Shown piece by piece: positions 1 to 64,000 of a stretch of DNA of 64,000 bases. Numbering within the stretch: position 1 is the first letter of the stretch; the number at the start of each line of letters is the position of its first letter. The DNA lies in NCBI GenBank assembly GCA_044870765.1, contig JBIOZG010000005.1, positions 79,938 to 143,937 on the forward strand, given 5' to 3'. The notes under the pieces were generated by a model. That model was not told the origin of the DNA and did no database searches. It worked only from the letters and a program-made list of their open reading frames with translations. The position numbers and the translations under genes are program-made. This stretch comes from Nitrososphaeraceae archaeon (GTDB taxonomy: Archaea > Thermoproteota > Nitrososphaeria > Nitrososphaerales > Nitrososphaeraceae).

Positions 1-678
1 TACTCATATGCTGTTTTTGGCAAGTATGTGAAGATGTTAGTTTACGATTCAAGATATTCAAAATTCTTTTTAGGTGTACCAGGGGCGCTACTTATCGCAA
101 GTGGGTTCGCAACCATTTTTGGCTTTACGAAAGAAGCGTTGGCCATAGTTCTTAGTGTATTGGGTGTTGCATTTATTATCCGAGCATTTGATATTGACAA
201 GTCACTTGGATCCCTAAATAGGACTACGCCATCAACATTCATCAGAATATTTTCGGCGTTTGCAGGAATCATGATAATATTGGTTGGTATATCAAATGGG
301 ATTTCGAGTATCCCTGATGGCGCCATACCAAAGGATGCTAGCATTTCTCAGATTATTACAAATAGGACTGTAGTAGGATCCTTTGTTCACGGTTCAATTA
401 CTCTAATTTGGATTGGATTGGCGACTATATTTGGCGGAATATTCCTTAGCAACTGGTTCAAAGGAAGCATTACGATTCTATCAGATATCCTGAGATTGGT
501 TGTGCTGGGATTGATTTACATTCCAGTAATTCAATTTACTTCAGTCTTGACGGAAAAAACAAATCCTTTCAATCTTATCTCTTCTTTATTTATTGGTCTA
601 GCTATTACGCTTGTCGCGACAACATTTTTGTTTCAGTATTTCAGAAACAAAAAAGGTGGAGAACACCTAAAGCATTAG
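1..678 (+). CDS. DUF373-family membrane protein, 5'-truncated by window edge
   Basis: Frame is open from base 1 (YSYAVFGKYVKMLVYDSRYSKFFLGVPG); multiple TM helices; typical position upstream of uppS. Confidence 0.7.
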   Translation, partial: YSYAVFGKYVKMLVYDSRYSKFFLGVPGALLIASGFATIFGFTKEALAIVLSVLGVAFIIRAFDIDKSLGSLNRTTPSTFIRIFSAFAGIMIILVGISNGISSIPDGAIPKDASISQIITNRTVVGSFVHGSITLIWIGLATIFGGIFLSNWFKGSITILSDILRLVVLGLIYIPVIQFTSVLTEKTNPFNLISSLFIGLAITLVATTFLFQYFRNKKGGEHLKH

Positions 679-732
679 CAATTGTGTTCACAGAGTTATT
701 ATATGATTTAAAATCATTTACTTTGAGGGCAA

Positions 733-1524
733 ATGCGCGGACTTTTTTATTATCTAATCAATAACGATTGGTTTTATCGATTCTATGAAAGAAAATTGGA
801 ATCACAGATTAGAAAAGATTCGCTTCCAAATCATGTTGCAATTATATTGGATGGCAATAGGCGATGGGCTAAATATAATTTCCTGGCAAGCAAAGGCGTA
901 CATGCAATGGGTGCTGACAAGGCCGAACAGTTACTAACTTGGATTTATGACCTTAAAATAAAAATAACTACTCTTTATGTATTGTCCATCGAAAACCTCG
1001 AACGCGACAAGAAGGAATTGGAAGACATCTATAATCTTCTTGGAATAAAACTTGAAAAATTATACAATGATTCACGAATACACGAAAGGGAAATGAAAAT
1101 AAAGGCCATTGGAAATATCGATGCTCTCCCACAATCAATAAAAGATATTTTGTTTAAACTTGAAAGAGAGACAAATCATTATGATCTGACTTTTCTAAAC
1201 ATCGCTATAGCTTATGGTGGGCAACAAGAATTAGTTGATGCGATTAGAAAAATTGCTCATGATGTAGAAAGAAGAGAACTAAAAATTTCAGAGATCACAG
1301 AGCAGTCAATTGATTCATATCTTTATACTTCCCACTTACCGCAGCCAGAGCCTGACCTTATACTGAGAACTTCTGGTGAAAAGAGGCTGAGCGGTTTTTT
1401 ATTATGGCAAAGTGCATACAGTGAACTAGTTTTTATGGATGTATTTTGGCCCGAATTCCGAAAAATTGATCTTATGAGGGCGATTAGAACATTTCAAAGA
1501 CGACGTAGAAGATACGGAAAATAA
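733..1524 (+). CDS. uppS: cis-prenyltransferase / polyprenyl (undecaprenyl) diphosphate synthase
   Basis: HVAIILDGNRRWA, NIAIAYGG, PDLILRTSGEKRLSGFLLWQSAYSEL motifs. Confidence 0.95.
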   Translation: MRGLFYYLINNDWFYRFYERKLESQIRKDSLPNHVAIILDGNRRWAKYNFLASKGVHAMGADKAEQLLTWIYDLKIKITTLYVLSIENLERDKKELEDIYNLLGIKLEKLYNDSRIHEREMKIKAIGNIDALPQSIKDILFKLERETNHYDLTFLNIAIAYGGQQELVDAIRKIAHDVERRELKISEITEQSIDSYLYTSHLPQPEPDLILRTSGEKRLSGFLLWQSAYSELVFMDVFWPEFRKIDLMRAIRTFQRRRRRYGK

Positions 1525-1562
1525 GAAAATGTTGATATGTCTATCTTGCATGTATAAAACAA

Positions 1563-1712
1563 ATGCCACAGCATGGTGATTACGATCAAAAAAGTGCTAA
1601 ATGGTTTTGCAATATCTGGATAGATAAGAAAGAATGGCTGGAAATTCATGGATATTCCCCACTAGCTACTAATCTTGATACAGATGAAGAAGAAGTCGTA
1701 GAGAGCGGTTAG
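1563..1712 (+). CDS. small hypothetical protein, 49 aa (below ORF-track cutoff)
   Basis: ATG..TAG ORF MPQHGDYDQKSAKWFCNIWIDKKEWLEIHGYSPLATNLDTDEEEVVESG fills the uppS-NUDIX gap on the same strand. Confidence 0.6.
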   Translation: MPQHGDYDQKSAKWFCNIWIDKKEWLEIHGYSPLATNLDTDEEEVVESG

Positions 1713-1739
1713 CAACTATCGAGTTAGTAGAAATTTGAA

Positions 1740-2177
1740 ATGATGACAGAAAAATCTGCTGGGTTTATCCTCATCACAGATGATTTTGAAACTGATGACT
1801 ATTGTGTATTACTACTTCATTACACATCAGGTCACTGGGACTTTCCTAAGGGAAATATAGAAACTAATGAAACTGAATTAGAGGCTGCTACAAGGGAATT
1901 GCAAGAAGAGACTGGTATTGAAACCTTTAGACTGATACCAAACTTTAGATACGTACTAGATTACAAATACACTAGAAAGACTATGTTAATCTCAAAACAA
2001 GTAACTTTATTTCTTGCATCTACAGGAGTAAGAAAAGTAAAGATATCTCATGAGCACATAGGTTATAGTTGGGTGAAAAAAAGCGATGCAACTACTCAGT
2101 TGACATACAAAAATGCTAAAAATGCATTAAAGCACGCAATAAATTTCTTGGAAAAACCATCGTCCAATATCCAATAG
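1740..2177 (+). CDS. NUDIX hydrolase, Ap4A hydrolase-like
   Basis: GHWDFPKG and Nudix box G-x5-E-x7-RELQEETG; C-terminal LTYKNAK. Confidence 0.9.
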   Translation: MMTEKSAGFILITDDFETDDYCVLLLHYTSGHWDFPKGNIETNETELEAATRELQEETGIETFRLIPNFRYVLDYKYTRKTMLISKQVTLFLASTGVRKVKISHEHIGYSWVKKSDATTQLTYKNAKNALKHAINFLEKPSSNIQ

Positions 2178-2306
2178 TAATATGTGTGACTGCTCAAGCA
2201 ATTTTTGGAATTTTTGTCAAAACAACGCATATCAAGTAAAATAAACATGGTATGACAAAGTAAAGGATATAAAGATGTGTTTGAAGCCTACAACCAGTAA
2301 TGAAAC

Positions 2307-3077
2307 TTATTGTGTAGCTTGTGATGATGCTTCGGAATTTATAATGTCAGATACGGTCTTTCGTTTGTTTTTTGAATTTAGAACAGTGCGACCTATTATG
2401 AGATAATCACTTCCACTCCGCATGGCACTTTTTGCGTTACCTCCCTGAGTACCTATACCAGGCGAATAAATGGGGATACTAGAAATCGATGAGATATGTT
2501 TCAAAGTTCTCAAGTGTGTGGCACCCACTACAATTCCATCGACTTTGGTCGTGTTGGCGTATTTCAAGAAGAGCTCAAATAGAGGAACGACCTTACTTTC
2601 TTTTGATCTCCTTTGAACTGTATTCAAACCATATCCTTCATTGACACTTTCGTGGCTCATATAGACAAGGGATATTATACCCATGCCGATTTTGTGAGTA
2701 AATTGAACTAGAGACGCCAATTGTTTCTGTCCGATAATCGGATTTACTATAACTGAATCAAAGCCCATTGAATGCAAATGCTGTACAGTTACTTGGTTCG
2801 TATTTCCTATATCATTTAACTTAATATCAGCAATTGAAAGCAATCCATGGGAATGTATAACTCTGTTGATGCTTTGAATATCTTTCTTGGCAAATGGCAA
2901 TATCAGATGAAAGTTAATTTTAATTGCGCATAGAAACGGGTAAAGATTTTTTACTAATTTTTCAATATACTTGAGATTAGAATGTTGTGAATCCAAATCC
3001 AGGGCTAGTATTATGAGGCTTTTATGATTACTTGAAGCACGAGCAATTCGTTCTCTATATGAGATTTTATTCATCAA
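2307..3077 (-). CDS. pyrF: orotidine 5'-phosphate decarboxylase
   Basis: LALD, ADIKLNDIGNT, VVGAT, SPGIGTQGG, IIGR motifs. Confidence 0.93.
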   Translation of the reverse strand: MMNKISYRERIARASSNHKSLIILALDLDSQHSNLKYIEKLVKNLYPFLCAIKINFHLILPFAKKDIQSINRVIHSHGLLSIADIKLNDIGNTNQVTVQHLHSMGFDSVIVNPIIGQKQLASLVQFTHKIGMGIISLVYMSHESVNEGYGLNTVQRRSKESKVVPLFELFLKYANTTKVDGIVVGATHLRTLKHISSISSIPIYSPGIGTQGGNAKSAMRSGSDYLIIGRTVLNSKNKRKTVSDIINSEASSQATQ

Positions 3078-3747
3078 CCTTCACTAAGGGATGTGAACTG
3101 GATAATTTTATTAGTTTGATATAGATGTAACCGTGCTCGTCAATATTGTTTGTAAAGGTCGGATTGTCAGATTTCAAACTAGAGTATTTTATGAAACAAT
3201 TTACTGGATTATCTGGAAGAGTTGCATAGTAAAAATATGAGACTCCATCAGATTCGGCCATATTTAACGCTGTCCCTACAACATATTTAGAGTTCTTGGT
3301 GCTATTAAAGACAAAAAGAGGCAAGGGTGATTCTTCATAGATCATTTTGTACGATGCAATCTTTACTAGGCTTTGGAAATTGGCTAATTTTATTGGTGCA
3401 TAATTTGAATTCTTGACGCCTTTTGGTCTGCGCCAAAATATTTGTGGAAACTTTTCAACAGAAATTATCGGAGAATACATAACCGAAGGATTTTGTATAT
3501 TAGCGACTATCGCCACATCTTCGTAGCCGCCGGTATTTTTATATGCAAGATATTGACCAGCGCTTGAATATTTGACGTAGTATATCACAGGAATATTGTT
3601 CAGAAAATCAATTTGCGTTGCCAATAAATTTTCTTTGCCAGACTTAAATGAAAACGTCAAAAGTGGAGTTCGTTCAAAAGCGCAGACAAGTCTACCAAAA
3701 TCTTGAACCGTGGAAACCTCGATAAAGAAAGGGGATTTAATTTGCAA
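3067..3747 (-). CDS. conserved archaeal hypothetical protein (two similar halves)
   Basis: 226-aa ORF in the purA-pyrF run, overlapping the pyrF start. Confidence 0.7.
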   Translation of the reverse strand: MQIKSPFFIEVSTVQDFGRLVCAFERTPLLTFSFKSGKENLLATQIDFLNNIPVIYYVKYSSAGQYLAYKNTGGYEDVAIVANIQNPSVMYSPIISVEKFPQIFWRRPKGVKNSNYAPIKLANFQSLVKIASYKMIYEESPLPLFVFNSTKNSKYVVGTALNMAESDGVSYFYYATLPDNPVNCFIKYSSLKSDNPTFTNNIDEHGYIYIKLIKLSSSHPLVKVDE

Positions 3748-3822
3748 TGCTCTACATTTTAAAACTACATTATTAAAATCATGCGAAAAGGCTTGTCTGG
3801 AAGAAAATATTTCTCTTCAAAA

Positions 3823-4833
3823 CTAATTTTCTTCCCTACGATCGATTATTTGGTTAATCTCAGCCCCAGTACCTATGAGAACAACTTTAACACCTAGATT
3901 GGCCTCCATGTTCTCAATAAATTGCCTTGGTTTAGAAGTCAATTTAGAATATTCCGTTAGTCCGGCACATTCCGGAAATACTACGTCTAGTTTGGTAACG
4001 GCTAATTGGGTGGCGCTGTTTATTTTTATCGATTTTTTGGCTAACTCCAAGTTAAAAGGTGATGCCCTTCTTTGTCGGCCAGTTACACTTCCGTATTCTA
4101 CCCAACCTAATTTAGCGGCTTCATCAGAGCTAATTTCATTTTCCAGTGGGCCACCACCTACGCGGGTAACATATGCCTTAAAGACTAAAATAACATCGTC
4201 GACCTTCTTGGGTCCTATTCCAACGTCTGAACATATACCCGAAGCAGTAACATCTTTAGAAGTCACAAATGGATAATCGCCGTGGTACAAAGACAGAAAT
4301 GTTCCTTGTGTTCCTTCTATGAGTACTGATTGACTTTTGTCGATAGATTCATTGACAATATCGGAAACATTGCCAAGATATTTCTTTAGACCATCCACAT
4401 TTTTTGCAAGATTCAAGATCCTCAATGCACGATCCGAATTTGCCGGGCCAGTACCAGTTCCAGTGGTTCCAACAATATTCTTAAGGTGTAAATTCTCTTT
4501 ATCCCTTGTTATATGTGACTCATCAATTATCCCGCAATGATTATCTATTTTTGTTCTATTTTCAGCATTATACTTGCGAGACTCATCTAGCAAGACTTCC
4601 GGTGTTATGAGGACTCCTGCTCCAATTAATAGCTGGGTTTCAGGATTTAAAACAGCGCTTGGCAACATGCGCACTTTGTAGGTTTGATTGTTGTGAACAA
4701 AAGTGTGACCGGCGTTTGCACCAACGCCCCCCCTTACTGCTATTTTTGGATTGTCCTTTATAGATAGATATGCGATTATCTTTCCCTTTCCTTCATCTCC
4801 GTAAAAGCCTCCGACTATTACTTTACAGGTCAT
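3823..4833 (-). CDS. purA: adenylosuccinate synthetase (short archaeal form)
   Basis: GDEGKGK, NAGHT, EGTQG, YPFVTS, GSVTGRQRR, TKLD motifs. Confidence 0.97.
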   Translation of the reverse strand: MTCKVIVGGFYGDEGKGKIIAYLSIKDNPKIAVRGGVGANAGHTFVHNNQTYKVRMLPSAVLNPETQLLIGAGVLITPEVLLDESRKYNAENRTKIDNHCGIIDESHITRDKENLHLKNIVGTTGTGTGPANSDRALRILNLAKNVDGLKKYLGNVSDIVNESIDKSQSVLIEGTQGTFLSLYHGDYPFVTSKDVTASGICSDVGIGPKKVDDVILVFKAYVTRVGGGPLENEISSDEAAKLGWVEYGSVTGRQRRASPFNLELAKKSIKINSATQLAVTKLDVVFPECAGLTEYSKLTSKPRQFIENMEANLGVKVVLIGTGAEINQIIDRREEN

Positions 4834-5042
4834 TTCCAGTTCACATTAAATTCCAAGTAAATATAAGGATAATCTAGTAATACTAAATTTCCAAGGATAA
4901 ACTATTGTAGTTGATCATGAAGCTTTTATTCTATGTGCCGGACATCGTCATACAGGCAAGGTTTATGCTGCTGTACTAAAAAACAATGCCACTAATTGAC
5001 ACAATTTTATATAGTCGATTTTGATTAAAGATAATATTTAAA

Positions 5043-5393
5043 ATGGATTATGAAAACTTATGCAAAGGGATATTAGCACTAGATCCAAAAATTCGCTTTG
5101 CCGGAGTATGTGACGAGACAGGAGAAATAAAATATGGTGGTCAGCGTGATGGGCTGGCTAATTTGTTGACTGCTGAAGAAACGAAGAGATCTAATTTGCA
5201 AGCACTTGCGAGATGGGGATTGCGGAATTCCTTGGCATCCAAAGTTGGCAAAGGAAAGTATGCCATGGCAGAGTATGAAAAGATTAAGCGAATCACTGCT
5301 CCTCTGGATAACGATCATCTCCTGCTGGTTACAACAGAAGTGGATGCGGACCACCAGAATGTAATAGCCAAGGTTCTAAAATTAATTCAATGA
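5043..5393 (+). CDS. thaumarchaeal DUF6659-like (roadblock/profilin-like) small protein
   Basis: LDPKIRFAGV..GG.R.G and EYEKIKRIT pattern of this family. Confidence 0.7.
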   Translation: MDYENLCKGILALDPKIRFAGVCDETGEIKYGGQRDGLANLLTAEETKRSNLQALARWGLRNSLASKVGKGKYAMAEYEKIKRITAPLDNDHLLLVTTEVDADHQNVIAKVLKLIQ

Positions 5394-5449
5394 TTATCTT
5401 AGTCTTTGTTTTTTTGGCGCTTACTAAGGAAGTCGACTGAAACTAGAAA

Positions 5450-5848
5450 TCACTTTATCCATCCATGTTCATGCTCTCTATGATCATGTGATGCTCCTAC
5501 GCCAGTGACTCCTCCCATGTAATCACCATACACAGCTACGACATCTTTCAAATCTGAGAGTTCTTTGAGAAATTCCAGTGTTAATTTATCGTTAAATGCG
5601 TAATGGGTACCGCTATCATGTATTGTAGGATTCATCCCAGTCTTGCTAATTATATAAGTCCGCATTTCTTCTGAATTAATTTCTGGTTTGGTAAACACTT
5701 CAATTAAATAAAAAGGGTCTTTATCAGGGCTATTACGTTTTCTCATCAACAAATCATGAATGAGTTTTGGATGAATCTTTGGAAGATGAATTTCATACAG
5801 AGTATTCAGACCCTCAAAGACTCTTTTAATTTCACTCAATTCTGACAA
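5450..5848 (-). CDS. hypothetical protein with His-rich C-terminus
   Basis: 132-aa ORF, no competing ORF, ends SHDHREHEHGWIK. Confidence 0.7.
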   Translation of the reverse strand: MSELSEIKRVFEGLNTLYEIHLPKIHPKLIHDLLMRKRNSPDKDPFYLIEVFTKPEINSEEMRTYIISKTGMNPTIHDSGTHYAFNDKLTLEFLKELSDLKDVVAVYGDYMGGVTGVGASHDHREHEHGWIK

Positions 5849-6045
5849 TTTTTAATCAATAATAATATGTGATTATAAGTATATGAGCATTTTTGCATAT
5901 CATTTTTGCAAAGCTTACTATCGTATGATTGCCCAAATTACTAGCATATCATCAATCACTACCAATTTATTGGGATAGAGTGAACCCTGTGGAAGAAGAA
6001 ATAACATATTAAATGCACTATAAATATTTCATATTGATAATCAAT

Positions 6046-6507
6046 ATGGCTGGCTTCTCAAGTGACGGGGATATCGAAAACTTGATTTTTATAATAGCCA
6101 ACCTTCCAGAATTTCTAAAAACTTCGGTTTGCAGAACTAAAACCAAGGAATTGATCGAAATGTCTGAGTCTGAAAAAAAGGAGACTATGATTAGGAGCTT
6201 GAGTTCTCTAAATTTGGTAGATAATAACAAGTTGATAGATTTAACAAAAACATGGATGAAAGTGATCTCAGAAATTGAACCTGATAAGCTTACGGAAATT
6301 TTGCATTGTTATCTAATGACATTAAGTAGTGTCAAGCTCTTTGACAAAATAGATCCAAAATTGATTTTGGATATATTCTCTTCACTTGAAGATAATCAAA
6401 GGAATAAATTGATGGTCTGTTTAAAGGAGGCACTATTTCTTAATCCAAACAGAGACGGGGTTTTGAAAAATATTCCAACGAATCTAGCCAAAGTAATACT
6501 CAATTAA
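6046..6507 (+). CDS. conserved thaumarchaeal helical hypothetical protein
   Basis: ORF 6013..6507; likely start at ATG 6046 (MAGFSS..NLPEFLK). Confidence 0.65.
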   Translation: MAGFSSDGDIENLIFIIANLPEFLKTSVCRTKTKELIEMSESEKKETMIRSLSSLNLVDNNKLIDLTKTWMKVISEIEPDKLTEILHCYLMTLSSVKLFDKIDPKLILDIFSSLEDNQRNKLMVCLKEALFLNPNRDGVLKNIPTNLAKVILN

Positions 6508-6755
6508 GGCGTTCCAGGATTTTCTGGATTTTTCTTTAATTCCTCCACTTTATCCAAACCAAAGAATCCTCTTTCATATTTTCTTAACGCTTTCCTGTGT
6601 TCTGGTAATGACATGTCTAAATGCATTTCATTAATTACCATTACTCCGTATGTGGTCCATTCTTTCCAGCAATCATTACACGATGGATATTTCAATGCTG
6701 ACGGGTCTTCAATTTCTTTTTCCTCAAAATCTTTTCCGCATTTTAAGCATTTCAT
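6504..6755 (-). CDS. Fe(II)-trafficking YggX-like protein
   Basis: CW.EW....MVINEM.LDMS.PEHRK.L..Y..GFFG resembles the YggX/Iron_traffic core. Confidence 0.75.
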   Translation of the reverse strand: MKCLKCGKDFEEKEIEDPSALKYPSCNDCWKEWTTYGVMVINEMHLDMSLPEHRKALRKYERGFFGLDKVEELKKNPENPGTP

Positions 6756-6821
6756 TAAAAGCTCATGAAACCTAAGGTTATTTTATTGTTTTATTCCACA
6801 AGCGTAATTTGGCCATTTACG

Positions 6822-7028
6822 CTACTTTTTGTAACTATGATTTTTTCTAATGTGATCCCGCATTACCTCCATTCCTTCGAACTTTGCATTACATTTCTTA
6901 CATTCATATGTCTTGTTATCGTGAGTTATTTGAAAATGATGCATAAGTTTCTCTAATGTCCTGAAATTTTTTCCACAAAAATCGCAAGTATTTTTATTTA
7001 AAAAACTAAACTTGTGAAATTTGAACAC
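6822..7028 (-). CDS. tandem C2H2 zinc-finger protein
   Basis: CxxC-x12-H-x4-H twice (CDFC..HFQITH; CKKC..HIRKNH). Confidence 0.85.
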   Translation of the reverse strand: MFKFHKFSFLNKNTCDFCGKNFRTLEKLMHHFQITHDNKTYECKKCNAKFEGMEVMRDHIRKNHSYKK

Positions 7029-7156
7029 AATTCCAATATCTATTTTTTGGTATTTATATCATTATCAAATTCATCCTGAAATGGACAGTACCATTGATAT
7101 TCGACTTTATCTATTAATGAAAATCTTATTATTTTCATTTTACATTTTGTAGCACA

Positions 7157-7738
7157 ATGGGATTGTTTGATCCTGCGTTTTATTCCAAAAGTACGAAAGA
7201 AGTTGCAAGGGACCTCCTAGGAAAGAAGCTTGTCAGAATATTTGATAATGGCTCAGGTAAGCTAATACGTTTATCTGGAATCATATCAGAAACGGAAGCA
7301 TACGGTTCAAAGGACGACCCCGCAAGCCATGCGTTTAATGGTATGACGAATAGAAATTCGGTAATGTTTGGAGAGGTTGGTAAAGCCTATGTTTATTTTA
7401 TTTATGGGGTGCATCATTGTATGAATGTTACTGCACATTCACCTGCTCATGATGCAGGAGCGGTGCTGATAAGATCATTAATACCAACAGAGGGAATAAG
7501 CTCAATGATGAGTCGATGTAATGCGCAGAATAAATTAAACCTAACAAACGGGCCTGGGAAATTAACGAGGGCTCTGGATATTAACAGATCTCATAATGGA
7601 TTTAGCTTATCTGATAGGCAATCATTATTGCACATTGAAGATGGGATAAAGCCTAATAAAGTAGTCAGTACTGCTAGAATCGGTATAAGTAGGGCTAGGG
7701 AAAAACATTGGCGATACCTGATCGTAGACGACAGGTAA
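7157..7738 (+). CDS. mpg: DNA-3-methyladenine glycosylase (MPG/AAG family)
   Basis: ETEAY, DPASHA, YVYFIYG, AVLIR, LTNGPGKL, RIGIS motifs. Confidence 0.93.
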   Translation: MGLFDPAFYSKSTKEVARDLLGKKLVRIFDNGSGKLIRLSGIISETEAYGSKDDPASHAFNGMTNRNSVMFGEVGKAYVYFIYGVHHCMNVTAHSPAHDAGAVLIRSLIPTEGISSMMSRCNAQNKLNLTNGPGKLTRALDINRSHNGFSLSDRQSLLHIEDGIKPNKVVSTARIGISRAREKHWRYLIVDDR

Positions 7739-7781
7739 ACAGGATAAAACAAAAGAAATTTGGCCGTGTTTTCTTGGACCA

Positions 7782-9506
7782 TTACCAATATCTTGCTTTT
7801 ATTTTCTCAATTACCCTTTCGTGTTCAGGGCCCCTTCTTCTAGCATATCTCTCCATTGCACCTAATGGAACTCCGCCTAATGTTCGAGCGAGTCCTGCAA
7901 AAAAGACATTCTTTATTGGATTATCTCGGCCTACTTTATGCATAAATTTCTGAATTCCGTATTTGAAATTATGTTGCCATGTCTTGTACATCACTCCCAA
8001 TTTAGGAGGATCCATGGTATTCCCAATATCAAAGAAATCTGATTTTTCTAACAATCCTATTGGAACAAATGTCAGTGGAGTAGTGGTGAACTTTGAATCT
8101 GGTTGTTCCGTTTCCAAAGAATGAATTAATTCAATTGTCTCCCAACTGTCTTCGACAGTTTCATCATTATCCAGTCCCATTATTAGTGTAAATGCAGGTA
8201 CCCAATAGTTTTCATTTAATGTCTTTATTCCATTTTTTACTACCCAGTGCCATTCGGATGGTTTGAATGGAGATAGCTTTCTATCTGCATATTTGCCGAT
8301 TAATCGTATGCTGCCAGTTTCAAAACCGCATTGAATACCTATCATATTGTCAGGTGACGCCCTAATTATTTTGGATATATTTGGTATTAATCTCTCGTCA
8401 GCAATAGCTCCTGCAAGAGTCCCATGGGTGGGATTAGTATGTTCAATTCCAGTGGACATTATTCCTGAAAATAATTCTTCTAGAGCTTCACGGTTAGGTT
8501 GCATGTTTTTAGTCGTTCTGGGATTCAAACCGTATACAAAAATATCATCGCTGTGAACCCATGCATTCTTCAATCCACCATATTTCATGTTGATTTCAAT
8601 TTCTTTTACGACTTTTTCCACCGGGTAGTATCTTAACGGTCTTAGAGTTACATCGCAAAACTTGCAGCCACGTCCACAGCCTCTCATTACCTCAATCATT
8701 CCATGCATACTAGGATTAATTATAGTTGGGATTTCATCAACGCTAGGTTCGTTCCAGTAATGAATGAATCTGCCATGATAAGTGTTACCACCTCTTTCAA
8801 ATTCTTTTATCTCAACTTTGAAAGGATTCTTCTTAAATGGATTTGCTGTATCTAGCTCATTGTTGATCAAGGCGTCAAAAAACTTCGCTCCAGCACCGTC
8901 AATTTCTGGACCTATTCCCCCCAAATCGCCCTCAACGATTCCGTATAATCCATATTCTTCTATTTTTGCAGGATCATAATTATACTGCCATGTACCGGAG
9001 GCACCTGCAATCACTTTTGCTTTACTTCCATTTTTTTCTTTTGCTCTATTAATCTTCATGTGAAGATCTTTGTTGTAAAATTCATCATACGATATCTGCT
9101 TCCGCCCATAAGTAAATGTCATAGTTACGGGTCCCATGCCAAGCGGATCCATTTCATATGTTCCTACAATCTCAGTTTCAGGACCAATGAATTTTTCTAC
9201 ATAATCAGGGTGTGCGACTACAACATCCTCCCTACTATATCCGTCTCGAACCAGTGAAGCTTCTACCTTTCTAAGCCCGTAGGGGGCGTAATCTGCAATA
9301 CCGTTGTGATGAGAAATAGGATTACAAATAAAATCAAACAATAATCTTGGTGTAACTTGGTTGCCGAGTATTTTGTACAAAAATGTATCATGTGCTCTGT
9401 TTGGATCGATAGCTGGTGCACAACCGAAAAATGATGCTAACGAGATACCTCTATACGGTGACATGAGCGTGCGATCTGCTGTGAGAACGACCTTCGGATG
9501 TTTCAA
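7782..9506 (-). CDS. B12-binding-type radical SAM protein, probable GDGT ring synthase (Grs) family
   Basis: CGRGCKFC cluster motif; N-terminal LTADRTLM, APYGLRKVEA, DPLGMGP as in GrsA/GrsB-like proteins. Confidence 0.75.
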   Translation of the reverse strand: MKHPKVVLTADRTLMSPYRGISLASFFGCAPAIDPNRAHDTFLYKILGNQVTPRLLFDFICNPISHHNGIADYAPYGLRKVEASLVRDGYSREDVVVAHPDYVEKFIGPETEIVGTYEMDPLGMGPVTMTFTYGRKQISYDEFYNKDLHMKINRAKEKNGSKAKVIAGASGTWQYNYDPAKIEEYGLYGIVEGDLGGIGPEIDGAGAKFFDALINNELDTANPFKKNPFKVEIKEFERGGNTYHGRFIHYWNEPSVDEIPTIINPSMHGMIEVMRGCGRGCKFCDVTLRPLRYYPVEKVVKEIEINMKYGGLKNAWVHSDDIFVYGLNPRTTKNMQPNREALEELFSGIMSTGIEHTNPTHGTLAGAIADERLIPNISKIIRASPDNMIGIQCGFETGSIRLIGKYADRKLSPFKPSEWHWVVKNGIKTLNENYWVPAFTLIMGLDNDETVEDSWETIELIHSLETEQPDSKFTTTPLTFVPIGLLEKSDFFDIGNTMDPPKLGVMYKTWQHNFKYGIQKFMHKVGRDNPIKNVFFAGLARTLGGVPLGAMERYARRRGPEHERVIEKIKARYW

Positions 9507-9575
9507 GAGTCTTTATACATACCTCAAAGACGTAGATTTTAAGTTTTCCAAATTCAAGGTATCATTTAGATACCC

Positions 9576-10676
9576 TTATTTTAATATTATTCTCAAAACA
9601 TCATTGTCTTTCAAAACGTGATCCAATCCTACCTTTTGGGAACTAAATTTAACACTACTGCCCCAAACATAAGCATATTTGAAATCTTTAACAAAATTCC
9701 TGTGGATTTTTTGGCAAACATCTCTAATAGTGCAGTTTTGATTCATTATGAGGGGTTCATTATCAATTTTATCGCCTCTTGGTTTAAGGAAGACCCGAAT
9801 AAACGCAAGTTTTTCATAAATCATTCTTTTCAAGTCTTCAATGTTTATCTTGAGGTCAGCTGAGATAGGAATAAAACTTTGAATCTTTTTTTCGATCTCC
9901 AAAACAAATTTACTATCTACAAGATCGATTTTATTCAACACAACCAGCGAGGGTAGATAAATCCTATTTCCAGAAACAACATCTATCAACTGCTCTATCG
10001 TCAAGTTTGGTTCTTTGATCATTATGCGACCATTGCTTATCCCATGAATTCGGAGAACCTCTTTTATCAGATCATCTGGAATGCTAGAAACTTGGTTATG
10101 GACAGAAAGTCCTCCGATATGTGCTTTTTCTATATGCACTTGCGGAAATTTTTTATTGACTCTAATACCCACTTCATGTAGCTCTCTTTCCAGCATCTCT
10201 AATAATTCTGGTTGAAAAACATCCAGTACCATCAGAACCAAATCTGCGTTTCTTGCGACAGAAAGAACTTTCTTTCCTAAACCCCTTCCCTTCGATGCAC
10301 CTTCAACTATACCTGGGAGATCGAGTATCTGAATTTTAGAACCATTGTACTGCATCATTCCTGGCACAGCTGTTAGTGTTGTAAATTGATAAGAACCTAT
10401 ACGAGAATTTGCGTTTGTTAATGCGTTGAGCAACGTAGACTTTCCAACACTGGGCAATCCTACCAGAACTACCGACGCATCTCCAGACTTTCTAACATTG
10501 AATCCCTCGTTTTCCTTACCAGAAGAAACTGTCTTGCCATGTCTGTTTTCGTCTAATTCTCGTCTAAGTTTTGCTATTTTTGCTTTAAGAATTCCAATAT
10601 GAAATTCTGTCGCCTTGTTTATTTGCGTCCTATGGATCTCTTCTTGGATGGCTTTGATTTTTTCAGGAATTCCCAG
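9576..10676 (-). CDS. DRG/Rbg1-family OBG GTPase with TGS domain; probable CTG start
   Basis: Frame extends upstream of the ORF-track start to (M)GIPEKIKAIQEEIHRTQINKATEFHIGILKAK; GLPSVGKS, DLPG, NKID; C-terminal TGS. Confidence 0.92.
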   Translation of the reverse strand: MGIPEKIKAIQEEIHRTQINKATEFHIGILKAKIAKLRRELDENRHGKTVSSGKENEGFNVRKSGDASVVLVGLPSVGKSTLLNALTNANSRIGSYQFTTLTAVPGMMQYNGSKIQILDLPGIVEGASKGRGLGKKVLSVARNADLVLMVLDVFQPELLEMLERELHEVGIRVNKKFPQVHIEKAHIGGLSVHNQVSSIPDDLIKEVLRIHGISNGRIMIKEPNLTIEQLIDVVSGNRIYLPSLVVLNKIDLVDSKFVLEIEKKIQSFIPISADLKINIEDLKRMIYEKLAFIRVFLKPRGDKIDNEPLIMNQNCTIRDVCQKIHRNFVKDFKYAYVWGSSVKFSSQKVGLDHVLKDNDVLRIILK

Positions 10677-10814
10677 GAATAAAACCCCCTAGGTTTATTC
10701 GCTCATATTCGATAAATATCTGTTTAGATTGAGTAGATGAATTGAGCATATACAATAACAAGTCGTAACCCAAATCAAAATATCACCAAATTATCTGTAG
10801 TGGACTGATGACTA

Positions 10815-11363
10815 TTATTTTTCTCCTGAAATGTCCATTATGTTTGAAGAGCTTTTTTTCCTTCCATAGAAAAATATGACCACTGCTATAACAGAGATTG
10901 TCGTTGCAAGTAGGATATAATTAATGGGTGAAACCAAAAGTATCCCAATTTGTGGAATTACCAGTTTGACTTTTCCAATGTAATTCTTACTGTCTACTGG
11001 GAAATCAATACCTGGAATAGATACGGGACTAGCGTCTCCTTTAGTTATAATTATCCTTTTACCGTTCTCCGACGTTATTTCGGTAATTCTGTGTACAATT
11101 ATTCGGTCTTCCCCGGCAGGCTTGTTAAACACTATCATGTCCCCCACTTTAGTAGTGTTAAACATTTGTCCGTCCCCAATGAATATTAGATCGTTTACAT
11201 TGAGTGCCCGAGCCATAGTGTCATCATGTATCACGAAAAATGGCTGAGGATTGTCAAATTCAGTTTCAAGATAATGGTAAAGTGAAACAACTATTAAAAC
11301 TCCCAAGACAAAAACTATTACGTTCTTGATAATAGTTGGAAGGCGAGATCTTTCATCTAGCAA
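10815..11363 (-). CDS. signal peptidase I (S26/Sec11-like)
   Basis: N- and C-terminal TM helices, VGDMIVF, IIVHRI, ITKGD; the usual catalytic Ser box (SGSM) reads DDTM. Confidence 0.8.
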   Translation of the reverse strand: MLDERSRLPTIIKNVIVFVLGVLIVVSLYHYLETEFDNPQPFFVIHDDTMARALNVNDLIFIGDGQMFNTTKVGDMIVFNKPAGEDRIIVHRITEITSENGKRIIITKGDASPVSIPGIDFPVDSKNYIGKVKLVIPQIGILLVSPINYILLATTISVIAVVIFFYGRKKSSSNIMDISGEK

Positions 11364-11457
11364 ATTATGAAAAATTATTTATTTAGATAAGATAAATCTT
11401 TAGATTTTTTGAATTATTGGCAGCTCAGTCTAATGCCTTTTCATCATTAATTGAGTC

Positions 11458-11904
11458 TTAGTATAACTCTGAATCTTCACTGCTGCCACTTTGTATTTTA
11501 CTTTTTTGATATTTAACATAATCGTCCACAGCAGAATTTGCTTGTAAATCTGCTTCGTGATTTTCAGCTCTCATAATGTGCTTGTATTCAACAAGATCAA
11601 ATGACTTTTCAAGATTGGAGATTTCCATTGACATTGTTTTTAATTCACTGTTTCTTATCTTGTATTTTCTAGACCGTTGGTTGACCAACAATATACTGTC
11701 TGATTTGATTCTGATACATCTAGTATGAAAATTGGTTATCTGCAATGCCCTTTTTAATGCAAAGTATTCTGCCTGATTGTTTGTCTTGATTCCAATAAAT
11801 TCCCTATAGCTAAAAATCCTCTTGTTTTCCTTAAATGCTATTACACCTATGCCAGAAGGACCCGGGTTTCCTCTACTTGACCCATCAATGTAAATCTCAT
11901 ACAA
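11458..11904 (-). CDS. rnhA: ribonuclease HI
   Basis: IYIDGSSRGNPGPSG, TNNQAEY, SDS.L.VNQ, N.EAD..AN. Confidence 0.92.
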   Translation of the reverse strand: MYEIYIDGSSRGNPGPSGIGVIAFKENKRIFSYREFIGIKTNNQAEYFALKRALQITNFHTRCIRIKSDSILLVNQRSRKYKIRNSELKTMSMEISNLEKSFDLVEYKHIMRAENHEADLQANSAVDDYVKYQKSKIQSGSSEDSELY

Positions 11905-12068
11905 TAAAACTCACTGTTGGTGTCTATAATATAATATTAACAATGATTTGAATTGATTAAAAAATGGTATTCCTTAGATCCTTACTCTAATTAGATAGAT
12001 ATAGACAAATTTTGACCTTTTTCAATTATATTAAAGTACATTTTTATGATTCTTATAGGTGACAATGT

Positions 12069-12623
12069 GTGCCTAAAAGAAAAATTAAAGAAGATAAACC
12101 AAGGAAAAAAATGGGAAAAAAACAAATCTTAATACCGCCAGTAATTGTCGGTGTCGCAACACTATCCGGATTCCTTATTATACAATTCTTTCCTGCTCCA
12201 TCCCCAGTTCAGGTTTGCCTCAAATCACATAATGATACATTTAACGTTCACTCAAGGATCGATCTTGAAGTTGACGGACACAAGAAACTATTACCTGATA
12301 CGGTGGGACAAACTAAAGAAGGTAAGGAATGTCTTAGAGTTATACATACCGATAGTGTTGGCGATCAAATCCATATACAATTTGTCCGTCCTGTGAGACT
12401 TACATTAGGAGATTTCATGAAAATATATACAAACAACAGCACAATTGTTCAAGTAGTAGATAATTCAACCGGCAAGGACATATATCAAAACATTACTCTC
12501 GCTGATTATAATATAGATTATTCATATTTTTCTGATGGCGGATTTGTCGAAATTAGTAATCTGACAAGTTCACCTCCACTAAGTGATTCATTCTTTGGAA
12601 GAATATCAATGATCTCCAAATAG
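12069..12623 (+). CDS. membrane-anchored hypothetical protein with Cys/His motifs
   Basis: Basic N-terminus, one TM helix, then C..H..H, CLRVIHTD, IHIQ. Confidence 0.7.
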   Translation: MPKRKIKEDKPRKKMGKKQILIPPVIVGVATLSGFLIIQFFPAPSPVQVCLKSHNDTFNVHSRIDLEVDGHKKLLPDTVGQTKEGKECLRVIHTDSVGDQIHIQFVRPVRLTLGDFMKIYTNNSTIVQVVDNSTGKDIYQNITLADYNIDYSYFSDGGFVEISNLTSSPPLSDSFFGRISMISK

Positions 12624-12655
12624 ATATAAATAGACAGGATCATTTTTGATAAGGA

Positions 12656-13675
12656 TTGAGTAAATCAGCTGTAATTATAAAGGGCGATGGAACTGGTCCT
12701 GAACTTGTAAACGCAATGGTTCATGTTCTTGAGGAATGTAACTCAAAAATCAAGTTAATTCCATGTGAAGCTGGATCTGAATGGTGGACGAAAAATGGCG
12801 GCACTTCTTATATTTCAGAAGAGGTGTGGAAACTTTTGGAAAATTCTGATGCATGCTTTAAAGGCCCGACCACGACTATACCAACTTCAAACGCTCCAAG
12901 AAGTGTAGCAGTTAGTATTAGACAAAAGTTCAACCTTTACGCAAATGTTCGTCCTATTAAAACATACAAGAATTCTACACATCAATTAGATTTCATTTGT
13001 GTTAGGGAAGCAACTGAGGGACTTTATTCTGGTATAGAGTTTAAGATAGGTGATGATGCAGCAATAGCTGTAAGGAAAATAACACGGAAAAAATGTGAAG
13101 CCGTCGTTGGACATGGATTTAAGTTGGCTGCCGAAAAAGCATTCAAAAAAATATATGTTATAACCAAAAGGAACATTTTGAAAGAAACTGATGGAATTTT
13201 TTGGAACGCTGTGCAAGACATACAATCCGAATTCAAAGAGATAGCCATAGAGGAATATTATATAGATAATATGACTCAGCAATTGGTAAAAAATCCGGAT
13301 CGGTTTAACAAGAGCATATTACTAAGTACAAATTTGTTTATGGACATTGTCTCTGAATGCGCATCTGGGCATGTAGGTTCTATTGGTAATGTCTACTCTG
13401 GGAACTATGGAGACAACTATGCAATGTTCGAGCCCGCACATGGCAGTGCTCCAAAATATGCAGGACAAGATAAAGTTAATCCTGTAGCCACTATTCTATC
13501 AGGTGCCCTTATGGCAAAATATCTGGGAGAAGGCGAAATATGCAATGCAATCTTCACTTCAACTGAAGAAACAATAAATGAAGGAAAGCGTCTTACTTAC
13601 GATTTAGGTGGCTCGTCTTCTTTGAGTCAGATGGCAAATGAAATTGCAAATAGATCCAAAACGTATTTATCCTAA
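12656..13675 (+). CDS. isocitrate/isopropylmalate dehydrogenase family (probable isocitrate dehydrogenase)
   Basis: GDGTGPE, LYANVRP, REATEGLY, FEPAHGSAPKYAG. Confidence 0.9.
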   Translation: MSKSAVIIKGDGTGPELVNAMVHVLEECNSKIKLIPCEAGSEWWTKNGGTSYISEEVWKLLENSDACFKGPTTTIPTSNAPRSVAVSIRQKFNLYANVRPIKTYKNSTHQLDFICVREATEGLYSGIEFKIGDDAAIAVRKITRKKCEAVVGHGFKLAAEKAFKKIYVITKRNILKETDGIFWNAVQDIQSEFKEIAIEEYYIDNMTQQLVKNPDRFNKSILLSTNLFMDIVSECASGHVGSIGNVYSGNYGDNYAMFEPAHGSAPKYAGQDKVNPVATILSGALMAKYLGEGEICNAIFTSTEETINEGKRLTYDLGGSSSLSQMANEIANRSKTYLS

Positions 13676-13709
13676 TTGTAGTAACATAGTGAATAGTGGT
13701 GTTACTAAC

Positions 13710-14231
13710 TTATTTACTCAATTCAATAATCTGTAGTGTTTCATAAAATAGTTCTTTTTGAGCTATTTTTTTTACCATAATATTATTTTTTGACAAAAAA
13801 CTATCTAATTTGCGGGTATCCGAAATACTCGATACTATTATTAGGATTTTACCGCCAATTTCCAATCTGTCAATTGCATCTTTTAGAAAGTCAATGGTAA
13901 TTTCAACACCGGCTGGTCCTCCATCTGTTGTATTATCAATATACCCTGTGGCATTTGGGAGATAGGGTGGATTAGTTACTATGAGATCAAATTTGATACC
14001 ATGTAAAGCAGTGGCGGCATAACAACAAATCACTCTTTGATTTCTTGACATTTCTAGCAAACGCTTTAAAGAACAAAAATCGATGTCAGTTCCTATAACA
14101 GTTTTAAATTGCTTTGCCAACTCCATTAGCACGATCCCACTACTGGTACCAATTTCTAATGCTAATGTGCCACTATATCGATTAACCGTATTGGCCAAAA
14201 ATATAGTGTCATCAGATGGCAAATACAACAT
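13710..14231 (-). CDS. HemK2/Mtq2 family protein methyltransferase
   Basis: YLPSDDT, LEIGTSSG, NPPYLP, GG..G. Confidence 0.88.
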   Translation of the reverse strand: MLYLPSDDTIFLANTVNRYSGTLALEIGTSSGIVLMELAKQFKTVIGTDIDFCSLKRLLEMSRNQRVICCYAATALHGIKFDLIVTNPPYLPNATGYIDNTTDGGPAGVEITIDFLKDAIDRLEIGGKILIIVSSISDTRKLDSFLSKNNIMVKKIAQKELFYETLQIIELSK

Positions 14232-14282
14232 ATTTGTATATCTCGACCAAATTTATAACTGTACAATTTAACCGTCTATCAT

Positions 14283-15008
14283 TTAAGCTGTTTTCTTGCG
14301 ATACTGTAGGTCATTGGTAATTTTTATAAGGGTCTCTGCATCCAACTGGTCAATTTTCTTATTGCCATAATCCTTAATTTGTAACAACGACTCAGGGTTT
14401 TTGTTTCTGTTACTAAAAAGGTACTCTAACCAGGCCATAACATCTTTTGTAATTTTACTTTTCTTTCTTTGCATCCTTATAACCCTAGATTCAATTTTTG
14501 GGGGTGGCAAGAAAGAACTTTTCTCTACATCAAATAATGAATCAATTTCAAAACAATATTGTGAAATTACAGAGACGACGGAATAATTTGTACTTCCAGG
14601 AGAGGCCAACATTTTTTCAGAAAACTCCTTTTGTACCATTACTACTGCCTCTCTAAATTCGTGAGAAGCCATCCACTTTACTAAGTCTTTTGATCTTGAG
14701 TAAGGGATGTTTGACAGAAAATAGTCAAATTCAAAATGCTCTTGAACAAAGAAATCTTGGTTGAATAATTTGACATTCGAATTATTCGCTAGGTATGTTC
14801 TTGCTTTGTAATACAATTCCTTGTCTATTTCGTAAGAATATACTGTTTTGGCAAATGACGAAATCTCCTTTGTAAGATAACCAAAACCCGTACCAAGCTC
14901 CAATACCACATCTGACTTTGAAATAGTACATGAATCTGCTATCTTGGAAATCGTCCTAAAATCTATTAGAAAATGTTGACCCAGGTAGACCTTCTTATCA
15001 TCTTCCAA
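14283..15008 (-). CDS. rsmA: 16S rRNA m6,2A dimethyltransferase KsgA/Dim1
   Basis: LGQHFL, LELGTGFG, YEID, SNIPY, F.PPPK. Confidence 0.93.
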   Translation of the reverse strand: MEDDKKVYLGQHFLIDFRTISKIADSCTISKSDVVLELGTGFGYLTKEISSFAKTVYSYEIDKELYYKARTYLANNSNVKLFNQDFFVQEHFEFDYFLSNIPYSRSKDLVKWMASHEFREAVVMVQKEFSEKMLASPGSTNYSVVSVISQYCFEIDSLFDVEKSSFLPPPKIESRVIRMQRKKSKITKDVMAWLEYLFSNRNKNPESLLQIKDYGNKKIDQLDAETLIKITNDLQYRKKTA

Positions 15009-15606
15009 CGAATAACGTCATCCTAGTCTCTTTGGTTATTTCCTCATCTATCCTCTTTGCTATTAGCTTGTGTATGTCTTTTAGCCCAATTCTGGTTTGG
15101 ATGTCAGTAAAGGATGTAAATTTTTGTTTTTCTCTTTCATTAATTATACTCATCATATAGGTTTTACCAATACCAGGTATCAATTCTAAAGAATGAATTC
15201 GAGGTGTTATGGGTTGAGCAGCGTTGATATAGGTAACAAACCGTTCCTCATTTGCCAGGACAATCTTTTCTATGATAGATGGGAGTTCATTTTTTGCAGA
15301 TTGTGAAATGGAATCATATTGTAATTTTCCAAGAACGCTAATTATCTTGTTCCTTCCTTCTTTACCTATATACACTCTTTCACCTAGATCAAAATTAATG
15401 TTTTGAACTCCCAGCAATTCCAATAATGTTAAACGACTTTCTCCTATTGCTTGAATAATTATTCCTTCTCTGCCCCTTATAGTCTGAGATTTACCTCTAA
15501 GGGAAAAGTCTAACACATATGCATACTCTTCAAACTTGTGACTATGAAGAGCATAATCATGACTAGTGTGTCTGCTATGAAAGTTATTTTGACTAGTAGA
15601 ATCCAA
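14998..15606 (-). CDS. DUF655 putative RNA-binding protein
   Basis: EEYAYVLDF, R.HSLELIPGIGK; conserved rpo4-DUF655-ksgA context. Confidence 0.9.
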   Translation of the reverse strand: MDSTSQNNFHSRHTSHDYALHSHKFEEYAYVLDFSLRGKSQTIRGREGIIIQAIGESRLTLLELLGVQNINFDLGERVYIGKEGRNKIISVLGKLQYDSISQSAKNELPSIIEKIVLANEERFVTYINAAQPITPRIHSLELIPGIGKTYMMSIINEREKQKFTSFTDIQTRIGLKDIHKLIAKRIDEEITKETRMTLFVGR

Positions 15607-15634
15607 TTACTTGCAATAATGTACTGCGTACTTT

Positions 15635-15967
15635 TTAAGTTTCATGCACAGACTTAATTTTCTGCAATATGTTTTCTGATGTTGATGTCAGTATTAATTT
15701 CTTCCATCCAAATGTGAATGCCCTAATTTCTTCTAAAGAGCTTGGGAGTATGTTGACAACCTCCACAGCCTCCTCCTCAGTAAGACCGCATTGGCCCACT
15801 AGTTCACTTACTAGTTTTTGTGCGTCTTTACCTTCTATTTTTGAGAATTTATTGACATAATCATATGTCCATCGCTGAATTTGGTCCATTTCATCAACCT
15901 TCTTTGTTTCCAATATCTCCTTTACATCAGGGAGTGTTATCATTTCTTTTTTTGTAATTTTTGTCAA
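15635..15967 (-). CDS. rpo4: RNA polymerase subunit Rpo4 (F)
   Basis: Q.WTYDY..KFSK, A.EVVNILP....E.RA; follows rpl21e. Confidence 0.88.
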   Translation of the reverse strand: MTKITKKEMITLPDVKEILETKKVDEMDQIQRWTYDYVNKFSKIEGKDAQKLVSELVGQCGLTEEEAVEVVNILPSSLEEIRAFTFGWKKLILTSTSENILQKIKSVHET

Positions 15968-15980
15968 TCTACAACATCTT

Positions 15981-16262
15981 CTATTTTATGGGCCGAATGT
16001 GATTAAATTTAGTCTGTAAGAGCTTTTGTTTTTCTCCGACAAGTATGCCAACTTTGACAGTTCTTCGTCCAATTTCTTTTATTTGACCTACTCTTCCTTG
16101 GAACCTTCGATGCGGTGTTGTATTATGCTCCCTGGGATCGATAACTACTACGACTTTATCGCCTACTGAATAATTAATGAGTAAATGTGAAAGACCTCTT
16201 GACATATTTCCCTTAGTTAGAATATGTCTGGATTTTCTTTGTTTACCATGGGACTTTGGCAT
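15981..16262 (-). CDS. rpl21e: 50S ribosomal protein L21e
   Basis: S.G...KSR..L, GDKV...IDP, PHRRFQGR.G. Confidence 0.95.
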   Translation of the reverse strand: MPKSHGKQRKSRHILTKGNMSRGLSHLLINYSVGDKVVVVIDPREHNTTPHRRFQGRVGQIKEIGRRTVKVGILVGEKQKLLQTKFNHIRPIK

Positions 16263-16374
16263 GGTGGATTATCACATTCCTCCTTAATTTAATATTATCT
16301 GGTAATATTGAAATTGATAGATTGTATCGAATAGATTATACAGAGATCCCAATTTTTACTATTTATTTGAATCA

Positions 16375-17352
16375 TTATTTTTGAGGGTCTCCAATTCCCT
16401 GGTCATTCAGGGCAAATAATATCTCTCTCTCTGAATGATAGGGGCTGTCAACCATCCTAGCTATTCTATTTTTACCAGCTTTTTTCAGGTAAATTCTATA
16501 CGTACTGGTGTGTGCCATGACGTTGCCGCCGGTGGCTTTGTTGGGGTCACCAAAAATGGCGTCTGGTGAAGATTGAATTTGGTTTGTTATCACCACTGCT
16601 ATTTTGCACGTTTCGGCAATTCTTAACAGGATGTGTAACAGCCTGTTGATTCTTTGCTGTCTTTCTGCCAGAACTGATCTTCCTATAAACTCTGCTCGAT
16701 AGTGCGATACTATCGAATCTACAATCATGATTTTTATATTGTGCAAATTAATGATACCTGGTGATTCCTGAATAATCACCTCCTGATGCGAGAAATTGTA
16801 TGCTTTTGCAACAATGACATTCTCAAGAGCAATACTGGGATCTATTTTTCGTGCGGACGCAATATCTGAGATTCTCTCAGGTCTAAACGTGTTTTCTGTA
16901 TCAACGTAGAGTGCTTTAGACAAATTCCCATGTTTTTCATTTTGTTGAGCAGTAACACAAAGTGTATGACAGATCTGGGTTTTTCCAGTTCCGAATTCTC
17001 CATATAATTCAGTAATTGCTCTAGTTTCTATTCCACCACCAAGCAACTCATCTAAATTTTTTGAACCAGTGGTTATTCGATACTCTGATTTCCTCTTTTC
17101 ATAAATTTGATTTGCGGTAATAAAGGGTTTATCAAAAACCCCAATTTCTTCCAATATCTCCCTTGCCTTATTACACATTGTTGTACATTTATCCATGGCT
17201 ATTCCAGTGGCCTCAGCAATATCCGAAGGACCTCTAATAACAATATCCTTGATGGTTTTGAATCCCGCTTGCCTTAATGAGGTCTTAGTTGCAGGACCGA
17301 TTTCACTCATTGTATCAATATCGAATAACTCTTCATTACCATCTTCGGACAA
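16375..17352 (-). CDS. radA: DNA repair and recombination protein RadA
   Basis: N-terminal HhH, LDELLGGGIET, GEFGTGKTQ, YVDTENTFRPERI, GGNVMAHTSTYR. Confidence 0.95.
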   Translation of the reverse strand: MSEDGNEELFDIDTMSEIGPATKTSLRQAGFKTIKDIVIRGPSDIAEATGIAMDKCTTMCNKAREILEEIGVFDKPFITANQIYEKRKSEYRITTGSKNLDELLGGGIETRAITELYGEFGTGKTQICHTLCVTAQQNEKHGNLSKALYVDTENTFRPERISDIASARKIDPSIALENVIVAKAYNFSHQEVIIQESPGIINLHNIKIMIVDSIVSHYRAEFIGRSVLAERQQRINRLLHILLRIAETCKIAVVITNQIQSSPDAIFGDPNKATGGNVMAHTSTYRIYLKKAGKNRIARMVDSPYHSEREILFALNDQGIGDPQK

Positions 17353-17435
17353 TTGCCTTTATCAAGTAATATCTAATAATCTCGTTCAATAAACCTTGTT
17401 GTTAAACGTATTTTTGGAAAGGAGATGATTTGTGA

Positions 17436-18251
17436 TTAGTCTGTAGAAAGAATTCTCTTAGCTAATCGAAGTGTTCCGTTAATTGTATGCTCTTTGGATT
17501 CAATTGCAGACACATTTCTTGAGATTAACTCTTTTGTTGTGTTAGGGCCAATACTTATTACCGCGTCAATACTCTGAAAGTATTCCCTGAAATTTGAAAG
17601 TACTTGCTGCATTATTGAAAAAAAATATCGAACTGCCGAGGGACTAGTAAATATCATAACGTCTACCCGCTTGTTACTTATTTTTTTGGAAAAATCTATC
17701 CAAATCTGATCTATTGTTTCTATTTGAGGATAGTATATATGAAATTCATCCAAGATAATCCCAACTAAATTTAGTTTTTCCTTCATAAATGAATTAGAAG
17801 CACCACTTCTTGGTGATAGTATGCGAGTTCCCGGCTTTGGTGAAAGCTTTCTCATAAGTTCCAAAAGACCTGACGATGAATAACTATCTGGCATCCAAGA
17901 AACTGGAATATCATTTGCTTCTAGTTTTTGTTTTGTTGATGGACCTATGGCAATTACTTTACTTTTCATTAATTGTTCGTCCAGAATGTATCTCAAATTG
18001 TTTTCCTTAACCATTTTGAGGAACACTTCAACTGAGTTAGGACTCATGAACATGTAGTATTCATATTTTTTGGAAGAAATATCGGAGAATTTTTGACAGA
18101 AATTATGTGAGTCGATAGGAATCAATTTCATTGTTGGTAAAGAAATTGGAATGCCTCCTTCTTGCTTCACTTTGCGTATAAATTCATTATTATTTTTTTC
18201 ACCTCTAGTTATAGCTACTACCTTGTCAAGGAAAATTTTATTCAATGTCAT
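17436..18251 (-). CDS. hemD: uroporphyrinogen-III synthase
   Basis: VAITR, FMSPNSV, AIGPST, FTSPSAV, SIGPNT; last gene of the hem operon. Confidence 0.9.
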   Translation of the reverse strand: MTLNKIFLDKVVAITRGEKNNNEFIRKVKQEGGIPISLPTMKLIPIDSHNFCQKFSDISSKKYEYYMFMSPNSVEVFLKMVKENNLRYILDEQLMKSKVIAIGPSTKQKLEANDIPVSWMPDSYSSSGLLELMRKLSPKPGTRILSPRSGASNSFMKEKLNLVGIILDEFHIYYPQIETIDQIWIDFSKKISNKRVDVMIFTSPSAVRYFFSIMQQVLSNFREYFQSIDAVISIGPNTTKELISRNVSAIESKEHTINGTLRLAKRILSTD

Positions 18252-18314
18252 TATAAAATTTGCTTCTCATAAAAGTATTAGGATTACCATTTTAGGATTG
18301 ATATTTCTCGAATT

Positions 18315-19109
18315 CTAAAGATCTGGAGGAAACCATTCTATCTTCTTTCGAATCCCCACGACATTGCCTACAATAATTATGGATGGTGATTGAATTTTTT
18401 TCAGTTTGACTTTACTTTCAATATTATGTAAACTACCTGTTATTACCTGCTGGACACTTGATGTAGCATTTTGAACAATTGCAATTTTGGTATTTTTATT
18501 TAAACCTGCTTTGGTCAGATTTGAAATAATGTGTCGTAGCTGTTCTAGTCCCATGAAAATTACTATTGTGTCAGCCGCCCTGATTACGGCATTCCACCTT
18601 ATCGACGACTTATTTTTGTCTATTGCTTCATGACCTGTAAGTATTACGACTGAAGAAGAATAATCACGATGAGTTAACGGTATTCCTGAGTACACGGAAG
18701 CCCCATTAAGCGAAGAGACTCCCGGGACTATTTCGAATCTTACGTGATTTTTTGATAAAAATTCAGCTTCTTCACCACCTCGTCCAAAAATAAACGGATC
18801 ACCGCCTTTCAGTCGGAGAACTTTTTTGCCATCTTTGGCAAACTTTAACATAAGTTCGTTTGTATTGAGTTGATTAGTAGTTGGATCTCCCGATTCTCTG
18901 CCAACATACACCTTCTTTGAGCGTTGCGAAGCCATCTTTAAAGTTCTTTTATTTACTAATCTGTCGTAAAGAATAACATCACAAGTTGACAATAGTTTGG
19001 CTGCTTTAAGAGTCAACAAGTTCGGCTCGCCAGGCCCTGCGCCGCAAATATACACCTTGCCTTTTGGTATTATTATTGGACGGTCCATTTTTCTAGTGCC
19101 TCTCGCCAC
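18315..19109 (-). CDS. cobA: uroporphyrinogen-III C-methyltransferase (SUMT); start may be ATG 19088
   Basis: GAGPG, LYDRLV, RLKGGDPFIFGRGGEE, PLTHR. Confidence 0.95.
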   Translation of the reverse strand: MARGTRKMDRPIIIPKGKVYICGAGPGEPNLLTLKAAKLLSTCDVILYDRLVNKRTLKMASQRSKKVYVGRESGDPTTNQLNTNELMLKFAKDGKKVLRLKGGDPFIFGRGGEEAEFLSKNHVRFEIVPGVSSLNGASVYSGIPLTHRDYSSSVVILTGHEAIDKNKSSIRWNAVIRAADTIVIFMGLEQLRHIISNLTKAGLNKNTKIAIVQNATSSVQQVITGSLHNIESKVKLKKIQSPSIIIVGNVVGIRKKIEWFPPDL

Positions 19110-20026
19110 TCATGAGCAAAATCTCCTGCTCCACATGAAAGTAAATCATTTGCCACCTCCTTTCCAATTTTAACTGCGTTTGATATAACATCAGATTTTT
19201 TTAGGTTTATCGATTGAGAACCATCTGCAGAGAATACAGATGCATGTAACGTAATTCTTTTTGTTCTTAAATTTGGTATTGCTATGGCGCCAACTGGAAA
19301 TCTACAGCCTGCGTTCAAGTATTGTATCAATGATCTCTCAGCATCAATTGCATATCTTGTTGACTTGTCTTCAATCTTTTGCAATATTCCAAGTACCTTT
19401 TTGTTATCTTTTCTGCAAACAACTCCTATAGCTCCTTGTCCCGGTGCGGGAACAAACTCCAGATAGCTAAACTTTTGAATTATTTGGTCACTTAGTTCAA
19501 GTCTTTTTAATCCAGCTTCAGCAAGGACGAGGGCATCGAAAGTACCATTGATGCATTTTTTTACTCTGCTTTCAACATTACCTCTAATCGGTATCACAGT
19601 AACGTCGGGATTCTTCCTTTTTATTTGTACAGCCCTCCTTAAACTGCTGGTTCCAACACGAGAATTTTTTGGCAGTTGTTCGAGCTTAATTTTAGATTTT
19701 CCAATTAATACATCGTTTGGACTTTCACGTTTTAGTATTGACGCAATAACTAAATCACCATCCAGTTCAGTTGGTATATCTTTGATACTGTGGACTGCAA
19801 AATCTGCTCGTTCATCTAGGACTGCCTTGTCTACCTCCTTTTCAAAAATCCCCTTTTCATTGACTGAGAATAGGAATTTATTCTTCTTAATATCGCCCAT
19901 CGATTTTATTCTGATAATATCACAATTCATTGATGGGAATATGCTGCGCAAGCTACGGCTCAATATTTCAGTCTGTATTAATGCCAGTTTGCTACCTCGG
20001 GTAGCTACCCTATAATTATCATTCAA
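19073..20026 (-). CDS. hemC: hydroxymethylbilane synthase
   Basis: ATRGSKLAL.Q, AVHS.KD, GTSSLRR, RGNV, PAPGQG, GC..PVG. Confidence 0.96.
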   Translation of the reverse strand: MNDNYRVATRGSKLALIQTEILSRSLRSIFPSMNCDIIRIKSMGDIKKNKFLFSVNEKGIFEKEVDKAVLDERADFAVHSIKDIPTELDGDLVIASILKRESPNDVLIGKSKIKLEQLPKNSRVGTSSLRRAVQIKRKNPDVTVIPIRGNVESRVKKCINGTFDALVLAEAGLKRLELSDQIIQKFSYLEFVPAPGQGAIGVVCRKDNKKVLGILQKIEDKSTRYAIDAERSLIQYLNAGCRFPVGAIAIPNLRTKRITLHASVFSADGSQSINLKKSDVISNAVKIGKEVANDLLSCGAGDFAHEWREALEKWTVQ

Positions 20027-21287
20027 TCTCTTTCACTTTTTTCAATGCCTTGGCAAACGCTTCCATTGTCTTGTCTATATCGTCATCATCATGAGAATAG
20101 GAAATAAAACAGGTTTCAAATTGTGAGGGTGGTATGAATATCCCTGATTTTAGTATCTCGCTGAATAATTTCTTGTACTGTAGTTGATTTGATTTTCTAA
20201 CGTCTGACGCATTTTTGATCTGTTCATTTGTGAAAAAAAGTTGGAACATGGAGGAGATGTGATTTACACTTGCTCCAATTTTTAGATCTTTTATGTGATC
20301 CTTAATTCCAATTGTTAGTGTATCAGAGAATCGTGAAAGCTTTGGATACAAATCATTTTTCAAGTCCCTTAACTTCTCCAGAGTTGCTATACCTGCAGTT
20401 ACAGAAGTCGGATTTCCTGCGTATGTACTTCCCTGAAATACCGTTCCTTTTGGTGATAACAATTCCATTATCTTCTTCTTTCCAACAATGGCCGAAAGTG
20501 GAAAACCATTCCCTATTGACTTTGCAAGGGTCATGATGTCTGGAGTTACGCCAAAATATTCTGAAGCACCTCCGGGGGATACTCTAAACCCAGTCACAAC
20601 TTCATCAAAAATCAACACAATTTCCTCTTTTTCAGTTATTTTCCTTAGTTTACTGAGATAATCAGCCATTGGTAATACAAGTCCCATATTAGCCAATACC
20701 GGTTCTACAATTATGCATGCGATATCCTCATTTTGTTTCACCACATCTTCTATAGCGCCAATGTCATTGTATGGCAATAACAAAGTCTCTTTCATTGAAC
20801 TTTGTAAATTGCCTTCATCAGAAGCGCTTGAAGCGCTAGAGCCAGGACTAACCAAGACGTAGTCATATGCGCCGTGATAACATCCGTCAAACTTAATAAC
20901 CTTTTTTTTCTTTGTAAAACCTCTTGCCAATCTTATTGAGTGCATGGTTGATTCTAATCCTGTATTCATCAGCCTCACCATTTCCATATTGGGAATCATT
21001 TCAATAATTAACTCGGCCAATTTGGTCTCCTTTTCTGTAGGAACACAAAATATGTTGCCCTTATCCAATTGCGCTTTTACAGCATTTATCACATCAAGAT
21101 ATGCATGTCCCAATAATACTGATCCGTATCCAAGGCAATAGTCAATAAGCGTATCATGCTCTTCAGTAATGATTTTAGAACCCTTTCCATAAGAGGCGAA
21201 AAAAGGATACGGTTCGTAGAAACGAACCGGACTATTAACACCACCAGGAATTATTTCTTTTGCTCTATTAAACAGAGAAGCCGACAA
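20019..21287 (-). CDS. hemL: glutamate-1-semialdehyde 2,1-aminomutase
   Basis: PGGVNSPVR, FDGCYHG, FDEVVTGFR, PSQFE. Confidence 0.96.
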   Translation of the reverse strand: MSASLFNRAKEIIPGGVNSPVRFYEPYPFFASYGKGSKIITEEHDTLIDYCLGYGSVLLGHAYLDVINAVKAQLDKGNIFCVPTEKETKLAELIIEMIPNMEMVRLMNTGLESTMHSIRLARGFTKKKKVIKFDGCYHGAYDYVLVSPGSSASSASDEGNLQSSMKETLLLPYNDIGAIEDVVKQNEDIACIIVEPVLANMGLVLPMADYLSKLRKITEKEEIVLIFDEVVTGFRVSPGGASEYFGVTPDIMTLAKSIGNGFPLSAIVGKKKIMELLSPKGTVFQGSTYAGNPTSVTAGIATLEKLRDLKNDLYPKLSRFSDTLTIGIKDHIKDLKIGASVNHISSMFQLFFTNEQIKNASDVRKSNQLQYKKLFSEILKSGIFIPPSQFETCFISYSHDDDDIDKTMEAFAKALKKVKEIE

Positions 21288-21326
21288 GCACTGATTGATT
21301 GTCTCGTAACTGTTATAATTGTATCT

Positions 21327-22334
21327 TTAGATACTGTTCAATAATTCGCCAACTCTTTTGGCATAATATGATACTATAATGTCAGCCCCTGCTCTTTTAA
21401 TACTAGTCATAAATTCCATCACTACTTCGTCTTCGTTAACCCAACCTTCCATGGCAGCAGCCTTTACAATGGAGTACTCGCCCGATACGCTGTATGCACA
21501 TACTGGTAATAATGTAGATTGTCTTGTCTTGTAAATCAGGTCAAGATATGGCAATGCTGGCTTTATCATTACTATGTCAGCACCTTCTTTAACATCCATC
21601 ATTATCTCCTGTAGTGCTTCATTTGTATTATGAAATGGCATTTGGTAAGTTTTCCTATCGCCAAACTCCGGAGTGGAGTGAGATGCATCTCTAAAAGGAG
21701 TATACAAATTCGACGATAATTTAGCCGAGTAACCGATGATTCCTACATTGATGAAATTGGCATTGTCCAGTGCATTTCGAATGCTTTTTACCTGCCCGTC
21801 CATCATTGCAGAAGGGGCTACAAAATCTACTCCAGCTTCGGCGTGGCTGGTTGCTACCTTGTCTAGAACTTTCAAACTTGTATCATTATCCGCAACTTTG
21901 TTCTTAATAATCCCGCAATGACCATGTGAGGTGTATTGACAAAGGCATACATCTGTTATAGTTACAATTTTTTCGCCAAAGTTCTGTTTTAAGGATTTTA
22001 CAGATTGTTGAATAATTCCATCCTTGCTATATGCGCTAGTGGCTTTATCATTTTTGATTTTTGGAATCCCAAAAATCAAAAACGTCCTTAAACCAAGATC
22101 ATACAATTCTTGGATGTCCCTATCTAGATTCTTTAATGGTACCCTAAAAATTCCGGGCATCAACTCAATTTCTTTCGGCTCATCTATTCCTTCTTGAATA
22201 AAAACTGGGCATACAAGATCTTTTACTGATAACCTTGTTTCCTGTAACAAATCTCTTATAGCTGGTGTCCGTCTTAATCTTCTTAATCTTACTTTTGGAA
22301 ATCCATCAGATTCAGGTGCTTCATTTTGGTTCAT
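21327..22334 (-). CDS. hemB: porphobilinogen synthase (ALA dehydratase)
   Basis: DVCLCQYTSHGHCG Zn site, APSAMMDG, GDRKTYQM, VSGEYS. Confidence 0.97.
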   Translation of the reverse strand: MNQNEAPESDGFPKVRLRRLRRTPAIRDLLQETRLSVKDLVCPVFIQEGIDEPKEIELMPGIFRVPLKNLDRDIQELYDLGLRTFLIFGIPKIKNDKATSAYSKDGIIQQSVKSLKQNFGEKIVTITDVCLCQYTSHGHCGIIKNKVADNDTSLKVLDKVATSHAEAGVDFVAPSAMMDGQVKSIRNALDNANFINVGIIGYSAKLSSNLYTPFRDASHSTPEFGDRKTYQMPFHNTNEALQEIMMDVKEGADIVMIKPALPYLDLIYKTRQSTLLPVCAYSVSGEYSIVKAAAMEGWVNEDEVVMEFMTSIKRAGADIIVSYYAKRVGELLNSI

Positions 22335-23595
22335 AATTAAAAATCCTTGATACTATGTTGAGTACATCTTCATTCTTTTCTGTATTCCCAATTTCTTTTC
22401 TAAAGTTATTCATGGGTGTAGAAAGAATACCTTCAACTATTGCAAATGATAATTGCTCCATTATTTCATATTCTTTCATTCCTTTCTTAATTCCGAGTAA
22501 TCTAACTGCTTTTGACAGTTCCCTATTTCTAACTTCATCCACAATTTTGAATATTGATACCACAAAAGGTTCTGCTTTGATTTTTCTAAATAGCAGATCC
22601 ATATTTTGCATTCCGCCCTGGATCATATCTTCAGCCAATCTAACTTCTTCTCGCCTGCGGTTCAAATTTCGGTCAACTATTTCTGCAATTTGATCTATGT
22701 TGACTAATTTTACTCCCGATATTGTTGCAATCTTGTCGTCCACAGTCCTAGGATTTGAAAGATCAAATATCATCATTCCACTATCTTTCTTGGCACAATT
22801 GAATATTCTCTCATAGGTTATCAAATTGTAAGGAGCTGTTGTAGAAACAAAAATGATGTCCGTCTTTCCAAAATTATTGAGAGCATCTTCAAAATTTACA
22901 GGGTTTCCACCAACAGTTCTGCAAAATGATTTGGCCCTTTCAAAGGTCCTGCTTGCAACTTCAAAGTTTACTTGTCTCTTTTTTAGTGATTTTGCAACAA
23001 GTGTAGCTCCCTCACCAGTACCAATTAGTAGAACCTTTTTATTCTGAAAATCATCAAAATATTCTTCAGCCAGATTAACTGCCATAGAGCCTACCGATAC
23101 ACTCCCTTTATTCAAACCAGTATTGGTCCTAACTCTACTTCCAACCTTTATTGCATGTTCAAAAATTATCGGGAGAAAAGAATCAACATAGCAGTTTTGA
23201 CGAGAATATTCGAAAGATCTTTTAACCTGTCCCAAAATCTGATCCTCTCCCACCACCAATGACTCAAGCCCTGATGTAAGCCTAAGAAGATGATTGATAG
23301 CGCCTTTATCTTGATCTACTTCAGCATATTCAAAAGACAAATCTCTGAATTCGGTATTCTTTCTCCATGTCTCAAAAATATTATCAGTATCAATCTTTTC
23401 TAGTGCGAGAAATAGCTCTACTCTATTACATGTTTGTATAATAACACATTCTCTTATCCCATTGCTGGTGAGGAATTCACGATATGCCTTGCCTATATCT
23501 TTGAATGTAAATTTTTCAAGAACATGAATCGGAGACTTTTTGTGAGTTACCCTTAAGTTTAATAATTTCAGTTCATCAGTAATTTCTGGACTCAT
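22321..23595 (-). CDS. hemA: glutamyl-tRNA reductase
   Basis: QTCNRVE, SGLES.VVGEDQILGQ, GTGEGA, D.SNPR. Confidence 0.96.
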   Translation of the reverse strand: MSPEITDELKLLNLRVTHKKSPIHVLEKFTFKDIGKAYREFLTSNGIRECVIIQTCNRVELFLALEKIDTDNIFETWRKNTEFRDLSFEYAEVDQDKGAINHLLRLTSGLESLVVGEDQILGQVKRSFEYSRQNCYVDSFLPIIFEHAIKVGSRVRTNTGLNKGSVSVGSMAVNLAEEYFDDFQNKKVLLIGTGEGATLVAKSLKKRQVNFEVASRTFERAKSFCRTVGGNPVNFEDALNNFGKTDIIFVSTTAPYNLITYERIFNCAKKDSGMMIFDLSNPRTVDDKIATISGVKLVNIDQIAEIVDRNLNRRREEVRLAEDMIQGGMQNMDLLFRKIKAEPFVVSIFKIVDEVRNRELSKAVRLLGIKKGMKEYEIMEQLSFAIVEGILSTPMNNFRKEIGNTEKNEDVLNIVSRIFNYEPK

Positions 23596-24263
23596 TTTTT
23601 ACTCGCTTCTCCCCAATTTTTCAACATATATGATGCAGTCATTTTTGCTTCGTCTAGCTTGTTTGATCTTAACAAATACTGGATATTTTTATCTTTTATT
23701 AATGAATATAAGAATTCCTTTCGCTCTTTTACTGTACTTATTTTTTCCTTTGCCATCTTCCGCGCAAATTCCTGTAATATTATATTGCTAATATCTGATT
23801 CACTAATAACCTTGTTCAGCATCCTTTCCGCCTTCATCCGAATTTTTCTTGCCATTATCGGACTTTTGCCAGAGGTCGATATTGCCACCTGTACTAAACC
23901 ATCAATGTTAACAAGAGATGTATATGAAAAGTCGCTCATAAGTGGATCATCCGCAGCATAAACAAATGCTCCCATCGTCCTGCCCTTCTCTACTAGTTTT
24001 CTGTTTAACTGTCTATCATCAGTTGCAGCCAAGATCAAGAAAATATCGTTGAATTTATCTAGGACTGTGGCGTCCTTTATCCTCATTTTTATTAGTTTTA
24101 TTTTTCGATGATGGCTCATGCTTCTGAGTGCCTTATTGAATCTGGAAGTAATTACGGTTATTTCGCATCCTTGATCTAACAATCCGTGCACTTTGCGTAA
24201 ACCTTCGGTACCACCTCCTATCACAACAGCTTTTTTGTTGTTTACGTTAAGGTCTACTATCAA
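23592..24263 (-). CDS. sirC: precorrin-2 dehydrogenase / sirohydrochlorin ferrochelatase (CysG N-terminal/SirC-like)
   Basis: VIGGG...RK, AATDD..LN, AISTSGKSP. Confidence 0.88.
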   Translation of the reverse strand: MIVDLNVNNKKAVVIGGGTEGLRKVHGLLDQGCEITVITSRFNKALRSMSHHRKIKLIKMRIKDATVLDKFNDIFLILAATDDRQLNRKLVEKGRTMGAFVYAADDPLMSDFSYTSLVNIDGLVQVAISTSGKSPIMARKIRMKAERMLNKVISESDISNIILQEFARKMAKEKISTVKERKEFLYSLIKDKNIQYLLRSNKLDEAKMTASYMLKNWGEASKK

Positions 24264-24423
24264 TTAGCTGCACCAGATACGAACAATGGATTTGAGGGAT
24301 TATCTTTATTTAATCATTCCATGCAATGATTTGTATCAAACAGTCATCTTATTAGGGACGAACAATTTCGCATTATCTGAAATATCATATAGTATATATA
24401 CAATAACGACGTTATAATTTGTA

Positions 24424-25821
24424 ATGACCTCAGATCTGAATATGGACTACAGCAAATATGACTTCAAGGATTCTACTGAACTTTACGTATATTTGAGTAA
24501 AAAGGGACTTTCAAGGGGAACAGTAGAGGAAATTAGCAAATTAAAGGATGAACCGGACTGGATGCGAGAATTTAGATTACGAGCTTATGAAGTTTTTCTC
24601 AGTAAACCCATGCCGAATTGGGGTGGCGATCTATCTCATATTGATTTTCAGAATATTTACTACTACGCAAAGGCATCTGATAAGCAAAGCAAGAATTGGG
24701 AAGATGTTCCGGAATCAGTAAGGAACACGTTTGAAAAATTAGGAATTCCTGAAGCAGAAAGAAAGTTTTTGGCAGGAGTAGGTGCACAATATGAATCAGA
24801 GGTTGTTTATCATAATCTCCGCGAAGATTTAGAAAAACAGGGAGTGATTTTTACAGATACTGACACGGCTGTCAAGAAATACCCTGATATTTTAAAGAAG
24901 CATTTTGGTAAGGTTATTCCTCCAGAAGATAACAAATTTGCTGCATTAAATAGTGCTGTGTGGTCCGGTGGATCTTTCATATATGTTCCAAGAAATGTAA
25001 AGGTTGATCTTCCACTCCAAGCATATTTTAGAATCAATGCAGAAAATATTGGCCAGTTTGAAAGAACTCTTATTATAGCCGATGAAGGTGCAGAAGTGCA
25101 CTATATAGAGGGATGTACGGCACCTGTGTATACAACTGAGTCCCTTCATTCAGCGGTAGTAGAACTAATAGCAAAAAGGGGAGCGAAAATAAGGTATACT
25201 ACTATTCAAAATTGGAGTAAAGACGTTTACAACCTGGTCACAAAAAGAGCATATGCATATGAGAACGCTACGGTTGAATGGATTGATGGAAATCTTGGTA
25301 GCAAATTAACGATGAAGTATCCAGGTGTTTACATGCTTGGTAAACGAGCACATGCGGAGGTAATTTCAATTGCCTTTGCAGGAAGCGGACAACATCAAGA
25401 TGCTGGTGCAAAAGCAGTACACCTTGCTCCGGACACAACTTCCAGGATTACGAGCAAATCTGTCAGTAAAGATGCGGGACGAACTACATATAGAGGATTG
25501 TTACATGTCGCAAAAGGCGCTACAGGTGTAAAATCTAATGTCAGATGCGACGCGTTACTTCTTGACAAGAACTCGAGAACTGATACATATCCCTATGTTG
25601 AAGTTAACGAAGATGATGCTACAATATCTCACGAAGCTACCGTGGGTAAGATTGGTGAGGATCAGATATTCTATCTGATGAGCAGAGGATTTTCAGAATC
25701 TGACGCCCTGTCATTGATAGTCGGTGGCTTTATGGAGCCATTTACAAAAGAGCTACCAATGGAATATGCAGTAGAATTGAACAGGTTGCTAAAACTAGAG
25801 ATGGAAGGTTCAGTAGGTTAA
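24424..25821 (+). CDS. sufB: Fe-S cluster assembly protein SufB
   Basis: [44 protein letters not shown]. Confidence 0.96.
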
Positions 25822-26016
25822 AACGAAAGCTGTAACTGCCTATACATTCAGTAGAGAAAAATAACATTTCTTCTTGATTGTCAAAAATCATGTCACTTTT
25901 TTATTTTCTTTAAATCTCAACGATAACTTATTCCTACTCTTATTAAACTGAAATCCTTATAAGCCCCTTCTAACTCATTTGTTTTTGAATCATATAGGTT
26001 TAATGGAGAATTCTGA

Positions 26017-26616
26017 ATGGATTTTGGCTTGATCATAATGCAGCTGTGGAGTACGCACTATAATGAAAATGCACCATTACCATTTTCATTTTCCTCGATG
26101 ATTATTGCTGCGCTTATAGCCATTGGTTTGAACATAGCGTTTGCTATGCTTAGAAAGAAAACCACTGATATTGAAAAAATGAGTAAAATTATGAAAGAGT
26201 CAGTTGAGTTTAGAAAACAGATGATGGCCGCTGTTAAGAAACAGGACAAGGCTCTGATTGCTGAACTAAAGAAGAAACAAGCATACGTCAATAAAATGAA
26301 TCTAGAGGTTCAACAACAGCAAATGAAGCCAATGTTCATTTACATGATACCTTCCTTTATGTTATGGATTCTTGTTTTTCCTTATATTTTCGGAGGAGTA
26401 GTAGCGCTTTCTCCAGTACATCCAGTAATTCCGTTTATCACTTGTAACGAAAATAATGTAAAAAATGACATACAAAAAAACCCAGACGGAACGCATAAGG
26501 GAGTTTGTAGGCAAGTAGGACAGATATATTTGTGGGGATGGTTTCTAATTGTGAACTTTGCATTTAATGGAATAATTTCGAAGATTACCAAAACAGCTCT
26601 CCCAAGCATTACATAA
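26017..26616 (+). CDS. EMC3/TMCO1 (DUF106, Oxa1 superfamily) membrane insertase-like protein
   Basis: TM helix, coiled coil, Q.MKPM...P, C-terminal W.W helix. Confidence 0.8.
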   Translation: MDFGLIIMQLWSTHYNENAPLPFSFSSMIIAALIAIGLNIAFAMLRKKTTDIEKMSKIMKESVEFRKQMMAAVKKQDKALIAELKKKQAYVNKMNLEVQQQQMKPMFIYMIPSFMLWILVFPYIFGGVVALSPVHPVIPFITCNENNVKNDIQKNPDGTHKGVCRQVGQIYLWGWFLIVNFAFNGIISKITKTALPSIT

Positions 26617-26679
26617 TCGCTTATTCTGTTTACAAAAATTATCAAATACTTTAGATTTGTATTCAACTACCTTCCATTA

Positions 26680-27315
26680 TCATATGACATTTGTTATCCT
26701 GGAGATTAGATGAGAAAGTCTGTTAGTTGGTTGAGCTATGATTCTTTTAAAATCATCCATTGTATCCAGATCTTCTGAAAGGTTTACAGAATTAATTATG
26801 ATCGTTCTCTCGCTATTCTTTTTTGAAGATTGAATATGCTTAAAGTAGCTGTTGTTATCATATGAAGTCTCGTACAAGTTAAAAGGCTGTCTTAACAATA
26901 TGTTGGTACCATCCATTCTCATAGAAGGAACTATAATAGAACAATTTTGATATTTTCTAGCCATTGATAACAATAGTTCAATCTCATATGAATTCATGAA
27001 AATAAGATCTATTGGGATGATGATGTTTGATTGTATTTGTTTTTCTTTACAATATTCATCACCTACTTCAATCGCATAATTCACACCTTTTTCATTTGAG
27101 TATACGTATTCAATATTGTAATGATTGGAAATCTCTCTAACCCTTTCGTCTGCCGATATGGTTACTATGGTTGAGATACTTTTACATTTTGTCAAATTAA
27201 CAATTGTATTTTTTAGCATTAATTCCGTCAGTACAATCTTCTGATTTTTAGTGAGCTCCAATCTAGTCTTGCTTGATTCAAATCTCTTGACAGGAATTAA
27301 CGCTACTACTTTCAT
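26680..27315 (-). CDS. cofC: 2-phospho-L-lactate/PEP guanylyltransferase (F420 biosynthesis)
   Basis: ALIPVK....KTRL, DGTNIL, Y...S...H, DLDT.DD; start set to MKVV. Confidence 0.88.
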   Translation of the reverse strand: MKVVALIPVKRFESSKTRLELTKNQKIVLTELMLKNTIVNLTKCKSISTIVTISADERVREISNHYNIEYVYSNEKGVNYAIEVGDEYCKEKQIQSNIIIPIDLIFMNSYEIELLLSMARKYQNCSIIVPSMRMDGTNILLRQPFNLYETSYDNNSYFKHIQSSKKNSERTIIINSVNLSEDLDTMDDFKRIIAQPTNRLSHLISRITNVI

Positions 27316-27323
27316 ATGTCCAT

Positions 27324-28247
27324 TCAAGCACTGTTGAATTTGTTGATGATGTAATTGCACAATTGGATCTCATCTTCTACATTTTGCATAACTATATTGG
27401 TCTTGTGTGTCTGAATTCCTAGGCTGTGAATTTTCTTCTCATACTCCATGTCTAATTCAGAGATTATGAGATTCGAGGCAATATCTTCATAATGCAAAGC
27501 GACTCCGTAAGGAGATGATTCAATACCCATTGCCTCCATATATTTTGAAGCCGGGCCACTAAGAGCTGTATTTCCAATTATGGGACTAATTGCCACAACA
27601 TCACGCTTTCTTGATTCAAGTTCCTTTCGAATTGATGGCATTGAGATAATCGGGCCAATACTGGAAATTGGATTTCCAGGTGCAATTACGACTAGGTCCG
27701 AATTTCTGATAAGCTCCACGGCCTTGGTGTTTGCATTTGCTTCCTTAATGCCATCGTACCTTATTCCCTTTATCTCAGGTTCCGCGCGATTTTTGACCCA
27801 ATATTCTTGAATATGCATATCCCCCTGTGTAGTCTCTATCCTTGTCTCAATGTGACTATCCGAAGCAGGCAAGATAACAGTCGATATTGAGAAACTTTTT
27901 CGAATCCATTCTGTAATTGATGATAATGATTTTCCCTCTTTTATTAAGTTGGTTCTAACAAGATGTAGGGCTAGATCACGGTCTCCAATCCTAAACCAAT
28001 GCTCTTGTCCAAGTGTTTTCATTTGTTCTAAAAACATAAATGAATCACCTTCTATGCCCCAACCTCTTTCTTTGTCCAATATGTTGGCCAGACCGTATGT
28101 TATGGTATCAATATCAGGACACACGTACAATCCATACAACCACAAGTTGTCTGCGATATTTGAAATGATGGCCAAGTCCTCCGAAATCTTGGAAAGTCCT
28201 CGAGCAATCTTTACCGAACCTGTCCCTCCTGCTAATAGTGTGATCAA
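27324..28247 (-). CDS. cofD: 2-phospho-L-lactate transferase (F420 biosynthesis)
   Basis: LAGGTG..K, CPDIDT..Y.LA, WFRIGDRD, PGNP.SSIGPI; TTG start at 28247. Confidence 0.93.
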   Translation of the reverse strand: MITLLAGGTGSVKIARGLSKISEDLAIISNIADNLWLYGLYVCPDIDTITYGLANILDKERGWGIEGDSFMFLEQMKTLGQEHWFRIGDRDLALHLVRTNLIKEGKSLSSITEWIRKSFSISTVILPASDSHIETRIETTQGDMHIQEYWVKNRAEPEIKGIRYDGIKEANANTKAVELIRNSDLVVIAPGNPISSIGPIISMPSIRKELESRKRDVVAISPIIGNTALSGPASKYMEAMGIESSPYGVALHYEDIASNLIISELDMEYEKKIHSLGIQTHKTNIVMQNVEDEIQLCNYIINKFNSA

Positions 28248-28419
28248 TACAAAAGAACACTCTTGTTGTCTTTGCAACTTTTTTAAATTTTCCTAAAAAC
28301 CAGTCCGTCAAATTTGAGAAATAATGTACTTGAATGACTACTTTTGTTGCAACAGTGAACACTAGAGATGCCGATGAATTCGATAAAGATTATAAGCAGG
28401 TTGAATCAGTCTCTACCCT

Positions 28420-29469
28420 GTGAATAGTTTCAGATTCATTATAGTTATTTTCTTGATAACATTCACAGTTTCTTCTCTTGTATCAAATTCTCATGCTGTT
28501 CAAATGACCACAGTCTTATCACCTAAATTAAATCAAGCTGAACCAATATTCACAGCTAATCGATTTATTACAATACAATTCGATCAGGGAAGCGAGTTGG
28601 CAAAAAAATTGTCCACAATTAATGAAAATGTGAGTTTTAAAGCAAATGTTTCAACTCCCGGGATGGCAGAATTAATTTCTGGAATAAATAGGGATATTTT
28701 TACGGAAAAACAAAGTCCTATTAACATCGAAAATGCTACAATTGACTATACGGGAACGCTGAGGGGCAGCAGCGACCGGTTGATAATGTCATACAAAATA
28801 GTATTCACACCTGTCATAACGGGATTTACACTGCCAAGCAATAATTCAGGTTCTACAAATTCTCTGGTTGATTTGGACTGGAGAGGATTTCATACTTCAA
28901 GACCTCTTACACTTCAGGTACCAGACATTGGTAATGTCAGTATTAATTATCCAATGAGTCTACTTCAAGTTAAACTTCCCGAAATAGCACAGCAGCTTAA
29001 TTCATCAGAGGCCGCCGAAATATTCCGAACACCATTGTTTAATTTTGAAGATATTTCCACACCGATGGAGCGTTGGCACTTTTTGTTTGACCCAACTGGA
29101 AGTCAGGCTTCTTCAGCCGGTTCAGGCTTTCAAGAATTGGGAGGTGCCAGGGTTGTTTCAATTTTCTCGCTAGGTGAGAGCAGTTTCAGAGAAGGAGTAA
29201 TGGAAGCAAAGGAATCTGATGCTACTGCATTAGTTGATGGAGCAAATTTACGTATCCATTCTAGTACTCCACCTCCAAGTGGCCAAGTACAAATTGCTGG
29301 ATTTGCATCTGTATCTAAAAATGGGAACTCTGAAATTGCTATTGTTTCAGAAAATGCTCCCGAGGGATCTTCAACTTCAACAGGTAGCTTTCCAATCCAG
29401 GTACTAGTAATACTTGGAGGTATGATGGCAGCCATATCAGTATTGGTCTTGTGGAAAGCAAGAAAATAG
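28420..29469 (+). CDS. exported, C-terminally anchored hypothetical protein
   Basis: Signal peptide (..SHA), C-terminal TM helix plus KARK. Confidence 0.75.
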   Translation: MNSFRFIIVIFLITFTVSSLVSNSHAVQMTTVLSPKLNQAEPIFTANRFITIQFDQGSELAKKLSTINENVSFKANVSTPGMAELISGINRDIFTEKQSPINIENATIDYTGTLRGSSDRLIMSYKIVFTPVITGFTLPSNNSGSTNSLVDLDWRGFHTSRPLTLQVPDIGNVSINYPMSLLQVKLPEIAQQLNSSEAAEIFRTPLFNFEDISTPMERWHFLFDPTGSQASSAGSGFQELGGARVVSIFSLGESSFREGVMEAKESDATALVDGANLRIHSSTPPPSGQVQIAGFASVSKNGNSEIAIVSENAPEGSSTSTGSFPIQVLVILGGMMAAISVLVLWKARK

Positions 29470-29711
29470 TCAATTTGCGTCTCATCTAATTCTTATTTTA
29501 TTCTTCTACGGTTACCTGAGCCCATTATTTTTTTGAAAGATAATTGTGATTCCGTTTGTCCAACGATCGGTTCATGATCAAGTTTCTTTGTATCTTTTGC
29601 GAGTCTTAGATATGTCCATACTCTCTCATAAACATAATTCGGATGACGTTATGATTTAACTTGCGTTTCCTTGGAGAGACCAAATGCGTCCAGTTGATAT
29701 TAAAAAAATGT

Positions 29712-29989
29712 TTGCTAGCTGTAACCCTCCTTTTGTTTTAAGTGGGATTCCACTGAGCGGTCAACCTGGGATCATACAGGAATGTTCAACCCTTTTTGTC
29801 CTTGCTCCACTCAGGTCGGCGGTTTCATTCCAGTATTGACATCTTCAGGCTACTCACCATCATCATCATCTATATCAACTGGATTCCTTTCTGTTCCGTT
29901 GCCAGGTGTCTCCACCTAATTATCGCTAATTTGAGTGCCTGTTACGAGGGAGGAGTTTCCTCTCTTTCGAGTAACCCACACGCTAGCTA
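29712..29989 (-). ncRNA. rnpB: RNase P RNA
   Basis: Minus strand has GAGGAAACUCCUCC and ACAAAAGGAGGGUUA (P4 halves), ACAGAAA, UGAAAC and GAGCAAG; terminal GCUAGC P1 helix; TATA-like TTTTTAAT about 25 nt upstream. Confidence 0.93.
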
Positions 29990-30162
29990 ACACATTAAGG
30001 TGAGCAAATATGATTAAAAAATCTTTTTTATGTGATTTCCGAGGGCGCACATTTCTTTATTAGAAAATATATTTCCGGCACCATATCATATGAAAAACAA
30101 TGCAATTACAGTTGGTTGGCTTACATATTCATCTATTTTTTACTTTGTTTTCTTGAGCATAA

Positions 30163-31206
30163 TCATCCGAATTGTTTTACAAGCAAATCTCGTTTCTTGC
30201 TTATCTGGAAGAGAGAGTCAGTGTGCTCATACGCCTGTTTCTTTGATTTGCCCAATGCCATCGATTGAAACAACAGGTGGTTTTCTGGAATCACAATACC
30301 AGTTTGATCATCTGAATAGAGAATTTTTAGAGTATCGTCACTTTTTCTCATTGTTTCTTCATGAATGTGAACCATATTGGTATCGTCATGTTCAAACCCT
30401 AACTCGCGGGCTTTAAGTCGAATGTCCGCGGTACCCTTTGCATTAGCAAGTACAGCAACTCCGAATTCATCATGATAAATATCAGATATTGAATCAAAGT
30501 ATGGCACTTTATCTTTGAACCTAATTATCATTTGGTGAAGATGCATCATCCTTGAAGGGACCTTGTAAGCTTCAACGTATAGTTTTACTGATGGCAGGAA
30601 CGATTTAACATCGTCTTGATGATGTGGATTCTTATCCCATTCTATAGAATCCTTGACTTCCTTCTTATCCTCCAAATCTGCCCATCTTCTGATTAATGTG
30701 ACATCATATCTCTGAATTTTATCCCCAAATTTTTCAATCATTGGCTGCATGATTCTACCCATACCTGAAACATTACAGCTGCCCTGGATGACGTACTTTT
30801 GATTTGTGACCTTATCAAAGTTGATCCTCGAATTGTGAATAATATCAGCCACTTTTTTTTCACCAGTTCTATCTTCACCGCCCTGAAAAATCGCCGGCTT
30901 ATTCAAAGGAATATAGAAATTTATTTTGTTACTATAACCAAATCCATCTTTGGCAGCATCTATTACAAGATCAGATTTTTTAATAGCATCTGTAATAGTG
31001 CCAGATATGTCGTACCCCTTTCCTTTGAATTCGGGTACTTTCTCATCAGGTACGTATACCGGAAATTTCTTTGAAAATGCCTCGTCAACTTTATTGTCTA
31101 TAGAATATTTTCCTATGCCAACAAATTGAATCTCTTTGTCATGAGAAAACGCAGATGCAAGTCTCCTACCAATATTTCCATATCCGTTTATGAATACTCT
31201 TACCAT
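30163..31206 (-). CDS. gap: glyceraldehyde-3-phosphate dehydrogenase, archaeal type II
   Basis: NGYGNIGRR, FQGGE, SCN, RRWAD, HH..DV, IVIPEN. Confidence 0.92.
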   Translation of the reverse strand: MVRVFINGYGNIGRRLASAFSHDKEIQFVGIGKYSIDNKVDEAFSKKFPVYVPDEKVPEFKGKGYDISGTITDAIKKSDLVIDAAKDGFGYSNKINFYIPLNKPAIFQGGEDRTGEKKVADIIHNSRINFDKVTNQKYVIQGSCNVSGMGRIMQPMIEKFGDKIQRYDVTLIRRWADLEDKKEVKDSIEWDKNPHHQDDVKSFLPSVKLYVEAYKVPSRMMHLHQMIIRFKDKVPYFDSISDIYHDEFGVAVLANAKGTADIRLKARELGFEHDDTNMVHIHEETMRKSDDTLKILYSDDQTGIVIPENHLLFQSMALGKSKKQAYEHTDSLFQISKKRDLLVKQFG

Positions 31207-31404
31207 TTCTCAATGTTTTTAGTGGAATAAATGGATTATTTAATGTATTATAAAATCGCGTTTAAATAAGCCACTGTATGAATGAATCCTACACTGCAAA
31301 TTGCCATAAGGAGATAGCAAATTTGTGATTTTTTATAAACATTAAATATCAATAGTGTTGAAAATTAACATCAAGAGATAATCAAGAATAATGAGTGCTT
31401 TGGT

Positions 31405-31995
31405 ATGAAAAAGATTTTGATAATAGATAACTATGACTCGTTTGTATATAACATTGCTCAATTATTTGGAAAGTTGTCTACAGACCCAGTAGTATTCCGC
31501 AACGACAAGATCAGTCTCAAAGATATTAAAAAAATGCAGCCTGATGGGATAGTTTTGTCACCGGGGCCCGGTCACCCTGCTGATAAGAAATCGTTTGGGA
31601 TATGTGGGGATATTATTCAAACCATTGGGTCAATTACCCCTGTTCTAGGAGTATGCCTTGGTCATCAGGGAATAGTTCACGTTTACGGTGGCAAGGTTAT
31701 TAACGCACATGTGATTAGACATGGAAAGACAAGCAAAATAAAATATCGGGATGATGAACTATTCGATAAACTATCAAATCCGTTTATTGCAACAAGGTAT
31801 CATTCGCTAGTAGCATCAAGAGATAACTTTCCTGATTGTCTAGAAATTACCGCTGAATCGCTTGATGACTCGGAAATCATGGCTCTGAAACACAAGAAAC
31901 ATCCCATATTTGGAGTACAATTTCATCCAGAATCAGTGCTAACAAAGAATGGCTATCGTATCTTGGAAAATTTCATAGATATCCTGAAAAAGTAA
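31405..31995 (+). CDS. trpG: anthranilate synthase component II (glutamine amidotransferase)
   Basis: IDNYDSF, SPGPG, GVCLGHQ, RYHSL, QFHPES. Confidence 0.93.
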   Translation: MKKILIIDNYDSFVYNIAQLFGKLSTDPVVFRNDKISLKDIKKMQPDGIVLSPGPGHPADKKSFGICGDIIQTIGSITPVLGVCLGHQGIVHVYGGKVINAHVIRHGKTSKIKYRDDELFDKLSNPFIATRYHSLVASRDNFPDCLEITAESLDDSEIMALKHKKHPIFGVQFHPESVLTKNGYRILENFIDILKK

Positions 31996-33065
31996 TGTCC
32001 ACAGAATACTTGCAACAACAGACAAGAAGAATTCTATTAAATGATGATATTGACGAATTTGAATTTAGAAATGCTATAGACCATTTATTCTTAGAAGACA
32101 TCCCTGACAGTACTATCGCCGCATTTATCAAAGCTCTAACTATTAGAGGCGTTAACTACAACGAATTAAAAATAATTAGAGAAGTGATCTTGGGTCATTC
32201 TTATTGTATTACCCCGAAAGTTACAGGTTCCTTGATTGATAACTGTGGCACTGGTGGTGATAAGGTTAATTCTTTTAACATTAGCACCGCTGCATCGATA
32301 GTTACATCAGCTTCTGGTATCAATGTTGCAAAGCATGGGAACAGATCTGCCAGTGGCATGTGTGGGAGCGCAGATTTTTTTGAACATGTTGGATTTAATT
32401 TGGACACGGAAGAACGAACTCTTGTTGACGCTTTAGAAGAAAATGGGTTCTCATTTTTATTTGCCCCTAAATTTCATCCTAGTCTGAAAAGGTTATCTGT
32501 AATCAGAAAACAGTTGGGCTTCAAAACAGTATTCAATATTATTGGCCCTTTATGTAACCCATGCACAAATATTACAGGGCAAGTTATTGGCATATCCGAT
32601 CCGAAAATTTTTGATCTTATCTCGAACGCGATGATAAAGTCTCATCTAAGGAAAATTATTCTTGTCCATTCATCAGACGGCATGGATGAGCTTTCTAATA
32701 CATCAAGCAATATGATGTTAAGTATTGAATCAGGTAAAATAGAAAGACAGGAAATAGATCCAACACTCTTAGATATGAAGATCGTAAAAAGAGAACAGAT
32801 TCAAATTAGTTCAATTGGGGATTCTGTGAAGAGCACGCTAGAAACAATTTACGGAAAGTCAACGGAAGCAAAACAAGACATTGTGTCTCTTAATGCAGCA
32901 ATAGCCTTAATTGCAGGGGAAAAAGTGACAGAGATTAATGAGGGAATAAAAATGGCACGAGAATTAGTGAAATCCGAGATTCCAAAAACTAAGTTGCGTG
33001 AACTAATATCCTTTTGTGGGAACGTTCAGAAGTTATATATTTTAGAAGAGAAATTCTCACTATAA
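31995..33065 (+). CDS. trpD: anthranilate phosphoribosyltransferase
   Basis: D.CGTGGD..NSFNIST, KHGNRS, FNIIGPL.NP, DGMDE. Confidence 0.95.
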   Translation: MSTEYLQQQTRRILLNDDIDEFEFRNAIDHLFLEDIPDSTIAAFIKALTIRGVNYNELKIIREVILGHSYCITPKVTGSLIDNCGTGGDKVNSFNISTAASIVTSASGINVAKHGNRSASGMCGSADFFEHVGFNLDTEERTLVDALEENGFSFLFAPKFHPSLKRLSVIRKQLGFKTVFNIIGPLCNPCTNITGQVIGISDPKIFDLISNAMIKSHLRKIILVHSSDGMDELSNTSSNMMLSIESGKIERQEIDPTLLDMKIVKREQIQISSIGDSVKSTLETIYGKSTEAKQDIVSLNAAIALIAGEKVTEINEGIKMARELVKSEIPKTKLRELISFCGNVQKLYILEEKFSL

Positions 33066-33141
33066 TAAAATTATGATTCTAATTCATTAGGATGATTCTA
33101 CAGAAATTTAGTTCAAAAAGATAAAAAAGGAATATAGGATT

Positions 33142-33393
33142 TTATCGTTTTTTTGATTTTGACTTTGATTTCGGTTTCGGTTTTGACTTTGATTTCGGTT
33201 TCGGTTTCGGTTTCGTCTTACCTTTCACCGTTTTACTGGGACCCCCACCAATTCTGAACATCTTCGTTCCACAAACTGCACATGTCCCCTTTGTCGCGGG
33301 TCTTCCATTTTTCATTACGACCTGTGTTTCGCCTTTAATCTGTCTTTTTGCTTTACATTTTACACAATAACCTTCAGTTGCCAACATATTCAA
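33142..33393 (-). CDS. DUF5679-like Zn-ribbon protein with Lys/Pro/Ser-rich tail
   Basis: YCVKCK...MKNGRPA.KGTC.VCGTKMFRIG plus (KP/KS)n tail. Confidence 0.85.
   Translation of the reverse strand: MNMLATEGYCVKCKAKRQIKGETQVVMKNGRPATKGTCAVCGTKMFRIGGGPSKTVKGKTKPKPKPKSKSKPKPKSKSKSKKR
33151..33215. repeat. coding tandem repeat: 24-bp unit x2 built from 6-bp units
   Basis: ttttgactttgatttcggtttcgg at 33157-33180 and 33181-33204, followed by further tttcgg. Confidence 0.9.
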
Positions 33394-33540
33394 GTTTAAA
33401 GCGGTACCTTATAAGAGTAGCTGTCCGATTCAATTAGACTATGCAGAGTAAGGTACAGAGTCTTTAAAGTTTGTTTGTTCTCTTAGTGGGGTATCTATTT
33501 TATTGCGTTAGATGAACGATGATTTCTATTTTATAAAATC

Positions 33541-34311
33541 CTAAATAATTTTTCTACCGAATAAAAGATAGGTAGTATGTCCTATCATTCGCATAGATGG
33601 CCTTGTTTTTCCTTCCCTTGCCTCTATATTGCGGATCAAGATCTCAGTGCTCTCAATGTCAATGAATCCTATTTCATTCATGTGTTTTGACGTTTTTTCC
33701 AATTGATTCATTGTAGGACATATTATTGCAACAGAACCGCTGCTCTTGAGGCATTTATGAACAATATGTAAAACATTCCATGGATCTCCCAGATCTATAA
33801 TTGCAACATCAATTTCTGAAAGTTCAAGGCCTTCTTTCATTATGTCGCGATTGAACATCGAGACATTTTTTTCCATATCTGATTTCTTGAGATTCTTTTG
33901 GGCAATTTCCATAAATTCTTCATTAACATCGTATGTAAAAACATGTCCTGAGGGCCCTACAAGACTGGCAAAAAAAGTAGTGAGCGAAGCACTTCCAGTA
34001 CCTATTTCAAGAACATTAGATCCACTTTTTAATCCCGATCTAATTGCAATATAGCCCAGATCTTTGGGATAAACTATCTGTGTTTTTCTGTCTGATTTCA
34101 TTACAAAATCAAAGATTGTTGGCTCCATCAAGTACACCCTTTTTTGTTTTGGTGTGACTATAGAAGAACCGTACTCCAATCCTAATACCTGGTCAAAATC
34201 TATAATTCCTATATGCGTGTGAAGTTTCTTACTTTTTTCTATTTTGGTTAGCCAGTTCTTGCTTGCTTGATAAAAAAACAAAACATAGGCACCGTCTGTT
34301 ATTTTCATCAA
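33541..34311 (-). CDS. trmI: tRNA (adenine-N1)-methyltransferase
   Basis: R.TQIVYPKD, LEIGTGS, D.GDPW, TRP..RM.GHT.YL. Confidence 0.93.
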   Translation of the reverse strand: MMKITDGAYVLFFYQASKNWLTKIEKSKKLHTHIGIIDFDQVLGLEYGSSIVTPKQKRVYLMEPTIFDFVMKSDRKTQIVYPKDLGYIAIRSGLKSGSNVLEIGTGSASLTTFFASLVGPSGHVFTYDVNEEFMEIAQKNLKKSDMEKNVSMFNRDIMKEGLELSEIDVAIIDLGDPWNVLHIVHKCLKSSGSVAIICPTMNQLEKTSKHMNEIGFIDIESTEILIRNIEAREGKTRPSMRMIGHTTYLLFGRKII

Positions 34312-34419
34312 GACAATGAGTTTGCACCGAGGTAAAAAAATCTTACAATGGCGAAATCGAATTGTTTAGATTAATGGATATAAGAGACTATTGCATCATT
34401 CATTATAATATCATAAAAA

Positions 34420-35109
34420 TTGAAATTAGCTTCGCTGTATTCTGGAGGAAAGGACAGTAACTATTCTATTTTTGAAATTAATAGATGTGGACACGATGTT
34501 GTCTGCTTGGTATCCATACTACCAGCAAAAAGTGATAGTCTGTTATTTCACTTTCCGAATATTAGTCTCTCTGCCGTGCTCGCCCGAGCTATTGATTTGC
34601 CGATAAGAGGTTTTCAATCTACAGCACGTACTCTGAGCGACGAAACACTTGTCCTGCAAAACGCACTTGCTAATGTTATGGATGAATTCAACGTACAAGG
34701 AATAGTGCATGGAGGGTTATGTAGCAATTTTCAAAAAAAGAATTTTGAAAAAGTGTGTCAGAAATTAGGATTGTCAGTATTTTCTCCATTGTGGCATGTG
34801 GATCCAGCTAAATATCTACATAAAATGATAGATGAAAATTTCAAAATTGTTATCGTAGGGGTCTCTGCATTAGGGTTGGGAAGAGAATGGCTTGGTAAGA
34901 CGTTGGATCATGAAAACGTAAGGGAATTAGAATTACTATCATCAAGATACGGATTTAATCTTAATTTTGAGGGGGGCGAGGCGGAAACTATAGTTGTTGA
35001 CTGCCCCATGTACAAGAAAATATTTCGGATTAGAGAGGGACTCGTAAAATGGTTTGGAGACAATGGAATATTTGAAATAACAGACTATCAATTAATAGAC
35101 AAGCATTGA
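34420..35109 (+). CDS. dph6: diphthine--ammonia ligase (PP-loop)
   Basis: SGGKDS, PLW, EGGE.ET.V.DCP. Confidence 0.88.
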   Translation: MKLASLYSGGKDSNYSIFEINRCGHDVVCLVSILPAKSDSLLFHFPNISLSAVLARAIDLPIRGFQSTARTLSDETLVLQNALANVMDEFNVQGIVHGGLCSNFQKKNFEKVCQKLGLSVFSPLWHVDPAKYLHKMIDENFKIVIVGVSALGLGREWLGKTLDHENVRELELLSSRYGFNLNFEGGEAETIVVDCPMYKKIFRIREGLVKWFGDNGIFEITDYQLIDKH

Positions 35110-35330
35110 ATAGCAGTTAATAAAGGTCAAAATTAAACATATTTTGTGCTCAATTCTAAGGAAAAGCAAATATCGAGAGAAATTCAACTACAACAACGAG
35201 GTGGATGAATATGGTTTGGGTTTGGCATTAGGATGCTGTAGACGATTGAAATTAACTCAAGACAATGCCCCTGAGATAGTTCATTATTTGAAGGCACTTG
35301 GAAATGAAATTAATCTTTCTGACAATTACA

Positions 35331-35515
35331 GATAAAAGTGGCGCTTGGTTGACTCACATAACATTGATTATCAGTAATTCATTCCCATTGATATTTAAAA
35401 GGCAGACCGTCAGCGTTATTTATGTCGACGTCGTTGTTTATCGCCTTGTTGGATTCAATAGCGTTACTTGATCCCTGGGCATCGAGGAAGGTCCGTTCCT
35501 ACTGCCAGTAACTGA
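35331..35515 (-). pseudogene. possible PKD-like domain remnant
   Basis: Minus frame FLDAQGSS...DGLPFKYQWE*I...QPSATFI resembles LDGS.S..D...YQW.Q..ATF; internal stop, no start. Confidence 0.3.
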
Positions 35516-35546
35516 AGTGGAGTATATTTTTGATTTCGGAAAGCAT

Positions 35547-35870
35547 CTAGAGAAGATGCAGCCAGTTCTGTATCACAAAATGATTGGCTCGAGATTGAAC
35601 AAAGAGTAACTGAACTATCACTAAATCATTTGATATAGGATAGTTGTATTTTAATTTCTTCTTTGCTATTAGTTTCGCTGTACTTTCTTCGAGCGCTTTA
35701 ACCATGTCATCTAAAAATGCTTTTAGTGCCACTCTGTGTTCCTTATTATTATGATATTTATTTATCAATACTGCCTTGGTTTCTTTATCTTCTATCCATC
35801 CAAATATTTTATTTAATCCATCTAACTTCAATTGTTCTTTTTTGTCGTGGTTATTATTATCTGTAGACAT
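35547..35870 (-). CDS. small hypothetical protein, possibly frameshifted near 35677
   Basis: Helical N-terminal 65 aa; an alternative frame continues ETNSKEEIKIQLSYIK* ending at 35626. Confidence 0.5.
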   Translation of the reverse strand: MSTDNNNHDKKEQLKLDGLNKIFGWIEDKETKAVLINKYHNNKEHRVALKAFLDDMVKALEESTAKLIAKKKLKYNYPISNDLVIVQLLFVQSRANHFVIQNWLHLL

Positions 35871-36162
35871 TTTACTTATTTCATCTCTTTAATTACTTAA
35901 ACATCGAGGATCAAAATACCTTTCATATTTTTTGTCCTTGTATTCTGGTATGTAGTCATCGAAATGTTGGCTTAAAATTTTAATTGATTTTTCGATATAA
36001 GCACAATAACATTCCTTCAAATCCTGATTTTGAACCATAGCAATTAACCTAAATTGCATCATTATAAATATAATAAAAACTGTAACAGACTTTTTCATAA
36101 TAAAACAAAACTTTATCCTGATTAGACCCACTTTATAAGAGACGGACATCAATTCTCATGAA

Positions 36163-36744
36163 ATGAGTTTACCTCTGATTATGACGGCACTAGTGGCTAT
36201 CAGCACGAATGTAGTATTATTACTATCTTTAACAGATGTCAACGCAGTAACTGTAAATAACACAGATTTCTCTGTGGACGTGCTAGATAACTGGGCATAT
36301 AGAGAGACTAATGATCCTATATCTGTTGCATTTGGTAAAGGCCCGGAACTTGGACTGGTCCCATCCGATTTCAATGACTTCCTTCTAAATACTAGTAAGG
36401 TTTTGTCAGGAGAGGAGATTCAAAATGAGGGTGCTTATTCGATAATATCCCTTGACACCGACTATCCTTATAGGAACGTTCCTTTAGAGACATACACCCA
36501 ATATAACATTAATCTGTCCAAAGTTAAAATATTCTCTAAGGAAAATACAACCATTGATGGAGAACCAGCAGTTAAAATTCATAGAACTGCAAGAAATAAT
36601 TTAACTAATTTGGAGGTAACGGACTATTATATTGTCCATAATAGCAAACCTTACTTTTTGCAATATGCTGCAAATGTAAATGACTTTCAAAAATACTTAC
36701 CACAGTTTGAACAGATGGTAAAGACGTTCAAGTTTGTAAAATAA
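36163..36744 (+). CDS. secreted PsbP-like protein
   Basis: Signal peptide; TTIDGEPA.K, Y...Y.A....F.KYLP.FEQMVKTFKF C-terminus typical of thaumarchaeal PsbP-related proteins. Confidence 0.8.
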   Translation: MSLPLIMTALVAISTNVVLLLSLTDVNAVTVNNTDFSVDVLDNWAYRETNDPISVAFGKGPELGLVPSDFNDFLLNTSKVLSGEEIQNEGAYSIISLDTDYPYRNVPLETYTQYNINLSKVKIFSKENTTIDGEPAVKIHRTARNNLTNLEVTDYYIVHNSKPYFLQYAANVNDFQKYLPQFEQMVKTFKFVK

Positions 36745-36842
36745 AATAGAAAGTTTATTTTTAACAAGGCTCAAAATACAAGCGTGCCTAAATTTAACGG
36801 ACATGAAGTTCGTATCCGTAATCGGCGAAGGATAACCAAAAA

Positions 36843-37148
36843 ATGAAGGAAGAATTTCCAATAAGAGGCGAGAACAAGGAACGGATTGTAAATGATTTTA
36901 GATTAATTAAATTTCGATGTATCAGATGTGGTTCAAAAAATATACTAATAAATGAGATCCAACCTTACGCTGATGGAATTAATTTTCATGGTCGTGGTCA
37001 GACTGCAAATCCGGAGAATGAAATTGAATTGACATTTTATGTTACTGCTCTTTTATTCTGTAAAAGGTGTAACCACAGATTTCACATGAAAATATTAGAC
37101 CAAGGAACTCGCAATACAAATGTTTATTTCGACAATATGTTAACTTAG
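36843..37148 (+). CDS. Zn-ribbon hypothetical protein
   Basis: CIRCGS ... CKRCNH. Confidence 0.65.
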   Translation: MKEEFPIRGENKERIVNDFRLIKFRCIRCGSKNILINEIQPYADGINFHGRGQTANPENEIELTFYVTALLFCKRCNHRFHMKILDQGTRNTNVYFDNMLT

Positions 37149-37152
37149 AAGC

Positions 37153-37296
37153 GTGCCAAAGTTTACCTCTTCAGAAAGGATACTAGTTAAGAGTATTGTT
37201 GGGAGTTTATCTATAAAGAGAATATCCGATGAAGATATTATCAATGATATTTTTGCCAAAACAAAGAAGAGCATATTAAGGACAGGATTAGTTTAG
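37153..37296 (+). pseudogene. truncated 47-aa ORF (VPKFTSSERILVKSIV...)
   Basis: GTG-start ORF ending just before the adhesin; its 5' sequence is echoed at 36780. Confidence 0.45.
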
Positions 37297-37311
37297 GTTG
37301 GCCTCGCTTAG

Positions 37312-40300
37312 TTGAGCGTCTTGATCTATGGACTAATCTTTTTGGGCTTATCCGTTCTCGTTTCATTTTCGATTCAAGATGCTTTCGCGACAACATATAC
37401 CTTAGATGGGCGAATAGCCTGTGAGTCAGCGCCCTTTAACGGAGCCTGGGGTTCCACAGCTTCGGAATGCAGTGTTCTGGATGTAACCATAAGCTCTACC
37501 AATGATGTAATTATTAATTCCCCTGTTCGTCTCGCGGTTTTACAAGGTGGCAATCTCACTATCAATAATGGCGCTACAGTCACCAACAACGCCGGCATAG
37601 TCATTTATGGCCACCTGATCAATGATGGCACTCTAGTCAACGCTGAAGCCAGCACGTTTAATATTTCTACAGCCGGCCCGAAAGGAAACCTCACCAACAA
37701 CGGGAGTATCAAAAATGACGGTGCGTTTACGAACGGGGGCACTCTTGATAACACAGGGACAATTACTAACGGTAATGGAGGGGTACTTACCAACACAGGT
37801 ACCCTTTCCAATTCGGGTACTCTGACCAACGAAGGGACGATTGACAACAACTTGGGTACTATTAGCAATTCTGGAATCATCAACAATTCAGGTGCAATTA
37901 GCAATCTTGGCACAATCAACAACAGTGGCACAATCGACAACTCTGGTGTTATTGATCTATCTACGAATGGCAACGGCAGCACGATTAACAACCTTCCCGG
38001 CGGGACACTCTCTAATTCTGGGACAATCAACATCAATCACGCCGGCCTCATTGACAACAAACTTGGCGCTGAAGTCAACAATACTGGCGATCTAATCATT
38101 TACGTCGGCGGATTCATCAAGAATGCTGGAACGATCACCAACTCTGGTGACATAAACAACGCAAATGGTGAAATTACAAATGACGGGACCATCATCAATG
38201 TCCTTGGTGAAGGAACTATTACAAACGGCGGCACGATCTTCAATAACGAGATCATCAACAATTTCTCTCAATTCACCAACACCGGTACAATAGTTAACAA
38301 GGGGTTCATTAACAACCATTCGAACTTGACCAATTCAAGAGGGACCGTCACAAACTCTGGCAAAATTAGTAATTTCGCGGGAGCAACAATAAGGAATTCG
38401 GGCGTAATCAACAATGCTGCCATGATCAATAATTATTGTGGCGGTGTACTTACCGGAACAGTTCCCAAGGGCGAGGCAGTCAATAACATTCTATGTTCAT
38501 CTATCTCCATTGATGATGCGACAGTCACAGAAGGTAATTCTGGAATTAACCTTGTCTTTACAGTAACCAGGACAGGCGATCTGACCGGAACATTTAATGT
38601 AAACTATGTAACTGAAGGCGGAACCGCAACTGAAGATGTCGACTATGACCGAACTTCAGGGACACTAACTTTCATGGCTGGGGAATCATACCGCCTGATA
38701 ACAGTAGCCGTAACCGGTGACACTGATCTCGAACCCACCGAGAAACTTAATGTGAATCTCCAGAGCTGTGTCGTATGTACCATCAGTGATGGCACCGGAG
38801 TCGGGACAATCGTGGATGACGACACTCCAATAATTTCCATAGGCGATGTCTCGATCAATGAGGGCAACGCGGGAGATACGAACTTTGACTTTAAAGTAAC
38901 AAGAACAGGGGGTCTCGGAAGTTTTTCGGTCAATTTTGAAACCCAGGGCAACGCGGCAACAGCCACTGCCGGGACTGATTACCAGGCTGTTTCAGCTGGA
39001 ACAGTAACGTTTGGAGCTAATGCATCAGAACAGACAATAAGAATCCTCGTGAAAGGCGACAGCACGCCAGAGCCTAAGGAGTATTTTGGAGTGGCTCTTA
39101 CCAGCTGTGCGACGTGCACGATACTTGACGGTCTAGGAGTGGGATGGATTGTAGACGATGACACATTACCAAGAGTATCGATTAGCGACCCCTCACCAGT
39201 GTTGGAGGGCAACTCTGGAACAAAGAGCATTTTCTTTGCAGTATCAAGATCAGATACGTCAGGTAACCCATCTGTCAACTATAAGACAGAAGATGGAACG
39301 GCTGATGGAAATGACTATCAACCAGCGGGTGGAGTTGTGAACTTTCCAAATGGCATAACCAAAGTAAACGTCGAAATGTTTCTAACCGGTGATACGGCAA
39401 AAGAGAAAAATGAGCAATTCAACGTGAATCTTTCAAATTGTGTTGGATGCACTATCCTTGACGGCACTGGAGTGGGTACAATCGAAGATGACGACTTTCC
39501 ATCTATCACAATCAATGATGTCGCAATGGATGAAGGAGATAAAGGGCTTATCAATTTTGTCTTTACATTAACAAATACTGGCAACCTCACAGAGGAGTCT
39601 TCAGTGAACTGGGCCACACAGGACGGATCTGCTAAAGCGGTCAGCGACTATGTGCAACTGAGTGGTATTGCAAAATTCAAACCGACGACCAGAACAACGA
39701 CCCAAACAATGACCGTTGCAATCCCCGTTGTTGCTGACGAAGTAGCCGAATTGCCACCGGAAACCTTCAATGTGATTCTTTCGAATTGTATTGGTTGCAT
39801 CATTAAGGACGGAACCGGTGTGGGAACAATAAATGACGACGATACTCCAAAGGTTTACATTAATGACGTTACTAAAGTTGAGGGCGATTCGGGAATTACT
39901 GACTTTGTCTTTAAGTTGACAAGGTCTGGCATTCGAAACGCAAGCCCGACAGTAAATTATGTAACGCAGAGTGGCACGGCCTTTTCAGGCAGTGACTTTC
40001 AACAAGCATCTGGAACAGTTTCCGTACTTGGTAAAGCTTCAAACACATCAAACACTATCACGATTCATGTTAGCGGAGACTCGGAAGTAGAACCGAACGA
40101 AGGCTTCAGCGTGAATCTTTCGGGCTGCAGTGGTTGCATCATTGCAGATCCTGTAGGCTTGGGAACAATCAAAGATGACGACTTTTCAGGAATCTCCATA
40201 AAAGATGCGGGGATTTGGGAAGGCAACTCTGGACAAAAGGACTTGAACTTTACGGTGACTAGAACCGGCTATACCGATGGAATAGCGGCTCTACCCTGGA

Positions 40301-40905
40301 ATACGAACGACGGAACGACTGATAGAAGCAATGACTACGTGCAGAAATCTGGAATAATTAATTTTGCAAAGGGCGAGACGGCAAAGACTATCGCGATACT
40401 TGTAAACGGTGATACTAGATTGGAAAGTCATGAGACGTTTAATGTGGAACTCGGCCCGGGTTGTACTGGATGCACCTTGGTTGACGCCAAGGGAGTGGGA
40501 ACAATTCTCGATGATGACTCTCCAAGGATTTCGATACTTGATCTATCTATGAGAGAGGGAACCCGCACAACTCGTAGTTCGACAGGTGTGACAGAATTTG
40601 ATTTCGTCATAGAAAGGTCAAATCTTGCAGGAGCGCCTTTGATGTGTGTTCATACTAACGATGGAAGAGCACCAAGTGCACTGGGGTCTTACTTAACTAC
40701 TGTTGCTGCGGACTACTATCCTCGGGGCGACTGTCCACAGCAGAGTCCATTCAATTCCAACTCGCTTACAGCAACCATCCCTGTGTATGTTCTTAAAGAC
40801 TCTGTGCCTGAAAATCCTGAGACATTCTTCGTGTGGCTTGACTCCTGTAAAGGCTGCATGTTTTACGACAATGGCGCTGTTGGAACAATCATCAATGATG
40901 ACTAG
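37312..40905 (+). CDS. large secreted adhesin-like protein: Asn/Gly beta-helix repeats plus 7 Calx-beta domains
   Basis: Signal peptide (..DAFA); N.GTI.N.G repeats; seven ISI.D....EG...GTI.DDD units. Confidence 0.9.
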   Translation: MSVLIYGLIFLGLSVLVSFSIQDAFATTYTLDGRIACESAPFNGAWGSTASECSVLDVTISSTNDVIINSPVRLAVLQGGNLTINNGATVTNNAGIVIYGHLINDGTLVNAEASTFNISTAGPKGNLTNNGSIKNDGAFTNGGTLDNTGTITNGNGGVLTNTGTLSNSGTLTNEGTIDNNLGTISNSGIINNSGAISNLGTINNSGTIDNSGVIDLSTNGNGSTINNLPGGTLSNSGTININHAGLIDNKLGAEVNNTGDLIIYVGGFIKNAGTITNSGDINNANGEITNDGTIINVLGEGTITNGGTIFNNEIINNFSQFTNTGTIVNKGFINNHSNLTNSRGTVTNSGKISNFAGATIRNSGVINNAAMINNYCGGVLTGTVPKGEAVNNILCSSISIDDATVTEGNSGINLVFTVTRTGDLTGTFNVNYVTEGGTATEDVDYDRTSGTLTFMAGESYRLITVAVTGDTDLEPTEKLNVNLQSCVVCTISDGTGVGTIVDDDTPIISIGDVSINEGNAGDTNFDFKVTRTGGLGSFSVNFETQGNAATATAGTDYQAVSAGTVTFGANASEQTIRILVKGDSTPEPKEYFGVALTSCATCTILDGLGVGWIVDDDTLPRVSISDPSPVLEGNSGTKSIFFAVSRSDTSGNPSVNYKTEDGTADGNDYQPAGGVVNFPNGITKVNVEMFLTGDTAKEKNEQFNVNLSNCVGCTILDGTGVGTIEDDDFPSITINDVAMDEGDKGLINFVFTLTNTGNLTEESSVNWATQDGSAKAVSDYVQLSGIAKFKPTTRTTTQTMTVAIPVVADEVAELPPETFNVILSNCIGCIIKDGTGVGTINDDDTPKVYINDVTKVEGDSGITDFVFKLTRSGIRNASPTVNYVTQSGTAFSGSDFQQASGTVSVLGKASNTSNTITIHVSGDSEVEPNEGFSVNLSGCSGCIIADPVGLGTIKDDDFSGISIKDAGIWEGNSGQKDLNFTVTRTGYTDGIAALPWNTNDGTTDRSNDYVQKSGIINFAKGETAKTIAILVNGDTRLESHETFNVELGPGCTGCTLVDAKGVGTILDDDSPRISILDLSMREGTRTTRSSTGVTEFDFVIERSNLAGAPLMCVHTNDGRAPSALGSYLTTVAADYYPRGDCPQQSPFNSNSLTATIPVYVLKDSVPENPETFFVWLDSCKGCMFYDNGAVGTIINDD

Positions 40906-41018
40906 CCACGCTTGACCATTAATAGCTCAATCGTGTTAGAAGTATTTTGTGATCTATTTTTTTTAGACGGTTTGTTATACGTGATCATAAGTTAAAAAAT
41001 TCTAAAAAAAATCGGCAT

Positions 41019-41051
41019 ATTAATAAATAAATACGGTTGGGCTATCAATTA
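41019..41051 (+). repeat. 33-bp direct repeat, copy 1
   Basis: attaataaataaatacggttgggctatcaatta; 32/33 identical to 42382-42414. Confidence 0.9.
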
Positions 41052-41103
41052 TTAGTATCGAACTCAAATAGAGGCGTTAATTGGTTAAAAAAAATAAAAA
41101 AAA

Positions 41104-41613
41104 TTAAGGTTTGGAGTCGAATACTTTCTCCACACATACTTTTGCGTCAGCGTTATTGACACCCAATATTACTGTCTTTATCGCTTCGACTTTTGTTGCA
41201 TTGGTCTTGGCAACGCCAATCATGTCATTTACTTCGGCATCTCCGTCTTCATTTAGTTTTGAAACACAATTCTTGTCGTCTAGGACTACTCCATGTGAGT
41301 GCCATTGAGTATCGTTAGCCACTTCTGAACTATCCTCGGTTCCATGCGATGTCACAGCAAAAATACCCTTATCGGTAACAAAAACATAGGCAAAAATCTG
41401 ACTTGCATTTTGTGGTGTAGATGCTCCGGCCTTTCCTTCGACGCTTAACCATGGTTTTCCATCTTTAATGCCGAAATCTTTAATCTTAAAGTCCGCTTCG
41501 TTAAGACCGCTTTGGGCTAATGCACTATTTGCTCCTGCGATTAGAATAGCGCTGATAGCGATGAGAGTTGCTGTTAAAGGCAACGTTTTCTTCGAGTTTA
41601 GAGAATTCTTCAT
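41104..41613 (-). CDS. secreted hypothetical protein
   Basis: Signal peptide (ALA-Q); TSH...WHSH motif; Cys pair. Confidence 0.75.
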   Translation of the reverse strand: MKNSLNSKKTLPLTATLIAISAILIAGANSALAQSGLNEADFKIKDFGIKDGKPWLSVEGKAGASTPQNASQIFAYVFVTDKGIFAVTSHGTEDSSEVANDTQWHSHGVVLDDKNCVSKLNEDGDAEVNDMIGVAKTNATKVEAIKTVILGVNNADAKVCVEKVFDSKP

Positions 41614-41647
41614 GTCTAAAACTTCGTAATTACTATACTATAAGAAA

Positions 41648-41693
41648 TTTACTTATTGCTTGATCAGTTATTGGTCGATAAGCAATAAATAAA
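41648..41693. promoter_or_regulatory. inverted repeat between divergent genes
   Basis: tttacttattgctt-N18-aagcaataaataaa, 13/14 complementary. Confidence 0.55.
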
Positions 41694-41771
41694 CTCGATA
41701 AGTTAATTGCAAAAGTATAATTATTCTGCGATTTTTTTCATAAATTTCTAACTGTAAATTTAAATATATTA

Positions 41772-42125
41772 GTGTTCGTTACTCTTGCGTTGAACAAAAT
41801 ATCAACGTACATGTTTGCGTCAATAACCGTCTTGGCAATAATGGCCATAGTGTCATCGCCGATCGGTATTGCTAATGCAGCAGACCCGAAAAATGGATGG
41901 GGAGAGGCAACTTCAGAAGAGGCAGGAGAGGAGAAGCAAGGTAAAGAACTAGGTGAACATGCTTCAAATCCAGATGGAGACTCGACAAAAGGAAATGATA
42001 ACAATGTGGATGACGGCGAAAATAGTCATCGTTCAGGACTTGGTAATTTGGCCAATCCTGATGATCTAGGCAAATTCCTTGACTGTGCTGACCAAGACGA
42101 CCCAGACGACCCAGCCTCCTGCTAA
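41772..42125 (+). CDS. small secreted acidic low-complexity protein
   Basis: Signal peptide (ANA-A), D/E/G-rich body, C-terminal Cys pair; true start may be downstream. Confidence 0.6.
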   Translation: MFVTLALNKISTYMFASITVLAIMAIVSSPIGIANAADPKNGWGEATSEEAGEEKQGKELGEHASNPDGDSTKGNDNNVDDGENSHRSGLGNLANPDDLGKFLDCADQDDPDDPASC

Positions 42126-42260
42126 AGAATACGACACTTCCTAATTTTTTTCTTAAGGTTTAACTGTTAAGATAACTCAAACTGACTTTGCAATATCCGA
42201 GCGACAAAAAATAATCATAACTACTAATATCCGAAATGTTACACGTTTATGAGTGCCGAA

Positions 42261-42290
42261 GCATCGACATAATGGGCATCGACATAGTGG
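42261..42290 (+). repeat. 15-bp tandem duplication
   Basis: gcatcgacataatgg gcatcgacatagtgg. Confidence 0.8.
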
Positions 42291-42381
42291 ACAGAATGCA
42301 AAAAAGTTAGACTTGGACAAATTACTGTAGCAAATGCAATCATTGACTCAGCGATAGAAGTTCTAACCTAGAAATCTTAGC

Positions 42382-42414
42382 ATTAATAAATAAATACGGT
42401 TTGGCTATCAATTA
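42382..42414 (+). repeat. 33-bp direct repeat, copy 2 (ffh promoter region)
   Basis: Ends 12 nt before the ffh ATG; AT-rich TATA-like core. Confidence 0.9.
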
Positions 42415-42426
42415 ATAGATAAATAA

Positions 42427-43785
42427 ATGCTAGACAATCTTCGCACTAGTCTCGGAGCAGCTTTAAAGAAACTAGTGGGCGCTTCTGATGTAAATGAGGA
42501 ATTAATAGATTCTTTGTGTAAGGACGTGCAAAGAGCTTTACTTCAATCTGATGTGAATGTTAGGTTGGTTCTAAGTATAACTCAGAATCTGAAAAAGAGA
42601 TCTATGGAGGAGACACCTCCCAAGGGATTGTCACGAAAAGATCATATCGTTTCGATACTATATGATGAACTTTCTAGATTGATGGGAAACACAGGAGATA
42701 TAGCTGCCCAAAATAAACAACCTGAAAAACAAGTCATTTCATTCACACCAGGAAAAATGAATATCGTACTGATGTTTGGTATCCAAGGAAGTGGAAAAAC
42801 AACGGTTACTGCAAAGTTGGCAAGATGGTTAACGAAACATGGGTATCATGTTGGTGTAATTGGAGCCGATACGTGGAGGCCCGGGGCACTTACACAGCTT
42901 AAAATGAATTGTGTTAAAATAAATGTTGAGGTATTTGGAGATGAATCAAACAAAGATGCTCCTTCCATAGTAAAGAATGGAATTAATTATTTTAAGGAAG
43001 CAGGATCAGACGTCGTGATTATTGATACCGCTGGCAGGCACAAGGACGAAGCAGAACTATTGGAAGAAATGAAAAGTATGTATAATATTTCAAAACCAGA
43101 CCTAATCCTACTGGTAATTGATGGAACCATCGGCCAACAGGCTTTTAGCCAAGCGAAGTCGTTCCATGAAACAGTTCCAGTAGGAGGTATCATCATAACA
43201 AAGCTTGATGGGACTGCAAAAGGTGGAGGGGCTTTAGCCGCATCTGCTGTAACAGGTGCAAGGATTTTCTTTATTGGTAACGGTGAAAGGATCGATGATC
43301 TTGAAGAATTCAGTCCCACAAGATTCGTGGGACGACTCCTGGGAATGGGAGACATAAAAGCAATCTTAGATTTAGCCAAAGATTTGGAAATGCAAGCAGA
43401 CGAAAATCAATCCAAAAGAGTCCTTAGCGGCAAAATGACTATAGAAGATTTTTATTCACAAATGGAAAATGTGGGTAAAATGGGATTTAGAAATATCATC
43501 GATAATTTACCTGGTTTATCTGGAGTAGTGAAGGAAGATCAAATAGATGTTATTCAGGGAAAATTGGAGAAATGGCGATATATTATCCAATCAATGAGTA
43601 AGCATGAGAAAAGGAATCCTGAAGTAATAAACGACTCGCGCAGAAAAAGAATCGCAAGAGGCTCCGGTGTTGCTGAGCATGATGTGAAGGATCTTATCAA
43701 GAATTTCAATAATTCAAAGAGCATGATTAAACAAAGCAAAGGTAGACAAATGCAAGGTATGCTCAGAAGACTTGGCATGGGATAA
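42427..43785 (+). CDS. ffh: signal recognition particle protein SRP54
   Basis: GIQGSGKTT, DTAGRH, TKLDG.AKGGG, M domain RIARGSG. Confidence 0.97.
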   Translation: MLDNLRTSLGAALKKLVGASDVNEELIDSLCKDVQRALLQSDVNVRLVLSITQNLKKRSMEETPPKGLSRKDHIVSILYDELSRLMGNTGDIAAQNKQPEKQVISFTPGKMNIVLMFGIQGSGKTTVTAKLARWLTKHGYHVGVIGADTWRPGALTQLKMNCVKINVEVFGDESNKDAPSIVKNGINYFKEAGSDVVIIDTAGRHKDEAELLEEMKSMYNISKPDLILLVIDGTIGQQAFSQAKSFHETVPVGGIIITKLDGTAKGGGALAASAVTGARIFFIGNGERIDDLEEFSPTRFVGRLLGMGDIKAILDLAKDLEMQADENQSKRVLSGKMTIEDFYSQMENVGKMGFRNIIDNLPGLSGVVKEDQIDVIQGKLEKWRYIIQSMSKHEKRNPEVINDSRRKRIARGSGVAEHDVKDLIKNFNNSKSMIKQSKGRQMQGMLRRLGMG

Positions 43786-43804
43786 AAAAGAAAGATTCCA
43801 CTAA

Positions 43805-44881
43805 TTGAAACGAAATTTTGAGTACAAGTTATGTAACTGGTGTCTAGAAAGACAGAATGTAAAGAGTTATTCTCCTAACGGAATAGTTGAAGATTGTCAA
43901 ATATGTCATGGATTTGAATCCCAAATTGAAAAAATATGTAAAAATGTTCTTCAGGCAACAAAGGATTATCGATATGATACTTTTCAAATTGGATTAACTT
44001 TAGATCACAGCTTTTATGATAATGAAGACAAGTTTAGATCACGGTTCAAAATAAGAGGAAAAGAGAATATCAAAACCAGCATACTACGAGATATTAGAAA
44101 AAAATTCAGTAAACTTTCCAACAAGCGAGTTGATTCGAGTTCTCCGGATATTACAATTAACCTACAGATCGGCAAAAAATTTGAAGCTATTGTTAACATG
44201 AGCTCAAAAACTATTGTCTTGAGCGGACGATACATGAAAACAAAAAGATTGAAAATCACGGGCACAGATTCACGAATTGGTGACTGTCTAGAGCTCAATC
44301 AACACCACATTGAAAATGTACTGAAAAGAAAATTGTCTGATTTACTTCAATCTGATTCCATTACGTACTGGCCTCTTGGTAAGGAAGAACTTAGAAGTTT
44401 GGTCCTTGGCAACGGTAGACCTTTTTACGTGTCTATTAAGAATTCAAAAATATTTAATTTGAAGGAAAATTTTTCAATACGTTCAAGCGGACTTGTATTT
44501 AACATCAAAGAAAGACTACCAACTTACCCGGTGGCTCCGCCATTTTACTTTAAGAAAGTCAAAGCTCTTGTCTCGGTAAGCGACAAAATAGTAACATTAG
44601 ATTTTGATTTCATCCATAATGCAGGGATTATGTTGGTAGAATTTGTAGCCCAGAGGGGCAAAAATTGGAAATTTGTTTATGACATGCAAGGAAAGTTGAA
44701 AAGCCCGAGAAAATTTGAGCTTACAATGAAATGTGATAATGGATTTCCAATAAGGGAATTTATAGATGGGAGAGGTAGCGCATCTCCTTGTTTATCTGAT
44801 CTAATACATAAAGAGTGCAGTTGTGACTATTTTGACATAATGAACATAGTAAGCGAGGACGATTGTCAAGTATGGGAATAA
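43805..44881 (+). CDS. pus10: Pus10-like tRNA pseudouridine synthase, degenerate active site
   Basis: N-terminal CxxC...CxxC, THUMP-like region, LGNGRPF; follows ffh. Confidence 0.8.
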   Translation: MKRNFEYKLCNWCLERQNVKSYSPNGIVEDCQICHGFESQIEKICKNVLQATKDYRYDTFQIGLTLDHSFYDNEDKFRSRFKIRGKENIKTSILRDIRKKFSKLSNKRVDSSSPDITINLQIGKKFEAIVNMSSKTIVLSGRYMKTKRLKITGTDSRIGDCLELNQHHIENVLKRKLSDLLQSDSITYWPLGKEELRSLVLGNGRPFYVSIKNSKIFNLKENFSIRSSGLVFNIKERLPTYPVAPPFYFKKVKALVSVSDKIVTLDFDFIHNAGIMLVEFVAQRGKNWKFVYDMQGKLKSPRKFELTMKCDNGFPIREFIDGRGSASPCLSDLIHKECSCDYFDIMNIVSEDDCQVWE

Positions 44882-44915
44882 ATCAGATAGATTTCAATTA
44901 GTAACTAACTTGAAA

Positions 44916-45110
44916 TTATTTTGACTTTTGTTTAAATTCGGTAAAACCGCATTTGCCACAGGTATTCCTATCTTTGTGCTCTGCCATGAAAACTCCTTTT
45001 CCACATCGAGGACAATCCCTCTTTTTTCGGGTAACCTTATCACCCGAGATGTCATAGAAGGAGTATATTTGAGATTTAGAATCCTTTTTTTTATCTACCA
45101 TTTCTACCAC
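44916..45110 (-). CDS. rps27ae: 30S ribosomal protein S27ae
   Basis: CPRCGKGVFMAEH.DR.TCGKCG. Confidence 0.95.
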   Translation of the reverse strand: MVEMVDKKKDSKSQIYSFYDISGDKVTRKKRDCPRCGKGVFMAEHKDRNTCGKCGFTEFKQKSK

Positions 45111-45481
45111 TATTTCTTTGACTTGCCCTTTTCTGCACTCTGTTGTTTTTCCTTCAGTTTCTTAGCTTTAGCTTCATCAAAGATTTTTTTTCTTACTGTC
45201 TTTTCGATCAGTCTCATTGATACGTATTTTGGTAAAGTTTCATTTGCGCTTTTTTCATCTTTATAGATATGAAAGAAACCTTTAACATCGGTACTTCCTC
45301 TGTTGCATTTGATTTCTATTGGTATAACTGTCTTTGAATCAACATTATTTGACTTTGATATTGTTTCAATAGCGTCTTTCTTGTTAATATTTCCGGCTAC
45401 ATTTCTAAATATAACTTGTAATTCTCTCCTGTTCATTAATTGATTATTATAATCACGTAGTACAACCAACTCGGTGCTCAT
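45110..45481 (-). CDS. rps24e: 30S ribosomal protein S24e
   Basis: N.LMNRRE, IY; upstream of rps27ae. Confidence 0.85.
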   Translation of the reverse strand: MSTELVVLRDYNNQLMNRRELQVIFRNVAGNINKKDAIETISKSNNVDSKTVIPIEIKCNRGSTDVKGFFHIYKDEKSANETLPKYVSMRLIEKTVRKKIFDEAKAKKLKEKQQSAEKGKSKK

Positions 45482-45554
45482 GTTAGTGTGAATCGAATGA
45501 ATTTTTTACTCATATAAGGATTTCCAATTTTATTTCTGGAATAATACAAGAAAG

Positions 45555-45644
45555 CGGGTCCGATGGGCTTCGATCCCACGAACTCTGGCTTCGGAGGCTT
45601 ATGCTTAAAAAATCAGCACCCTGTCCTGACTGGGCCACGGACCC
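45555..45644 (-). tRNA. tRNA-Arg(CCG) with 15-nt intron at 29/30 (45599-45613)
   Basis: Acceptor GGGUCCG/CGGACCC; after splicing, stem CUGGC/GCCAG with loop CUCCGAA; BHB with central GUGC/GCAU and UGA/AAG bulges. Confidence 0.92.
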
Positions 45645-45797
45645 ATTGAGTATTGAAATGGTGAAATATTTAATCGTAAACGTGTAGCGTAAACCAATGC
45701 ACGGATGACAGATGCTTATTGACATTTGGTATCGTGCATCGATGTTATATTTAGAAAAGTTAATGATACGCGAAATTCAAAAGAATTATTCATTAAA

Positions 45798-46511
45798 ATG
45801 CCTTTGTCTAGCAATGATCTCAGGGTCAAAGCCTTCGCAGTAGATATTGATGGAACTTTGACAGAGAACGGGAATGGAATGATATATCTACCCGCAGTCT
45901 CAAAAATGAGATTCCTTGAAAAAATAGGTTACAAAGTTTTCTTTGTTACAGGTCGATCTTCGGTAGAGGCATACGTATTATCAGTATTTTTAGGCATTAC
46001 TCGGGTCGCCATTGGAGAGAACGGCGGTGTTGTTTCCAAGGGACCTTCAGATCATACAATTCTGGGAAATAAAGAATTGTGTTTGAAAGGATACGAAATA
46101 TTAAAAGATCATATGAAAAATGTTGATGTTAAACCCGTATTTCCTAGGATGTCAGAAGTTGTCCTGCAAAGAACTTTTGACATAAACGAAGGTAAAAGAA
46201 TACTAAGAGAGAGAAATTTAGATCTGGATATAGTAGACAGTAAATATGCATTTCATATCAATGAACTAGGTGTCAATAAAGCAAAAGGACTGGATCTTGC
46301 ACTAAAGTTCCTGAACATTGGCCCTAAAGAAGTTGTGGCGATTGGTGATAGCGAAACTGATATTCCCGTTTTTGGTATTTGCGGATTGAGTATTGCATTG
46401 GGCCACTCTGATGATACTGTAAAGAAACACGCAGACCACGTTGTAAACGGCAAGGAGGGAATAGGATTGTGCGATGCTATAGACTATGTAAGCTTAAATT
46501 ATTTGAGATAA
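45798..46511 (+). CDS. phosphoglycolate phosphatase (HAD, Cof-like)
   Basis: DIDGTLT, TGR, ENGG, NKA.G, GDSETD; start set to ATG 45798. Confidence 0.88.
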   Translation: MPLSSNDLRVKAFAVDIDGTLTENGNGMIYLPAVSKMRFLEKIGYKVFFVTGRSSVEAYVLSVFLGITRVAIGENGGVVSKGPSDHTILGNKELCLKGYEILKDHMKNVDVKPVFPRMSEVVLQRTFDINEGKRILRERNLDLDIVDSKYAFHINELGVNKAKGLDLALKFLNIGPKEVVAIGDSETDIPVFGICGLSIALGHSDDTVKKHADHVVNGKEGIGLCDAIDYVSLNYLR

Positions 46512-46514
46512 GAA

Positions 46515-48425
46515 ATGAGCTTTAAGAAATTTATTAACGAAGCCAATGAGGCAATAAAATTTGCACTAAAACATCTAGATATTCAAAATGAGGGTTATAC
46601 TCTCACTGAACCGACAAAAGAGAATTTTGGTGATTTGAGTTGCAACGTTGCATTCTTGCTCACAAAGCGATTACAAAAATCACCATCTGAAATAGCATCA
46701 ATACTGGCTGAACAATGTAGATGTTATATTGATGCTATACAAACAAAATCACAGTCGTACGTTTTATCCGTCGTTGCACATGAGAGCGGATACATTAATT
46801 TCAAAGGAGACTTTGGTCTCATTGGTAAAGAAATATTATCTGATATTTTAGAGAACCACCTCAATTTGGATACGGGCAAAAGAACTAAAGTCATTATTGA
46901 ACACACCAGCGTCAATCCAAATAAAGCATTACACGTAGGTCACCTGAGAAATGTAGTAATTGGGGATACTTTGTATAGGATACTGAAAAAAACAAATCAT
47001 GATGTAACAGTTCTAAACTATGTGGATGATTCTGGTTTACAAGTGGCTGATATTCTGGTAGGTTTTTTATTTCTTAAGTTTCCAGTAGAACCATCAGACA
47101 AGAAAATTAAATTTGATCAGTATTGTGGTAACGAGGTTTATGTGAAGGTAAACGAACTTTATGAAAAGGATCCTTCCCTAATCGAAAAAAGAAAATCGTT
47201 ATTAAGAAAATTAGAATCCGGTGATACTGAAATAGTTTTATTTGCGTCTAAAATTACATCAAAAGTACTTAGAGATCAGTTGCGAACATGTTGGAGAATG
47301 AAGGCTCGATATGACCTGGTAAATTTTGAATCTCATATAATTAGATCCAACTTATGGGCTAAAACATTTGAAAAAATGAGAAATGAAAAAATATTACTCA
47401 AAGATATCGAAGGTGAAAATATTGGCTGCTGGGTTTTTAATTCTATTGAAGAGGGAACCAAAATCATTGTCCGGAGTGACGGAACCGCAACGTATATGGC
47501 AAAAGACATCCCCTATGCATTATTAAAGGTTGGAACAATTAAAGACCCATTTAGATATAGAATATTCATCAAACAATGGGATGACACAGATCTTTGGAGT
47601 ACTACATCTGATGATTCAAAAAATGGTGATCATCCAATTTTCTTCCCCGCCAAATATTCTGTGACCGTCATTGATAACCGCCAATCAAGGTTACAAAAAA
47701 TAATTAAGGAAATATTGAGTAAATTTGAGTCAAAACCTAACAAGTATTTGCATTTGTCATATGGTTCTGTGCTTCTTTCAAGCAGAACCGCGACTAGTCT
47801 GGGGATTAATACGGACAATCAAAAATCAATACAAATGTCTGGAAGAAAGGGGATTTTTGTTGATGCTGACTTTGTACTTGATACTTTGTATGGTAAAGCC
47901 AAGGATGAAACTATGAAACGTAATCCGGAAATTAATGAAAACGATCTTGATAGAACCTCCGAGGAAATTGCTATATCTGCTATGAGATACAGTTTAATTA
48001 AAAGTGACCTTGAAAAGGAGATAAAATTCGATTTAAATGATTCATTAAGCCTAGATGGAAATTCTGGGCCATATTTGCAATACGCATATGCGCGATGTTG
48101 CCGATTAATAGAGAAAGCAAATGAAAAAACATTTGATGGTGATGTAAAATACCTTTCAGAAAATATTGAACAACGGATACTAAAACATCTGTCAAAATTT
48201 GAAATGACTATCGAGAATACGACTAAAAACCTGGAGCCAAAACTTGTAGCTCAGTACGTGTATGAGCTGGCAACCTTGTTTAACCTTTTTTATGAAAAAG
48301 TGCCAATATTGAAAGAAAGCAATGCAAATACGTCTAAAGCAAGAATCAAGCTAGTTGAAGTAATTCGTCAAATAATGAGAATTAATCTTTCATTAATTGG
48401 TATAACACCTCTCGAAAGAATGTAG
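46515..48425 (+). CDS. argS: arginine--tRNA ligase
   Basis: EHTSVNPNKALHVGHLRN, RSDGT..Y, MSGRKG, GPYLQYAYAR, terminal ERM. Confidence 0.97.
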   Translation: MSFKKFINEANEAIKFALKHLDIQNEGYTLTEPTKENFGDLSCNVAFLLTKRLQKSPSEIASILAEQCRCYIDAIQTKSQSYVLSVVAHESGYINFKGDFGLIGKEILSDILENHLNLDTGKRTKVIIEHTSVNPNKALHVGHLRNVVIGDTLYRILKKTNHDVTVLNYVDDSGLQVADILVGFLFLKFPVEPSDKKIKFDQYCGNEVYVKVNELYEKDPSLIEKRKSLLRKLESGDTEIVLFASKITSKVLRDQLRTCWRMKARYDLVNFESHIIRSNLWAKTFEKMRNEKILLKDIEGENIGCWVFNSIEEGTKIIVRSDGTATYMAKDIPYALLKVGTIKDPFRYRIFIKQWDDTDLWSTTSDDSKNGDHPIFFPAKYSVTVIDNRQSRLQKIIKEILSKFESKPNKYLHLSYGSVLLSSRTATSLGINTDNQKSIQMSGRKGIFVDADFVLDTLYGKAKDETMKRNPEINENDLDRTSEEIAISAMRYSLIKSDLEKEIKFDLNDSLSLDGNSGPYLQYAYARCCRLIEKANEKTFDGDVKYLSENIEQRILKHLSKFEMTIENTTKNLEPKLVAQYVYELATLFNLFYEKVPILKESNANTSKARIKLVEVIRQIMRINLSLIGITPLERM

Positions 48426-48469
48426 TATACTGTGACTTTCTCATAGTTTAAGAAATATCAGGAATTTAA

Positions 48470-48739
48470 TTACTTGCTTAATTTGGTAATAGGTCCTATT
48501 GTGCATTTGCTGACAATGGGATTATAGATTCTTAGTTCATCACAGAGTTTTGTTACCTCTTTTATTGCATCATTTTCAGTTTCTGTGTTAATGATAATGT
48601 TATAGCATTTGGCAGACCTTACAGACTCAACGTTTGAGTATCCACTCTTAAGGATTAAATCGTTCTTGATTGTCTCCCCCTCGGGGTCTCCTACTTGCTC
48701 TTTGTTTTCTATTGTAACGACAACAAAATATCTCGCCAT
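48470..48739 (-). CDS. purS: FGAM synthase subunit PurS
   Basis: DPEGETI, VRSAK, NPIV. Confidence 0.9.
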   Translation of the reverse strand: MARYFVVVTIENKEQVGDPEGETIKNDLILKSGYSNVESVRSAKCYNIIINTETENDAIKEVTKLCDELRIYNPIVSKCTIGPITKLSK

Positions 48740-48985
48740 GGTATTTTTCTAGATATTATAATTTTAAGCATTGAAATACGTTTCTTAAAATTGTCCAGAT
48801 TTCAACATTCTGCAAGTTTAATTGCAGATTTGTATGAAGCTAATTAACAAATTATACTTGCTTTTGATATTACGCTCCTAATCTGAGTCCATTTATTTTG
48901 TATGTCCATCCGTACAAAGATAATTCTATTGAAACTCACACGTGGATAAACCATTATATAAACAATTTTGTCAAAATAGAGAACG

Positions 48986-49780
48986 ATGAATAAATTCCAA
49001 ATCCAGAACAATACCATGTTTTTGATCCAATTATTGATGGCCGGTCTTCTGATTTTATCGCTCTTTGTATTTGTATCATCGACTCACAAAGCGACAGCGG
49101 CTGGAAAATTTACAATTGACGCTAGGATAAATTTAAAAAAGTTGGATAATCCTCAAAAACTGAAAGTTATAGCGTCTGCTAACGGTGATACCCAAGTTAA
49201 AAATGTGACAGGTAATGATCTGGACTCTAAAAGCACTTCTGTTTTATTTGAATTCAATGAAAAAAATGACGTTGTAAGTGTAGGCGACAGGGATGAATAT
49301 TTTGTGTGCGCGTATGCTCTTAATGGCACAAATCAGATGGAATCTTATTCCTGTGTTGAGGGTAATATTGAAAAAACAAATGGAAAAAATATCATAAATA
49401 TTGGTTCTGGAGAAAGGAAGACTTTGTCGACTGGCTCCTTCCAATCTGTTGACGGTCCAGTAATAAAGAATCCAACTATTAGCGTCTGGATACCACTTTC
49501 TGATAGAAAAGACGTAAAGGATCTTAAAGTAGTTACGATGATTAAGGGAGAATTCGAGTCAAAGACAATAAATGCAAAAGAGTTGCTCAAAAAATCGGAG
49601 CACAATACCATAATCGTTCCATTCGAATATCATAAGACGCCTGAAATCGGCCCAATCCAAAAAGGAGATTTATTTTTTGCATGTGTATCTGCTGATGAGT
49701 TAAATCCACCCGAAGGAACAGAATGTGAGCATAGAGAAACATCACACATAGGACATATACATAACCTAGTGGCAAGATGA
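48986..49780 (+). CDS. secreted hypothetical protein with two homologous Cys-paired domains
   Basis: Signal peptide; LKV....GD..YFVCAY..SCVE repeated as LKV....GDLFFACVS..ECEH. Confidence 0.75.
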   Translation: MNKFQIQNNTMFLIQLLMAGLLILSLFVFVSSTHKATAAGKFTIDARINLKKLDNPQKLKVIASANGDTQVKNVTGNDLDSKSTSVLFEFNEKNDVVSVGDRDEYFVCAYALNGTNQMESYSCVEGNIEKTNGKNIINIGSGERKTLSTGSFQSVDGPVIKNPTISVWIPLSDRKDVKDLKVVTMIKGEFESKTINAKELLKKSEHNTIIVPFEYHKTPEIGPIQKGDLFFACVSADELNPPEGTECEHRETSHIGHIHNLVAR

Positions 49781-50037
49781 AAACGAGCTTTTAGCACGAC
49801 ATGGGACGGATTACGAATCCAAAATATATTTTTGATTTATGCGATGGGGAATACATTCTCACAGGACCTCTCGAGATACGAATCTCTATTCAATGGGGAT
49901 TTGCAAGAGTGGAGATACAACCATAGGAAAAATAACTATTATTTAGAATTTCTTATGCGTCTTTGTTGTGCGTTCCAAGTGCCTATTCGCCTGCAAAGTA
50001 TTAATTACGTGATAAAAAAAATTTAATTCAGCCACGC

Positions 50038-50112
50038 GGTCATGTAGCTCAGCCTGGTCAGAGCGAAGGTTTTGTAAACCTTAGGCCGTGGGTCCAAATC
50101 CCACCATGACCT
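50038..50112 (+). tRNA. tRNA-Thr(UGU)
   Basis: GGUCAUG/CAUGACC acceptor, AAGGU/ACCUU stem, loop UUUGUAA, T-arm GUGGG-UCCAAAU-CCCAC, U73. Confidence 0.92.
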
Positions 50113-50336
50113 TCTATCTGTAATAATTTGGCGATATGAATTTGATTCTTTCGAAGCGATATGTATTCTAGATTGGTATCGATCGTAAAATTTTATTTTT
50201 TATTCACTGGTTTATATGTGGATACATATTATCCTACAAAGGAAATGGATATGGTATAGCATGCACAATGTATAGTACAACCAATCAAAGTATATCGGAA
50301 AAAAATCTTATATATATGGATAGTGATTGCATAGTA

Positions 50337-50654
50337 ATGGACAAGAAAAGAACCAAAGAGAAAAATAATGACTTCTATGAAATAATCTATGCAGCAACAC
50401 ATCCAGTAAGACTCAAAATTCTTGTTCGGCTTGAATCTGAAAAGGCATATGCTAGCAATCTAGAAAAAGTGATAAAAGTAGATAGGAAGATTATCTCATT
50501 TCACCTGTCCAAATTAGAAAAATCCGGTTTGGTGACAAGTGAATATGGCTTATTAACTTCTTCAAAAACAAGACCAATGGCTGTAAGATATTACTCACTT
50601 ACTCCTGAAGGAGAAAAAATGGTCAAAAAACTAAAGTCCATTATTTCGGACTAA
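50337..50654 (+). CDS. ArsR-family winged-helix regulator
   Basis: HPVRLKIL, ISFHLSKLEKSGLV, YYSLT..G; start set to ATG 50337. Confidence 0.85.
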   Translation: MDKKRTKEKNNDFYEIIYAATHPVRLKILVRLESEKAYASNLEKVIKVDRKIISFHLSKLEKSGLVTSEYGLLTSSKTRPMAVRYYSLTPEGEKMVKKLKSIISD

Positions 50655-50754
50655 GTAAATTTTGTACATTCAGAATTTACAATGATCTTAGACAAGTGTC
50701 TCATACCAAAACCTTTTTCTTAGAGGTTCATGGTCATTTCTATTGATAACAATT

Positions 50755-51015
50755 ATGGCTAATGAAGAGATTAAGGTGAATGACAATGTCTATAAAGTTA
50801 CGATAAATGATCAGACCAGAATGTATGCTATGAAACTAAATAGACTCTATCAACAGGGATTTAATGATGTTGACAGCTTTGATGAAATAAGCTCGGAGAT
50901 TTCTAATACCATAAATAATCTCTTAAAGCACAGTTTGTCTCCCGAAGTTCGAGAAGAGGATATGGATGGTGCAGTAAAGCAGCTATTACAGATGTTTGAC
51001 AAAAGCAAAAAGTAA
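50755..51015 (+). CDS. conserved thaumarchaeal hypothetical protein
   Basis: Clean small ORF upstream of the ESCRT-III gene; start set to MANEE. Confidence 0.7.
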   Translation: MANEEIKVNDNVYKVTINDQTRMYAMKLNRLYQQGFNDVDSFDEISSEISNTINNLLKHSLSPEVREEDMDGAVKQLLQMFDKSKK

Positions 51016-51120
51016 ATAAAAATTTCTCATCGTGAGTTCTTAATCTGTAACCGCTCACACGCGATCCTTGGTTACATTCGGGGTTATTAACAAAAAAAGT
51101 GATAGGCTTCTGAGAAAATA

Positions 51121-51768
51121 ATGTCCTTTAAGGATAAGTGGAACAAAACCCAGTCTGAAAATATGGCTGTTAAAATCTTGGAGAGTATTAAATCTCAAAC
51201 TCCTCTAAAACCACGAATTGAGGAAGCCCAAAAAAAATTGGAGATGCAAATTACAAAGCTCGAAAGTATTTCTGGCAAAATTGTAGAAAAGGATCAGCTT
51301 ATTTTTAAAAGAATAGTACATTCAATTCAGAATCACGATGTTCAATATGCCAAGCTATTATCAAATGAACTTTCACAAATTCGCAAGATGAGCAAAATGG
51401 TAGACTCTGCTAAATTGGCATTGGAACAAATTCAATTACGTCTTAACACCATAACTGAGCTAGGTGATGTAGTAGTTACATTAACCCCGGCAATGTCTGT
51501 CATAAAGAACATTCAAGGTGGGTTAACATCAATGGTTCCAGAAGCGGATCAATCGCTATCTCAGATATCCGATCTAATGGGAGGTATACTATCTGATTCT
51601 GCACAAATTCCAAAGCATGAAGTAGACAGTGGAAGACCATTGAGTGAGGAGTCAACAAGTATCATTGAAGAAGCTACTACTCTTGTAGAACAAAGTATGA
51701 AAGAGAAATTCCCTGATCTCCCTTCAATGCACATTGATGAGAAAACCACAGAAGCATCTACCTACTAA
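51121..51768 (+). CDS. cdvB: ESCRT-III / CdvB (Snf7) family cell-division protein
   Basis: NEL.QIRK, LEQIQLRL.T..ELGDVVVTL.PAM, KFPDLP; paralog identity not resolved. Confidence 0.9.
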   Translation: MSFKDKWNKTQSENMAVKILESIKSQTPLKPRIEEAQKKLEMQITKLESISGKIVEKDQLIFKRIVHSIQNHDVQYAKLLSNELSQIRKMSKMVDSAKLALEQIQLRLNTITELGDVVVTLTPAMSVIKNIQGGLTSMVPEADQSLSQISDLMGGILSDSAQIPKHEVDSGRPLSEESTSIIEEATTLVEQSMKEKFPDLPSMHIDEKTTEASTY

Positions 51769-51772
51769 ACTC

Positions 51773-52132
51773 CTATTTTTTGTTACCTGATTTAGCTATC
51801 AATCTGATATCTTTTTTTATTCTGCTGATTGTGGGGTAGCTGTATCCTTTGTTCCTATAAGCCCTTATCATGGACTTCCAGTTTGCAATACGCCATCTGG
51901 CCTGTTCTTTTGTTAACATGCTAGTCTCTTTTTTTACGAAACTCTTTCTTCCGAGAATCAAGTAGCCACCGTCCTGGGCTTTTTGTCGATTGTATGCAAA
52001 TTTTAATCCCGAAACAATTGATTCGGGATGCAAAAGAGATAAGTAATACTTTATCTCCCGAAATTGACGTTCAGACATTGCTAATCTGATCTTTAGTTCT
52101 CTTTCTACCACGGATTTTATCATCGCGCTCAT
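51773..52132 (-). CDS. conserved basic hypothetical protein
   Basis: 119-aa ORF, YRNKGYSYPTISRIKK helix-turn-helix-like end. Confidence 0.7.
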   Translation of the reverse strand: MSAMIKSVVERELKIRLAMSERQFREIKYYLSLLHPESIVSGLKFAYNRQKAQDGGYLILGRKSFVKKETSMLTKEQARWRIANWKSMIRAYRNKGYSYPTISRIKKDIRLIAKSGNKK

Positions 52133-52141
52133 ATTACATAA

Positions 52142-52169
52142 ATATTGCTAAATTCGAATTTTGAAATAT
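52142..52169. repeat. 28-bp imperfect palindrome (11-6-11), copy 1
   Basis: ATATTGCTAAA TTCGAA TTTTGAAATAT. Confidence 0.85.
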
Positions 52170-52220
52170 ACTATTTTGGATCAACAAATAATATGTGGGA
52201 TATAATTTGGTCTGTACTAT

Positions 52221-52248
52221 TTGTTTCACAATTCGACTTATGCAATAT
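52221..52248. repeat. 28-bp imperfect palindrome, copy 2 (inverted relative to the others)
   Basis: TTGTTTCACAA TTCGAC TTATGCAATAT; reverse complement shares an exact 11-bp arm with copy 4. Confidence 0.75.
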
Positions 52249-52352
52249 GTAAGATGACAGCGCTTTGGTCAATTTGTAAACTGAAAGGAAAGATAATAGT
52301 AACAATTTATTTTGGAGCGGATTCCATATAATTGATTATCATAACTGCTACA

Positions 52353-53519
52353 TCATAGCAGTTTATGTTTTCTACCCAAATTGTAGAGCTCTTCTAAAGT
52401 ATAAACTAACTCTGCTACGGTATGTGAAGCGCTTAATGAAAGTCTCAATACGGAACATCCCTTCTTAACTGTTGGAAATCTCATGGGGTGTACAAATATG
52501 CCTTTTAATAACAATTTGCTGGCAAATTCCATAGCCAGCTTTTCAGAACCGATTTGGATTGGAATTATTTGACTAACCGAATTTCCTATATTATATCCTG
52601 TCTTCCTTAGCCCCTTTCGCACCATTTGCACATTTTTAAAAAGTTTTCTTTGTTGAACTCCCTTTTTTGCGATACTAATGGCTTCAATTGCAAAATTGCA
52701 CAAATGAGTTGGAAGGGCAGATGTGAAAATGAATTGTCTGGAACTGTTTATTAGATATTCTCTGACCATATTTGAAGACGCAACATACCCTCCGAAACAA
52801 CCTAATCCCTTACTTAAACTACTGATGTGAATATCAATTAGGTTATTTACATTTAGTTCTGAAGGCGTGCCAGATCCATGGATTCCAAAGACAAAATCGC
52901 CATGAGCGTCATCAATAATGGTAAAGGCATCAAATTCCTTTGCTAATTTAGAAATTGATTTCAAGTTTGACATGTCACCTTCTATACTGAAAATACCTTC
53001 AGTAACAATAATTTTTTTACCTTTAACTCCTCTCAATAATTTTAAGAGATGCTCCATGTTGTTGTGACGAAATACTTTGATTTTGGCACAAGAGAGTCTA
53101 CAACCATCAATAATACTTGCATGATTTAGTTCATCACTAAAAATAGTTGTATTCATATCTGCTAGACTACTTAGAGTTCCTAAAACAGCTGAATATCCCG
53201 TGGTATATACCAACGATGCTTCTGTTTTTCTATGCATTGACAACGTTTTTTCGAGGTTTTCAAAGACAGTGCTATTTCCGCCTACCAATCTAGAACTACA
53301 CTGGGAAATTTCGTTAAACTCTCTCAGTGAATTATTTATTATCTCTTGGTTTCCAGCCAAACCAAGATAATCATTCGAATTAAAATTGATTATTTTTTTA
53401 CCATTAATTAGAAGGTGCCCTTTTTGGGTATCAACAGGCCTTAATTTTCGATAAAGGTTGTCCGTTTTTAGATTACTCAGATCTGCCTTAATGAATTCGC
53501 GTATCGAGGCCAATTTCAT
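52353..53519 (-). CDS. bioF: 8-amino-7-oxononanoate synthase
   Basis: SNDYLGL, SDELNHASIIDG, DDAH, SLSKG.G..GG, FIFTSALP. Confidence 0.93.
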   Translation of the reverse strand: MKLASIREFIKADLSNLKTDNLYRKLRPVDTQKGHLLINGKKIINFNSNDYLGLAGNQEIINNSLREFNEISQCSSRLVGGNSTVFENLEKTLSMHRKTEASLVYTTGYSAVLGTLSSLADMNTTIFSDELNHASIIDGCRLSCAKIKVFRHNNMEHLLKLLRGVKGKKIIVTEGIFSIEGDMSNLKSISKLAKEFDAFTIIDDAHGDFVFGIHGSGTPSELNVNNLIDIHISSLSKGLGCFGGYVASSNMVREYLINSSRQFIFTSALPTHLCNFAIEAISIAKKGVQQRKLFKNVQMVRKGLRKTGYNIGNSVSQIIPIQIGSEKLAMEFASKLLLKGIFVHPMRFPTVKKGCSVLRLSLSASHTVAELVYTLEELYNLGRKHKLL

Positions 53520-54495
53520 GTATCATTTGGATATCCTTATTTGGTGCGTTTCCATTTGTGGTAAGGTAACCACCAATAATGATTCCATTTGCACCTGCCT
53601 GCAATGCAAGCTTACCGTTATCCTTAAAGTAAACTTCTCTTCCTCCAGCGATTTTCAGTATGGTCTTGGGCATTATAAATCGCCAAACTGCTATAGTTCT
53701 GATTATGTCGATTGTATTAATCGAACAATTCTCTAGTTCCTTTGGTGTACCTTTCCTTGGAATCAAAACATTTATTGGAACTTCATCTGGCTCAAGTGTT
53801 GACAGAGAAAAAGCTAGTTCGATTCGTTGTTTTGGAGTTTCCCCCATTCCAATTATGCCCCCGCAACAAAGCTCCAGGCCTGCATCCTTAACTGTTCTTG
53901 CCGTTTTAACCCTGTCTGCAAAATCATGGGTCTTGCATATCTCCGAAAAGAAACTTTCTGAGGCTTCTAAATTGTGGTTATAACGCTTTACACCTAGCAA
54001 TTTTAGCCTTTGAGCTCGTTGTGGTGTCATGAATCCAAGTGATACATTAATGTCCAGGTTTACTTCTTTCCTTAACCTTTCTATTACCTTACAAATTTTT
54101 TCAAATTCATTTTGTGGAGGCTCTCTATAAGCGCACACCAGACAAAAACTAGCCGCTCCATTCATTTTTGCTTCCATGGCCTTGTCTAAAATTATTTGAT
54201 CTGGAAGCAGTGGATATTTTGTTATACCAGTTTCGTAAATACTAGACTGCGCGCAAAAGGAACAATCCTCAGGACAATTTCCGGATTTTGCGTTTAACAG
54301 TGTTTCAACGTCGACACAATCTTGACTGAATTTCCTAGTAATCAAATTCGCAGAGTCGGCTAACTTTACCAAATTATCAGTCAAAATTAATCTTTCTGCT
54401 GCATCAAAGGAAATAGTATTTCCATTAATGACCTTCTTCATACAAGAATCAATGAACTCGAAATCTTGCATCAGTAGTTCTATTTTGGAACCCAT
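53488..54495 (-). CDS. bioB: biotin synthase
   Basis: CPEDCSFC, YNHNLE, CCGGIIGMGE, VPIN, GYLTT. Confidence 0.96.
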   Translation of the reverse strand: MGSKIELLMQDFEFIDSCMKKVINGNTISFDAAERLILTDNLVKLADSANLITRKFSQDCVDVETLLNAKSGNCPEDCSFCAQSSIYETGITKYPLLPDQIILDKAMEAKMNGAASFCLVCAYREPPQNEFEKICKVIERLRKEVNLDINVSLGFMTPQRAQRLKLLGVKRYNHNLEASESFFSEICKTHDFADRVKTARTVKDAGLELCCGGIIGMGETPKQRIELAFSLSTLEPDEVPINVLIPRKGTPKELENCSINTIDIIRTIAVWRFIMPKTILKIAGGREVYFKDNGKLALQAGANGIIIGGYLTTNGNAPNKDIQMIHEIGLDTRIH

Positions 54496-54847
54496 AATTA
54501 ACCTTTAATTTTGTGACCAATTCTAATATGGTTGTTATATCCAGTTGAATAAGAGAAGATCTTCCTATGGTTTTTTTCCAACGTTAGACGAAAGCAAATA
54601 CCAAAAATATTAATGTTGAAACTTATAAAAAATCAAACATAACGATTCATTTTGTCGGCGGCATACAAAATAAATTTAAGCGTCTTGAAATTAGGAAAAA
54701 TTAGCAAAAATACCTGCATTAAATGTCATTTTTCGACCATTTAGCCCCTTTAAGGAGCAGTAAAACCCATAAATCTTGACATTTCGGCGAGTATCATATT
54801 AAACCCAAGAGAGTGCGAAATTCGCCATCCTTAAGGGGTTAGACAAA

Positions 54848-54959
54848 CGTCTGAAAAAGGACCCCTTTATATACAGGGCAAAAAAATCACCATTTTTTTA
54901 CTCTTGCTTAGTCCAAAAAATGTAATACCTTTTTTTAACTGTACGTAAATTTCTTGACC
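54848..54959. promoter_or_regulatory. putative res-like site (subsites I/II/III) overlapping a TATA box upstream of the resolvase
   Basis: 28-bp cgtctgaaaaagg-ac-ccctttatataca (54848-54875), 31-bp agtccaaaaaatg..cctttttttaact (54910-54940), weaker 54940-54959. Confidence 0.5.
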
Positions 54960-54994
54960 TATGCAATTATCAAGGTTCTGTTAGAAAACATACA

Positions 54995-55585
54995 ATGAAA
55001 TATTCATTTGGATACTTGCGAGTCAGCACCGACGAGCAGACCGTCTTAAATCAGAAATTAGCGATAGAAAAGTGGGCGGCTGACAATGATTATGAAATAC
55101 TTGATTTTTTTGAAGATTCTGCAATAAGCGGTAAGATCCCTGCAATTAATAGACCCGCATTCAAAGAGATGATGGATCTCGTTAGAACCGACCGAGTCGA
55201 CTCTGTACTTGTTTATGAATTGTCGCGGGTTGGTAGATCATTTTGGGAAACACTTGACGCCATAAAATCAATAGAAATATACTCACCATTGATTTCATGT
55301 TCTCCTAAGGAGCTTTTTCTACAGACAACGGATACTAGCGTTCGGAAATTAATGATCGGCATATTGACCTGGGTAGCAGAAAGAGAAAGAGAAATGCTGA
55401 TTCAAAGGACAAAGGATGGGATGATAAGGGCAAAAATGTCCGGCAAAAATATCGGGCGGCCGAAAAAAACACTCGATAAAGACACCCTGATTAAGATGTT
55501 ATCTCAGAACATACCAAGAAATAAAATTGCTAAAAATCTTGGGATATCCAAGGCTACACTTTATAACCAAATTCGTATGATTTAG
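54995..55585 (+). CDS. small serine recombinase (resolvase/invertase family)
   Basis: GYLRVST catalytic Ser, D.AISG, RP.F, LSRVGR, ERE....RT..G, GRP and C-terminal HTH IAKNLGISKATLY. Confidence 0.93.
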   Translation: MKYSFGYLRVSTDEQTVLNQKLAIEKWAADNDYEILDFFEDSAISGKIPAINRPAFKEMMDLVRTDRVDSVLVYELSRVGRSFWETLDAIKSIEIYSPLISCSPKELFLQTTDTSVRKLMIGILTWVAEREREMLIQRTKDGMIRAKMSGKNIGRPKKTLDKDTLIKMLSQNIPRNKIAKNLGISKATLYNQIRMI

Positions 55586-55597
55586 CCAAAATAAATG

Positions 55598-56950
55598 TCA
55601 TCGATGCCGTCTTATTTTTTGGTCAAGTTTTTGTATTATTTCATATTCAGTATCAACTATCCGTCCAAGATCATGCTTTTCCATTGCTAATGGTGGGATT
55701 ATCGCAACGATGTTTCCCAGAGTTCTGAGGTACACTCCTTTTTTTAATGATTCTTTTGCAATGAAGTGGCCAATCGGAATTTTATCTATGTTTTTGATCG
55801 GTATGCCGTGTTTTCTTAATTCAATTCCACAAAGTAGACCCTTGGATCTTATGTCATAACAGATTTCCAATTCCAAAAATTTTTTTAAAAGACCAGTTAA
55901 AATCACTGAATTATCCCTTATTCTTCTAATTAGATTTAGCTTTTCGTAAAGATCCAAATTTGCCAGTGCCGCAACACATCCAACAGGGTGACCCGTAAAA
56001 GTGTGACCGTGAAAAAGTTGTTTTTTAGCCCAATAGTCTCCAAGAAATTCTCTAAAAATATCATTTGTTGTTAATGTTACTGCTAGTGGAAAATATCCTC
56101 CAGTAAGGGCTTTTGCGTAACAAACAATGTCCGGCTTTGAGTTTTGTGCATCATATTCTATCATATTGCCAAGTCTTCCAAAACCTGTAGCGATCTCGTC
56201 TAGGATCAGCAGAACGTTGTATTTTTTACAGAGTTTGCTAATTTCCCTTTGAAAGTTCTTTGGGTAGATGTTTATACCTCCTGCGATTTGAGCTCCGCTT
56301 TCCATTACAAATGCAGATATTCTTGATGATAGGTTCTTTAGTATATTTTCAATCTTAGCAATATGCGAATCATAGTTTTGGGGACCGAATTTTTCATGCC
56401 TTATAGTGGGCGAATCTACTCTTAATGTTTTGAGAAGAATTGATTTGTAGGGAGAAAAGTATCCATCAACATAACCTACTGACATGCAACCAATTGTATC
56501 GCCATGGTACCCGTTTTTTAAACAAATGAATGTTTTTTTCTCCGACATCGCTTTATTCTTCCAATATTGGGTTGAGATTTTTAGCGCAGCTTCAATTGCT
56601 GTTGAGCCGTTATCCGTGTAGAAAACTCTGCTCATTCCCTTAGCCATGGTTGTAAGACGTTTTGCCAATTTTACCGACGGATGATTTGTTAGTCCAAATA
56701 GTGAAGAATGAGGCAGAGTGTCAAGCTGCTTTTTCATCGCATCAATTATTTCTGGCCTATCATGTCCCCAAACATTACACCACATATTACTAATTCCATC
56801 AAGATATCTTCTATCTTGTGAATCGACAAAACTAAAACCGTTTCCAGATTCAATGACGATATTATTTGATCTGTTCCAGATTTTCATCTGAGTGTACGGA
56901 TGCCAAACATATCTTTTATCGAGATTATTACTATTCAATAGGAAGAGCAT
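55598..56950 (-). CDS. bioA: adenosylmethionine--8-amino-7-oxononanoate transaminase
   Basis: VWHPYTQM, W.NVWGH, DNGSTAIE.ALK, YHGDT.G, DEIATGFGR, HGHTFTG. Confidence 0.95.
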   Translation of the reverse strand: MLFLLNSNNLDKRYVWHPYTQMKIWNRSNNIVIESGNGFSFVDSQDRRYLDGISNMWCNVWGHDRPEIIDAMKKQLDTLPHSSLFGLTNHPSVKLAKRLTTMAKGMSRVFYTDNGSTAIEAALKISTQYWKNKAMSEKKTFICLKNGYHGDTIGCMSVGYVDGYFSPYKSILLKTLRVDSPTIRHEKFGPQNYDSHIAKIENILKNLSSRISAFVMESGAQIAGGINIYPKNFQREISKLCKKYNVLLILDEIATGFGRLGNMIEYDAQNSKPDIVCYAKALTGGYFPLAVTLTTNDIFREFLGDYWAKKQLFHGHTFTGHPVGCVAALANLDLYEKLNLIRRIRDNSVILTGLLKKFLELEICYDIRSKGLLCGIELRKHGIPIKNIDKIPIGHFIAKESLKKGVYLRTLGNIVAIIPPLAMEKHDLGRIVDTEYEIIQKLDQKIRRHR

Positions 56951-57164
56951 GAATATTGCACTATTTGTACATTAGCCTCAAAAAATTTTCTTGATAAAGT
57001 TTGCTCTTAACAATAAGATTAAAATGTGATTGATGATCCCAACGTATATTATTTTTGTTTCGATTCGTCCTAATTATAATATCATATCTATGTGGTCATG
57101 AGAAAGATTCTTGAAGAGTTTTTCAAAATAAGTTTATTAATAATCTGGCAATACCCTTTAGGTA

Positions 57165-57548
57165 ATGAGAACAAAAATATCTATAATCCTGCTTTTCATT
57201 TCTCTTGCATTACTAATATTATATGGTGCTGATGTAATGGCCCCAAATGCGTCTTCTGATGATGCGAAAAGTGGTTTTCTTCACTTAAATGCGGCAGTTA
57301 GGGGTGGGATCTTAGGAGGAGGTGCAGTAATCCTATCTATTATCGCTTTTGCAATTTCATTTAGGGAAAAATCTTTACTGGTATCGGTGCTTCTTTTTAT
57401 CAACGGCGGATTGATAATCGCGGGAATGATAGGAATGGCTGTTCAGGATGGAGCAAGGGAAGGTTCTACTTTGTATAGTACAACCGGATTGGGAATATTG
57501 CTAGTGGCATTGGGTGTTGTGAAAGTTATCATTACATGGAAGAAATAG
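57165..57548 (+). CDS. four-TM hypothetical membrane protein
   Basis: Four hydrophobic segments. Confidence 0.75.
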   Translation: MRTKISIILLFISLALLILYGADVMAPNASSDDAKSGFLHLNAAVRGGILGGGAVILSIIAFAISFREKSLLVSVLLFINGGLIIAGMIGMAVQDGAREGSTLYSTTGLGILLVALGVVKVIITWKK

Positions 57549-57569
57549 TTTTTTCGCGAAATCTACTCA

Positions 57570-57597
57570 ATATTTCATAATTCGAATTTAGAAAGTT
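57570..57597. repeat. 28-bp imperfect palindrome, copy 3
   Basis: ATATTTCATAA TTCGAA TTTAGAAAGTT; 24/25 identical to copy 4 over the first 25 nt. Confidence 0.85.
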
Positions 57598-57659
57598 TTT
57601 ATCCAAGACATTCATTTAGCATAACATTTATTTAAAGTAATAATTTCTGTAAAACATGC

Positions 57660-57762
57660 GCCGCTGTAGCTCAGCATGGTAGAGCAAATTCAAAGGCTAG
57701 TTACTTTGGAGCTTAACTGGCTGTTAACCAGTGGGCCATCAGTTCAAGTCTGATCAGCGGCG
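57660..57762 (+). tRNA. tRNA-Asn(GUU) with 29-nt intron at 27/28 (57688-57716)
   Basis: GCCGCUG/CAGCGGC acceptor, ACUGG/CCAGU stem, loop CUGUUAA; BHB-like central GAGC/GCUU with AAA/AAC bulges and UUCAAAG/CUUUGGA intron stem. Confidence 0.92.
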
Positions 57763-57860
57763 CTTAAATCTGGTTTACACTAGTTCCCACGAGATTATTC
57801 AAGTCCTGACAATTTGAGTTTGAATGTTACTAATTTTTAAGTCAACACGAACGCAGCACT

Positions 57861-57888
57861 ATATTGCATAATTCGAATTTAGAAATAT
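57861..57888. repeat. 28-bp imperfect palindrome, copy 4
   Basis: ATATTGCATAA TTCGAA TTTAGAAATAT. Confidence 0.85.
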
Positions 57889-57937
57889 AATAATCCTGAG
57901 CTGCAAAATATTTTTTGACGGTTTAGATAATTAATGA

Positions 57938-58297
57938 TTAAAGTTGTATTATATCGAGAGCTATCGCGTTTGCCAGCAGGTCAACATGTCTTGAAGCAAC
58001 TATGTACCCATTCTTTATTTCGTTTTTTGAAATCCATCGGTTAGTTGAAGACCATAGTCTTTCTTTCCTAATTTTTTTTTCTAATTCCTCAACATCCAGT
58101 TCCTTTTCTTCGATTTCTTGTGTATCTGTTTTTTTCATTGTCAGAAGGACCTTTCTTACCAGAATTCTGCTTCCAAACCTTTGTGAAAAATCTCTAGCAG
58201 ATTCATCGTAGTCAAGTAGTTTAATCTTTATCTGGACTCTGTTTAAGACGTCTCTGCTCGTCAGCAGTCTGTCGTCAACAAATCTATCGTATGACAT
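57938..58297 (-). CDS. conserved thaumarchaeal hypothetical protein
   Basis: Clean 119-aa ORF. Confidence 0.7.
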   Translation of the reverse strand: MSYDRFVDDRLLTSRDVLNRVQIKIKLLDYDESARDFSQRFGSRILVRKVLLTMKKTDTQEIEEKELDVEELEKKIRKERLWSSTNRWISKNEIKNGYIVASRHVDLLANAIALDIIQL

Positions 58298-58354
58298 CTC
58301 TGTTTCTAGTAAGAATTATTGAATAATTAAATCATACAGTAAATGATTCGTGCA

Positions 58355-58699
58355 TCATGTAACTGAGAATTCATAGTACGGAGAATTGTCCTTACCCAGA
58401 CCACATCTGGTTAATTTTACCGGGCTACCGGGAGACATATTCCCTTGACTTAAACTTCCTATGATCCTGATGCCCGACATCTCGACTAGTCCTAAATTTT
58501 TTCTCTCCCCGATAAATGATTGTGAAGACTCGATTAACCTGCCCTTCGAATTTAATTTTGACATTCTAATTTTTTTAGAAAAGCAATTACTACAAATATT
58601 CGATGGTGGCCAAATCTTTGTGTTGCAATTATCGCACACCGGAACTCTGAAATCACCGCTGCTTAAATAATTGAGAAACTTTTTCATGACATCGTCCAC
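58355..58699 (-). CDS. DUF35 (Zn-ribbon + OB-fold) thiolase partner
   Basis: CxxC...WPP...CxxC followed by OB fold; downstream of thiolase. Confidence 0.85.
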   Translation of the reverse strand: MDDVMKKFLNYLSSGDFRVPVCDNCNTKIWPPSNICSNCFSKKIRMSKLNSKGRLIESSQSFIGERKNLGLVEMSGIRIIGSLSQGNMSPGSPVKLTRCGLGKDNSPYYEFSVT

Positions 58700-58805
58700 A
58701 ATAGTGTCATAATTGAACTTGTTAATAATTGATTAAATAGTATGCTTTTTTTATTTGGAACTGGATAGCCAATACTTGTACTCCTATTTCATAAAGGTGT
58801 AAGAA

Positions 58806-59909
58806 CTAAGAAAGTATGAGAACTAATGAGGAAGAACCTGCTGCTGACATATTATGCACCAAACCATTCTTGCATCGTTTGATCTGTCTTTTTCCAGCCT
58901 TTCCCTTTAATTGCTGACAAATTTCTACCGTTTGTGCCACACCTGTGGCTCCTAACGGATGACCCATTCCTAATATTCCTCCACGGGGATTGATCGTAAT
59001 ACTTTGCTGCGATACAAACTTTGCTCCTTCCCCTTTTTCACAAAGCCCCAAGTCTTCATATGCAAGAATCTCCATTATTGTGAATGCGTCGTGAAGCTCA
59101 ACAATATCTATTTGTTTTGGTTTAACATTCGCCATGGCAAAAGCCATGTTAGAGGCCTTTCTTGTAGATTGTATATATGAGAGATTGGAGCTGACGTTAC
59201 CAAAACTTGCAGCTTCGACCGAACTACCTATCCCTTCTATCCATACCGGACGGTCTGTATATTGTTCGGCCTCATCTTCGTTTGTAAGTAATATTGCTGA
59301 AGCCCCATTACAGATATTGGAACAATCTAGCAATTTTATTGGCTCCACAAGTTTTTTTGAATTCATCACCTCGTTGACTGTTATTTTTTTTCTAAACAAA
59401 GCATTTTGATTCAGGCAAGCGTTTTTTCTATTTTTCACTGCAACTGATGCCATTTGTTCTTCTGTTGTGCCGTATTTACGCATGTGGGCTTTTGCAAATA
59501 GGGCAGCCCAGTAAATAGGTGAGGTAAAACTTCCCCTTGAGACATCCCATGCTAAACGAGATCCTTTGGTTTGTTTCATGTCGGCCCCAACAACTAGCGC
59601 AGTCTTACACAAGCCAGATTTTATAAAAGAATATGCAGAGACAATAGCATTGGTACCAGAATTACATAGATTATCCAATCTTTGAGAAATAGTTGGTTTT
59701 ATTCCCAAATATTCTGATATAATGGTTGAGCCGTATTGAATATCGGAAGTCGTCGATAAAATAACTGCATCAATCTTAACATCAGCCTTTCTTGAATTTT
59801 GCATAATAGTTTTACAAGGCTCGCATGCCAATTGTTGAAGTGACAAAGATGTATCTTTATTGAATTCTGAGGTTGACTCATCAACTATGGCTATTCTAGA
59901 CATTTTCAA
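58806..59909 (-). CDS. thiolase (acetyl-CoA acetyltransferase, archaeal/SCP2-like)
   Basis: NLCNSG, ELHDAF, GHPLGATG. Confidence 0.9.
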   Translation of the reverse strand: MKMSRIAIVDESTSEFNKDTSLSLQQLACEPCKTIMQNSRKADVKIDAVILSTTSDIQYGSTIISEYLGIKPTISQRLDNLCNSGTNAIVSAYSFIKSGLCKTALVVGADMKQTKGSRLAWDVSRGSFTSPIYWAALFAKAHMRKYGTTEEQMASVAVKNRKNACLNQNALFRKKITVNEVMNSKKLVEPIKLLDCSNICNGASAILLTNEDEAEQYTDRPVWIEGIGSSVEAASFGNVSSNLSYIQSTRKASNMAFAMANVKPKQIDIVELHDAFTIMEILAYEDLGLCEKGEGAKFVSQQSITINPRGGILGMGHPLGATGVAQTVEICQQLKGKAGKRQIKRCKNGLVHNMSAAGSSSLVLILS

Positions 59910-60894
59910 TTAGAAGGAGAGAGTCATTGATTGATTGTTCATTGTCCTTAACGGGATTTACTTGTAATATTGGAAGAGAGATACCGGACGAGGCAAATCG
60001 TTTTAGAGATTTGATGCATTCCTCAACTGTTCCATTGATTGTCAGTGAATCAAGCATTGAATCTGTCACATATTCAATGGTACTTTCAATACCATTTTTC
60101 TTATATTCTGTTGTTATTTGTTTTACTTCATCTTCAAATCCATGTGAGGACAAAAATTTGTTATAGTATTTGCCTACAGCCACATAAAATGCCAGCGTCT
60201 TTGCTGCTCTGCTGCGTGCCAGATCAGGATGCTTGTTTGAAACCGCCGTAATAAATACAGTACTGATTTCAAAATTAGATTTACTGGACAATACTGATTT
60301 GATGAATTCTGTTGTTTTTTTAATCTCATCTAATGGACGAAGATACAAAATTATCCCGTCTGCCTCTTCTACTGCTAGTTTAATCATTCCTGAATTTACT
60401 GCACCAAGATAAACAGGAATTCTTTTTCTTGATGATGGGTGCAAAATCCGCATGTTTTTTAACCTGAAAAATTCTCCATCAAAGTTTATCGTTTCTGCTC
60501 TGGAGATGATTTTAAAGCACATCAAGTATTCCCGCATACGCCTAAGTGGATGTTCAAAACTTATTCCATGCCAGTTTTCAGCAAGAACCGGTGTACTTGC
60601 ACCTATTCCAATTATTGTACGATTTGAGGAAATATTATCTAAGGTAGAAGCGGCCATTGCCAATGTAGCGGGTGTTCTAGAAAACATGCTTACAATCGAA
60701 GTTCCTATCTTTATCTTTTCAGTAATCGCCGCAATGGCTCCTAGCATTACAAAGGCCTCGCGTCCCCAAGACTCAGGAATCCATATAGAACTCACATTTG
60801 GTCTAACGTCTAATAATTTACCGATTTTTAGAATATCTTGAGCGTCAAACAGGCTACTTGGGTTGTAGCCGATTTGAGCGATCTTCTCAGTCAT
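59896..60894 (-). CDS. LLM-class (probably F420-dependent) oxidoreductase
   Basis: WIPESWG, IGTSI...SRTPA, R.IIGIG, P.YLGA; cof genes present in the window. Confidence 0.85.
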   Translation of the reverse strand: MTEKIAQIGYNPSSLFDAQDILKIGKLLDVRPNVSSIWIPESWGREAFVMLGAIAAITEKIKIGTSIVSMFSRTPATLAMAASTLDNISSNRTIIGIGASTPVLAENWHGISFEHPLRRMREYLMCFKIISRAETINFDGEFFRLKNMRILHPSSRKRIPVYLGAVNSGMIKLAVEEADGIILYLRPLDEIKKTTEFIKSVLSSKSNFEISTVFITAVSNKHPDLARSRAAKTLAFYVAVGKYYNKFLSSHGFEDEVKQITTEYKKNGIESTIEYVTDSMLDSLTINGTVEECIKSLKRFASSGISLPILQVNPVKDNEQSINDSLLLIENV

Positions 60895-61583
60895 TTTTTA
60901 AATACTTGTTCAATTTCCTTGGAGGCTTCATCAACATCCTTGTGGGAGTCTATCGATCGCCAATAATTATTTGAAAACTTTTTGGCCTTCAATTTTTGTT
61001 TCTCTACTAGCATAGGCAAGGTAACAGTTTCTAGGTTCCCATTATCCGGGAGGTAATCAAAAATATCATTTGAAAAATAATACACTCCCGCGTTAACCCA
61101 TCTATCCTCAATGTATGGTTTTTCTACAAACTTTGATACAAGATCACCATTCGTTTCTACAATACCAAACGTACTTTTCAAAGGAACTAACGCAAGTGTC
61201 ATTGATCCTTTGTCGGATATCGTAAAAGGATCTAAATTGGTCAAGATATCTCCATTGATAACAAAAAACCCGGAATCAGAGTTTCCGTTTTGAATTATGT
61301 GGTCTTTTGCATTCTTCAATGCACCGCCTGTTCCAAGGGGTACGTTCTCTTCAATATAGCTTATATTAACTCCAAATTTTTTACCATCCGCAAGATGATG
61401 CTTTATCTTCTCCCTTAGATGACCCACAAGTACGATAATATCTGTAATTCCGAATTTTTTTAACCATTTTACTTGCAATTCTATGATCGGTGTATTGTTG
61501 ATTTGGATCATAGGTTTTGGCCTATCTGACGTTAAAGGTCTTAGTCTTTTTCCCAGACCGCCAGCAAGAATAACTGTTATCAC
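60891..61583 (-). CDS. sugar-phosphate nucleotidyltransferase
   Basis: LAGGLGKRLRPLT..PKPM, PLGTGG, NGD, F.EKP. Confidence 0.9.
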   Translation of the reverse strand: MITVILAGGLGKRLRPLTSDRPKPMIQINNTPIIELQVKWLKKFGITDIIVLVGHLREKIKHHLADGKKFGVNISYIEENVPLGTGGALKNAKDHIIQNGNSDSGFFVINGDILTNLDPFTISDKGSMTLALVPLKSTFGIVETNGDLVSKFVEKPYIEDRWVNAGVYYFSNDIFDYLPDNGNLETVTLPMLVEKQKLKAKKFSNNYWRSIDSHKDVDEASKEIEQVFKK

Positions 61584-61653
61584 TTGATCCTCACTTGCAC
61601 AAATATTCTATATAAAAGTCATCCTGAATTTAATAGCGGAGGTACATGTTATT

Positions 61654-62196
61654 CTATTCTCTCGAATAAACGTATACACCGTCAAGAAAAACTCTTTGAT
61701 CCTTGTTTTTTACCCTAGTTGATAACTCTATATTAGCAGCGGTCTGCGAAACATGTTCCAGGTGAGGGCCAGTAATTACAATATCATCACCCTCTACGAC
61801 TACTTTTGTAGAATCACCCATTATCTTTGAAATTCTTGCCTTTCTCTCTCCAAAAAAATTCTCTACATATACTTTGCCATCTTTAACCTTCACAGTTATC
61901 GGAAAGTGCGCAAAGACCACTTTCATTTTATACTTGTATCCGTTTTCGACGCCCTTTATCATATTGTTGATAATGCTTTTCGTGGTTTTCGAAATTGCGA
62001 AATCTTTTCTCCTTGTTCCATACGGTTCAATCCTTACTATATTATTCTCTATTGCTAAAGACGCTGGAAGTTTAGCAAAATTTTTCTTTATGGTGCCCAA
62101 TTTGCCCTTCACTGATATTGTCCTATCTTCCAAAGTCACAGAAATGCCTTCTGGAATTTCTAACGTCGAAACATATTCTCTAGTAGACATACCCAA
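61654..62196 (-). CDS. rpl6: 50S ribosomal protein L6
   Basis: NMIKGV..G, AHFP, NFFGE, D.RVFLDG.Y. Confidence 0.96.
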   Translation of the reverse strand: MGMSTREYVSTLEIPEGISVTLEDRTISVKGKLGTIKKNFAKLPASLAIENNIVRIEPYGTRRKDFAISKTTKSIINNMIKGVENGYKYKMKVVFAHFPITVKVKDGKVYVENFFGERKARISKIMGDSTKVVVEGDDIVITGPHLEHVSQTAANIELSTRVKNKDQRVFLDGVYVYSRE

Positions 62197-62581
62197 CTAA
62201 TACTCCTCCTATTCCCATTTCCTGTGCTTCATGGTGAGTCATGACACCCTTACTAGTTGAGACTATCAAGATACCCATATTATACGCGGGTAAAAATTGC
62301 CTTTCCCAATTCAGGTATTGGTTTTTTCCAACGCTGAATTTTGGAGTTATTATACCGCATTTGTTTATTTTTGCCAACAATTGAATCTTGAATTTGCCGG
62401 CTCTGGAATCGTCAATTTGCTCAAATTCTCCAATGTATCGATGTTTCTGCATGACTCGTAGTACTTCACTTGAAAATCTGGAAGATGGACTAACTATGCA
62501 TTCTTTTTTCCTTCTGACTTCGTTGTTATATAGTGTTGTAAAAAGATTTGACAAAATATTTAATGCTGGCAATTCATTCAC
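62180..62581 (-). CDS. rps8: 30S ribosomal protein S8
   Basis: YIGEFE.IDD.R.GK, INKCG.I.P, STSKGVM.H.EA. Confidence 0.96.
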   Translation of the reverse strand: MNELPALNILSNLFTTLYNNEVRRKKECIVSPSSRFSSEVLRVMQKHRYIGEFEQIDDSRAGKFKIQLLAKINKCGIITPKFSVGKNQYLNWERQFLPAYNMGILIVSTSKGVMTHHEAQEMGIGGVLVGYVY

Positions 62582-62589
62582 CCATTTTC

Positions 62590-62769
62590 CTAATCATATT
62601 TCTTGAAACCTAATTTTATTGCTACTTCTCTAAAGCACTGTCTACAAAGCATTATTTTATAAGCCTGGATAAGTCCAGAATAGCAGCCACATCGCTTGCA
62701 CCATCTAGTACCTTTTCCGTGGATACGTTGTTTTCTGCCAGTGATATCATATTCTCTTGGCTTTGGCAT
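62590..62769 (-). CDS. rps14: 30S ribosomal protein S14 (not in ORF track)
   Basis: [28 protein letters not shown]...[19 protein letters not shown]. Confidence 0.95.
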
Positions 62770-63278
62770 TAGATCATCTCAACTCCTAGGTTCTTGAAAA
62801 ATCCAATTGCTTCTTCCTTTGAAATTCTGTGTTTTTTCCCCATTTTTCTTGGGTTGCTCTTTTTAATTATTCTATATCCGGGCCGCGACAATGAGATACA
62901 AACATTCATTCCGAAAATTCCAATATCTGGATTGTATTTTGCCCCCGGAATATCAATATGTTCACGAATTCCTAAGGAAATATTTCCAAAGTTATCAAAT
63001 GACGATTCTTTTAATTGGTTATTTTTTGATTGTATTATTCTCTTGGTAAATTCCAAAGCCTCATTATTTCTCAAAGTGACTTTGGCGCCAATTGGTTCAC
63101 CTTTATGGATTCCAAAATCTCTTACGTTATTTTTTGCGCCACATTGGGTGGGTTTTCGAGATGTTAGTTCTTCCAAAGCGTTTTTGGCTCGTTCCAGTGG
63201 TTCACCAGATTTTCCAACTCCGATATTTATTACGACCTTTTCCAAATTGATTTGTTTCATACTATTTACTGTACTCAT
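62769..63278 (-). CDS. rpl5: 50S ribosomal protein L5
   Basis: [37 protein letters not shown]. Confidence 0.96.
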
Positions 63279-63279
63279 A

Positions 63280-63999
63280 TTATGTGCTCACCTGAATTAA
63301 TGAAGAGTCGGTTCCAACAGCCATGACAATATCAATTGGTAACTCGACAGTTTTTTCACCCATCGAGACGAGTACCCTTCTAGGAAGAGAAAACGATCCA
63401 GTCTTGATTTCTTCAACCTTTCCAATATTACCAGCATTCTCGCCTCTGGTAACGATCACACTACACCCTTCCTTGAGCTGCACATGATGCTTGATACCAA
63501 AATCCGGTAACTGAACCAAACACGTGTCATTCACATTATATGAAGCATCTGATAGAAATGTTCTCCCATCATGTAGACTATATTGATACAAATTCTTCTT
63601 TGAAGAAACTTTAGATTTGATTTTTCCCAACTTCAAGTTTTTTTCCTTTGAATCTATTTTTATTGGAAGTAATGGAAGTCCCTTTGAAGGTACAAATCTA
63701 TATAATTCATTTGAAGGTATTAGTTCTACTGTGTCCATTAAACCAACTGGGAAGTTCGGATGACGAACCATTTTGCCATCTACGCTTACCAATCCTTTGT
63801 TTAACGATCTTTTTACTTCACGGATATCAGCGCAAACATGTAATAGGTCACGCAGTACTACTCCAATCGGATACGAAAATTTTCTAGTGTGAGGGCCTGG
63901 CATCGTATTGAGAATAAATCTTGCGCTTTTTCTATTAACCTGCCAGTAGCGAGGGGCAACTTGTCTTTTTAGTCTCTTGTCTCCTCCTTTTTTGGCCAT
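63280..63999 (-). CDS. rps4e: 30S ribosomal protein S4e
   Basis: LKR..AP..W, PGPH, VDGK....FPVGLMD, LHDG. Confidence 0.96.
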   Translation of the reverse strand: MAKKGGDKRLKRQVAPRYWQVNRKSARFILNTMPGPHTRKFSYPIGVVLRDLLHVCADIREVKRSLNKGLVSVDGKMVRHPNFPVGLMDTVELIPSNELYRFVPSKGLPLLPIKIDSKEKNLKLGKIKSKVSSKKNLYQYSLHDGRTFLSDASYNVNDTCLVQLPDFGIKHHVQLKEGCSVIVTRGENAGNIGKVEEIKTGSFSLPRRVLVSMGEKTVELPIDIVMAVGTDSSLIQVST

Positions 64000-64000
64000 G

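Follow-up and report, generated by a model that had tools for sequence, protein, structure and literature searches.

Gene content of the biotin/tRNA-Asn locus

The locus lies within a 64,000-nucleotide stretch of a Nitrososphaeraceae contig, here called the window, in which biotin genes, a small serine recombinase gene, and a tRNA-Asn gene are interspersed with four copies of a 28-bp dyad, here named S (S1 to S4, starting at 52142, 52221, 57570, and 57861). The features are listed below; mismatches refer to a consensus and scores to a weight matrix, both described in the next section.

51121..51768, + strand: cdvB2, ESCRT-III cell-division protein (PDB 9s97, "Cell division protein B2", E 1.1e-50), the usual neighbor of orf119A
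51773..52132, - strand: orf119A, small all-helical protein; translation probably starts at an ATG or GTG farther downstream
52142..52169: S1, 28-bp palindrome (0 mismatches; score 41.2), abutting the TATA-like box of the orf119A promoter
52221..52248: S2, degenerate copy whose start is 79 bp from that of S1 (4 mismatches; score 24.7)
52353-53519, - strand: bioF
53488-54495, - strand: bioB
54995..55585, + strand: small serine recombinase (resolvase); YLRVSTDEQ motif intact, HTH_7 domain at the C terminus
55598-56950, - strand: bioA
57165-57548, + strand: membrane ORF (127 aa), which with bioA completes the S2-S3 block
57570..57597: S3, 21 bp past the membrane ORF stop and 62 bp upstream of the tRNA-Asn 5' end (score 33.5)
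57660..57762, + strand: tRNA-Asn(GTT) (Rfam tRNA, 46.9 bits) with a non-canonical intron, flanked by S3 and S4
57861..57888: S4, where the 3' ends of tRNA-Asn and orf119B converge (score 38.6)
57938-58297, - strand: orf119B, its 3' end facing S4
57938..61583, - strand: block of orf119B, zf-ChsH2, thiolase, luciferase-like, and NTP-transferase genes, inverted in the present genus

This layout is the one that an earlier, sequence-only reading had given, with bioF, bioB, the resolvase gene, bioA, and the membrane ORF between S2 and S3, tRNA-Asn enclosed by S3 and S4, and S4 between convergent 3' ends. The anticodon arm of the tRNA, read directly from the sequence as ACTGG-CTGTTAA-CCAGT, gives the anticodon GTT (Asn); ARAGORN missed or misnamed this gene because of its non-canonical intron. 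ArsR-type genes are also found close to the locus.

Sequence and copy number of the S palindrome

The consensus proposed in the sequence-only reading matched positions 52142-52169 (0 mismatches), 57570-57597 (2 mismatches), and 57861-57888 (0 mismatches), with no matches expected by chance (100 shuffles), and the fourth copy (52221-52248) was recovered at 4 mismatches. A matrix built from 242 related sites gave the scores listed above for S1 to S4; the next-best score was 8.7 in the whole 2,015,293-bp assembly (2.0 Mb) and only 7.1 within the window (at 32047, inside an ORF). No fifth copy was found in the 59 contigs of the assembly in a search allowing up to 4 mismatches. The consensus search and the matrix scan thus confirm the four positions, and the absence of further copies in the window, previously judged by eye, holds. 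S2, which had been called inverted, is a genuine copy, but the orientation label carries little meaning because S is a near-perfect palindrome.

Among the 242 distinct sites, the element is exactly 28 bp long (flanks, ≤0.12 bits) and fits a form with two 11-bp inverted arms and a 6-bp spacer (11-6-11). Positions T4, T5, C7, A10, A11, T13, and C14 of each half are 98 to 100% conserved, and the most conserved part is the central TCGA within the palindromic spacer. The inner AA-N6-TT is conserved at 98 to 99%, and the preceding T of TAA-N6-TTA occurs in 13% of half-sites. Variation in one half-site is nearly independent of that in the other, the pattern expected of a protein-binding site and not of a hairpin.

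Distribution of S across ammonia-oxidizing archaea

S was detected in 23 of 24 genomes of the present genus, in 64 of 73 genomes of the family, and, among the 16 other families of the order, in 3. Of 79 loci listed from a search across all prokaryotic species, 53 hold S, and these 53 all have thaumarchaeal or archaeal titles. AOA genomes hold two to six copies (one to five in the genus and family scans, four in the present genome, and six in that of locus L283), all within a single 2- to 25-kb stretch and none elsewhere in the 2- to 4-Mb genomes. The sites are therefore strictly clustered and not scattered genome-wide at promoters, and the whole clade keeps them. Across ammonia-oxidizing archaea (AOA), the neighbors of the cluster include tRNA-Asn (the most constant), the ribosomal L6 gene, and the orf119A-cdvB2 gene pair; other adjoining genes vary by lineage. 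Nitrosopumilaceae loci contain the same sites with no bio genes alongside, and one of their sites follows the PNPOx gene, between convergent 3' ends. The special tie to biotin assumed at the outset is hence not borne out; judged by sequence conservation, S is kept across the AOA clade and is not specific to biotin genes.

Position at the replication terminus

The S cluster lies near the replication terminus and, in the two genomes sampled for it, at the switch in gene-strand bias. In all 10 complete single-contig genomes, the cluster is located at 0.40 to 0.49 of the circle from the best-scoring orc1/cdc6 match (0.447, 0.440, 0.476, 0.479, 0.469, 0.467, 0.397, 0.447, 0.486, and 0.480), a placement that assumes an origin at orc1/cdc6. 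The cumulative gene-strand bias peaked in the S-holding 20-kb sample (1 of 40) in both of the genomes sampled. The suggestion of a multi-dif terminus region is upheld by these two measures, in the sense of a terminus zone with several dif-shaped (11-6-11) sites.

Inversions and rearrangements bounded by S

In Nitrososphaeraceae, which have the serine recombinase in the locus, S-bounded segments are inverted between species and genera. Between loci L048 and L054, the flanks (2-3690 and 6206-8017) align in reverse and the segment 4000-6234 aligns forward, with the inversion junctions falling within two S sites. In these Nitrososphaera-type relatives, two S sites flank bioB-bioF, which is found in either orientation; the 13 loci of the L048/L054 genus split 3 to 10 between the two states. 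The S-bracketed bioA-resolvase-bioB-bioF block has opposite orientations in two genera, and the segment comprising tRNA-Asn, S4, and the five-gene block is inverted in the present genus relative to two sister genera, with S3 at one breakpoint. Both orientations were seen by comparison between genomes, not within a population. Inversions are rare, and a single bioBF inversion is all that is strictly required (AU p 0.48 and 0.14). Gene order is the same in 7 of 7 loci of the present genus and in 9 of 11 sister-genus loci, and all 17 loci with tRNA-Asn and the Zn-ribbon gene from the resolvase-free Nitrosopumilaceae and Nitrosocaldaceae are collinear. Of the two sister-genus loci with altered gene order, one has a DDE transposase close by, so S is not required for all rearrangements here. 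The idea of an invertible biotin module survives in part: bio segments are inverted between relatives with breakpoints at S, but the link is not biotin specific.

Mobile DNA and small viruses carrying S

One genome (G073) carries a 12.2-kb insertion, the left end of which lies no more than 65 bp from S. Two S sites enclose the first 7.35 kb of this insertion, where a rolling-circle Rep is encoded (PF23343, 2.9e-13; PF01446, 1.2e-07). In addition, 49 viral contigs of 4.1 to 4.8 kb each contain one full-length S (2 to 6 mismatches), and 48 of these are interrelated, forming a family of ~4.2 kb. Six contigs have the S site at both ends, indicating that they are circular. S itself is the sole similarity between the viral contigs and AOA chromosomes. 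The viral S is intergenic in all 43 cases tested, and in one viral genome a pair of divergent ORFs lie 13 and 27 nt from it. For the one member searched (10 ORFs), no Pfam match to a recombinase or Rep was found, and PHROGs gave a single, borderline match (E 0.0099), to a family whose function is unknown. No member of the 4.2-kb family was found in integrated form.

orf119A and the promoter context of S

A TATA-like box, TTATGTAATA (minus strand, 52132-52141), directly adjoins S1 in the orf119A promoter. The same arrangement of S and a TATA-like box upstream of orf119A recurs in the present genus (TTATNTAATA), a sister genus (GTTAATTAAC), Nitrosocaldus-type loci (TATTATAA), and others. S abuts the box in four families, and the spacing is near-fixed within genera (133 +/- 2 bp from S to a conserved orf119A codon in the present genus). 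The feature closest upstream is S in 15 of 20 loci for orf119A (median, 30 bp), 17 of 18 for the Zn-ribbon gene (89 bp), and 10 of 10 for DUF2299 (65 bp). orf119A occurs in the 4 families carrying S and in 0 of 13 other families sampled, and it is paired with cdvB2 in every S-carrying family examined. In Nitrosopumilus-type genomes, orf119A is located 11 to 324 kb away with no S within 1.5 kb, and it is still paired with cdvB2 in three of five such genomes. No family or fold match, including any to DNA-binding folds, was found for orf119A; it is a candidate S-binding protein.

Candidate recombinases

The local serine recombinase is the only PF00239 gene of the genome and is conserved in this locus in three genera. 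Its best NCBIfam match is the Mpi DNA-invertase family (85 bits, below the cut-off of 272); with this match and an intact catalytic motif, the enzyme looks active. Among the Nitrososphaeraceae loci listed, the gene is inside or beside S-bracketed segments in 24 of 26, and it is 12 kb away in G073. However, none of five complete S-bearing Nitrosopumilaceae and Nitrosocaldus genomes contains a PF00239 serine recombinase, and a locus of family f4 has kept S with a 42-bp bioA-bioB gap and no recombinase gene. The local resolvase, one of the enzymes put forward earlier, is therefore not a general partner of S. The other proposal, XerA, fares no better: no XerA-grade tyrosine recombinase was found in the present genome or the five complete relatives at the NCBIfam NF040815 cut-off of 220 bits (best scores: G032, 103.6 bits; G036, 94.2; present genome, 71.9). 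The tyrosine recombinases of the five relatives (350 to 526 aa) share 20 to 35% identity between genomes, with one genome giving partial weak matches only, and no orthologue common to all five was found. Nor was any recombinase found that is common to every S-carrying genome.

Proposed role of S and alternative explanations

The terminus cluster in all AOA, together with the viral copies and the inversion breakpoints, suggests that S is probably a recombination site. Our tentative reading, to which we assign a probability of roughly 0.45, is that S is a dif/cer-like site of an undescribed system, i.e., a cis-acting site of site-specific recombination at the AOA chromosome terminus, outside the XerA/dif family. 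We infer that a dimeric protein would bind each 28-bp dyad and that strands would be exchanged between two S copies. Acting on a chromosome dimer, the reaction would restore monomers; within one chromosome, it would occasionally invert the intervening DNA. The small circular viruses and the Rep-bearing island may carry S, or be flanked by it, because they exploit the same host reaction. The likely catalyst in Nitrososphaeraceae, including the present genome, would be the serine recombinase embedded in the locus, and orf119A, with a promoter that S1 overlaps, is taken as a putative S-binding or accessory factor. A broader proposal, which we consider unlikely, is that AOA have no XerA and rely on an undescribed system for dimer resolution or terminus processing at S, that S-controlled orf119A is a site-binding factor coupling terminus processing to division, and that the 4.2-kb viruses parasitize S. 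Points against a recombination site are the lack of a common recombinase, the two to six copies, the conserved TCGA, the operator-like placement, the rarity of inversions, the DDE transposase near one rearranged locus, and the gap of up to 65 bp between S and the left end of the G073 insertion.

The main rival, because S abuts the orf119A promoter, is an operator reading, which we regard as somewhat improbable: S would be bound by a dimeric transcription factor that controls a few local genes (those for orf119A, the Zn-ribbon protein, DUF2299, and small secreted proteins, plus bioB in some genera). Viruses would then have copied S to tie their divergent promoters to the host regulator, the terminus position would have been inherited by chance, and the inversions would reflect ordinary recombination between short inverted repeats. 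The near-fixed junction of S with the TATA-like box, its place as nearest upstream feature of three genes, the divergent viral ORFs, and the near-independent half-sites all agree with an operator, although in compact genomes almost any intergenic site falls <100 bp from a start codon. An operator does not predict the terminus position in 10 of 10 genomes, the S breakpoints, or the Rep island, and it sits poorly with the confinement of every copy to one 2- to 25-kb stretch, with S4 and the post-PNPOx site between convergent 3' ends, with adjoining genes that differ by lineage, and with displaced orf119A genes that have no S nearby. A self-contained invertible-segment system, in which S is used only by the local serine recombinase in the manner of hix, gix, or res, appears very unlikely. 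Res site I and hix are dyads centered on CG, A/T-rich in the inner part, and conserved in the outer parts. The 28-bp dyad of S matches this shape, and the neighboring recombinase gene and the two segment orientations point the same way, but S is equally conserved in viruses and in the five complete PF00239-free genomes, and it is kept in the family f4 locus, which has no recombinase gene.

S might instead bind a non-catalytic terminus protein, acting as a fork barrier, as a boundary or unloading site for SMC, or as a matS/MatP-like link between terminus and division, perhaps via orf119A and the neighboring CdvB2, with rearrangements as by-products of stalled forks. The terminus position with its strand-bias switch, the multiple palindromic copies per cluster, and the pairing of orf119A with cdvB2 are consistent with such a role, and PMC11840125 mentions clustered dif-like sites in a bacterial terminus that bind XerD and unload SMC. 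Yet a fork barrier or anchor would be of no obvious use to 4.2-kb viruses, inversions are seen only in the recombinase-bearing family, and orf119A has no detectable DNA-binding fold; we consider this role improbable. The canonical XerA/dif site originally proposed would account for the 11-6-11 shape, the terminus position, and the inner AA-N6-TT. It is highly improbable given the best NF040815 score of 103.6 bits, the lack of a common tyrosine recombinase orthologue, and the multiple copies. In addition, the T of TAA-N6-TTA is found in just 13% of half-sites, and PMC11840125 gives TAA-N6-8-TTA, T included, as the most conserved archaeal dif feature.

No description of a dif site or terminus element of AOA was found in the literature searched, including the supplements of PMC6563490. 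As a short, invariant, clustered terminus site, S offers a handle on AOA replication termination, dimer resolution, and the coupling of segregation to ESCRT-type division, and it can go straight into pull-down, ChIP, EMSA, and recombination assays. In draft AOA genomes, S serves to predict where the terminus lies; it also ties a family of small circular viruses, none of them cultured, to AOA hosts and accounts for the differing gene order around the biotin genes between Nitrososphaeraceae genera.

Comparison with known systems

Xer/dif sites are normally single copy, and their spacers are usually not the most conserved part. S resembles dif in being an intergenic 28-bp 11-6-11 dyad, placed about opposite the origin and kept throughout a large clade; it differs in its two to six copies, its palindromic and most conserved spacer, and the lack of an XerA-grade recombinase. 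Archaeal XerA acts on a 28-bp dif, and the arms of S also have no clear similarity to the published dif, e.g., that of Thermococcus kodakarensis given in PMC11840125. Small circular replicons that carry one S and no recognizable recombinase (Pfam and PHROGs, one member) are reminiscent of cer/psi and IMEX, and the chromosomal rolling-circle Rep island bracketed by two S sites may be IMEX-like. Cer and psi are small-plasmid sites, and IMEX are elements that use Xer for integration, such as filamentous phages at dif. Unlike in these systems, no integrated 4.2-kb copy was found and no accessory sequences are defined at S.

The small HTH_7 recombinase, beside or inside segments that are bracketed by ~28-bp dyads and occur in both orientations, resembles serine invertase and resolvase systems (Gin/gix, Hin/hix, Bacteroides Mpi, and Tn3 res site I). 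However, S predates the recombinase and persists without it, the inversions are evolutionarily rare, no enhancer or accessory sites were identified at S, and the Mpi score is below its cut-off. pdif modules are a feature of Acinetobacter plasmids. As there, arrays of dif-like sites separate modules that vary in content and orientation between relatives, but the S locus is chromosomal, is located at the terminus, contains mostly housekeeping genes, and has no Xer pair. matS/MatP is a terminus site array bound by a non-recombining protein. S shares with it, and with the XerD-binding sites (XDS) mentioned in PMC11840125, the confinement of several short palindromic or dif-like sites to the terminus; it differs from both in that the cluster spans only 2 to 25 kb and in that S also occurs on small viruses and at inversion breakpoints.

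Occurrence and conservation of the 28-bp dyad

A sequence-only reading had placed four copies of a 28-bp dyad, here termed S, around a biotin module and a tRNA-Asn gene of the window. Searching with the consensus recovered S1, S3, and S4 at ≤2 mismatches (shuffle expectation, 0.00) and S2 at 4 mismatches, and the gene layout described around them is borne out by the annotation. No further copy at ≤4 mismatches was found in the 59 contigs (2,015,293 bp) of the same assembly. A weight matrix built from 242 related sites gave the four copies scores of 41.2, 38.6, 33.5, and 24.7, with a next best score of 8.7 genome-wide; we take a weak match at 32047 of the window, within a 356-aa open reading frame (ORF), as chance. 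The relevant window features are as follows.

50268-50654, ArsR-type HTH gene
51121-51768, cdvB2, ESCRT-III division protein
51773-52132 (-), orf119A, small protein
52142, S1
52221, S2
54496-54994, 500-bp noncoding stretch between bioB and the resolvase gene
54995-55585 (+), resolvase (serine recombinase)
57570, S3
57660-57762, tRNA-Asn(GTT)
57861, S4
57938-58297 (-), orf119B

The product of cdvB2 has a clear profile match to a solved structure (PDB 9s97, "Cell division protein B2"; E value, 1.1e-50), and the Pfam Snf7 model scores this ORF only at an E value of 0.0069. The tRNA between S3 and S4 is an Rfam match, which direct reading identifies as tRNA-Asn(GTT). Its intron of ~29 nt lies between the D arm and the anticodon stem rather than at the canonical 37/38 position, and ARAGORN therefore misses this tRNA or names it Lys, Ile, Ala, Glu, or Thr across genomes.

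S was found in 23 of 24 genomes of the window's genus, in 64 of 73 genomes of its family (Nitrososphaeraceae), and in 3 of 16 other families of the order (the genus and order tallies take in the unpublished genome G020 and the family tally the unpublished G111); a reversed-pattern control gave zero in every genus or family group scanned. A prokaryote-wide scan with one genome per species returned at least 79 loci. Among the matches listed, 53 of the 79 carry the full 28-bp S at ≤3 mismatches, under the titles Nitrosopumilus, Nitrosarchaeum, Nitrosotenuis, Nitrosotalea, Nitrosopelagicus, Nitrosocaldus, Nitrososphaera, Thaumarchaeota, or "uncultured archaeon." The other 26 among the matches listed, with nonthaumarchaeal (nearly all bacterial) titles, match a 22-nt core only, and we take them as chance matches.

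Comparison of 242 distinct sites sets the element at exactly 28 bp, with flanks of ≤0.12 bits, information values that are inflated by the gathering of these sites through consensus similarity. Half-site positions T4, T5, C7, A10, A11, T13, and C14 are 98 to 100% conserved; position 8 holds either A or T, and at position 12 T (81%) alternates with C. Mismatches between the two halves number 0 to 6, and the halves vary almost independently, which argues for binding by a protein dimer and against an RNA or DNA hairpin. We found no description of S in the literature searched, which covered the text of two papers (PMC2958812 and PMC3646895) whose figures and supplements may list thaumarchaeal Xer or dif candidates.

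A single cluster opposite the putative origin

Each genome carries one to six S copies, always within one stretch of 2 to 25 kb. The densest array seen has six copies in 4.4 kb (locus L283, from G071:C603, positions 231 to 4450): three within 400 bp on the upstream side of bioB, one past bioF, and two more preceding orf119A. Adjacent pairs start 69 to 82 bp apart in many lineages (79 bp in the window, 52142-52248), a spacing that suggests a paired, res-like or looped arrangement.

Gene order around the S cluster
Nitrosopumilaceae: S8, L6, (c38), tRNA-Asn, S, S, Zn-ribbon gene, small membrane gene, S, DUF2299, DUF4352, S, PNPOx(-), ArsR(-), purC(-)
Nitrosotenuis-/Nitrosotalea-type, Nitrosocaldus-type, and f4 family loci: tRNA-Asn, S, S ... 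orf119A, cdvB2(-) ... bioF(-), bioB(-)

S is therefore constantly accompanied by the tRNA-Asn gene that closes the ribosomal-protein operon and, in most lineages, by the orf119A-cdvB2 pair. Bio genes adjoin S in some lineages only, and the loci at which S occurs without them lend no support to a special link with biotin. A BirA-type biotin operator was rejected on account of these loci and of the lack of S upstream of bioB or bioA in the window's genus; the RbkR motif published for Thaumarchaeota (TTAC-N10-GTAA; PMC5397151) is unlike S. Within a few genes of the cluster, both Nitrososphaeraceae (50268-50654 in the window) and Nitrosopumilaceae (L070, 2701-3204) have ArsR-type HTH genes, whose products are alternative candidates for S-binding proteins.

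Ten single-contig genomes each have one clear best-scoring orc1/cdc6 match, at which, from general archaeal knowledge, we assume the origin to lie. Weaker Cdc6_C matches occur in G073 (one) and G074 (two), none of them adjoining the S cluster.

Distance of the S cluster from the best orc1/cdc6 match, as a fraction of the circle
G032: 0.447
G036: 0.440
G044: 0.476
G041: 0.479
G043: 0.469
G055: 0.467
G056: 0.397
G057: 0.447
G073: 0.486
G074: 0.480

Strand bias and skew were sampled in two genomes of different families (G036 and G074; 40 windows of 20 kb each). For G036, cumulative gene-strand bias climbs away from the cdc6 end and reaches its maximum in the 891- to 911-kb sample that holds the S cluster, where cumulative GC skew also leaves its minimum plateau, itself only a broad minimum (690 to 911 kb). 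For G074, the maxima of cumulative strand bias and of cumulative AT skew coincide in the sample holding the cluster (1,345 to 1,365 kb), and GC skew is noisy; GC skew of the window's own contig carries no informative signal. A second replication origin was rejected, since strand bias peaks rather than dips at the cluster and no cdc6 gene is adjacent. Symmetric inversions about the origin-terminus axis could also hold an ancestral terminus locus at this position even if it served no function there.

Rearrangements with breakpoints at S

Comparison of two Nitrososphaera MAG contigs (L048 and L054) showed both flanks aligning in reverse and the bioB-bioF segment aligning forward, with the alignment junctions falling within two S sites. 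Among 13 loci of this Nitrososphaera-type genus, 10 have one orientation and 3 the other (L054, L188, and L284); the latter three form one clade together with L048. The bioBF and bioA trees each require two changes and the cdvB2-orf119A tree one, and AU tests did not reject a single bioBF inversion event (P = 0.48 and 0.14). At a larger scale, the S-bracketed bioA-resolvase-bioB-bioF block is inverted in one genus relative to two others, and the orientation of the cdvB2-orf119A pair with respect to bioF is reversed between Nitrososphaeraceae and the other families, S marking the boundary. In the window's genus, the inversion takes in a block that runs from an NTP-transferase gene past orf119B and S4 up to tRNA-Asn; one of its breakpoints carries S3, and the other has no remaining site.

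All 17 Nitrosopumilaceae and Nitrosocaldus-type loci with tRNA-Asn and the Zn-ribbon gene share a single order and orientation, and the recombinase gene is present in 24 of the 26 Nitrososphaeraceae loci listed (12 kb away in G073). Thus, rearrangements are seen only in the family with a serine recombinase in the locus. These events are rare: gene order is the same in 7/7 loci of the window's genus and in 9/11 loci of its sister genus, and a DDE transposase lies near one of the two exceptions. Logan contigs from four metagenome runs bridge all four window sites in the reference order with no joint at any of them, which counts neither for nor against population-level inversion, as contigs cannot show absence; loose ends at 57764/57765 are tRNA flanks from other organisms. 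Of the invertible biotin module that had been proposed, the inversion of bio segments between genomes, with junctions in S, is borne out.

S on mobile and viral DNA

Similarity between G073 and three sister genomes ends ≤65 bp from one S copy and resumes 12.2 kb farther on, at a point 170 bp 5' of the resolvase gene. Two S copies flank the initial 7.35 kb of this insert, which encode a rolling-circle replication initiator (Rep), with no integrase recognized in the segment. The whole island (G073:C1:1493155-1505455; L181 and L281) also holds a Zn-ribbon ORF, an AAA-like ORF, several ORFans, and one further S copy. No relatives of its Rep protein were found among viral contigs, and the portions available to us of a survey of thaumarchaeal integrated elements (PMC6563490, including four supplementary files) make no mention of S.

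Scanning IMG/VR yielded 61 stretches, 49 of which are contigs of 4.1 to 4.8 kb (37 to 43% G+C) with one full-length S each, mostly ATGTTTCTAAAYTCGARTTTAGAAACAT, the variant of marine ammonia-oxidizing archaeal (AOA) chromosomes. The site stands at both ends of six contigs, indicating that these are circular. By blastn, 48 contigs of ~4.2 kb (within L285-L338) are mutually related, and their sole similarity to the chromosomal loci compared is S itself (≤97% identity over 28 to 31 bp). S lay inside an ORF of ≥80 aa in none of 43 contigs tested; in L295 (1-4305), it separates two divergent ORFs. For ten ORFs of L295, Pfam gave no match and PHROGs a single borderline one (E value, 0.0099), to a family of unknown function; the 257-aa protein of L295 resembles viral clusters. 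We found no named phage relatives of these 4.2-kb viruses and no integrated copies in the chromosomal loci compared, and all 11 metagenome relatives were on contigs of ≤4.3 kb. The presence of one AOA palindrome per viral genome points to marine AOA as hosts.

Candidate recombinases

The resolvase retains the YLRVSTDEQ motif and an HTH_7 domain, is the sole PF00239 gene in its genome, and best matches the Mpi invertase family, under the family cutoff. PF00239 is absent from all five complete S-bearing Nitrosopumilaceae and Nitrosocaldus genomes. Their Phage_integrase matches are ORFs of 130 to 528 aa that fall into different groups (20 to 35% identical), and one of the five has partial and weak matches only; the window's genome has three, none on the window's contig. 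Against the XerA equivalog (NCBIfam; cutoff, 220 bits), the best scores were 103.6 and 94.2, and that of the window's genome was 71.9. With no XerA-grade match, groups that differ between genomes, and PF00239 absent from 5/5 complete genomes, neither enzyme named in the sequence-only reading is the general partner of S.

The noncoding stretch at 54496-54994 contains a long-range inverted repeat (CCCCTTTAAGGAG ... CATCCTTAAGGGG) and has blocks (ACGTCTGAAAA..GGAC and TTTTTTTACTCTTG) in common with the sequence preceding the resolvase gene of another genus. It could be a mobile-element remnant, a regulatory region, or an RNA. Given a bioA-to-bioB gap of 42 bp in family f4, this stretch and the resolvase look like an old insertion.

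Alternative functions and known systems

Read as a transcription factor operator, S fits its position beside orf119A, which is convergent with cdvB2. A TATA-like box lies immediately beyond S on the orf119A side (TTATNTAATA in the window's genus, GTTAATTAAC in the sister genus, and TATTATAA in a Nitrosocaldus-type locus), and the distance from S to the conserved orf119A codon is 131 to 134 bp among the loci listed for the window's genus; by general archaeal promoter geometry, S would cover the BRE position of a probably leaderless orf119A. This promoter overlap and the divergent-promoter context in the viruses are accounted for by an operator, which leaves the position, the clustering, and the rearrangements unaccounted for. 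In five Nitrosopumilus-type genomes, orf119A lies 11 to 324 kb from the cluster without S nearby, with cdvB2 still adjacent in three. orf119A was found in exactly the S-bearing families (f1, f4, f9, and f13) and in none of 13 others, a co-occurrence among nonindependent related genomes that may mirror clade membership alone. More than 1,200 relatives of its protein, none of them named, occur in thaumarchaeal data from soil and marine sources; no match was obtained in Pfam, NCBIfam, or, by profile search, PDB. The predicted model is confident and all-helical (pLDDT, 86.4), Foldseek found nothing in PDB at an E value of ≤0.001, and the best Z of a wide structure search (VIA), 5.7, is inside the helical-bundle noise range. 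A complex prediction with CdvB2 scored 0.00, which counts neither way.

Binding of a noncatalytic terminus protein would explain where S lies and in how many copies, and would leave the viruses and the family-specific inversions without explanation. The dif/cer reading, in which S is a recombination site, explains why S is a dyad, forms a single cluster, and lies at the terminus; it also covers the breakpoints exactly at S, the Rep island, and the carriage of S by small replicons without a recognized recombinase. The weak point of the recombination reading is the missing common enzyme, and overall we put its probability at slightly under one-half (about 0.45). The four copies in the window would then be possible substrates of the embedded serine recombinase, and S1 would also control orf119A.

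Among known systems, S would be akin to dif in role: the suggestion of a terminus region with several dif-like sites agrees with the multiple copies and the terminus position. S departs from Xer/dif in two of the features that define that family, a Xer enzyme and a single copy. In the parts of PMC11840125 available to us, archaeal dif sites are single, or double in one case, and the bacterial precedent for multiple dif-like terminus sites is the XerD-binding XDS sites. The shape and setting of S are similar to those of hix, gix, and res sites, yet S also occurs where the recombinase is absent.
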